Shown here: positions 1-32,000 of the stretch, piece after piece
Layout of the letters: each line of letters starts with the position of its first letter
How positions within the stretch are numbered: position 1 is the stretch's first letter
Assembly (NCBI RefSeq): GCF_001643775.1
Contig: NZ_CP011402.1
Location: 1,364,432-1,396,431 of the forward strand
DNA: 32,000 nt
Reading direction: 5' to 3'
Source of the DNA: Denitrobacterium detoxificans
GTDB lineage: Bacteria > Actinomycetota > Coriobacteriia > Coriobacteriales > Eggerthellaceae
Made by a program: the position numbers and the translations under genes
The notes under the pieces: model-generated
Told to the model about the DNA's origin: nothing
Database searches by the model: none
The model's input: the letters and a program-made list of their open reading frames with translations, nothing else

Positions 1-196
1 CTCCGAGGACGCATGCAAGGTGGCGCGTGCGTGCTAAGGGGAAAGCCCTGCTAATGCAGCCTGTCCATTATACACATCCTGGGAATTGGCAGCTACGCGG
101 TATACGAAGCATCATGGTCTGCACATATGGGGCGCGCTGGCACGCTCCACCAAGAAGGCAGGTGTGCCACCGGATGCGCAAAAAGAGAGTGCACGA

Positions 197-964
197 TTAG
201 AATAACCCACTCGTGAGCAGGAAGTTCAGGGACTTGAGGTTGAGCCCCATATGCTCGCGGAACCACTGGTGCGCGAAATGGAGCACGGCAAACGACGCCT
301 GAAGGGGAACGTGCGATTCGCGTACGTGGGCAAACGGTTGGCCCAGCAGCGTTTGCACCCACAGCAACGTGGTAGCCTCGATGCGCTGCGTCTGCACGTG
401 CGAACGGCAATCAACGCACACCGCTCCCCCTTCGACGAACGAAAAATCACGCCATGCACCATGCTCGAGCGGCACCTGTGCCCCGCACGATACGCACGTG
501 GACACGCGCGGGCGAAAGCCCAGCATGGCAAAGAGCTTCACCAGAAACGCAGCACAAATGGCGGGCGCATCGTCTTCCTGGCAGGAGCGTAGTTCGTCGA
601 GTGCAGCGCAGGCCATGTCAAACAGGCGCGGTACGGGAAGGTCGGGCTGGCCGCACTTGGCAAGTGCGTCGAGAATGGGAGAAGACGCAGCGTTGAACAG
701 CACGTCTTCGCGAAGGCGCGCATGGGCGTTCACGCAGCGCGCCTCGGTGACGATGGGAAGGCCCCTCCCCTTTGCAATGAGCACGTCGGCCAGGCAAAAG
801 TACTCCAGACGCGAAGCGAACGTGTTGCCCGGCTTGCGCGCGCCACGGGCAACGGCTTGCCCGAGCGAGCCATCTTCGTGCAAAAAGGCGATGATGAGGT
901 CGGTTTCCCGAAGCTTGGTCTTTCGAACGACCAGTACGCGGCAAGATTTCGTGGGCGTGGCCAC
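197..964 (-). CDS. recO: DNA repair protein RecO
   Basis: 255-aa ORF with RecO-like N-terminus and C-terminal zinc motif (CVSCG...CVDC). GTG start overlaps the era stop. Conserved era-recO order. Confidence 0.9.
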   Translation of the reverse strand: MATPTKSCRVLVVRKTKLRETDLIIAFLHEDGSLGQAVARGARKPGNTFASRLEYFCLADVLIAKGRGLPIVTEARCVNAHARLREDVLFNAASSPILDALAKCGQPDLPVPRLFDMACAALDELRSCQEDDAPAICAAFLVKLFAMLGFRPRVSTCVSCGAQVPLEHGAWRDFSFVEGGAVCVDCRSHVQTQRIEATTLLWVQTLLGQPFAHVRESHVPLQASFAVLHFAHQWFREHMGLNLKSLNFLLTSGLF

Positions 965-1872
965 TACATGCCTTCTCCGTAGCCGAAGCGCCTGATCTGA
1001 TTCAGGTCGCGACGCCAGTTCTTGCGCACCTTCACGCGCAGATCCAGGAAGACACGCGAGCCAAGCATCTGCTCCAGATCGGTGCGGGCTTCGCTGCCAA
1101 TGGCCTTCAGCGCGCGACCGCCCTTGCCGATGATGATGCCCTTCTGGCTATCGCGTTCCACGTAGATAAGCGCATAGATGCGCTCGAGGTTCTTGCGCTT
1201 GTCGTATTCCATTTCCTCGACGACGACGCCAATAGCGTGGGGCACCTCGTCGTGAAACGAACGAAGGATCTTCTCGCGAATGAATTCGGCGATGAGCACT
1301 TCCGTAGGCTGGTCGGTTTCCATGTCGGAGGGGAACCATTGCGGACCCGGCGGAAGCAGGTTCGCCGCCGTTTCCATAAAGGCCTCCACGCCGTCTCCGG
1401 TAACCGACGAAACCTCGAGCACGGCGTCCCATTCGGCCAGAGCCTGCGCGGCTTCGCGCTGCTTGGCGATGGTTTCGGCGTCGACCAGGTCAGTCTTGGT
1501 AATGACCAGGATCTTCTTTGCCTTCACTGCCGAAATCTGGCGGACGACCCATTCGTCGCCACGGCCCGCGGGCTTCGATGCGTCGAGCAGGAAGGCCACG
1601 GCGTCGATGCCGTCGAGCGCTTGGATGGCCGACTCGTTGAGCTCTTCGCCCAGCACGTCGTGCGGCTTGTGCAGGCCCGGCGTGTCCACCAGCACCAACT
1701 GGTAGTCGTCGCGCGTGACGACCGCACGGAAGCGGTGACGCGTGGTTTGCGCGGTGTCGCTGGTAATGGCAACTTTCTTGCCCATGATGGCATTGATGAG
1801 CGTGGATTTACCCGCGTTGGGGCGCCCGATGAGCGTGACGAACCCCGAGCGGAAGTCTTCGGAGAATTCCAT
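964..1872 (-). CDS. era: GTPase Era
   Basis: G1 motif GRPNAGKST, DTPG motif, KH-like C-terminus. I place the start at ATG 1872 (MEFSEDF), 2 nt after the dgkA stop. The ORF-track extension to 1920 would overlap dgkA. Confidence 0.93.
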   Translation of the reverse strand: MEFSEDFRSGFVTLIGRPNAGKSTLINAIMGKKVAITSDTAQTTRHRFRAVVTRDDYQLVLVDTPGLHKPHDVLGEELNESAIQALDGIDAVAFLLDASKPAGRGDEWVVRQISAVKAKKILVITKTDLVDAETIAKQREAAQALAEWDAVLEVSSVTGDGVEAFMETAANLLPPGPQWFPSDMETDQPTEVLIAEFIREKILRSFHDEVPHAIGVVVEEMEYDKRKNLERIYALIYVERDSQKGIIIGKGGRALKAIGSEARTDLEQMLGSRVFLDLRVKVRKNWRRDLNQIRRFGYGEGM

Positions 1873-1874
1873 GA

Positions 1875-2255
1875 TTACCATCCTAGAAGAGGAAGCACAT
1901 GCGGGATGAACACGATGCACCCCACAATGGCGGAAGTAAAAGCAAAAATGTAAACGGCGCCGGCAGCCATGTCCTTTGCGGCCTTGGCAACCGGATGAAG
2001 CTCTGGGCTAGCAAGGTCGACGGCATCTTCAATAGCGGAATTAAAGCACTCGCCGCCAACAACCAAGCCGCAGCAAATGAGCACGGCACACCATTCCCAC
2101 GGCGCCAAGGAGAATACAAACCCCAACACAATGACGAGAACGGCACCAGCCGTTTGGACGCGGATATTGAACCCTGTACGGTACGCTTCAAAAACGCCTT
2201 GAATGGCGTACTTGAACGACTTTACGAACGGGGTCTTGCCCGCGCCGGGTTTCAC
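1875..2255 (-). CDS. dgkA: Diacylglycerol/undecaprenol kinase family membrane protein
   Basis: 126-aa three-TM protein with a DgkA-like sequence (ECFNSAIEDAVD). GTG start overlaps the ybeY stop (GTGA). Confidence 0.85.
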   Translation of the reverse strand: MKPGAGKTPFVKSFKYAIQGVFEAYRTGFNIRVQTAGAVLVIVLGFVFSLAPWEWCAVLICCGLVVGGECFNSAIEDAVDLASPELHPVAKAAKDMAAGAVYIFAFTSAIVGCIVFIPHVLPLLGW

Positions 2256-2713
2256 GATTGGCCTCGCCAGGCAGCCAGAAGCTCACGCTCGCGGGCCTCC
2301 ATGACCTCTGCCTCTTCGTCGACGATGTGGTCGTAGCCGCATAGATGCAGGCAGCCGTGCGTAATGAGCAGCTCGAGCTCTTCTTGGAAGGTGGTGCCGT
2401 ATTCCTGCGTCTGACGCTTGCAGACATCAACCGCGATTACGATATCGCCCAGCTCGTACGGAGCGTCTTCGGGCGCGTCGGCATCGAACTCGTCATCGAG
2501 GTTGTCGCATTCGAAGCTCAGGACGTCGGTGGGACCCTGCTTTCCGCGATAACCTTCGTTCAGGCGGGTCATTTCCTCGTCATCGACGAAGCTGATGGAC
2601 ATTTCGGTGTTGGCCGGCTTGCCCTCGTGCGAGACGACGAATTCGGCGAGCTGCGCAATGGGCAGACTTTCGACGTCTTCTTTGCCGTAATCGTAATTGA
2701 CGGTGATTTCCAT
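2252..2713 (-). CDS. ybeY: rRNA maturation endoribonuclease YbeY
   Basis: HGxLHLxGYDH metal-binding motif (HGCLHLCGYDH). Start taken at ATG 2713 (MEITVNYDYG), preceded by GGAAGGA. Confidence 0.9.
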   Translation of the reverse strand: MEITVNYDYGKEDVESLPIAQLAEFVVSHEGKPANTEMSISFVDDEEMTRLNEGYRGKQGPTDVLSFECDNLDDEFDADAPEDAPYELGDIVIAVDVCKRQTQEYGTTFQEELELLITHGCLHLCGYDHIVDEEAEVMEARERELLAAWRGQS

Positions 2714-3033
2714 TCCTATCCTTCCCGAGGAGGACGCAACCACAGTAGCTGGAGGCCCTTCCCCGCAGACACGGGCTATGTTGTGTTTTGAGGTAATTAT
2801 ACGCGCTCGATTGAAAACGGGGCAGCTGGGGCAATGCCTGTCACCCTACGGACACAAGCGCGTTCGGCGCGTATAGGCGCTAAAAATGGCATTTGGGCAA
2901 AAATAGCCCGCCCGATGTAAAAAATTCAACGCTGTACAGGTAAATCGGCTACGAGCGGCAACGTAAATGACTTCACGAAATAACTGACCTGGGGAAACAC
3001 AGGATCAGAACTATAGAAACGATCGAAATATTG

Positions 3034-4599
3034 GGCTCTTCGGTGGTTTCTGTGGGAGAGATTCCGGCATAGGCCCAGCTCAGCGGGCGAAAACAACGAT
3101 CTGGAACTGAAACGGCCCCGGGAGGGGCCGTTTCCGCGTCATCCGCCTATGATTGCTAAGCCAAATTCAGACAACCGAAGAGGTGTGACGCATGAAGAGT
3201 CTACTACTTCTCGCCCTCGGTCTGGCCCGCACGGTCGTCCTGGGCGCGCGCATCGAGGCCGAGCGCATCGTCGTGAGCGTCCGGCCCTACAAGCGCGAGC
3301 AGCGCCGCTGCCCCGTATGCGGCAGGGCCTGCGACTTCTACGACATGGCGAACCGCGGGGCCCCCAGGCTGTGGAGGGCGATGGACCTGGCGCGCTCGGC
3401 CTGCTACCTGGAGTACGCGCCCTGCAGGGTGCGCTGCCCGGAGCACGGCGTGCGCACCGAGGCCGTCCCCTGGGCGCGGCACGGGGCGCGCTTCACGCGT
3501 GACTTCGAGGACTGGGTGGCGTGGCTGGCGGTCCGCTGCACCGCCTCGGCGGTCTCCGAGCTCGCCCGCGTCGAGTGGCACAGCGTGGGCGGCGTGTGCA
3601 GGCGCGTCTACGCCGAGCTGGAGGCCGCGCGCGGCGCCTCGAGGTTCGACGGCGTGCGCCGCATCGGCATCGACGAGACGTCGTACAAGAAGGGCCACAA
3701 GTACGTCACGGTGGTCGTCGACCACGACCGCGGCTGCCTCATCTGGGCGCACGAGGGCACCGGCAAGGACGTGCTCAACCTGTTCCTCGACGAGCTCACG
3801 CGCGAGCAGAGGCGCGCCATAGAGGTGGTGACCGCCGACGGCGCGAGGTGGATAAGGCAGCTGGTCAAGCGCCGCTGCCCCAACGCGAGGTGGGTCATGG
3901 ACCCCTTCCACGTGGTCCAGTGGATGAACGACGCGCTCGACGCCGTGCGCTGCGAGGAGTGGAACGCCGCCAGGGCCGCCGCCAGGGCCGCCAGGCCCAG
4001 GCCCGAGGGCAAGCGCGGCAGGCCTGCCAAAGGCGAGCTGCCGCCCGAGGAGGTCAGGGCGCTCGAGGAGGAGGCGGCCTCCATCAAGGGCAGCCGCTAC
4101 GCGCTCGTGAAGAACCCCGAGGACCTCACCGACGGCCAGAGGGCGAGGCTCGAGGCGCTCAAGAAGAGGGCCGGCTCGCGGCTGGTCAGGGCCTGGGAGC
4201 TCAAGGAGGACCTGCGGGCCGTCTTCCGGGCAGCCGACGGCTCCGAGGCCGCCGAGCTGCTCGACGACTGGATGCACAGGGCCGCCTACTGCAAGATCGC
4301 CAAGGTCGTCGCCGTGGAGAAGAAGGTGCGCCGCCGGCGCGACGACATCATCGCCGCAGTCGAGCTCGGCATCAGCAACGGGCGCGTAGAGGCCATCAAC
4401 AACAAGATCAAGGTGACGGTGAGGATGGGCTACGGCTTCCGCAACACCGACAACCTCGTGGCCCTGCTCATGCTCAGGTGCGGCGACTGCCAGCCCCAGC
4501 TCCCGGGTCGCCCGGTGAAGGCGAGGAAGAAGGGCGTGAAGGGAGCGAAGAGCGTTGCTGCCTAGGCTAGCCCCTTGTCACACAAACTACCGAAGCCTC
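3034..4599 (+). mobile_element. ISL3-family insertion sequence (1566 bp) with imperfect terminal inverted repeats and an 8-bp target-site duplication
   Basis: Left end is GGCTCTTCGGTGGTTTCTGTGGGAG; reverse complement of the right end is GAGGCTTCGGTAGTTTGTGTGACAAG (18/27 match). It is flanked by direct AAATATTG at 3026-3033 and 4600-4607. Contains a single ISL3 transposase ORF. Confidence 0.87.
3192..4565 (+). CDS. ISL3 family transposase
   Basis: 457-aa ORF with an N-terminal zinc-finger region (CPVCG...CPEHG) and an ISL3-type DDE core (GIDETSYKKGHKYVTVVVD...). Much more GC-rich than its surroundings. Confidence 0.92.
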   Translation: MKSLLLLALGLARTVVLGARIEAERIVVSVRPYKREQRRCPVCGRACDFYDMANRGAPRLWRAMDLARSACYLEYAPCRVRCPEHGVRTEAVPWARHGARFTRDFEDWVAWLAVRCTASAVSELARVEWHSVGGVCRRVYAELEAARGASRFDGVRRIGIDETSYKKGHKYVTVVVDHDRGCLIWAHEGTGKDVLNLFLDELTREQRRAIEVVTADGARWIRQLVKRRCPNARWVMDPFHVVQWMNDALDAVRCEEWNAARAAARAARPRPEGKRGRPAKGELPPEEVRALEEEAASIKGSRYALVKNPEDLTDGQRARLEALKKRAGSRLVRAWELKEDLRAVFRAADGSEAAELLDDWMHRAAYCKIAKVVAVEKKVRRRRDDIIAAVELGISNGRVEAINNKIKVTVRMGYGFRNTDNLVALLMLRCGDCQPQLPGRPVKARKKGVKGAKSVAA

Positions 4600-4756
4600 A
4601 AATATTGCTTCGATAGCAGCCGCAACCTGTACAGCATTGATTATTTGCATATGATCGTCCGGTTTTCGCCCAATGACCCCAATATGACACAAATCACAGT
4701 TCCTCATCAGTGCACGGCAAGTCATGTCCACATTGCTGCGGGCCCTGTCGTGAGTC

Positions 4757-4843
4757 AAATTTGGCACCTACGTGCCGCCCCAAGGGCTTTTTAGGCTTAG
4801 CCGTTATTTTGACTCGTAGTGTTGTCCTGACTGGTAATCAAAC
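4757..4843 (-). ncRNA. tracrRNA-like RNA (type II-A style): anti-repeat, nexus and two 3' hairpins
   Basis: Minus strand reads GTTTGATTACCAGTCAGGACAACACTACGAGTCAAAATAACGGCTAAGCCTAAAAAGCCCTTGGGGCGGCACGTAGGTGCCAAATTT. The first ~40 nt are complementary to the 36-nt array repeat: 19 contiguous pairs with repeat positions 18-36, a lower stem with positions 1-7, and a 2-nt bulge. GAGTCAAAATAACGGCTAAGCC parallels S. pyogenes AAGTTAAAATAAGGCTAGTCC. GGCACGTAGGTGCC parallels GGCACCGAGTCGGTGC. The 5' and 3' ends are not determined. Confidence 0.65.
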
Positions 4844-4863
4844 GGAAGTGGAGGCGTGAGCGC

Positions 4864-5103
4864 ATGCTGACGTATTCGAAAATAGCAACCATGGGTCATA
4901 CTGCGCTTTTCGAGTATTATCCCGAGGGCGATACCTCAAAACCAGGTGTTGTATCCTTCGATTTCGATAGCGGGGAATGCGAAATCACTTGCTTAGCGGA
5001 TGGCGACCGTCATTCGCGATACGCCAACCATCTCGCTAATGCCTTAGAAAGCCAGCATGCTGGCGATGGGGTCGTTCCGTCGGGTACGATAATGTGGTAT
5101 TAA
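4864..5103 (+). CDS. Hypothetical small acidic protein (79 aa)
   Basis: ATG preceded by GGAGG at 9-nt spacing. Followed by a GC hairpin (5125-5140). No family recognised. Confidence 0.55.
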   Translation: MLTYSKIATMGHTALFEYYPEGDTSKPGVVSFDFDSGECEITCLADGDRHSRYANHLANALESQHAGDGVVPSGTIMWY

Positions 5104-5152
5104 AATTTTTCGAACAGGCTATGAGCCGCCTATGGGCGGCCGGAATGGCCAT

Positions 5153-5225
5153 TGGCACGCCACTGAAGAGTCGAACCCGATACGCGGCTTTGGAGGCCGA
5201 CGCTCTTCCATTGAGCTAGTGGCGT
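5153..5225 (-). tRNA. tRNA-Trp(CCA)-like element, probably a pseudogene or fragment
   Basis: Minus strand is ACGCCAC TA GCTC AATGGAA GAGC G TCGGC CTCCAAA GCCGC GTA TCGGG TTCGACT CTTCA GTGGCGT G CCA. It has a perfect 7-bp acceptor, a good D-arm, anticodon loop CUCCAAA and T-loop TTCGACT. The variable loop is only 3 nt, and the T-stem has one C-C mismatch and two G-U pairs. Confidence 0.4.
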
Positions 5226-5322
5226 ATGGTATAAAGATTGCGAAGGGTTCCCCCTCGGTCTTGGACGGAGGCTGGAACCCTTTCTCTGTTCTCGCTTTAT
5301 TCGACGTATCACCCCATCCTCG

Positions 5323-5358
5323 GTTTTGGAGCAGCGTCATTCTGACTGGTAATCAAAC
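5323..5358 (+). repeat. Array repeat 1 (consensus)
   Basis: Exact 36-mer. Confidence 0.95.
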
Positions 5359-5427
5359 GTTATGCGCGTATTTGATATACTACGCATGGAAGCCCCCACG
5401 ATTTACAACTGAGTCGCCGGGGCTTCT

Positions 5428-5670
5428 TCATTTTCTGATCACGTCAATCAAGTTTCCACTCTTATCAAGAATGGTCACCCAATCGAACTCCGCCGCATAC
5501 TCTTCGTTTTTGATCAGACCACGAATGGCTGCGCACAAGTCGGAATCGGTTATATGCAGAGACTCGTAGTTGTCGATCACGAGCCTCTTCATTCCTTTCT
5601 TGCCGATGGACTTATCAAAGTAATTCTTGACGGCACCATGAGCGTTTCGCGACGTAAGCAGCGTTTTCAT
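5428..5670 (-). CDS. Hypothetical protein (80 aa from MKTLL) inside inter-repeat segment 1
   Basis: Open frame ending ...IDVIRK. The TGA stop is embedded in the terminator stem GAAGCCCC(21 nt)GGGGCTTC (5389-5425). SD is weak. The frame stays open up to a TTG inside repeat 2 (5754), but no SD is there. Confidence 0.4.
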   Translation of the reverse strand: MKTLLTSRNAHGAVKNYFDKSIGKKGMKRLVIDNYESLHITDSDLCAAIRGLIKNEEYAAEFDWVTILDKSGNLIDVIRK

Positions 5671-5720
5671 CTCAATACCATTCAGCAATCGGCCGTCTTG
5701 TCCCAAATTACGCGACCATC

Positions 5721-5756
5721 GTTTTGGAGCAGCGTCATTCTGACTGGTAATCAAAC
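5721..5756 (+). repeat. Array repeat 2 (consensus)
   Basis: Exact 36-mer. Confidence 0.95.
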
Positions 5757-5882
5757 AGATTCGGGAAAGAAAAAGCCAGTTAGGTGAACCCTCAACTTAA
5801 GCGGGCCGCTAACTGGCTTGCCAAAAATATAACATTTTGAGCAATCGAATGAAAGCTTTGCATTCTTCTTATGGAGGGCAAG

Positions 5883-6108
5883 ATGAAGGTTCCTAACCGC
5901 GTCAACATCCTGGGCATCCCGTATGATGTCGTCTCTGACGATATGGAGACAATGAGGATGGCTTTATCTCTCCTCGTAGGCAAGTCATCATGTTGCGCAA
6001 GGGGCTGCCCCGCGAGAAGCGCGAGCAGACGTATCTGCACGAGCTGGTTCATGGCATCTTGGATCAGCTTGACTACTTGGAGCTGTACGAGGACGAGCAC
6101 CTGGTGCA
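5883..6108 (+). pseudogene. HExxH metallopeptidase fragment (ImmA/IrrE-like), frameshifted and cut off at the repeat
   Basis: GGAGG-5 nt-ATG, then MKVPNRVNILGIPYDVVSDD. After a frame change near 5939-5945 it continues YGDNEDGFISPRRQVIMLRKGLPREKREQTYLHELVHGILDQL... (HELVH at 6038-6052). The reading frame runs straight into repeat 3 at 6109, with unrelated sequence beyond. Confidence 0.55.
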
Positions 6109-6144
6109 GTTTTGGAGCAGCGTCATTCTGACTGGTAATCAAAC
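6109..6144 (+). repeat. Array repeat 3 (consensus)
   Basis: Exact 36-mer. Confidence 0.95.
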
Positions 6145-6281
6145 CGCGCCATCGCGCAGCCATACCCCTGGCGCGCGTGGTAGTCCACCTCGTGCCCGCA
6201 TCGGTCGAGCCGCCATAGGCTCTCGGACGTGGCACGCTATATGCGCCCATCGAACGTGGGCACCTCGATGAAAATGCGCAT
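6145..6281 (-). pseudogene. Possible RelE/HigB-like toxin gene fragment with an in-frame stop, cut off at the repeat
   Basis: GAAGG-5 nt-ATG (6281), then MRIFIEVPTFDGRI, TAG (6237-6239), and continuing open frame to the edge of repeat 3. The N-terminus resembles the MRFIETPVF... class of RelE-like toxins. The family call is tentative. Confidence 0.3.
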
Positions 6282-6398
6282 AATCACCTTCTAATCTAAT
6301 GTAAGTGGCGCTATAATGATTTAGGCGGTACTTGCCCGGTCATGGACGGGGTGTAGGCCGCTATCTTTTTACTCTAAGCATGCCCCTCTGCTTATCAG

Positions 6399-6434
6399 GT
6401 TTTGGAGCAGTGTCATTCTGACTGGTAATCAAAC
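6399..6434 (+). repeat. Array repeat 4 (C13T variant)
   Basis: 35/36 identical (GCAGTGTC instead of GCAGCGTC). Confidence 0.95.
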
Positions 6435-6561
6435 ATGAGAATGCGCATGTTGCTCCCTTAGGCATGAAAAAGCGCCTATGAAGTCGCTAAATTGCTTGAT
6501 ACATAAACTCTGTTTGATATAATTTATTCGAAGCCCGACGCGGCAACGCAGCGTCAGGGCT

Positions 6562-6888
6562 TCATTTGTTTTCCCATCTTGTAACGCTGCCGTCCTTTAA
6601 GGCAAAAAGGATTTCTTGAACATTCGAGTAATCAGACTCAGGATCACTCAACGATTCCTCAAAGTGTTTCAAGAATCGCTTGTCATTCATAGCGCTATCA
6701 AGATTGCTCAGAACAATCCTTAATCTGCTTTCCGCCTTTCGAAACTTTGTATCTGCTTTTGCTATATTGCCAGCAACCGCCAAATAGCCATTTCCATCAG
6801 GGCATTTTGCTTCCCAGAGTACACCGACAGCTCCTATAGCATAATCAAACTTCGGTTTTGGAGCAGTGTCATTCTGACTGCTAATCAA
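6562..6888 (-). CDS. Hypothetical protein (108 aa) whose first 11 codons lie in terminal repeat 5
   Basis: TTG start at 6886-6888 inside the repeat, preceded by a strong SD (GAGGAGGG, 6892-6899). Ends ...TRWENK, with its TGA embedded in the terminator GAAGCCCGACGC(6 nt)GCGTCAGGGCTTC (6530-6563). It may instead be a 5'-truncated fragment. Confidence 0.4.
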   Translation of the reverse strand: MISSQNDTAPKPKFDYAIGAVGVLWEAKCPDGNGYLAVAGNIAKADTKFRKAESRLRIVLSNLDSAMNDKRFLKHFEESLSDPESDYSNVQEILFALKDGSVTRWENK

Positions 6889-6890
6889 AT
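6855..6890 (+). repeat. Array repeat 5, degenerate terminal repeat
   Basis: 33/36 identical (C13T, G27C, C36T). Decay at the 3' end is as expected for a leader-distal terminal repeat. Confidence 0.9.
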
Positions 6891-6949
6891 ACCCTCCTCG
6901 ACCTTACATACGCACTTCCCTACGGAAAGACCCTGGGCGCTGAAGCCCG

Positions 6950-7225
6950 TCATGTGGGGCGATATGGCCTAACGCCAAAGTCAACCTCGATGATGCGCCC
7001 GCAATATCTGGGCTTGGCGGGAGCAGGAATCGGACCGGGCTCGCGCTGCCCCATCTCGGCAGCCTTCGGAGCAATCACCGTCTGGAACCAGCCGCAACAT
7101 CCGCAGTGCCACACTGCCCCATCCCACGTAAGTTCCAACGGCCTAAGCTCGAGGCGGTGCCCACATCTGGGACACATGTGCGGCTGTCTCGATATCGCCT
7201 TGAAATAGGGGCTCAGCTCCAGCAT
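6950..7225 (-). CDS. Zinc-ribbon protein (91 aa)
   Basis: ATG at 7225 preceded by GGGAGGTG. Has CPRCG...CGCCG cysteine pairs. The ORF-track version (to 7483) lacks an SD at its start. Confidence 0.55.
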   Translation of the reverse strand: MLELSPYFKAISRQPHMCPRCGHRLELRPLELTWDGAVWHCGCCGWFQTVIAPKAAEMGQREPGPIPAPAKPRYCGRIIEVDFGVRPYRPT

Positions 7226-7633
7226 ACGCCCACCTCCCACTCGTTTGATTGTCAGCCAAAATGACTCCGTTGAATACAAATGGCCCGAATCGTCAATATC
7301 GAAAGCCGCCCTTACTTCTGCATCTTCAGAAGGTCCTTCAGGATCATTAACGGAGTCGCAAGAATAAGCAGAATCGCATACCCTGCAAAGGAAGGGTCGC
7401 CCGACCCACCAAAAAAGACATTCCCTTTGCCAAGCCTTCGTTTGCGTGAACGATTCAAACCAAAAGATGGTCGTTATGAGCATCGTAGCCCAGACAACTC
7501 ATTCACGCGTCCATCATGTAGGACACGCAAACAGCCAAATGCAAATACACTTTTCATCAGGAAGGATGCAATTTCAAACGAAGGGCAATGGCCCTAGCAC
7601 TGCCGCGCAACGAGGAACGGGAGGGAAACGATA

Positions 7634-7699
7634 ATGGCAATATTCGCACTACTTACTGCGCCAGCAATGATCATCTCGGTGTTTGCGTTATGCGCCTAG
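7634..7699 (+). CDS. Candidate 21-aa hydrophobic micropeptide (MAIFALLTAPAMIISVFALCA)
   Basis: Not in the ORF track (too short). ATG preceded by GGGAGGG at 8-nt spacing. Composition fits a single TM helix. Confidence 0.3.
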   Translation: MAIFALLTAPAMIISVFALCA

Positions 7700-7756
7700 C
7701 AGAACTCATGGGTCGAGCCAACCAACCCAGGAAGCAAACCCCACGTCAATAGCGTA

Positions 7757-7785
7757 TTGACACCTCAACCATCGCATTATATTCT
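7757..7785 (+). promoter_or_regulatory. Candidate sigma-70-type promoter (TTGACA-17 nt-TATTCT)
   Basis: Consensus -35 at 7757-7762 and a -10-like hexamer at 7780-7785, about 50 nt upstream of the membrane-protein gene. Confidence 0.35.
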
Positions 7786-7836
7786 AATCATGTGTTTTTT
7801 GCGTTTATTTGGGGTACAAGGAAGGTAGGTAGCGAA

Positions 7837-8280
7837 ATGGAACGCAGTGGAAGTCAGAAGGTGTTGTTGGTACTGTCCATCATCGAGATTATAGGCGCCG
7901 CGTTGTCCCTTATTACGGGCATCCTGTTCTTCGTAGGTGCAGGCGCGGTGCTATCCGATGCAAGCGTCGTCGCGGGAACAGGCGCCACTCAGGGCCAAGC
8001 AGCCGGTATTTTCGTAATCCTATCGTGTATTCTCATTGTCGAGGGTATCTGGAGCCTCCTGTGCGGCATCTTCGGCGTTCGCGCCGCCAACGATAACCAG
8101 AAGATCATGATCGTTTGGGTCTTCTGCCTCATTGGCGTGATCATGGCAATCATTGGCATCATCGCAGCCATCGTAAACGGCCAGTTCGGCAGCCAAGTTT
8201 GGTCGCTCGTTTGCTCGCTGGCAGTCTCGGGCATCATGTTCTTCATCGCCAACAACATCAAGAAGGAAGCCGGCAAGTAA
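7837..8280 (+). CDS. Hypothetical integral membrane protein (147 aa, about 4 TM helices)
   Basis: ATG at 7837 preceded by GGAAGGTAGG. Four long hydrophobic segments. Followed by a hairpin plus T-run. Confidence 0.75.
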   Translation: MERSGSQKVLLVLSIIEIIGAALSLITGILFFVGAGAVLSDASVVAGTGATQGQAAGIFVILSCILIVEGIWSLLCGIFGVRAANDNQKIMIVWVFCLIGVIMAIIGIIAAIVNGQFGSQVWSLVCSLAVSGIMFFIANNIKKEAGK

Positions 8281-8305
8281 GACTAACCACTTACACAGGC
8301 ATCAT

Positions 8306-8360
8306 CCAGCACCCTGCCTTCGTCGAATCCGACAGCCAGAAGGGAGGGTGCTGGTTTTTA
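8306..8360 (+). terminator. Intrinsic terminator-like hairpin
   Basis: CCAGCACCCT (8306-8315) pairs with AGGGTGCTGG (8345-8354), followed by TTTTTAT. The loop is long (29 nt). Confidence 0.5.
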
Positions 8361-8398
8361 TCACCCACACTAGGGCAAACAAGTCGAAAGGATGACCC

Positions 8399-9079
8399 AT
8401 GAATTACGAGATCGTTGGAGAACCGTATCCGGCAGTCGTATGCCATCTGCAGCGCGGAGAGCAAATGAAAACTGAAAAGGGCTCCATGGTGTGGATGGAC
8501 CCCGTCATGAAGATGGAAACCAACACCGGGGGTGGAGGAATCGGCAAGATGTTCGGACGCATGCTATCAGGTGAGAGCATGTTCCAAAACGTCTACACGG
8601 CGGAAAGCGACGGTATGATCGCGTTCGGATCGAGCTTCCCCGGCCAGATCCTTCCCATCGAGATTCAACCTGGTCAGGATTTCATCGCGCAGAAGATGGC
8701 GTTTCTGGCATCCGAGATGGGCGTAACGCTCGACACGTTCTTCAACCAGAAGCTCAGTGGCGGCTTCTTCGGCGGCGAAGGCTTCATCATGCAGCGCCTG
8801 AGCGGCCAGGGCATGGTATTCCTCGAGTGCGACGGATCGCTCGTTCGCTACGAGCTTGCCGCCGGCCAATCCATGGTAGTCGACACGGGCAACGTACTCG
8901 GATTCACGGGCGGCGTAAATCTACGCGTAGAGAGAATTCAAGGCGCAAAGAACGTCATGTTCGGCGGCGAAGGCCTCTTCAACACGGTGCTCACCGGCCC
9001 GGGCACGGTCTACCTGCAAACGATGCCGCTCGCCAACCTCGTCGACGTGATTGCGGCCCATATGCCTAAGACAGACTAA
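8399..9079 (+). CDS. TIGR00266/AIM24 (DUF124) family protein
   Basis: 226 aa with the characteristic family sequence (MNYEI.G..Y..v...L..GE....E.GSMVWMD...GGFFGGEGF..Q.L.G.G.VFL...G). Confidence 0.9.
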   Translation: MNYEIVGEPYPAVVCHLQRGEQMKTEKGSMVWMDPVMKMETNTGGGGIGKMFGRMLSGESMFQNVYTAESDGMIAFGSSFPGQILPIEIQPGQDFIAQKMAFLASEMGVTLDTFFNQKLSGGFFGGEGFIMQRLSGQGMVFLECDGSLVRYELAAGQSMVVDTGNVLGFTGGVNLRVERIQGAKNVMFGGEGLFNTVLTGPGTVYLQTMPLANLVDVIAAHMPKTD

Positions 9080-9153
9080 ATCGAAGCGCTCTGAACAAGC
9101 GTAGACAAGCATTATCACGCAACGCGAGCACGAAACTCGCCCAAACAAGCAGG

Positions 9154-9196
9154 GCCAGCTAGCAACCAAGCATCGTAAGGGGTTCGGCTAGCTGGC
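9154..9196. terminator. Hairpin between convergent genes
   Basis: GCCAGCTAGC (9154-9163) pairs with GCTAGCTGGC (9187-9196), followed by TTTGTTCTG. Lies between the TIGR00266 gene and the radical SAM gene. Confidence 0.4.
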
Positions 9197-9210
9197 TTTG
9201 TTCTGCCCGC

Positions 9211-10041
9211 CTATACATTACCCAATAGGACCGTATGCAAGTGACGCTCGGCTACGCTGGCCAGCTCATGCAGCGTAGCGATGGGCGTAGGAGGCACATC
9301 ACTCATACGGTGCTGCGGGAAGAAACGCGTAAGATGGTACGGGATGGCGGGGTCGAGCGATGCAAGCCACTGCGCCATTTCCTCTATCTGTTCTGCATCA
9401 TCGGAAAGCCCAGGCACTACGAGCGTAGTTACCTCCAGATGGCACGTAGGCAATGCGGCCAGCAACTCAATCGTACGCTTCACCGTACCCAAATCGCCAC
9501 TGAGCTTGCGGTAACCCTCCGCAGTAAAGCATTTCAAGTCGATGTTGGCAGCATCCACGAAGGGGGCAATCTGCTCCACCACCTGCTCGCTCGCGAACCC
9601 ATTGGAAACGAGTACGTTCACCAATCCCGCTTCGTGCGCCAACGCGGCCGTATCGCGCAGGAACTCCCACGTCACAAGCGGCTCGTTATACGTGTACGCA
9701 ACACCAACGCACCCGCGATCGCGCAGGCCGCACGCAGCGTGCACAACCTCTTCGGGCGTTACCTCGCGCCAAGGCACCCCAGTCGCATCCACTTGCGCAA
9801 TCGAGGCGTTCTGGCAAAACGGGCAATGCATGTTGCAGCCGTAGCTGCCCAGGGAAAGCACGGTACTCCCCTGTTTCCAGTGGGCAATCGGCTTCTTCTC
9901 GATAGGGTCGAGCGCCAGCGACGTAATGCGCCCGTACCCTTCGGGCGCCACCACGCCATCGATGCAGCGACGAGAACGACATGCCCCCAGCGCACCCTCG
10001 GCAAGGGAACACGCATGGGGGCATGTCGAGCATATTGTCAC
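9211..10041 (-). CDS. AmmeMemoRadiSam system radical SAM enzyme (AmrS-like)
   Basis: 276 aa. N-terminal Cys cluster (CSTCPHAC...GAC), DPIEKKP motif, and radical SAM CNMHCPFCQN (CxxxCxxC). Confidence 0.85.
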   Translation of the reverse strand: MTICSTCPHACSLAEGALGACRSRRCIDGVVAPEGYGRITSLALDPIEKKPIAHWKQGSTVLSLGSYGCNMHCPFCQNASIAQVDATGVPWREVTPEEVVHAACGLRDRGCVGVAYTYNEPLVTWEFLRDTAALAHEAGLVNVLVSNGFASEQVVEQIAPFVDAANIDLKCFTAEGYRKLSGDLGTVKRTIELLAALPTCHLEVTTLVVPGLSDDAEQIEEMAQWLASLDPAIPYHLTRFFPQHRMSDVPPTPIATLHELASVAERHLHTVLLGNV

Positions 10042-10047
10042 GGCTAG

Positions 10048-11727
10048 TTAGTCACGCGTGAGCTTACGATGCAGGCGATGCGGCTTGGCGGCTTCGGGCC
10101 CCAAGCGACGAACACGGTCTTCCTGGTAGCCTTCGAAGTTGCCCTCGTACCAGTACCATGCACCCGGATTCTCGTCGGTACCTTCCCAAGCCAGAATATG
10201 CGTGGCAACACGGTCGAGGAAGAAGCGGTCGTGGCTGGTGATGACAGCGCAGCCGCTGAACTCGTTCAGCGCCTCTTCCAGGCTGGAAAGCGATTCGGTG
10301 TCCAGGTCGTTCGTGGGCTCGTCGAGCAGCAGCAGGTTGCCGCCCTGCTTCAAGGTAAGAGCCAGGTTCAAGCGGTTGCGCTCGCCACCGGAAAGCACGC
10401 CTGCGGGCTTCTGCTGGTCGCTGCCCTTGAAGCCATACGCCGCCACATATGCGCGCGAAGGCACCTCGGTGCCAGCTACGTTCATGTAGTCCAGACCATC
10501 CGACACGACTTCCCAGACCTTCTTATTGGGATCGATGCCGGCACGGTTCTGATCGACATAGGAAAGCTGAACGGTAGAGCCCAGCTCGAGCGTGCCGCTC
10601 GTGGGAGCCTCCTCGCCCACGATCATGCGGAAGAGCGTCGTCTTGCCCACGCCATTCGGGCCGATGACGCCCACGATGCCATTGCGCGGCAGGCTGAACG
10701 ACAGGTCATCGATGAGCACGCGGTCGCCGAATTCCTTGTGCAGATGCTCGGCTTCCAGCACCTTGTTGCCCAAGCGCGGACCAGCAGGAATGTGAATCTC
10801 GGTGAAGTCGACATTCTTGCGCGCAGCGGATTCGGCCACCATCTTCTCGTAGGCCGCCAAACGCGCCTTGCCCTTGGCCTGACGGGCCTTCGCGCCACTG
10901 CGCACCCATTCCAGCTCGGCCTTCATCTTCTTGGCGCGCTTCTTGTCCTGTGCACCCTCGAGCTCCAAACGCGCAGCCTTGGTTTCCAGATACGTGGAGT
11001 AATTGCCCTTGTAGGGATACAGCGTGCCGCGGTCGACCTCGCAAATCCACTCGGCTACATGGTCGAGGAAGTAACGGTCGTGCGTGACGGCCAAGACGGC
11101 ACCGGGATACTTCGCCAGGAACTGTTCGAGCCACAGAACCGATTCGGCATCCAGGTGGTTGGTGGGTTCGTCGAGCAGAAGCAGGTCGGGAGATTCCAGC
11201 AGCAAGCGGCACAGGGCCACGCGACGACGCTCGCCACCCGAAAGCACCTTCACAGGAGCGTCGGGGTCGGGGCACTGCAGCGCATCCATAGCCTGCGAAA
11301 GCTGCGAATCCAGATCCCAACCATTAACGGCATCGATGGCGTCCTGAAGCTTGCCCATTTCCGCCATGAGCGCATCGAAATCGGCATCGGGCATGGCCAT
11401 TTCCGCCGAAATCTCGTTGAAGCGCGCCACATTGGCAAGCGTTTCGGCAAAGGCCTGCTCGACGTTCTCGCGAACTGTCTTGTCATCATCGAGCGCGGGA
11501 TCCTGCTGAAGCAGACCCACGGTGTAGCCAGGCGTAAGGCGTGCCTCGCCGTTGCTGACCTCTTCCAGGCCCGCCATGATCTTCAGCAGCGTGGACTTGC
11601 CCATGCCGTTCGGACCAACGACGCCAATCTTCGCGCCAGGATAGAACGCAAGCGTAACGTCGTCCAAGATGACCTTGTCGCCATGCGCCTTGCGCGCCTT
11701 TTCCAGCGTGTAAATGAATTCAGCCAC
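10048..11727 (-). CDS. ettA: ABC-F ATPase, energy-dependent translational throttle EttA
   Basis: Two ABC cassettes (GPNGMGKST, GPNGVGKTT, two LSGGE signatures). EttA-type N-terminus (M)AEFIYTLEKARKAHG from GTG at 11725-11727, preceded by GGAGG-5 nt. The 823-aa ORF-track version is an upstream run-on. Confidence 0.93.
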   Translation of the reverse strand: MAEFIYTLEKARKAHGDKVILDDVTLAFYPGAKIGVVGPNGMGKSTLLKIMAGLEEVSNGEARLTPGYTVGLLQQDPALDDDKTVRENVEQAFAETLANVARFNEISAEMAMPDADFDALMAEMGKLQDAIDAVNGWDLDSQLSQAMDALQCPDPDAPVKVLSGGERRRVALCRLLLESPDLLLLDEPTNHLDAESVLWLEQFLAKYPGAVLAVTHDRYFLDHVAEWICEVDRGTLYPYKGNYSTYLETKAARLELEGAQDKKRAKKMKAELEWVRSGAKARQAKGKARLAAYEKMVAESAARKNVDFTEIHIPAGPRLGNKVLEAEHLHKEFGDRVLIDDLSFSLPRNGIVGVIGPNGVGKTTLFRMIVGEEAPTSGTLELGSTVQLSYVDQNRAGIDPNKKVWEVVSDGLDYMNVAGTEVPSRAYVAAYGFKGSDQQKPAGVLSGGERNRLNLALTLKQGGNLLLLDEPTNDLDTESLSSLEEALNEFSGCAVITSHDRFFLDRVATHILAWEGTDENPGAWYWYEGNFEGYQEDRVRRLGPEAAKPHRLHRKLTRD

Positions 11728-11814
11728 GAAAACCTCCGTGCTAATAGAGCGGTATTGCGTTAATTTGTTTATTGTACAAGACGAATGTCGAATTCGCTTG
11801 AAACGGAGGCGCTT

Positions 11815-13236
11815 ATGTCGATCGTTGGAGCAATTGTCGTACCGCATCCGCCACTTATCGTTCCCGCCGTTGGGCGCGGCGAGGAGCAACGCATCGGCGA
11901 AACCATTGACGCATATAAGCGCGCAACAAAATGGCTGCTCAGCCAGCAGCCCGATTGCCTGGTTATCACCTCGCCGCACGCGCCGCTGTTTCGCGACGCG
12001 TTTCACGTAACCACCGATGACGTCCTCGAGGGAAGCATGGCCCAATTCCGCGCGCCGCAAGAGCACATGAGCGCGGAATGCAATACCGAACTGGCGCGAG
12101 AAATCATCAGCAGGGCAAACGATGCAGGAATCCCAGCCATTGGCAGCGAGCGCTATCGCGACGACATGGATCACGCCACCTACGTGCCGCTCTACTTCGT
12201 GCGCGAAGCCGCCGGCGGCATGCTTCCCTGCCCCATCGTTCGCATTGGGCTTTCCGGCATGCCGTACGACACGCACCGCCAATTGGGGCGCATCATCGCA
12301 CAAGCGGCAAGCGCGCAGGGCATCAAAGTAGGATTCATTGCCAGCGGAGACCTTTCGCACAAGCTGAAACCCGACGGTCCCTATGGTTTCGCACTCGAAG
12401 GCCCTGTATTCGACGAGCGCATTGGCGAGATATTCGCATCGGGTAACCTCGATGGCCTCTTCGAGCTCGACGAGGCATTCTGCGAAGCTGCCGCCGAATG
12501 CGGACTCCGATCGTTCCAAATCATGGCGGGCGCCCTAGACGGCCTGAGCGTGCATACGGAATTGCTCTCGAACGAAGGGCCGTTTGGCGTAGGCTACGGA
12601 GTAGCCATCTGCAAATGCGAAAGCACGACAAATTGCGACGCCCATGCAGGTAAACGCGATGCGGACAACGACCACCTTCACAGTGCCAATCCGCCCACCG
12701 AGGCCGACCCAATCGTACGCCTTGCGCGCCTAACGGTCGAAACGTTCACGCGCACGGGCCGCGCGCCCAATCTACCTGACGATCTGCCGCAAGAGCTCCT
12801 GGAACGGAAGGCGGGCGTATTCGTAACGATTCACAAGCGGGGCGCTTTACGCGGCTGCATAGGCACCATCTCACCCACATGCAGCAACATTGCGGAGGAA
12901 GTCATACAGAACGGGATTAGCTCCAGCAGTCGTGACCCACGCTTCCCAGCCATACGCGAGGAGGAACTCGATTACCTGGAGTATTCGGTCGACGTATTGG
13001 GCGAAGCAGAGCCCATCGACTCGCCCGAACAGCTTGACCCGAAGCGCTACGGCGTCATCGTTGCGAAACGTTGGCAACGCGGGCTACTGCTCCCGAACCT
13101 CGAGGGCGTAGAGACGATTGAGTCTCAGGTCTCGATCGCCAAGCAAAAAGCGGGCATAGACCCAGCAGACAACGACGTTGAACTTGCGCGCTTCGAAGTC
13201 GTGCGCCATTCCGCCGGCGGAGAGGCACGCAGATAA
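11815..13236 (+). CDS. Fusion protein: class III extradiol dioxygenase/Memo-like (LigB superfamily) domain plus AMMECR1 domain (AmmeMemoRadiSam system protein A-like)
   Basis: ATG at 11815 preceded by GGAGG-5 nt. N-terminal half has VPHPPLIVP...GDLSH (LigB/Memo-like). C-terminal half has the AMMECR1 signature ...GALRGCIGT...RDPRFP. Confidence 0.85.
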   Translation: MSIVGAIVVPHPPLIVPAVGRGEEQRIGETIDAYKRATKWLLSQQPDCLVITSPHAPLFRDAFHVTTDDVLEGSMAQFRAPQEHMSAECNTELAREIISRANDAGIPAIGSERYRDDMDHATYVPLYFVREAAGGMLPCPIVRIGLSGMPYDTHRQLGRIIAQAASAQGIKVGFIASGDLSHKLKPDGPYGFALEGPVFDERIGEIFASGNLDGLFELDEAFCEAAAECGLRSFQIMAGALDGLSVHTELLSNEGPFGVGYGVAICKCESTTNCDAHAGKRDADNDHLHSANPPTEADPIVRLARLTVETFTRTGRAPNLPDDLPQELLERKAGVFVTIHKRGALRGCIGTISPTCSNIAEEVIQNGISSSSRDPRFPAIREEELDYLEYSVDVLGEAEPIDSPEQLDPKRYGVIVAKRWQRGLLLPNLEGVETIESQVSIAKQKAGIDPADNDVELARFEVVRHSAGGEARR

Positions 13237-13450
13237 TTCGACGCACCAGACATCATCGCCGAACGCATCCACGCGCAACACACGTACGTCCACTACCACG
13301 CACCGTTCGCGGGTTGAAAGGCTAACGAGCGAAACGAAACGCTACCAATCGAGCCCAACGAGAAGCTATAATCCAGCACTAGAGAGGCGCGGAACGGACG
13401 CGCGCAATGCCCGGAGGCGCAAGCCTTCGAAAACGAGGGAGGCGGTCGCA

Positions 13451-13648
13451 ATGTGCTTTAGGCCATCACCTGTATCCAGCTCAAACGACAACATCAACCA
13501 GGGAACATGCCCTACATGCGGAATGCCCGTCGCCGCAGAAGCGGGCACCACAAGCGGAACGTGCCCCTATTGCGGAGAACCCATTCCCCCCAATGATTCC
13601 GGCCAGGGCGGAATTTCCGATGATCCGAAGAACGTGCGCATCTTGTAG
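13451..13648 (+). CDS. Small zinc-ribbon protein (65 aa)
   Basis: GGGAGG-8 nt-ATG. Has CPTCG...CPYCG. A TATAAT hexamer sits at 13364-13369. The gene is followed by the terminator that the IS3 element split. Confidence 0.4.
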   Translation: MCFRPSPVSSSNDNINQGTCPTCGMPVAAEAGTTSGTCPYCGEPIPPNDSGQGGISDDPKNVRIL

Positions 13649-13723
13649 CCGTTCGACACGCAGCGAAAGGGCAGCCAGGGACGATGAACTGCGCCCCAAA
13701 ACTTGGACGCGATAAATAAGAAC

Positions 13724-14581
13724 CTAGGCGGCTTGGGACTGGCTCCGGAACTCCTCCGGGGTCAGTCCCTTTAGTTTAACTTGCCTCCTCTGCGTGTTCC
13801 AGTACTCGATGTATCCCTCAAGCTCCCTCTTGAACGTCTCGAAGTCGGGGAACTTTCTGCCTCGGAAGAACTCGTCTTTCAAATGGCCGAACACCTGCTC
13901 GGTCGCGCCGTTGTCGATGCAGTTGCCCTTACGTGACATGCTCTGCACGATGCCTGCCTCCTCGAGCCTTCCGCAATACCCTATGTGCTGGTACTGCCAG
14001 CCCATGTCCGACTGCATGACCGGGTGAGCACCGTCCGGAATCTTCGGGATGAGCATGTCGAGCATCTCCTTCTGCTGCGACATGTCCGGGTGCTGGGATA
14101 TGGACCACGCCGCGATCTCCTTGCTGCCGAAGTCGTAGACGGGCGCGAAGTACGCCTTGCCCCATTCCTGCTTGAACTCGGTGACGTCGGTGCCAAGCTT
14201 CTGCCACGGCCCATCTGCCTCGAAGTCGCGCCCCAGCACGTTCTCGAAGGTCTTGCCGACCACGCCCTTGTAGGAATTGTACTTGTGGTAGTCCGTCTCC
14301 CGGCGTATGCCGCAGCTTATTCCTATCTCGTGCATCATCTTGAGCACGGTCTTGTCGGCGATCGTCGCCCCTTCCTCGGCGCGCAGGCACATGGCTATCT
14401 GGCGATGGCCGCAGCCGTTTGGCGAGCGCGAGAAGATCTCGATCGCCTTGCCCCAAAGCTCCGGCCTGGTCGGCGCCTTGGCCGGCTTCGACTTGTTGTA
14501 GTGGTAAGTCGATGCTGGAACGCCCGACACGGCCAGTAGGTCCGCAAGCGCGTGCCCCTGCCCCGAAAGCTCCCTGATCAC
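13724..14581 (-). CDS. IS3 family transposase OrfB (DDE integrase core), expressed as an OrfAB fusion by -1 frameshifting
   Basis: 285-aa rve-type catalytic domain (...WQKLGTDVTEF...SDMGWQY...GNCIDNGATE). The orfB frame is open upstream to the A7 slippery run. Confidence 0.9.
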   Translation of the reverse strand: MIRELSGQGHALADLLAVSGVPASTYHYNKSKPAKAPTRPELWGKAIEIFSRSPNGCGHRQIAMCLRAEEGATIADKTVLKMMHEIGISCGIRRETDYHKYNSYKGVVGKTFENVLGRDFEADGPWQKLGTDVTEFKQEWGKAYFAPVYDFGSKEIAAWSISQHPDMSQQKEMLDMLIPKIPDGAHPVMQSDMGWQYQHIGYCGRLEEAGIVQSMSRKGNCIDNGATEQVFGHLKDEFFRGRKFPDFETFKRELEGYIEYWNTQRRQVKLKGLTPEEFRSQSQAA

Positions 14582-15081
14582 CTGGCATTTCTCCCAGGCG
14601 CTCGCTTTGCCGCTTCCAGGGCACGCAGTTTTTTTAGGTACGCCACCTCGGCCCTTAGCCTGCGGTTCTCCGCCTCCAGCTCCTGTTCGCGGCTCCTTGG
14701 TTCCGGAGGGTCACCCCCGTCTTTCCGCGGCCGCCCCTTCGGCTTGGGCCTCAGGGCCTCCGGACCGCCCTCGCGGTAGGCCTTCGCCCAATTCTTCAGC
14801 TGCGTCAGGTTCGCGATTCCGTGCTTGGACATGACCTCCTGCCTGGTCATGCCGAGGTCGACGAAGTCGCGCGCGGCGGCGAGCTTCGTCTCGTAGTCGT
14901 AACGCCTGTGCTTGGACCCCATGCCCAGAAACGCCTCCTTGCCTACCGCCCTGTACGTGTGGGTCCATTTTTCCGCAATGCTTATCGGTATGGCAAGCGC
15001 TGTCGAGAGCGACCCCTTGCCATATCCTCGGTCGATGAGCTCGACCGCCCTTGCTCTCGTCTCCAGGCTGTATCTCTTCAA
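14578..15081 (-). CDS. IS3 family transposase OrfA (HTH domain plus leucine zipper)
   Basis: 167-aa ORF with helix-turn-helix regions and a coiled-coil C-terminus (ELEAENRRLRAEVAYLKKLRALE) typical of IS3 OrfA. Confidence 0.9.
   Translation of the reverse strand: MKRYSLETRARAVELIDRGYGKGSLSTALAIPISIAEKWTHTYRAVGKEAFLGMGSKHRRYDYETKLAAARDFVDLGMTRQEVMSKHGIANLTQLKNWAKAYREGGPEALRPKPKGRPRKDGGDPPEPRSREQELEAENRRLRAEVAYLKKLRALEAAKRAPGRNAR
14629..14635 (-). promoter_or_regulatory. Programmed -1 ribosomal frameshift site (A AAA AAA C)
   Basis: Seven A residues on the minus strand within the orfA codons CTA AAA AAA. A -1 slip joins ...AYLKK to TACPGSGKASAWEKCQVIRELSGQGH... in the orfB frame. Confidence 0.6.
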
Positions 15082-15183
15082 AACGAAACTGCACCTCCCG
15101 AACTCGGACTTTCTTTTCCTAGTCCAAATTCGGGGGTGCAGTTCACGATTTCCTGGCTGCCCTTTTATCTGCGCACCACGAAA

Positions 15184-16164
15184 CTACTGCACGGGCTGAA
15201 CGGGAGCGTTCGCCGTCTCCCAGACGTTATAGGCGCTCACGATTTCCGAAACGAGCGAATGGCGCACGATATCGGTGCGCGAAAGCTCGCAGAATGCGAT
15301 GTCTGAAATGCCCTCCAAGATACCACGCACCTGCTTCAGTCCGGAAATGCCACGCGGCAGGTCGAGCTGCGTAACATCACCCGTCACCACCATCTTCGAG
15401 GCGAAACCCAAGCGCGTAAGGAACATCTTCATCTGCTGCGGCGTGGTGTTCTGCGCCTCGTCGAGCACGATGAAGCTGTTATCGAGCGTGCGGCCGCGCA
15501 TGTAGGCAAGCGGCACGATCTCGATGGTGCCGTCTTCCAGATACGCCTGCGCGCGCTGGGGATCCATCATCTCGAACAGAGCATCGTACAAGGGGCGAAT
15601 ATACGGGTCAATCTTCTCGTTCAGCGTGCCCGGCAAGAAGCCAAGGTTCTCGCCCGCTTCCACCACGGGACGCGAGAGAATAACGCGGCTGACCTCGTGC
15701 GAACGCAGTGCGCGAACGGCCATGGCCATGGCAAGATACGTCTTTCCCGTACCAGCAGGCCCAATACCAAAGGTGATGGTGTTCTTGCGAATGGCATCGA
15801 CGTAATGCTTCTGACCAGCCGTCTTGGGGCGAACGGAACGCCCACGATGCGAAAGCACCACGTCGTCACGCAAGGCACGCGGGGCGAATTCACCCGTGCG
15901 AAGCAATTCGATGGCATGCTTCACGTACGCGCGATTGGGCACGCCACCTTCGCGGACATACTGAAAAAGGTCGGTGAACAGCGAAGATACGGCGTCTACT
16001 TCGACCTGCTCGCCCGAGATGCGCACGCTATTTCCGCGCACGAGAATCTGGGCATGATAGCAATCTTCGATAAAGCGCAGAATGTCGTCTTGCGGACCCA
16101 CCACCTTTGCCATATCGACAGTGTCGGGGGCGGTAAGCGAAACGCTCGTTTCCATATCTGTCAT
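15184..16164 (-). CDS. phoH: PhoH family ATPase
   Basis: 326 aa, Walker A GPAGTGKTYLAMA, PhoH-like C-terminus. ATGA overlap with the mtaB stop. Confidence 0.93.
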   Translation of the reverse strand: MTDMETSVSLTAPDTVDMAKVVGPQDDILRFIEDCYHAQILVRGNSVRISGEQVEVDAVSSLFTDLFQYVREGGVPNRAYVKHAIELLRTGEFAPRALRDDVVLSHRGRSVRPKTAGQKHYVDAIRKNTITFGIGPAGTGKTYLAMAMAVRALRSHEVSRVILSRPVVEAGENLGFLPGTLNEKIDPYIRPLYDALFEMMDPQRAQAYLEDGTIEIVPLAYMRGRTLDNSFIVLDEAQNTTPQQMKMFLTRLGFASKMVVTGDVTQLDLPRGISGLKQVRGILEGISDIAFCELSRTDIVRHSLVSEIVSAYNVWETANAPVQPVQ

Positions 16165-17387
16165 ACGCTGAATACACCATTCTCGTCGACGGCTTGCAAT
16201 TCACAGGATACTAGACCGCTATCGGGAAAAGAACCATCAAGTTTCACCTGGTAATACGATTCGGTGGTACCAAGGCCGTTTTGCTCCACGAGTACAAACT
16301 CGCGGCTGCCCAGGCGCTTGCGGGCTTCCTGCATGCGCATTTCGTCGCCCAAGCGAGCAAGCTCATCGGCACGCTGCGCGGCGATGATGGGGTCAACCTG
16401 ATCGTCACGTTCCGCGGCGGGCGTACCCACGCGCCGCGAATAGCGGAAGACGTGAATCTTGCTGAACTGGCACAAACGCGCCACACGCAGCGTTTCCTGG
16501 AAGTCCTCGTCGGTTTCCCCGGGAAAGCCCACAATGATGTCGGTCGATAGCGAAAGCTCGGGGATGACCTGGCGCGCACGCTCCACGATGTCAAGGAAGC
16601 GCTCGGCAGAATACGGACGGGCCATCTGGCGCAGCACCCGCGTGCTGCCCGATTGCAGCGGAAGGTGCAGATGACGGCAGACCATGCCATCGGCCTCCGC
16701 AATAGCCTGCAACAGGTCGTCGGTTACATCGCGCGGCTCCACGCTGGAAATGCGAATGCGCACGCTGGGTACCTGTTCGCGCAAGGCACGGACGACGGTC
16801 GCCAACGTAGCGTCACCATCGTGATACGTGCCAAGATTGATGCCCGTGAGCACAATCTCGCGCGCACCAGCCGCGGCAAGCTTGCGCGCCTCGGCGACGC
16901 ATTCCGAAAGAGGCACCGACCAGGCACGGCCACGCGCCACATGGACGATGCAGTACGTGCAGGCATTGTTGCAGCCATCCTGGATCTTCAAGCCCACGCG
17001 AGAGGGAAAGCCCTCGCCGAAGCGCACATCGGATGCAGCAGGCACGATGGATTCGCGCGAAAGGCCACAGCATTCCAGGCACACGTCAACGACCTGGTTC
17101 TTCGGGACCACGATAACGCGTTCACTCATGGAGGCGAATTCATTCGCGTCGATGGCCGCCGCGCATCCGGTCACGATTACGTTGGCATTGGGATAATCGC
17201 GCAATTCGCGGCGCACGGCCTTGCGCGTCTTCTTTTCGGCCTCACCCGTAACGGTGCACGTGTTCACGATGACGCATTCCGGATCGCCGTCGGTAAGGGA
17301 AAACCCAAACGAGCGAAGATCGGCTGCGAATGCATCGGACTCAACGCGATTGACCTTGCAGCCTAGGTTAACGATGCGCGCCCTCAC
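16161..17387 (-). CDS. mtaB: tRNA t6A37 methylthiotransferase MtaB (MiaB-like radical SAM)
   Basis: N-terminal UPF0004 domain (NLGCKVNRVESD), radical SAM CNNACTYC, TRAM-like C-terminus. Start placed at GTG 17387 (VRARIVNLGC), overlapping the rsmE stop (GTGA). The ORF track extends to 17486. Confidence 0.86.
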   Translation of the reverse strand: MRARIVNLGCKVNRVESDAFAADLRSFGFSLTDGDPECVIVNTCTVTGEAEKKTRKAVRRELRDYPNANVIVTGCAAAIDANEFASMSERVIVVPKNQVVDVCLECCGLSRESIVPAASDVRFGEGFPSRVGLKIQDGCNNACTYCIVHVARGRAWSVPLSECVAEARKLAAAGAREIVLTGINLGTYHDGDATLATVVRALREQVPSVRIRISSVEPRDVTDDLLQAIAEADGMVCRHLHLPLQSGSTRVLRQMARPYSAERFLDIVERARQVIPELSLSTDIIVGFPGETDEDFQETLRVARLCQFSKIHVFRYSRRVGTPAAERDDQVDPIIAAQRADELARLGDEMRMQEARKRLGSREFVLVEQNGLGTTESYYQVKLDGSFPDSGLVSCELQAVDENGVFSV

Positions 17388-18163
17388 TGAAGGCCGCCCA
17401 GCTCGTAGATAACCAAGGCAGGCGCCACGATGCCAGCGGTTTCGGTACGCAGGATGCTCGACCCCAGCGTTACGGTGCTTGCGCACTGATTATGCTCGTG
17501 AAACAGCTGCACTTCCGCTTCGGTGAGCCCACCTTCGGGACCCACGACAACGGCAATGCGCGCATCGTTGCGACCGCACATGTTATGCGCCATGCCGCGC
17601 TCGATGGCAGCCCGTATGCCACCCTCGCGCGCTTCCTCCCAGCACACGATAACCGCCGTAGCGCCTGAAAGCGCCTCGGCCGCCTGCTTCACCGTAGCAG
17701 GCTCATGTATTTCGGGGATGGACATCTGCCCCGACTGCATGGCTGCGCTCTTGGCGATGGAACGCCAGCGAGCCAGTCGCTTCTGCTCCTTCTTGGCGTC
17801 AAGCTTTACAACGCTGCGGTCGCACACGAGCGGGATAAATGCCGAAACGCCAATCTCGGTGGCATGACGGATGACCGTCTCCATCTTGTCGGCCTTGGCA
17901 AGGCCCTGCAAAAGCACGACCTGCGGACCAGCAGCGGGAGCATGTTCATGCGCAGCGATGCGCACAGTAAATGGGTCGCCCGCCTGGACGATCTCGCATT
18001 CGAAGTAATCTTGCGTGGCATCGATGACGGCAATATGCTCGCCAGGAGCCAAGCGCAGCACACGGGCGTGCTTGGCGTCCTCGGCGGACAAACGAAGCGG
18101 AAACACCGCTTCGGTTTCGGATGAAAGTACCTGGTCGTCCAGGAAGAACCGGGGCAGACTCAT
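17384..18163 (-). CDS. rsmE: 16S rRNA (uracil1498-N3)-methyltransferase RsmE
   Basis: 259 aa. Has the MSLPRFF... start typical of RsmE and a C-terminal SPOUT motif (GPEGGLTEAE...LGSSILRTETA). Confidence 0.9.
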   Translation of the reverse strand: MSLPRFFLDDQVLSSETEAVFPLRLSAEDAKHARVLRLAPGEHIAVIDATQDYFECEIVQAGDPFTVRIAAHEHAPAAGPQVVLLQGLAKADKMETVIRHATEIGVSAFIPLVCDRSVVKLDAKKEQKRLARWRSIAKSAAMQSGQMSIPEIHEPATVKQAAEALSGATAVIVCWEEAREGGIRAAIERGMAHNMCGRNDARIAVVVGPEGGLTEAEVQLFHEHNQCASTVTLGSSILRTETAGIVAPALVIYELGGLQ

Positions 18164-18169
18164 GGGACC

Positions 18170-19297
18170 CTAGTTGAACGCGTCTTTGATCTTCTGGAAG
18201 GGCGTGCGTTCTTCAGCATACTCCTCGCCCATTTCCTTCGCCAGCTCTTCCAGAAGCTCGCGCTCGCGCTTGGAAAGCTTCTTGGGAACAACTACGCTGA
18301 CATGGGTAAACAAATCGCCACGAGCATCGCTCTTGAAGCGCGGCATACCATAGCCGCGCACGCGGACCACCTGCTCATTCTGGCAACCAGCCGGAATGGA
18401 CACGGTAACCTTCTCGTCTTCCATGATGCCCTCGACCTCGATGTCGGCACCCAGGCACGCCTGAACGATGGAAACGTTCACGCGCGTATGCAGGTTGTCG
18501 CCATCGCGCTGGAAGAAATCATGCGGCATGATACGGCACGTAACGATGAGATCGCCCGCAGCAGCACCGCGCATGCCCGCTTCGCCGTAACCGGAAAGAC
18601 GCAGCTGCTGGCCATCGCGAATGCCCACGGGCACTTCCACGGAAATGCGCTGACGATCGGGGACGCGGCCCTGACCATCGCATTCGGTGCAGGGGTTCTC
18701 GATGGTCTGGCCCGTACCGCCGCACGTGGGGCACGTAGTAGCCGTTTGCATGTCGCCCAGGAAGGTGCGCTGCACGGTAACCACGCGGCCCTGGCCATGG
18801 CACTCGGGGCACGTGACTTCCTTGCCGTTTTCACCCAGGCCACTGCCACCGCACTCGGGACACGGAGCAAGGCGGTCGTAAATGATCTCCTTCTTTACGC
18901 CCGCGGCGACTTCCTCGAGCGTAAGGCGCAGACCCACGCCCATGTCGCGACCCTCGCGGCGCACGCGCGCACCGCCACCGCCCATGCCGCCTCCGAAGAA
19001 GCTGCTGAACAGATCACCCATGCCAAAGCCGCCACCAAAGATGTCGTCGAAATCCACGTAGGGCTGGCCACCGCCGCTGGCGCCGGGGATGGTGCCAAAG
19101 CGGTCGTACTGAGCGCGCTTGTTAGCGTCGGAAAGGACATCGTACGCCTCGTTGAGTTCCTTGAACTGGTCTTCGGCATCTTCCGCTTTGTTCACGTCGG
19201 GGTGAAGCTGGCGTGCCTTACGACGAAAAGCCTTCTTAATCTCATCGTCCGTCGCCGTCTTCTCGACGCCGAGTACCTCGTAGAGATCCCTTGCCAT
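18170..19297 (-). CDS. dnaJ: Molecular chaperone DnaJ
   Basis: J domain with HPD, G/F-rich linker, four CxxCxGxG zinc repeats. Confidence 0.96.
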
Positions 19298-19340
19298 AAA
19301 GCTGTTGCCTTTCCTTTCTTACGCTACAAGCGCCAATGCG

Positions 19341-20351
19341 CTATTCGTCTCCCAGGGCGCGTCGCGCAACGTTTACCGCGCGAATGACCTGGGCATAATC
19401 CATTCTTGTAGGGCCAATGACCGCCACCACGCCCTCGCTGGCGCCGCGGCCATAGCGCCCGGCGATAACCGATACGCCCGAAAGCTGCGACGGCGCATTT
19501 TCGTGCCCGATACGCACCGACGTAGAATCGGCGGGCGAATCCTTCAGGATCTGCATGAGCACGGTATCGTCTTCCAGCACCTCGAGCACGGGCATGAGGT
19601 TCTGCGCGCGTTCGAATTCGGGCTGCTTGACCATAGTGGAAAGCCCCAAACGGCGTGCATGGCCCGTATCGCCCTCGCGCAAGCACGCGAGCACTTCCTC
19701 GAACAGCACGGAAACGAGTGGCGAATGGAGCAGCTCGGCGGTTTCCTCGTCGAAATCGGCGCGGATTTCCGCAAGCCCCCTGCCCGCGAACACGCGGTTG
19801 AGCACTTCCTGGGCGTGCGCCAAATCGAGGGAATCGACCTCGTCAACGAACTCGATATGCCTGTTCAGCACCTGGCCGTCTTCGGTGACGATGATGGCCA
19901 GCACGCGGTTGGGCGTAAGCGAGACGAACGTGATCTGCTTGATGTCGAGCCGAAGGGTGCTAGGCGGCAGCACGATGGTGAGGTTATTCGTGAAGCGCGC
20001 GAGCGCCGCGGTGGTCTTCTCAATAAGGTCGTCGAGCTCGGAAGCGCTATCGCGCAGGTTGTCGGCCGCGCGGCGCGCATCTTCGTCGAGTTCCTGACCC
20101 GCAAACTGGGTCTTCAACAGGTCGTCCACGAAGGACCGGTAGCCGATATCAGTGGGAATGCGCCCCGCCGAGGTATGCGGCTGCGTAATATAGCCATCGT
20201 CTTCCAGAACCGAAAGCTCGTTGCGCACCGTGGCTGAGCTGACGCCGAGGTTGTAGTTTTCGACCAGCGTACGCGAGCCAACGGGCAGCGCTCGGGAAAC
20301 GTATTCCTCGATAAGCGCAGCTAGAACGCGCTGTCGTCTATCCGAAAGCAT
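19341..20351 (-). CDS. hrcA: Heat-inducible transcriptional repressor HrcA
   Basis: 336 aa, with winged-helix N-terminus LSDRRQRVLAALIEEY...PVGSRTL and an HrcA C-terminal domain. hrcA-dnaJ operon as in Actinobacteria. Confidence 0.93.
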   Translation of the reverse strand: MLSDRRQRVLAALIEEYVSRALPVGSRTLVENYNLGVSSATVRNELSVLEDDGYITQPHTSAGRIPTDIGYRSFVDDLLKTQFAGQELDEDARRAADNLRDSASELDDLIEKTTAALARFTNNLTIVLPPSTLRLDIKQITFVSLTPNRVLAIIVTEDGQVLNRHIEFVDEVDSLDLAHAQEVLNRVFAGRGLAEIRADFDEETAELLHSPLVSVLFEEVLACLREGDTGHARRLGLSTMVKQPEFERAQNLMPVLEVLEDDTVLMQILKDSPADSTSVRIGHENAPSQLSGVSVIAGRYGRGASEGVVAVIGPTRMDYAQVIRAVNVARRALGDE

Positions 20352-20380
20352 GGCCCTCCTTTCGCGTAACCGGCCGTTTG

Positions 20381-20404
20381 AAAAAGCCCACCTGAAGGCG
20401 GGCT
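20381..20404 (-). terminator. Intrinsic terminator-like hairpin in the hemW-hrcA spacer
   Basis: Minus strand is AGCCCGCC-ttca-GGTGGGCT followed by TTTTT, ending 30 nt upstream of the hrcA ATG. Confidence 0.5.
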
Positions 20405-20547
20405 GTTCGTTACCACCAGAGCATTCTAGCAGCCGCGCCCTTCAAGTGCTAAAACGACACCAATCTGTCACAGTGAACCCACGTGTGAATGGGCAAAACG
20501 CGTGAAATGAGAAACGGATTGGCAGCGAGGAAACGATCAGCTGACGC

Positions 20548-21657
20548 CTAGGGCGCGACATCGAAGATGGCGCCATAGAGCTCGTTGCCGCAGAGCCAGC
20601 CACGCTCGGTGGGCTGCCAGCGATCATCGCAATGCCGCACGAGACCACGTTCGACCAGGCCTTCCATGACCTCACGGAGTTCGGGCGCGAGCTCGCACGC
20701 ACGGGAAAGCGTTTCCTCGGAAACACCCTGGCTCATGCGCATGCCGAGCATGACGTCCTCCACGCGCATTTGGCGCGCATCCAGATCGTCGGTGATTACG
20801 TCGTCTTGCTTGCGCATGCGCCGTTGCGCATTTTGCGTCATAGTAGCCGCGGAAGGGCCTATGCCCAGATACGGCTTACCGGTCCAATAGGCGGTATTGT
20901 GCCTGCTCTGGAAGCCAGGTTTTGCATAGTTCGCCACTTCGTAGCGCTCGAAGCCCGCCTGAGCCAGCTCCTGCGCGGCAATGCGCATATGCTCGGCTTC
21001 GACGTCGTCATCGGGCTCGGGCATCGCGCCGCGCGAAACAAGCTCGTCGAAGGGCGTTCCCGGCTCAATGGCAAGGGGATACACGCTCACGTGCGTGACG
21101 CCCAATTCGATGGCGGTTCGCAGGCTCTGCCGAAAGCTTTCGGCGCTCTGGCCGGGAATGCCGCACATCAGGTCGACACTCACGTTCTGGAACCTGCCAT
21201 GCGCGATTTCAACGGCACGTCGAGCCGCCTGCGCGTCATGCACGCGCCCCAACGTGCGCAGCACGTTATCGTCGAAGCTCTGCACGCCAATGGAAAGGCG
21301 GTTCACGCCTAGCGCCCACAGGTCGTTCACCATGCGCTCGGTAAGGCTGTCGGGGTTCGCCTCCATGGTGCATTCCACCTGGTCAGTAAGGTGCATGGAA
21401 AGACCGAGAATGTACATGATCTCGGTGAGGGCGCCCAAGCCAATATACGAAGGGGTGCCACCGCCCAAATACACCGTTTCCACCTGGGAGAGAAGCCCCT
21501 GCTTGCCGGCGCGGCGGATTTCCAGAATGACATGGTCGACGTACTCGCGTATGAGCGGAGAGCTTGGGTCGACCGCTTGCGTGGCGAAGTCGCAATAGCG
21601 GCAACGCTGCTTGCAGAAGGGCACGTGGATGTAGAGCGCTTTGTACGGGTCGTGCAT
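20548..21657 (-). CDS. hemW: Radical SAM heme chaperone HemW (HemN-like coproporphyrinogen oxidase family)
   Basis: 369 aa, YIHVPFCKQRCRYCDF radical SAM motif, HemN C-terminal domain. Confidence 0.9.
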   Translation of the reverse strand: MHDPYKALYIHVPFCKQRCRYCDFATQAVDPSSPLIREYVDHVILEIRRAGKQGLLSQVETVYLGGGTPSYIGLGALTEIMYILGLSMHLTDQVECTMEANPDSLTERMVNDLWALGVNRLSIGVQSFDDNVLRTLGRVHDAQAARRAVEIAHGRFQNVSVDLMCGIPGQSAESFRQSLRTAIELGVTHVSVYPLAIEPGTPFDELVSRGAMPEPDDDVEAEHMRIAAQELAQAGFERYEVANYAKPGFQSRHNTAYWTGKPYLGIGPSAATMTQNAQRRMRKQDDVITDDLDARQMRVEDVMLGMRMSQGVSEETLSRACELAPELREVMEGLVERGLVRHCDDRWQPTERGWLCGNELYGAIFDVAP

Positions 21658-22635
21658 CTAGCAACCCTTCAGATGCTGTTCTAGCTGGTCGAAGGCGAGA
21701 TCGTACTCCTCGATCGTCTTGCAGGCGTTCAGCATGCCGCGTGCGGCAGAGGCACCATCAAGCCCCTTGCAATACCAGCTGCCCTGCTTGCGCATGCGCA
21801 CGAGCGCACGCGGTTCCCATTCGTAGAGCAAATGAGCATGTCGGCGCGCCATTTCCACGCGCTGCAACGGCGTAGGCCCTTCGGGAGCTGGACGGCCCTC
21901 TAGAGCAGCGCGGATCTCGGCGAAGACCCACGGATTGCCCCGCGCCGCACGCGCCACGAGCACGGCCTCGCAGCCCGTTTGCTCCATCATGGCAAGGGCG
22001 CTTGCCCCACTGACCACATCGCCATTGCCCACAACGGGAATGGAAACGGAGCGCACCACGCGCTCGATTACGCCCCAATCGGCCTGGCCATGGTACATTT
22101 GCGCAGCGTATCGACCATGCACGGTAACCGCGCAGGCACCCGCCTGCTCCATGCGGCGGGCGAATTCGGGGGCCGTTTCGTTGTCGATTTCATAACCGCG
22201 ACGGAACTTCACGGTTACCGGAACGCTAGAAGCGGCAACCACCGCAGAAACGATGCGTTCGGCAAGTTCGGGGCTCTTCATGAGGGCACTGCCATCGCCC
22301 TTGGTAACGAGCTTGCGCACGGGACAACCCATGTTGATGTCGATGACGGCAAGCTTCTCCCCCACCGTCTCGCACAGACGCGAAGCCTGACCAGCCATGA
22401 CCTCGGGCTCGTGGCCAAAGATCTGCACACCCACAATGTCTTCGTTGGGGGCCATTTCCAAAAGGTCTTCCGTACGCTCGTTGCCATGCGAAAGGCCCTT
22501 CGCGCTTACCATTTCGGTAAACGTAAGTTGCGCGCCCTGTTCGATGCAAAGCTGGCGCATAACGCGATCGCTCACGCCGGCAAGCGGGGCGAGCATAACG
22601 CGATGAGAACGTAGGAATTCGCGATAGCTGGGCAT
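21658..22635 (-). CDS. dus: tRNA-dihydrouridine synthase
   Basis: Dus family TIM barrel (LAPLAGVSD...INMGCPVRK...). Start taken at ATG 22635, just after the upstream small ORF stop. Confidence 0.88.
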   Translation of the reverse strand: MPSYREFLRSHRVMLAPLAGVSDRVMRQLCIEQGAQLTFTEMVSAKGLSHGNERTEDLLEMAPNEDIVGVQIFGHEPEVMAGQASRLCETVGEKLAVIDINMGCPVRKLVTKGDGSALMKSPELAERIVSAVVAASSVPVTVKFRRGYEIDNETAPEFARRMEQAGACAVTVHGRYAAQMYHGQADWGVIERVVRSVSIPVVGNGDVVSGASALAMMEQTGCEAVLVARAARGNPWVFAEIRAALEGRPAPEGPTPLQRVEMARRHAHLLYEWEPRALVRMRKQGSWYCKGLDGASAARGMLNACKTIEEYDLAFDQLEQHLKGC

Positions 22636-22639
22636 GGCG

Positions 22640-22834
22640 CTAGGACAGGCTGCCAACGGCACTGGCAAGCCCAAGCGTCATGAATACCGCCAGAACGAGC
22701 AGGACCACGAGAACGCCTACGCAACCCAGCACCACGGCGAGCTTGCTACCGCCGCTCATGCCAGCCTTGACCTGGGCGTTTTTCTTCTCGTCGAACGGAT
22801 CGTCGAGCCAATCGTACTGTTCCTTGCGCGCCAT
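22640..22834 (-). CDS. Small membrane protein (64 aa, one TM helix)
   Basis: Its ATG overlaps the lepA stop (TAATG coupling). Has a charged N-terminus followed by a hydrophobic helix. Confidence 0.5.
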   Translation of the reverse strand: MARKEQYDWLDDPFDEKKNAQVKAGMSGGSKLAVVLGCVGVLVVLLVLAVFMTLGLASAVGSLS

Positions 22835-24639
22835 TAGTCATCCACCTTCAAAATAGCCATGAATGCCTCTTGCGGCACTTCGACGCTGCCAATGTTCTTC
22901 ATGCGCTTCTTACCGCGCTTCTGCGCTTCCAACAGCTTACGCTTACGGCTGATGTCGCCACCATAGCACTTGGCCAAAACGTCCTTGCGCTTGGCCTTGA
23001 CCGTCTGACGAGCCAAAACGCGCCCGCCCACGGCAGCCTGAATGGGCACCTCGAACATCTGGCGCGGAATGATTTCTTTTAGCTTGTCGCACAGCACCTT
23101 GCCACGGTCGTACGCCTTGTCGCGATGCACGATGAACGACAGCGCGTCGACGGGTTTGCCCGAAAGCAGGATGTCGAGCTTCACCAGGCGACTGGGCTTG
23201 TAGCCATCGAACTCGTAATCGAGCGAAGCGTAGCCCTTCGTGTTGCTCTTCAGCTTGTCGAAGTAATCGAGGATGAGCTCGGAAAGCGGAAGCTCCCAGA
23301 TCATCTCGACCGTCTGCTGCGAAAGGTAGTTCATGGTGACGAACGTGCCACGACGCGCGACGGTAAGATCCATGACAGCGCCCACATAGTCGGGCGGAAT
23401 GAGGATCTTCGCTTTCAGGTACGGCTCTTCCACATGCTCGATTTCGCCCGGATCGGGCATGTCCTGCGGCGAATGCAGGCTGATCATTTCGCCGTTCGTC
23501 TTGTACACGTGGTATTCCACGCTGGGCGCAGTGGCCAGAAGGTCTAGGTCGAACTCGCGCTCCAGGCGCTCCTTCACGACCTCCATGTGCAGCAGGCCCA
23601 AAAAGCCCACGCGGAAGCCGAAGCCGAGCGCGTGGCTGGTTTCAGGTTCGTAGCGCAGAGCGGGGTCGTTCAGCGAGAGCTTGTCGAGGGCATCGCGCAG
23701 ATCGGGGTACTGGTCGCTGTCGATGGGGAACAAGCCTGTGTAGACCATGGGCTTCGCGTCGCGATAGCCCGGCAAGGGCTCTTCCACGCCGCCGGATACG
23801 AGCGTGACGGTATCGCCCACCTTCACCATGGACGTGTCCTTCAGACCCGTGACCAGGTAACCTACTTCACCCACGGAAAGCGAGTCGGCGGCAACTTCCG
23901 CCGGGCGACGTACGCCCACTTCCTCGACATGCGTGGTTGCGCCCGTGGCCATCATGCGGATGCGATCGCCCTTGCGCATGGTGCCGTCGACGATGCGCAC
24001 CAAGGCAACCACGCCGCGGTAAGCATCGAAGTACGAGTCGAAGATAAGCGCGCGCAGCGGTGCGTTCGCATCGCCCGTAGGCGCGGGGATGTTGTAGACC
24101 ACCGATTCCAGCAAGTCGTGCACGCCAACGCCCGTCTTGCCACTGGCAAGCACCGCGTCGTCGGCCGGGATGGCCAGCGCGTCTTCGATTTCACCGCGCA
24201 CGCGTTCCGGCTCGGCGGAAGGCAGGTCGATCTTGTTGATCAGCGGGATAATTTCCAGATTGGCATTCATGGCCATCATGGCATTGGCCACCGTTTGCGC
24301 TTCCACGCCCTGGGTGGCGTCCACCACCAGCACGGCGCCTTCGCATGCAGCCAGACTGCGGGAGACTTCGTACGTAAAGTCGACGTGACCTGGGGTGTCG
24401 ATAAGGTTGAAGTGGTAGACCTGCCCGTCATCGGCGGTATAGTCCACGCGCACGGCCTGGCTCTTGATGGTAATGCCGCGTTCGCGCTCGATGTCCATGG
24501 AATCGAGCAGCTGCTCCTGCATGTCGCGCTGGGCCACCGTGCCCGTCATTTCCAGAATGCGGTCGGAAATGGTGGACTTGCCGTGGTCGATATGCGCGAT
24601 GATGCTGAAGTTTCGTATGTAATTAGGATCTATGCTCAT
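22834..24639 (-). CDS. lepA: Translation elongation factor 4 (LepA)
   Basis: 601 aa, [17 protein letters not shown]1 motif, LepA C-terminal domain. Confidence 0.97.
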
Positions 24640-24647
24640 GCATAGAA

Positions 24648-25121
24648 CTATAGCGTAATCGTGGCCGAATCGGATTCGTCGGAGCTTACAACCACGATTT
24701 GACCAACAGAAGAATCGCCGTTATCGAGGCAAATGGCCCACACGCCATCGTCGAGCTGGAGCGTCACCTTGCCGCCCTCCACATTTTCCACGTGATCGAG
24801 AATGGGTGTATAGGCAGTTCCGTCGGCCGAGGTGAACAACGGCGTGCAGACGGAAACCTTATCGGCTTTCGTGGAGACGGTAACCGTGTTGTTGGAATGC
24901 AGGGCATCGTTGTGGGCCGTGGTGCCATACGTGGTCTTTTCGCCATGGCAACTGGTGCAATCCTTCGTTGGCGACACGATCTGGTGCCCTCGGGGACCGC
25001 ATCCGCCCAGGAACAAGGCGCACATGAGCGCCGCTGCGCTCAGGCAGGCAAACAGCGTTGCGCTGCGGAAAGAGAGCGTCGTATGGTGTGTAATTGTGGA
25101 TTTGCGCACGTTCAGCCTCAT
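24648..25121 (-). CDS. Putative lipoprotein with a single CxxCH heme-binding motif
   Basis: Start at ATG 25121 (MRLNVRK). Signal peptide with lipobox LGGC. CTSCH motif. Confidence 0.6.
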
Positions 25122-25337
25122 GTGTCCCCTCTTCTCTATTACTATAACCGTGGTCGGAGCGCATATAACGTCCAGCCGTGCTTGCAACGAATGTACCACG
25201 TTCGCCATATACAAGCATTAACCAGAATTACGGTAATGTGAGTATTTCGGTCGCTTAGAGGTACCCAATGCACATGGATTGTGCTACGATTTCAAAGTTT
25301 TCGTTTGAAACATTTGGTATTAACGGAGGATACAGAC

Positions 25338-25832
25338 GTGGCGAACATCAAAAGCCAGAAGAAGCGAATCATTACCAACGAGAAAGCTCGTATGCGCAAC
25401 CGCGCTATCCGTTCCGAGCTGAAGACCGCAACTCGCGCCGTCAAGGACGCTGTTGCTGCGCAGGACGGCCCCAAGGCCATCGAAGCCGCTCATTACGCTT
25501 GCAAGATGATGGACCGCGCCGTTTCCAAGGGTGTTATCCACAAGAACCAGGCTGCCAACCGCAAGAGCGGCATCATGAAGCTCGCCAACACGGTTGCCAC
25601 CGAAGAGGATCGCAAGAACTACAAGGCCCCCGAAAAGAAGGCTCCCGTAGCCAAGGGTGGCACGAAGAAGGCTGCTGCCAAGGCCGCCAAGATCGCTGCT
25701 CTGGAAGAAGCCGCCAAGATCAAGGAAAAGAACCGCAAGGCCACCCAGAAGGCTGAAGCCGCTGCCGCCAAGAAGAAGGCCGAAGCTGCTGCCGCTGAAG
25801 AGGCTGCCGAAGCTGAAGAGTCTGCCGAATAA
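25338..25832 (+). CDS. rpsT: 30S ribosomal protein S20 with a long Ala/Lys/Glu-rich C-terminal extension
   Basis: GGAGGA-7 nt-GTG, then [10 protein letters not shown]... S20 domain (~85 aa), followed by a ~78-aa low-complexity tail. Confidence 0.9.
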
Positions 25833-25877
25833 GGTAAACTATTCATAGCGATCGGATTCGTTCGCATATCAAGTGGG

Positions 25878-25905
25878 AAAAGCCGCTCATTGAGCGGCTT
25901 TTCTA
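25878..25905 (+). terminator. Intrinsic terminator (perfect palindrome AAAAGCCGCTCA-T-TGAGCGGCTTTT)
   Basis: GC-rich stem followed by a T-run, 45 nt after the rpsT stop. The A-run on the other side makes it potentially bidirectional. Confidence 0.65.
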
Positions 25906-26062
25906 TTGTCTGGAGTTATCCAAAAACGACGCTCGATTTAGCTCATTTTCGTTTTGGGGTCTACGCACCCGCCGCAATGTGCCCCGATCCGACAAGGCAC
26001 GGAGTGGAAATAGGTACGAAGCGGAAACTGGAAACGCAAGAAAGAGCGAGAGTCGTTCAGCG

Positions 26063-27040
26063 CTATTTCGCGGAACGCTCGACGACCGAGATGACCCAAT
26101 TCTGGAAGACGAGTTCAGGGTCGGAACCACTCTTCATGGCAGCTTCGGCATCGCGAGCGCCGATGAGGGCCTGATGCAGCTCTTCCGACGTGAAGCTGCG
26201 CGCCCACATGGCGTGACGCTTCACGCGCCAAGCGGGGGCATGCAAAACGCCTGGAAGGTCGTTGATACGACCGCGCTGAAGAAGCGCACGGGCAATCATG
26301 AGCTCGCGAACGCGCGTAATGCACATGGCCATGAGCGCATACGGCGTCATGCTCTCCATGCGCGAACGCACGAGCAGGCACTTCTTCAAATTGCGCTCGG
26401 AAAATGCATCGGTGAAATCCCACGGCTTCATTTCCGCCGTGCGGCTGACCATATTCAGAACTTCCGTCTCGTTAATGGGGTCGCTCCCGCGATGCGCCAG
26501 CGCAAGCTTCTGCAACTGAGAGTCGAGCTGCACGGTATTGTCGCCTACGAGCTCAACGAGCGTATTCGCCGCGGCCTGCGTGATGGTGACGCCATGCGAT
26601 GTCGCCATGGCTCGGACTTTCGCCGGCAGTTCGGCATGCTTGGGCGGCGTGCAGTCGATAACAGCCTGCTTGCCCACCTTGGCAGCAGCCTTGTACAGGC
26701 GCGTGTTCTTCGCCAAGCCCGCAGATACCAGGCAGAGTACCGTAGTGGCGCACGGCTCGGAAAGGTACTGCACAAGCTCTTCCTGATCGGGCTTCTTGAG
26801 CTTTTCCACGTTCGTAACGAGTACCAGGCGAACGTTGCTGGCAAACGGGAGCGTATTGCATGCGGCCACGATGGCCTCGCCCGTGTCGGATTCGCCAGAG
26901 AAAGCATCGGAATTGAACTCCAGGTCGCCTTCCTTCGCGACGCGCTGACGCAGGCGCTTGACGACCGTCTCGCGCTTCAGTTCGTCGGCACCGGTAACCA
27001 GATATGCGGGGAGAAGCCCCTGTTCGTTCTTTTCAGCCAT
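26063..27040 (-). CDS. holA: DNA polymerase III subunit delta (HolA)
   Basis: 325 aa, N-terminal LLPAYLVTGADELKRE typical of HolA. Position after comEC as in Firmicutes/Actinobacteria. Confidence 0.85.
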   Translation of the reverse strand: MAEKNEQGLLPAYLVTGADELKRETVVKRLRQRVAKEGDLEFNSDAFSGESDTGEAIVAACNTLPFASNVRLVLVTNVEKLKKPDQEELVQYLSEPCATTVLCLVSAGLAKNTRLYKAAAKVGKQAVIDCTPPKHAELPAKVRAMATSHGVTITQAAANTLVELVGDNTVQLDSQLQKLALAHRGSDPINETEVLNMVSRTAEMKPWDFTDAFSERNLKKCLLVRSRMESMTPYALMAMCITRVRELMIARALLQRGRINDLPGVLHAPAWRVKRHAMWARSFTSEELHQALIGARDAEAAMKSGSDPELVFQNWVISVVERSAK

Positions 27041-27049
27041 GGTTCCATT

Positions 27050-30062
<3,013 letters not shown>

Positions 30063-30101
30063 TCATGCACCCAGCCTACGTGTACGCAGTCGCCGCGCGA
30101 G

Positions 30102-30142
30102 CAAAGAAAAGTCGCGCCACCCTCGCGAAAGGATGGCGCGAC
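30102..30142 (-). terminator. Intrinsic terminator after thiI
   Basis: Minus strand is GTCGCGCCA-14 nt-TGGCGCGAC followed by TTTTCTTTG. Confidence 0.65.
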
Positions 30143-30166
30143 CATTGCACAATTGTTGCAGAAGCC

Positions 30167-31378
30167 CTATTCCTTGCGGCGGCGCTTCTTATACGAGGGG
30201 CACGCATAGTCGTGAACCTCGACGGCCTCCATGATGGAATCGATCCACTCTTCCAGGGGGAACTGCTCTTCCGCGGCAAGCGCGTCTTCCAGCTTGGCAT
30301 GCGTTTCGGGATTACGCGGCATGAACAGCGTGCAGCAGTCGGGGGCGTCCTGGCTGGAGATTTCGAAGGAACCCAGCTGCTGGGCGTCGGCGATGATTTC
30401 CTGCTTGTCGCTGCCGATGAGCGGGCGGAACACGGGCATGTTCACCGCAGCGTCGGTGACGAAGATGTTGTCGATGGTCTGGCTAGCCACCTGACCAAGG
30501 CTTTCGCCCGTTGCGATGGCCTTGGCACCCTCTTGCTGGGCAATGCGCTGCGCAACCTTGAACATCAGGCGACGGTACAGGATGACGCGCAGCTCGGGCG
30601 GGGCACCCAAGGCAATTTCACGCTGATAGTCGCCGAACGGAACGATGTAGCAACGCGCGATGCAGCCCGTACGCTCGAGCACGTGACAGATGTCGTCGAC
30701 CAGAAACTCGCTGGTAGAAGACGTCTGCGGGCGGCCGCTAAAGTGAACCGCGATGGGAATGGCACCGCGGCGCGCCATGCGCCACGTAGCCACCGGAGAG
30801 TCGATACCGCTCGAAAGCATGGTAATCACGCGACCGCTGGAACCCACGGGCAGACCACCTACGCCACGCACGGAACGCGCGTACACATAGGCATTGCCCT
30901 GAATGACCTCGACGCCCACCTTGACGTCGGGATCCTTCATGCGAACCTTCTTTTCGGGGAAATGCTCGCACAGATAGGAACCAACCAAACGGCTGATTTC
31001 CATGGAGGGAATGTCGAAGTCGGTGTGATTGCGACGCGAGGCCACCTTGAACGTGTAGAAATCGCCCACCTCGGCCAGCGCCATGCGAGCCGCTTCGCTC
31101 ATGATACCCATCTCACGATCGCACTTATAACCGCACGACACGCGCGCCACACCGGGAACGCCCGCGATGGCATCTTCGATTTCGCACGCGACTTCATAGC
31201 TCGTGCCTTCCTTGATAAAGACGCACAAGCGGCCGGAAATGCGGCGAATGGTTACGATGGGATACGCCGAAAGCAGCGCTTCGATATTCTTGAGCAGGCG
31301 ATTCTCAAACGACGTGCGATTGTGGCCCTTCAGGCCGATTTCGTGATAATGCACGAGGCAAATGCGTTGCAGTTCCAT
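30167..31378 (-). CDS. thiI: tRNA 4-thiouridine(8) synthase ThiI
   Basis: THUMP region plus PP-loop SSGIDSPVA. Start at ATG 31378 (MELQRI), preceded by GGAAGG. Confidence 0.9.
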   Translation of the reverse strand: MELQRICLVHYHEIGLKGHNRTSFENRLLKNIEALLSAYPIVTIRRISGRLCVFIKEGTSYEVACEIEDAIAGVPGVARVSCGYKCDREMGIMSEAARMALAEVGDFYTFKVASRRNHTDFDIPSMEISRLVGSYLCEHFPEKKVRMKDPDVKVGVEVIQGNAYVYARSVRGVGGLPVGSSGRVITMLSSGIDSPVATWRMARRGAIPIAVHFSGRPQTSSTSEFLVDDICHVLERTGCIARCYIVPFGDYQREIALGAPPELRVILYRRLMFKVAQRIAQQEGAKAIATGESLGQVASQTIDNIFVTDAAVNMPVFRPLIGSDKQEIIADAQQLGSFEISSQDAPDCCTLFMPRNPETHAKLEDALAAEEQFPLEEWIDSIMEAVEVHDYACPSYKKRRRKE

Positions 31379-31403
31379 GACTACCTTCCAAGTGAACAAT
31401 GCG

Positions 31404-31440
31404 CAAAAGGCGCCCGCAAGCCTCTAAGCAAGCGGGCGCC
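31404..31440 (-). terminator. Intrinsic terminator-like hairpin after rpoZ
   Basis: Minus strand is GGCGCCCGC-14 nt-GCGGGCGCC followed by TTTTGCG. Confidence 0.55.
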
Positions 31441-31462
31441 AGATGAAGCTATACCTACGCGT

Positions 31463-31723
31463 TTAGTGCGTTTTTGCGTCGATGGTGCCGGGATCGAACG
31501 ACACGTCTTCCTTGGCAATTTCGCCAAATGCAATGGAAAGCGGCTTCTTGTTGGAAGCGCGGGCGATTTCCACGGCGGTCTGCAGCTGAATAGCGCGTTC
31601 GCGCTGGCCACGAAGCATATCGTTGATGTCGTGCGCGCGATGCGAAGCGACGGCGCACAGCAGGAAGCGGTCGTTTTCCGTTTCCTCGAGCAGTTTGTCG
31701 ATCTTGGGTTCGATAAGACTCAT
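31463..31723 (-). CDS. rpoZ: DNA-directed RNA polymerase subunit omega
   Basis: 86 aa, with an MSLIEPKIDKLL...NDRFLLCAVASHRAHDIN sequence typical of RpoZ. gmk-rpoZ order. Confidence 0.9.
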   Translation of the reverse strand: MSLIEPKIDKLLEETENDRFLLCAVASHRAHDINDMLRGQRERAIQLQTAVEIARASNKKPLSIAFGEIAKEDVSFDPGTIDAKTH

Positions 31724-31728
31724 TCGTA

Positions 31729-32000
31729 CTATCCTTCGTAATTACCGGTTGCCTGATCCTCGATATAGGCAACGAGTTTTTGCGTAGCCTCTTCAAGGTC
31801 GTCATTTACAACCGTGTAATCATACTTCATTTTTTGCTGAAGCTCCACCTGTGCGACCTTCATTCGCGCAGCAATCACATCTTCTGGTTCCGTTCCGCGA
31901 CCGCGAAGGCGCTCCAGAAGGATTTCCATGGAAGGCGGCTCGATAAAAACGAGGTGGCACGACGGGAACTTTTCCTTCACCTGGAAGCCACCCTGGACGT
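31729..32000 (-). CDS. gmk: Guanylate kinase (C-terminal part; the 5' end lies beyond the window)
   Basis: ...VFIEPPSMEILLERLRGRGTEPEDVIAARM... is typical of the Gmk C-terminus. The frame is open to the window edge. Confidence 0.85.
   Translation of the reverse strand, partial: VQGGFQVKEKFPSCHLVFIEPPSMEILLERLRGRGTEPEDVIAARMKVAQVELQQKMKYDYTVVNDDLEEATQKLVAYIEDQATGNYEG

Follow-up and report, generated by a model that had tools for sequence, protein, structure and literature searches.

A type II-A CRISPR locus of Denitrobacterium detoxificans with gene-sized segments between its repeats and no cas genes beside it

An array of widely spaced repeats

The window analysed here is a 32 kb stretch of the Denitrobacterium detoxificans chromosome. 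Between ybeY-era-recO and AIM24, in a synteny kept in L012 and L013, it carries an array (5323-6890) built on a 36-nt repeat, GTTTTGGAGCAGCGTCATTCTGACTGGTAATCAAAC, read on the + strand. Repeats 1, 2 and 3 are exact copies (5323-5358, 5721-5756 and 6109-6144), repeat 4 has one mismatch (6399-6434) and is the commonest variant in relatives, and a degenerate terminal copy with three mismatches (6855-6890) leads into the conserved chromosomal flank, being together with that flank 87% identical to Eggerthellaceae RUI283 (L012). The repeat found no match in 100 shuffles. These positions, the mismatch counts (0, 0, 0, 1, 3) and the gaps of 362, 352, 254 and 420 bp agree with the initial annotation, which had described five direct repeats and had raised the question of an assembly chimera. 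The latter is answered by further assemblies: part or all of the array structure was found again in one NCBI isolate assembly, at 100% identity, as well as in two Logan read assemblies and two ENA metagenome contigs.

Instead of spacers with a uniform length of ∼30 bp, the repeats separate segments roughly ten times as long, all given here on the + strand. Segment 1 (4844-5322; 479 bp) lies ahead of repeat 1 and holds a 79-aa ORF (4864-5103, + strand) and a tRNA-Trp(CCA) gene (5153-5225, − strand); searches of Pfam and PHROG matched it to no family. Segment 2 (5359-5720; 362 bp) carries a short ORF (86 aa; 5428-5688, − strand), for which family searches returned no match and whose exact protein is found only in array copies. 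Segment 3 (5757-6108; 352 bp) contains a frameshifted ORF running into the next repeat; its translation has an HExxH motif (HELVH), from which it may be a candidate fragment of an ImmA/IrrE-like metalloprotease, and Pfam gave nothing significant. Segment 4 (6145-6398) spans 254 bp. Segment 5 (6435-6854; 420 bp) has an ORF on the − strand extending into the repeat beside it, suggestive of a gene that has lost its N-terminal part. A source was searched for and none found for the window's own segments, and no window segment encodes an integrase.

Strains of D. detoxificans differ by whole units, as emerged from the strain comparison that the initial annotation had proposed. Segment 1 also occurs in a third strain, L101 (97% identical), but not in L013, where segment 4 is missing as well; segment 2 is common to L013 at 98.8%, segment 3 is also found there, and segment 5 is common to L013, L015 and L016. 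One unit of L013 holds a complete GrpB gene. Such whole-unit gain and loss is what cassettes would show, and with complete genes in some units (tRNA-Trp in the window, GrpB in L013) it brings to mind an integron-like platform, with the repeats serving as recombination sites through which useful genes, small ORFs included, are gathered. An integron combines an integrase with structured attC sites around promoterless complete cassettes. Here, however, no integrase or other recombinase is encoded at the locus, no hairpin-forming, attC-like site was seen by eye in the repeat, most segments are arbitrary, truncated gene fragments in either orientation, and elsewhere these repeats belong to ordinary CRISPR arrays. 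The promoter-like sites and terminators attributed earlier to the segments find little support either: the region 4500-7300 has 4 promoter-like sites vs 2.8 in shuffled sequence and 1 terminator-like site vs 2.7, which is chance level. Integron-like capture, one of three alternatives in the initial annotation, is therefore extremely improbable.

The tracrRNA gene and the missing cas operon

A tracrRNA gene (4745-4843, − strand; the 3' limit is approximate) adjoins segment 1. Its anti-repeat, at the 5' end, is followed by a nexus-like hairpin, GGCTAAGCC, and then by two 3' hairpins. The predicted duplex with the repeat has an energy of −35.6 kcal/mol, against −12.2 ± 3.1 for shuffled repeats. 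The gene is 81% identical to Coriobacteriia homologues (e.g. L008, 3581-3677), among which the 3' hairpins show compensatory changes, that is, covariation. In L025, L029, L041, L044, L057, L069, L078 and L082 the homologues lie directly upstream of cas9 and ∼6.1 kb upstream of the arrays. Rfam gives no match at the gathering threshold; the duplex energy, the homologues before cas9 and the compensatory changes nevertheless bear out the earlier proposal of a tracrRNA-like gene next to the array.

The repeat likewise belongs to a type II-A family, as had been suspected. Complete cas9-cas1-cas2-csn2 operons were found in relatives, and an identical or one-mismatch repeat follows them in L025, L057 and Lancefieldella rimae ATCC 49626; the Cas9 of L025 (1376 aa) has Cas9_REC, PI, HNH and RuvC domains. 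The window itself has none of these genes next to its array. With Cas9, Cas1, Cas2 and Csn2 of a cognate locus as queries, tblastn found nothing significant in the 32 kb (best E = 0.026), in agreement with the initial annotation. Pfam, run on ten large ORFs (197 to 14581), identified housekeeping and IS genes, with ybeY, era, recO, an ISL3 transposase and AIM24 flanking the array; the large ORFs beyond 14.6 kb were covered by tblastn. No D. detoxificans protein is among the 120 top-ranking relatives of the cognate Cas9. Because the same repeat and tracrRNA flank complete operons in other Coriobacteriia, the window locus is, by comparison of sequences, a genuine type II-A locus deprived of its cas genes: it retains a ∼36-nt repeat of the cas9-cas1-cas2-csn2 family and a tracrRNA with a structured 3' part. 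In function, it is most likely inert without Cas9.

Comparison with canonical type II-A systems (S. pyogenes and, for this repeat, L025, L057 and L. rimae) brings out what has changed. The degenerate terminal repeat and the orientation are shared, as are, with the three relatives, the repeat sequence and the tracrRNA family. Whereas those relatives have 30-bp spacers and a 3' NAAR PAM, all spacers of the window are 254-479 bp long; unlike canonical loci, it has no cas genes and no leader, and its tracrRNA is fused to the array via a presumed hybrid repeat. The anti-repeat is in effect a sixth copy of the repeat (4808-4843; 69% identical). Read on the + strand (ATTTTGACTCGTAGTGTTGTCCTGACTGGTAATCAAAC, 4806-4843), it abuts segment 1 directly and finishes with the repeat's own 3' end, AATCAAAC. 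At the canonical locus L057, the native anti-repeat runs on as ...GGTAATCGGGACATAG..., with the cas9 ATG 40 nt later; at cas-less loci, a 99%-identical tracrRNA runs on as ...GGTAATCAAAC and then into an array unit. The window junction has the cas-less form. Which unit follows varies: a 2.2-kb unit in L008, L039, L091 and L093, a 30-bp spacer in L090, other units in L038, L062 and L074. In the conspecific L013 the crossover point differs from that of the window.

The stretch 4806-4843 is thus presumed to be the recombination junction at which the cas operon was deleted. The two partners, anti-repeat and array repeat, would have stood in direct orientation, ∼6 kb apart, with the stretch CTGACTGGTAATC in common; their recombination would remove cas9-cas1-cas2-csn2, the leader and the leader-proximal array, and would leave the tracrRNA joined to an array unit through a hybrid repeat. 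This deletion is established in relatives and presumed for D. detoxificans by analogy, since no cas-bearing relative was found at this site. Repeat-repeat recombination is already known to collapse arrays (PMC12477760). The cas-less window array resembles collapsed or orphan arrays in its whole-unit strain differences and its degenerate terminal repeat, and the decaying array that the initial annotation had listed as another alternative is judged correct. It differs from them in that the deletion would end at the anti-repeat of the tracrRNA instead of a further array repeat and so take the whole cas operon with it, and in that all surviving units are long. Repeated recombination of this kind is one route by which Cas9 systems are lost.

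The ISL3-family insertion sequence (3035-4599, + strand; Pfam DDE_Tnp_ISL3) adjoins the 3' end of the tracrRNA gene. L013 has the site unoccupied, and AAATATT is the duplicated target. The element was considered as the cause of cas loss and rejected, since L013, which does not have it, is also without cas genes.

Long segments in related arrays

Gaps between repeats of this family are bimodal in length: among 672, 540 measure 28-32 bp, one 33-100 bp and 130 more than 100 bp, inserts of 0.2-2 kb making up about one fifth of the gaps counted. The 130 reduce to 71 distinct sequences that do not share termini. The long segments are arbitrary fragments of phage genes, occasionally host DNA. Examples include part of a minor head protein (profile positions 212-525 of 564), a terminase truncated at both ends, an internal piece of a tape measure gene, and a ParB-like N-terminal fragment that is also cut at both segment edges. 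The same phage regions were captured independently in different arrays, with overlapping extents, staggered ends and both orientations. In all cases where the source or an overlapping capture extends further, the phage DNA runs past the segment ends without any repeat. Literature searches found no published description of such giant-spacer arrays, in agreement with the initial annotation's remark that no array class of this layout had been described.

The absence of repeats from the sources bears on another of the earlier alternatives, homologous recombination between the array and repeat copies carried by phages or plasmids (mini-arrays, solitary repeat units, RNA anti-CRISPRs), by which mobile-element DNA would be imported. 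Arrays of this family clearly rearrange via their repeats, and in Neisseria a single 36-bp repeat suffices for recombination with incoming DNA (PMC12477760). The source DNA beyond the segment ends is, however, always devoid of the repeat; it was looked for in the prophage loci L110-L115 and not found, and its matches in viral contigs are confined to prophage-array junctions. The window repeats, too, lie in the chromosome and not on a phage or plasmid. Import with phage-borne repeats accordingly looks very unlikely.

Relatives do carry phages inserted into these repeats. A family with a tyrosine integrase occupies two separate repeats, and beyond its attR, ...TCTGATTATGACTGGTAATCAAAC, comes a spacer in L001/L070 and the 606-bp segment in L002/L083; both pairs have the arrangement of a prophage with the repeat as attB, namely an integrase gene, a full repeat at one junction and the bare att core at the other. 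The phage is targeted by normal spacers, and part of its terminase gene makes up one long segment. Use of the repeat as an attachment site is a second route to the loss of Cas9 systems, and there is a precedent in phiAP1.1 of S. pyogenes (bioRxiv 10.1101/2020.10.09.333658), which the integrase phage in the repeat core of relatives resembles; integration and excision across different repeats, as with phiAP1.1, can delete units. Could the long segments then be what remains of such phages, or of other elements that attach at the repeat, after decay? After integration, only one side keeps the full repeat and the other has a core of 16-17 nt, whereas the long segments have full repeats on both sides. 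They are pieces from within genes (terminase, tape measure), remote from the att site of the phage, and a fixed attP is incompatible with overlapping captures that differ in their ends and occur in both orientations. The window array contains no prophage: full repeats bound every segment, and its segments encode no integrase. The phiAP1.1 process accounts for whole prophages and deletions, not for repeat-flanked internal gene fragments, and integration followed by decay is an unlikely origin of the long segments.

Further evidence comes from the PAM. Protospacers of normal spacers are followed by NAAR in 7/9 cases. Long-segment ends with a known source flank show NAA in 9/23 (plus one or two ambiguous), against backgrounds of ∼8% for NAA, an estimate from base composition, and a measured 5% for NAAR; both ends and both orientations were examined after the fact, with sources 83-100% identical, and several of the matches are NAAT or NAAC, not NAAR. 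In each of the four segments whose two flanks map clearly, one end and no more is PAM-like (two left, two right); a fifth segment is ambiguous.

Recombination between spacers and protospacers is a described process. A double crossover that paired two adjacent normal spacers with their protospacers on a single phage would exchange spacer-repeat-spacer for the phage interval, and would give phage DNA with full repeats on each side. Under this model, however, every segment should have a PAM on its right flank and another inside, at positions 31-34. PAM-like flanks are about equally frequent at the left end, in reverse orientation, and at position 31 the count is 6/68 vs ∼3.4 expected, which is no clear enrichment. 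Segments derived from the host are left unexplained. The double crossover is thus a highly doubtful source of the long segments.

Long segments as untrimmed prespacers

The origin that we favour, and hold to be fairly probable, is that the long segments are prespacers integrated untrimmed by Cas1-Cas2, that cas genes were lost through anti-repeat recombination, and that long units survive the ensuing decay. The segments of 254-479 bp would be real but oversized spacers. Comparative evidence suggests that an intact adaptation machinery would select DNA next to a PAM (NAAR) and leave the PAM-distal side untrimmed instead of cutting it to 30 bp; Cas1-Cas2 would then integrate the whole fragment at a repeat, in either orientation, with duplication of the repeat. 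The geometry would require both ends of one duplex to contact opposite sides of the same 36-bp repeat, and the near-lack of gaps from ∼33 to 160 bp is proposed to arise because stiff short DNA cannot loop back. For the window, this mechanism is extrapolated from relatives, as its own segments have no identified source.

Biochemical work on S. pyogenes agrees with several of these points: Cas1-Cas2 alone inserts longer, unprocessed prespacers by full-site integration and favours neither orientation, the Cas9 supercomplex is needed for trimming to 30 bp, and immunity persists with longer spacers since Cas9 protects no more than ∼20 nt (Jakhanwal et al. 2021; PMC8034620). Over-length DNA, duplicated repeats, either orientation and working longer spacers are common to that study and the arrays described here. 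The differences are of scale and setting, as the published in vitro substrates are short synthetic DNAs only somewhat longer than 30 bp, against segments of 0.2-2 kb here, and the spacers obtained in vivo were only 30-31 bp (PMC8034620). If Cas9 were supplied, no more than the last ∼20 nt of a segment could act as guide, provided that the PAM side lies to the right. The four candidate 20-mers named earlier are indeed the last 20 nt before each repeat, and the view that only these would serve agrees with the same study (PMC8034620). Long segments of relatives lie in either orientation relative to the PAM, and for this reason only about half would yield a guide with a PAM-bearing target.

The position of the long units speaks to their persistence. 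Of 47, 31 are in the trailer third of their arrays and 3 in the leader third, and L028 retains 30-bp spacers between long units that adjoin each other in L. rimae. Units with 30-bp spacers would be lost faster, by slippage or recombination between repeats, than widely spaced repeats; old array ends and cas-less arrays, which receive no new spacers, would therefore become enriched in long units. The window array, with long units only, is as such decay would leave it. The trailer enrichment could instead stem from insertion by another route or from an early period in the history of the arrays.

A broader proposition, that type II-A adaptation in Coriobacteriia natively writes kilobase DNA into arrays, with one PAM-defined end, one untrimmed end and random orientation, capturing whole genes in units that outlive both spacers and cas genes, we consider evenly balanced. 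If it holds, arrays would be a Cas1-Cas2-driven capture route by which gene-sized DNA (tRNA, GrpB, toxin-antitoxin pairs) enters the chromosome. Each CRISPR type is taken to have a fixed spacer length, set by a ruler, and array finders discard or split arrays with long gaps; a natural family in which about one fifth of the units are phage or host fragments of 0.2-2 kb would alter that picture. Complete repeats on both sides together with one PAM-like flank would mean full-site integration of long DNA in vivo by a type II-A integrase, with a bearing on how prespacers are measured and oriented, on the entry of gene-sized DNA into chromosomes and on DNA writing and recording by Cas1-Cas2. Lancefieldella rimae ATCC 49626 is cultivable, which makes these questions directly testable.

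Casposons offer a parallel, in that a Cas1-family integrase inserts long (kilobase) DNA with target duplication. They are, however, self-mobilising elements with terminal inverted repeats and a cas1 of their own, whereas segments of the window type have neither common ends nor their own cas1. Some long gaps in the family have another origin, such as an IS3-family element in L026 and host DNA between arrays in L074.

An orphan type II-A array and its tracrRNA gene

The window carries a decaying orphan type II-A array, one of the alternatives raised in the initial annotation: the tracrRNA gene and the repeats are kept and the cas genes are gone, with no Cas homologue detectable in the 32 kb. The 36-nt repeat GTTTTGGAGCAGCGTCATTCTGACTGGTAATCAAAC is present in five copies on the plus strand, the first three exact (starts 5323, 5721 and 6109), the fourth with one mismatch (start 6399) and the fifth with three (start 6855), separated by gaps of 362, 352, 254 and 420 bp. 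The repeat scan recovered all five direct copies first described, with no matches in shuffled window sequence. G+C content is ~50% at the CRISPR locus vs ~60% across the window, and the neighbours are recO, era, ybeY, an ISL3 insertion sequence, AIM24, a radical-SAM protein and an ABC ATPase. The structure is not an assembly chimera, since all or parts of it are found again in independent assemblies; an NCBI isolate assembly matches the window at 100% identity across 9.7 kb.

Among genomes scanned at one per species, the repeat is confined to the Coriobacteriia (Atopobiaceae, Eggerthellaceae and Coriobacteriaceae); a metagenome scan contributed 77 more loci. Its type II-A-like character is confirmed by relatives in this class that have normal arrays and cas9 operons. 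In Lancefieldella rimae ATCC 49626, cas1-cas2-csn2 is followed by an array with the same repeat, and the cas-bearing locus L025 runs from a minus-strand tracrRNA through Cas9 (1376 aa), Cas1, Cas2 and Csn2 to the array, with Pfam confirming all four Cas proteins. A second such locus, L057, has the same gene order.

The RNA gene beside the array lies on the minus strand of the window, with an anti-repeat at 4808-4843 that is a 69% copy of the repeat. In reverse-complement reading, GTTTGATTACCAGTCAGGACAACACTACGAGTCAAAAT is followed by a nexus-like hairpin, GGCTAAGCC, and two GC-rich hairpins. The repeat/anti-repeat duplex has an energy of -35.6 kcal/mol, vs -12.2 +/- 3.1 with shuffled repeats. 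Homologues lie directly before cas9, ~6.1 kb upstream of the array, in eight loci, and both 3' hairpins maintain their pairing via compensatory changes in a 12-sequence alignment; these features, with the duplex energy, uphold the earlier suggestion of a complementary tracrRNA-like gene and identify the window RNA as a tracrRNA. Pairing in the nexus hairpin (GGC..GCC, GAC..GTC, GGT..ACC) is kept by eye only, and the consensus fold did not call it. The tail past the last hairpin (TTTGACTC; alignment columns 101-108, window ~4751-4760) is complementary in 12/12 homologues to GAGTCAAA (columns 39-46, window ~4805-4813), the part of the anti-repeat expected to pair with the 5' end of the repeat. 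This complementarity could represent an autoinhibitory or alternative fold.

The first long segment of the window (4844-5322) contains a tRNA-Trp(CCA) gene on the minus strand (5153-5225; 38.3 bits), the sole match to Rfam at the locus. The gene is dispensable, as the unit that bears it is absent from L013, a contig of another D. detoxificans strain. The small ORFs of the window fall into no significant Pfam or PHROGs family, and the proteins of the 86-aa and 79-aa ORFs had exact matches only in other copies of the same array. The promoter-like and terminator sequences initially reported within the segments were not substantiated: a scan of the locus returned only chance-level signals. Nor did a blastn search of 4844-6854 in 'distant' mode find any match among 50,697 phage records and 72,556 plasmids.

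Long segments across the repeat family

The new feature of this family is a set of PAM-associated, kilobase-scale spacers that occurs family-wide and that the window keeps in pure form. Over all loci, 540 inter-repeat gaps measure 28-32 bp, a single one 33-100 bp, and 130 exceed 100 bp. These long gaps span 164-4893 bp, most of them 250-1400 bp, and are interspersed among perfectly normal units, as in the L. rimae series of 30, 29, 30, 1106, 30, 1216, 532, 30, 1087, 753, 606 and 597 bp. They comprise 71 distinct sequences with a G+C content of 0.33-0.65. No common termini or end motif were found among them, the first and last 8 nt showing only mild A-richness on the left and T/C-richness on the right. 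Two further arrays found by chance, L119 and L120, contain additional long units between repeats that differ slightly in sequence.

The majority of long segments are arbitrary pieces of genes that end at repeat edges. Examples are a minor head protein covering profile positions 212-525 of 564, a terminase large subunit with both ends missing, an internal portion of a tape-measure gene, and an N-terminal piece of a ParB-like protein, likewise truncated at the two segment edges. At least one segment is host-derived, with its source ~1 kb from the array (L062 vs L006). Exceptions are a complete IS3-family element of 1378 bp inside an array (L026 3044-4421), 2569 bp of host DNA separating two arrays (L074 9346-11914), and stretches in L078 that include degenerate repeats. 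Whole genes can also lie between repeats: a 1000-bp array unit of L013 (5171-6170) holds a complete GrpB gene (188 aa, Pfam E = 1.7e-44).

Sources and ends of the long segments

Different arrays captured the same phage regions independently; the captures have staggered ends and occur in both orientations. A 135-bp stretch is common to L026 and L036 (100% identity, opposite orientation) and a 303-bp stretch to L051 and L040 (99%, staggered ends), a scaffold-gene region was captured three times, and a prophage lysis/RHH end region at least four times. Two segments from different arrays, L084_611_895 and L049_3369_3882, are exactly adjacent in a phage tape-measure gene (L121/L122 1999/2000), and this shared boundary suggests a single break point in related phages. 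Wherever a source or overlapping capture reaches beyond a segment end, no repeat is found there, so the proposal that the array recombined with repeat copies carried by phages or plasmids is not supported. For the ParB-like fragment only distant viral relatives were found (40-51% identity), of no use in mapping its boundaries; exact 24-26-mers from two hot source regions had no match in IMG/VR.

Normal spacers have a 3' PAM of NAAR in 7/9 protospacers. Among 23 long-segment ends with a known source flank, NAA is present at nine (plus one or two ambiguous), as NAAR in six of these and as CAAT or CAAC in three; the backgrounds are 5% for NAAR (measured) and ~8% for NAA (our estimate). Where both flanks are clearly mapped, four of four segments have exactly one NAA end, a fifth being ambiguous: it is the left end in L084_199 and in a 597-bp terminase segment, and the right end in a 514-bp tape-measure segment and in a segment of L076. 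A PAM at the right end only, as in normal spacers, was rejected (0/6 in a first sample), as was a PAM at the left end only (by L055_1804, the tape-measure fragment and L076). A search for a PAM at a set position within the segments, as a test of models of Cas9 cutting and of spacer-protospacer recombination, showed no clear enrichment. In a sample that is small and partly post hoc, these data point to one PAM-selected end, an untrimmed other end and uncontrolled orientation.

Staggered Cas1-Cas2 integration followed by gap repair yields complete repeats on both sides, and the full repeats that flank the long segments would be the expected product of this reaction. The adaptation machinery would choose one end by its PAM, leave the other untrimmed and insert the DNA in either orientation. 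Biochemical analysis of Streptococcus pyogenes agrees with such a scheme: Cas1-Cas2 by itself carries longer, untrimmed prespacers through full-site integration with no orientation preference, trimming to 30 bp requires the Cas9-Csn2-Cas1-Cas2 supercomplex, and longer spacers still immunise because the stretch protected by Cas9 is only ~20 nt (PMC8034620). To contact a single 36-bp repeat on both its sides, the two ends of a duplex would have to come close together, and DNA below roughly one persistence length could not loop back to do so, which we infer would empty the ~33-160 bp range.

Phage integration is a separate process on the same repeats. At the end of a viral contig (L001/L070), a tyrosine integrase gene is followed by ...TCTGATTATGACTGGTAATCAAAC, a 30-bp spacer, a full repeat and a host gene (attR at L001 14470-14625, also in L070); the same attR precedes a 606-bp segment of an L. 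rimae-type array in L002/L083 (L002 ~1095-1140, minus strand; also L083). Its presence at two different repeats in two arrays indicates that one temperate phage family uses the 3' core of the repeat as attB. Phage phiAP1.1 of S. pyogenes likewise integrates in repeats, and its integration and excision across repeats deletes units (bioRxiv 10.1101/2020.10.09.333658). The phage family in these Coriobacteriia arrays is targeted by normal spacers, and the 597-bp terminase segment of the L. rimae arrays matches the phage terminase gene at 91% identity. As a source of the long segments, phage integration was rejected: it leaves a partial repeat on one side and cannot explain internal gene fragments between full repeats.

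Loss of the cas operon and predominance of long units

Read in the direction of the array, the anti-repeat of the canonical locus L057 is ...GTCCTGACTGGTAATCGGGACATAG..., with the cas9 ATG 40 nt later. In cas-less relatives with a 95-99% identical tracrRNA, it is ...GTCCTGACTGGTAATCAAAC and an array unit directly adjoins it: a 2.2-kb unit in L008, L039, L091 and L093, a 30-bp spacer in L090, and other units in L038, L062 and L074 (compared over L008 3581-3677 and the corresponding junctions with L057 9440-9660). These junctions end in AATCAAAC, the 3' end of the repeat, which marks them as hybrids from recombination between anti-repeat and array repeat, with the crossover in the shared CTGACTGGTAATC. 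Such recombination removed the operon from cas9 to csn2 together with the leader and the start of the array, in several independent events among the relatives. The window junction has the same layout, ...GTCCTGACTGGTAATCAAAC|GGAAGTGG..., and by analogy the same loss is likely here. L013, with flanks ~96% identical, is also without cas genes, with a crossover at another point (TTTGACTCGCAGTGTCATTCTGACTGGCAATCAAAC). An ISL3 element (3035-4599; target duplication AAATATT) lies beside the tracrRNA gene in this strain only; it was rejected as the cause, being absent from the cas-less L013.

Microhomology-mediated recombination is one candidate mechanism for these deletions. Catalysis by the integrase of the repeat-integrating phage is another: the crossover core shared by anti-repeat and repeat coincides in part with the phage att core, and an integrase might therefore drive the deletions.

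Cas-linked arrays are mostly short-unit, with no long units in L025, L029, L044 and L082, and cas-less arrays (the window, L013, L008/L005) are mostly or wholly long-unit. In arrays of at least 10 units, the trailer third contains 31/47 long units and the leader third 3/47, and L028 retains 30-bp spacers between long units that adjoin in L. rimae. Repeats 66 bp apart slip or recombine far more often than repeats hundreds of bp apart, so that a dead array would be winnowed to its long units; differential loss of short units is the simplest reading of the long-unit excess. Comparison of strains shows variation by whole repeat-segment units: the 254-bp and 479-bp units are missing from L013, which carries four different ones, and the first window unit is also present in a third strain, L101. 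A larger ancestral array that lost units can account for these differences, which may instead reflect gain after cas loss.

Unless a Cas9 is available, the locus is most probably inactive. The 120 best relatives of the cognate Cas9 include no D. detoxificans protein, a result that is no more than suggestive. The tracrRNA promoter may have been lost as well; in canonical loci only 28-40 nt separate the anti-repeat from the cas9 start. The four candidate guides proposed earlier, at the segment ends preceding each repeat, are correctly placed; only some would face a PAM if insertion is random in orientation. In line with the first impression that no array class of this layout is described, a literature search of incomplete coverage found neither long spacers of this kind nor anti-repeat/repeat deletion of a cas operon.

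About 350 bp downstream of the array, at 7242-7265, lies an inverted, degenerate partial repeat (CGTTTGATTGTCAGCCAAAATGAC) that is 83% complementary to the 3' part of the repeat, in a 578-bp stretch (7114-7691) missing from the syntenic locus L012 of Eggerthellaceae RUI283. An IS3-family element occupies 13724-15081, 7 kb downstream, and DNA 74% identical to it is found in L012 (4002-4721) beside the sole remaining repeat.

Follow-up and report, generated by a model that had tools for sequence, protein, structure and literature searches.

A tracrRNA-like segment of Denitrobacterium detoxificans as the probable relic of a type II-A CRISPR-Cas locus

What does a tracrRNA-like segment represent in a chromosomal region without cas genes? 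This question is raised by a locus of Denitrobacterium detoxificans, a rumen bacterium of the Eggerthellaceae, in which an initial annotation had recognised a tracrRNA gene on the minus strand and a CRISPR array near it. The stretch of DNA analysed here, referred to as the window, is 32 kb long. Cas9, Cas1, Cas2 and Csn2 were absent from the 32-kb window, as judged by tblastn with the proteins of a related intact locus (L014) and by Pfam searches, and no cas genes were present on the contigs of two conspecific strains (L050 and L066). In the window and on these contigs, the segment was therefore not encoded in or next to a cas9 operon. The Hungate1000 supplements contained no CRISPR typing for D. 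detoxificans.

The repeats and their surroundings

In the window, the genes recO, era, dgkA and ybeY lie 5' of the tracrRNA-like segment. An ISL3 element is followed by the segment, by a unit of 479 nt and by five repeats with long inserts. Beyond the repeats are small ORFs and AIM24, radical-SAM and ABC-F genes, with housekeeping genes farther along; comEC is also encoded in the window. In every D. detoxificans strain seen, the site lay on the chromosome, flanked by ybeY and housekeeping genes. The ISL3 element was considered as the cause of the cas gene loss and rejected, as strains free of it were equally cas-less. The features of the locus are as follows.

3034-4599: ISL3 element, with an 8-bp target duplication (AAATATTG)
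4728-4747, minus strand: truncated intrinsic terminator, with the 5' arm CAGGGCCC and loop GCAGCAAUGU left and the 3' arm GGGCCCUG and UUUUG run gone
4752-4759, minus strand: UUUGACUC, 3' strand of a long-range helix, pairing with GAGUCAAA (4808-4815)
4763-4776, minus strand: hairpin 2, GGCAC-GUAG-GUGCC, from folding; four of five pairs with compensatory changes
4777-4787, minus strand: hairpin 1, GCCC-UUG-GGGC, from folding; three of four pairs with compensatory changes
4793-4803, minus strand: nexus-like hairpin C-GGC-UAA-GCC-U, from folding; kept in homologues
4806-4843, minus strand: chimeric anti-repeat, of which 4825-4843 is identical to repeat nt 18-36 and apparently repeat-derived, and 4806-4824 is canonical (GGACAACACUACGAGUCAAAAU)
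4844-5322, unstranded: first long unit (U0), standing where intact loci have the promoter of the tracrRNA, cas9, cas1, cas2, csn2 and the leader
4864-5103, plus strand: 79-aa ORF in U0
5153-5225, minus strand: tRNA-Trp gene in U0
5323-5358, plus strand: CRISPR repeat 1 (GTTTTGGAGCAGCGTCATTCTGACTGGTAATCAAAC, 36 nt)
5721-5756, plus strand: CRISPR repeat 2
6109-6144, plus strand: CRISPR repeat 3
6399-6434, plus strand: CRISPR repeat 4, with the C13T variant
6855-6890, plus strand: degenerate terminal repeat, with 3 mismatches
5359-5720, 5757-6108, 6145-6398 and 6435-6854, unstranded: four further long units of heterogeneous DNA, partly gene fragments

The 19-nt core of the repeat was found at 47 loci in species-representative genomes, almost all of them from Coriobacteriia and many of them regular arrays. 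Arrays of this kind lay downstream of cas9 (about 1380 aa)-cas1-cas2-csn2 in L014, L019, L022 and L041, and likewise in L058-L063 and L073; in L014, L019, L022, L062 and L073 the repeats of these cas-linked arrays were identical or near-identical to those of the window. Judged by these comparisons, the window repeat is a genuine type II-A CRISPR repeat. The array of the initial annotation was not a normal CRISPR array. The same repeat is separated by spacers of 29-31 nt in relatives, while the five repeats of the window are 290-456 nt apart from start to start and not about 66 nt, with gaps of 362, 352, 254 and 420 nt in addition to the 479 nt that follow the tracrRNA-like segment. Tandem Repeats Finder reported no array in the window.

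The long units had little in common. Across loci they ranged from 235 to 1854 nt, with full repeats on both sides, no common termini and a GC content of 33-68%. Truncated genes were frequent in them, including HipA-like, Fic and phage head-morphogenesis-like genes, part of a hydrogenase, a tRNA-Asp gene cut down to its 5' half and part of a member of a phage protein family. In the window, unit 5757-6108 carried the 5' portion of a phage gene, disrupted by a frameshift, with one weak match to a phage family (Pfam, PHROGs). Viral contigs were scanned with ORFs from 5359-5720, from 6435-6854 and from a unit of L042, which gave nothing close, and a protein search with the ORF of 6435-6854 returned only the self-match. 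Integron-like cassettes were rejected as an explanation of the units, which lack common ends and often contain truncated genes. Prophage stumps left by an integrase of the type found on viral contig L001 were also rejected, since these would leave half-repeat hybrids and not full repeats.

Intervals in cas9-adjacent arrays were almost always short (251 short, 2 long), whereas arrays headed by a tracrRNA/repeat chimera had 9 short and 22 long intervals. Part of this enrichment may be explained by slippage, through which close repeats would be lost once selection stops while distant ones persist. Arrays with inserts of hundreds of bases are thus enriched in cas-less loci and merit a survey of their own. 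Long units were also observed in the cas-linked array of L042.

Relationship to tracrRNA genes encoded beside cas9

The minus strand from 4843 to 4757 reads GTTTGATTACCAGTCAGGACAACACTACGAGTCAAAATAACGGCTAAGCCTAAAAAGCCCTTGGGGCGGCACGTAGGTGCCAAATTT, and that of 4752-4843 reads GTTTGATTACCAGTCAGGACAACACTACGAGTCAAAATAACGGCTAAGCCTAAAAAGCCCTTGGGGCGGCACGTAGGTGCCAAATTTGACTC. The pairing initially described was reproduced exactly, with 19 contiguous pairs to repeat nt 18-36, an interrupted middle and seven pairs to nt 1-7; the lower-stem partner, UCAAAAU, lies inside the canonical half of the anti-repeat (4806-4824). The duplex energy calculated with RNAduplex was -34.9 kcal/mol, compared with -12.5 +/- 3.0 for 1000 shuffled anti-repeats (best shuffle -23.2), a distance of 7 sd. 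The C13T variant strengthened the duplex to -38.8 kcal/mol. The anti-repeat is hence complementary to an array repeat of the same genome, with the qualification that part of the match appears to be recombined-in repeat DNA. In the cas9-adjacent loci of relatives, duplexes with their own repeats had energies of -36 to -49 kcal/mol, and the window value was weaker than all of them.

The nexus and the hairpins GCCC-TTG-GGGC and GGCAC-GTAG-GTGCC folded as originally described. A further element, absent from the initial annotation, is a long-range helix between GAGUCAAA and UUUGACUC, which encloses the nexus and both hairpins and closes the scaffold. The proposed resemblance to the S. pyogenes tracrRNA was also borne out, with a global alignment score of 63, compared with 23 +/- 7 for shuffles. 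The order of modules is the same as in S. pyogenes-type tracrRNAs, where the anti-repeat, divided by a bulge into a lower and an upper stem, precedes an AAAAUAA-nexus and 3' hairpins. The segment had no match in Rfam, neither at the gathering threshold nor at E <= 10, and at gathering thresholds only the tRNA was found in the window. This result says little, because other lineages supplied the sequences for the tracrRNA model of Rfam.

A homologous RNA was identified 30-130 nt upstream of cas9, and divergent from it, in seven type II-A loci of Coriobacteriia (L014, L058, L059, L060, L062, L072 and L073), the arrays of which use the same repeat family. Loci L058-L063 were fetched via Cas9 homologues and L073 via a metagenome scan, and the sequence of L072 stops within cas1. 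The order in intact loci is the terminator, the tracrRNA and its promoter, all read leftwards, followed by cas9, cas1, cas2 and csn2, the leader and the array. This divergent placement upstream of cas9-cas1-cas2-csn2 is shared with S. pyogenes. A scan of metagenomes with the tracrRNA tail gave two further loci, both cas9-adjacent. A covariance model that included the anti-repeat matched every CRISPR repeat, and only its five input copies were confirmed.

Thirteen copies were aligned over about 100 nt, comprising the seven cas9-adjacent copies and six from cas-less loci (the window, the conspecific strains L050 and L066, and L011, L033 and L048 from other lineages). For the long-range helix, the nexus and hairpins 1 and 2, 91.6% of cells were paired, compared with 24-44% after the partners had been slid by 1-3 columns. 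Eight pairs had changed on both sides, a number reached in none of 500 shuffles. Both hairpins were supported by covariation, as was the long-range helix, in which 91% of cells were paired and the closing pair covaried between G-C, A-U and G-U. The nexus stem was nearly invariant (G42-C50, G43-C49 and C44-G48 retained in 12-13 of the 13 homologues). The window thus retains a conserved Cas9-binding scaffold homologous to that of cas9-linked tracrRNAs, and on this alignment the segment is a true homologue of type II-A tracrRNA genes. It can be regarded as a degenerate addition to the known tracrRNA class, a cas-less fossil that still looks competent for pairing. The Coriobacteriia family differs from S. 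pyogenes-type tracrRNAs in its additional scaffold-closing helix, in a separate terminator hairpin and in the lack of an Rfam match.

The chimeric junction and the loss of the cas operon

The two groups of copies differed at their 5' ends. All six cas-less copies started with GTTTGATT[A/G]CCAGTCAG and then passed into a canonical anti-repeat; their start is identical to the 3' end of the repeat in reverse complement. The seven cas9-adjacent copies started with TCTTGAT, TTTCGAT or GTTCTGAT, which match the repeat end imperfectly, and GTTTGATT was present in none of them. After the junction, the window continues with the canonical sequence GGACAACACTACGAG, compared with GGACAACACTGCGAG in cas9-adjacent L073. 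The association of GTTTGATT with cas-less loci is partly built into the sampling, as the cas-less copies outside D. detoxificans were found with a pattern demanding the exact repeat core; the lack of GTTTGATT in the seven cas9-adjacent copies is independent of this bias.

At the DNA level, the 19-nt anti-repeat core is a sixth copy of the repeat, in direct orientation with the other five. The perfect 19-nt match, as read from the aligned copies, is repeat DNA recombined onto a tracrRNA gene, and thus a recombination scar and not an evolved anti-repeat. The chimera would have to be regarded as a native allele if intact cas9-bearing loci had the tracrRNA start GTTTGATTACC directly downstream of the promoter. 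In L011, a 29-nt spacer and then regular repeats come after the chimera, which so stands in register as the first repeat. The distal array of the cas-less locus L033 is 96% identical to that of L042, which has cas1-cas2-csn2; upstream of one repeat common to both, L033 carries nothing but the chimera and a 2.2-kb segment of unrelated DNA. The cas-less copies belong to four lineages, whose tracrRNA variants are each close to different canonical ones; this indicates that the event recurred independently.

The ends of the transcription unit were also altered. An extended -10 box (TGnTAnnnT) was present 6-9 nt upstream of the anti-repeat in seven of seven cas9-adjacent copies and at that position in none of the six cas-less copies; in the window, unrelated DNA replaces the canonical promoter. 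Every cas9-adjacent copy has a terminator hairpin and T-run at its 3' end. The terminator is complete in L066 (CAGGGCCC-GCAGCAATGT-GGGCCCTG-TTTTG), while in the window and in L050 its 3' arm and T-run were removed by a deletion of approximately 79 nt between short direct repeats. The promoter and terminator of a discrete small RNA are therefore both missing from the window copy, the -10 box being absent and the 3' arm and T-run deleted in comparison with L066. The initial annotation had named as weak points that no promoter could be found and that only UUU followed the last hairpin; both are real, because the promoter is replaced and the terminator half deleted. Changes in hairpin 2 of the sister strains were uncompensated, with a lost pair in L066 and a G-U in L050.

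Taken with the absence of cas genes, these features suggest that the segment is an inactive relic, formed when the anti-repeat recombined with one of the array repeats, and we assign this reading a probability of about 0.7. The layout of intact loci would offer a route for such an event, since their anti-repeat DNA is directly oriented relative to every array repeat, with a common stretch of 9-27 bp. In an ancestor of D. detoxificans, the anti-repeat would have recombined with an array repeat. A crossover in the common stretch would yield the chimera and delete exactly what lies between, namely the promoter of the tracrRNA with its start of transcription, all four cas genes, the leader and, presumably, the proximal array. 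The event may have been homologous, microhomology-mediated, or the work of a phage integrase using this core as its att site. At only about 9-10 bp, the common stretch of the window chimera is short for a RecA substrate. The terminator would have been halved later by the deletion of approximately 79 nt, leaving the chimeric site, the scaffold, the halved terminator and a residual array of repeats with long inserts.

The claim of a tracrRNA gene therefore stands as far as homology is concerned, but the window copy differs from S. pyogenes-type genes in being without cas9, promoter and terminator, and is probably not a working gene of a CRISPR-Cas locus. Most likely, the window does not give rise to a discrete tracrRNA and the RNA is without function, because promoter, terminator and a nearby Cas9 are lacking. 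The divergence from the array, initially likened to S. pyogenes, is correct in orientation, but seems to arise only because the intervening cas operon is gone. The Cas9-binding scaffold of the window is still fully intact and its long-range helix includes a compensated G-C pair, so either the loss was recent or some constraint persists.

Orphan CRISPR arrays, in which the cas genes have been lost and the repeats kept, are among the closest known counterparts. With the array collapse described in Neisseria (PMC12477760), the proposed event shares a deletion between directly repeated units of 36 nt; it differs in that the partner here would be the tracrRNA anti-repeat, and in that the whole cas operon and leader would be excised, leaving a tracrRNA/repeat chimera as the scar. 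In a search of the literature on these themes, no description was found of excision between anti-repeat and repeat or of spacers of such length.

Alternative readings and implications

A second reading places the role of the locus at the DNA level. The chimera and the repeats would be recombination sites at which long segments are swapped, by a phage-type integrase or by repeat-mediated homologous recombination, with the tracrRNA tail as a passenger. As the sole account of the locus this is rather unlikely, and it is compatible with a relic and not an alternative to it. Conspecific strains do differ by whole repeat-bounded units, the order being U0-U1-U2-U3-U4 in the window, A-B-C-D-U1-U2-U4 in L050 and U0-U1-X in L066. 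The repeat identity at the junction is 19 nt in the window and 27 nt in L050 and L066, so that a single simple ancestral deletion is not the whole story. Among the D. detoxificans contigs, no single tree accommodates the first unit, the junction type and the terminator deletion together. These three conflicting characters indicate that the locus has recombined repeatedly between strains, and such repeated exchange speaks for this second reading. The chimera was kept in every D. detoxificans contig seen, a point against the relic.

Suitable agents of exchange also exist. PhiAP1.1 integrates into the type II-A CRISPR repeats of S. pyogenes (Varble et al., bioRxiv 10.1101/2020.10.09.333658). On viral contigs L001 and L002, an integrase gene is followed by ATGACTGGTAATCAAAC and then by a spacer and a repeat; the att core of these integrases (TGACTGGTAATCAAAC) equals the 3' 16-17 nt of the repeat, is integrated in arrays and also forms the repeat-derived part of the chimera. 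This arrangement implies that phages of these bacteria integrate at this core, which is thus a live recombination site. In Neisseria, no more than one repeat is needed for homologous recombination with an array already resident (PMC12477760), and the window encodes comEC, as noted above. Against discrete cassettes, the units lack conserved termini, vary in GC content from 33 to 68% and contain many truncated genes. The window differs from PhiAP1.1-type integration in having no prophage and no integrase: neither was found in the 32-kb window, and the inserts are bordered by full 36-nt repeats, whereas an integrase should leave att hybrids of half repeats.

That the segment is a functional orphan tracrRNA appears quite unlikely. 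Such an RNA would be expressed from a cryptic promoter in the neighbouring unit or by read-through, would pair with transcripts of the five repeats and would act with a Cas9 whose gene lies in another part of the genome, in defence or in regulation of the scaRNA/tracr-L type. The intact nexus, hairpins and long-range helix, the strong duplex with the repeat and the presence of the locus in all D. detoxificans contigs seen are consistent with it. At a distance of 35 nt upstream of the segment is a motif resembling an extended -10 box (TGCTATTTT, at 4879-4887 on the minus strand), kept in L066 as TGATATTTT, from which a 5'-extended transcript could possibly start. The missing cas genes, in 32 kb and on the conspecific contigs, the lost canonical promoter, the half-deleted terminator and the uncompensated mutations in hairpin 2 of the sister strains argue against function, and guides derived from 'spacers' of 254-479 nt would be arbitrary. 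The scan of species-representative genomes gave no D. detoxificans contig with the core, a weak point against this reading, as the region of the window was evidently masked there.

Phage-borne mimics of CRISPR RNAs, namely solitary repeats (Racr) and viral sgRNAs (bioRxiv 10.64898/2026.06.01.729453), likewise place a CRISPR RNA component away from cas9. The present locus differs from these in being chromosomal and in having no cis repeat:anti-repeat hairpin, and a scan of viral contigs did not detect its tracrRNA tail. A phage-borne tracrRNA decoy was dropped as a candidate, as viral contigs were without this tail. Lastly, that the segment resembles a tracrRNA by chance, or belongs to a plus-strand terminator with no relation to CRISPR, is extremely improbable: GCCCCAAGGGC followed by TTTTT does resemble a weak terminator, but a terminator scan gave no call there, strains free of the IS have no plus-strand gene ending upstream, since ybeY is on the minus strand, the duplex energy is far beyond that of shuffles, and the alignment of about 100 nt with covariation to RNAs beside cas9 in seven loci rules out the terminator reading, which the initial annotation had named as a possible refutation.

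The inactive relic, as the preferred reading, has a consequence for annotation, namely that passing the in silico tests for a tracrRNA (anti-repeat, nexus, hairpins) is compatible with a dead relic. For the evolution of CRISPR systems, the data point to a simple and recurrent route by which a whole type II-A cas operon can be lost. This route is built into the layout of the locus, because the anti-repeat is directly oriented with the repeats. Loss of the cas genes could matter where immunity is costly, as in self-targeting or the blocking of useful mobile elements.

A broader proposal for the type II-A systems of Coriobacteriia is more tentative. The tracrRNA gene may serve as a built-in excision site for the recurrent and precise removal of cas9-cas1-cas2-csn2, with chimeras in at least four lineages. 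The leftover arrays, and some cas-linked ones, might then gain, lose and exchange 'giant spacers' of 0.25-1.9 kb of phage or chromosomal DNA by an undescribed route, for example through the integration of long fragments by Cas1-Cas2, or when incoming DNA recombines at a repeat that serves as anchor. Recurrent tracrRNA-mediated excision of cas genes, together with giant-spacer arrays, would form a wider pattern in this class that may be of further interest.

Long segments between the CRISPR repeats

Between the CRISPR repeats of the window (4844-6890), heterogeneous DNA segments were found where spacers of 30 nt would be expected. Long inter-repeat segments were likewise present in L011 (a cas-less copy in another lineage), L013/L016, L029, L035, L042 (an array with cas1-cas2-csn2) and L050 (a cas-less conspecific contig), with sizes across the loci of 235-1854 nt. 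Their content comprised gene fragments, tRNA genes and pieces of phage and chromosome; full repeats stood on both sides, and the termini had no sequence in common. The cas-less arrays held 22 long and 9 short intervals, compared with 2 long and 251 short in the arrays adjoining cas9, which is a strong enrichment of long segments in the cas-less arrays. Lancefieldella rimae ATCC 49626, whose array is cas-linked, also has long segments.

Features of the repeat-bounded units and of related viral contigs
5153-5225, minus strand: tRNA-Trp gene (38 bits in Rfam), located in the first repeat-bounded unit
L001 14540-14625 and L002 459-1110: viral contigs with an integrase gene and a core shared with the repeat

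Strain L050 lacks the first unit of the window and hence its tRNA-Trp copy, which is therefore probably accessory; this copy is possibly of phage origin. At L022, a cas-linked locus of the same repeat family, the unit at 7083-7479 has the 5' half of a tRNA-Asp at its end, truncated exactly at the repeat.

The two viral contigs are prophage-like. In both, a tyrosine-integrase gene is followed by ...ctgattATGACTGGTAATCAAAC, which equals the 3' 16-17 nt of the repeat; a full repeat comes next, separated from this core by a 30-nt spacer or by a unit of 606 nt. Phages of the Atopobiaceae and Eggerthellaceae thus use this CRISPR repeat as attB, resembling PhiAP1.1 of S. pyogenes, for which a CRISPR repeat serves as attB (bioRxiv 10.1101/2020.10.09.333658).

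Strain differences and chromosomal setting

Three conspecific strains were compared (window 4701-4843, L050 4630-4772 and L066 5681-5823). Three characters were distributed incompatibly among them: how far repeat identity extends in the tracrRNA chimera, whether the terminator carries the deletion, and which unit stands first. This conflict indicates that inter-strain recombination at the repeats occurred repeatedly.

Mobile elements and other features of the window
3034-4599: ISL3-family insertion sequence (457-aa transposase; 72% GC)
13724-14581: IS3-family transposase, within the ybeY-phoH segment
27050-29416: comEC

The CRISPR remnant lies within a segment of ~12.5 kb (2744-15184) with ybeY on one side and phoH on the other, two genes that are usually neighbours. 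Other genes of this segment encode an AIM24-family protein, a radical-SAM protein, an ABC-F ATPase and an AMMECR1/LigB fusion. The ISL3 element, about 100 nt from the tracrRNA remnant, lies between two copies of AAATATTG (3026-3033 and 4600-4607), an 8-bp target duplication. It was missing from both conspecific contigs, L050 and L066, so its insertion in the window is recent, and it was ruled out as the cause of cas loss.

Sequences adjoining the array

Features beside the chimera and past the terminal repeat
4864-5103, plus strand: 79-aa ORF adjoining the chimera
7242-7265, plus strand: degenerate inverted partial repeat copy, CGTTTGATTGTCAGCCAAAATGAC, inside the 6950-7483 ORF

No match to the 79-aa ORF was obtained in Pfam or PHROG. 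Its homologues (L021 5527-5763, 35% identity; L048 175-423, 30%) occur at two further loci of the same repeat family, each next to an array or a tracrRNA relic, in differing orientations. A small protein that recurs in this setting could be an anti-CRISPR or have an accessory role; coincidence could also account for the pattern.

About 350 nt past the terminal repeat, CGTTTGATTGTCAGCCAAAATGAC is complementary to repeat nt 14-36 at 20/24 positions, a match too good for chance. The trailer 3' of the terminal repeat (6891-7790) is 87-93% conserved in another Eggerthellaceae genome (L046 2677-3001), where it adjoins a solitary repeat. A small gene of a canonical cas9-adjacent locus (L062 1494-1678), 2 kb from the tracrRNA there, shares 72% identity with part of the window's zinc-ribbon ORF (7041-7225).

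A long-range helix in the tracrRNA homologues

4808-4815 with 4752-4759, minus strand: long-range helix, conserved in all 13 tracrRNA homologues

In this helix of 8-9 bp, anti-repeat sequence of the lower stem (GAGUCAAA) pairs with the segment 3' of hairpin 2 (UUUGACUC/UUG). In free tracrRNA, the bases for pairing with the 5' end of the crRNA repeat would be tied up in the helix, which may be auto-inhibitory or belong to the Cas9 scaffold.
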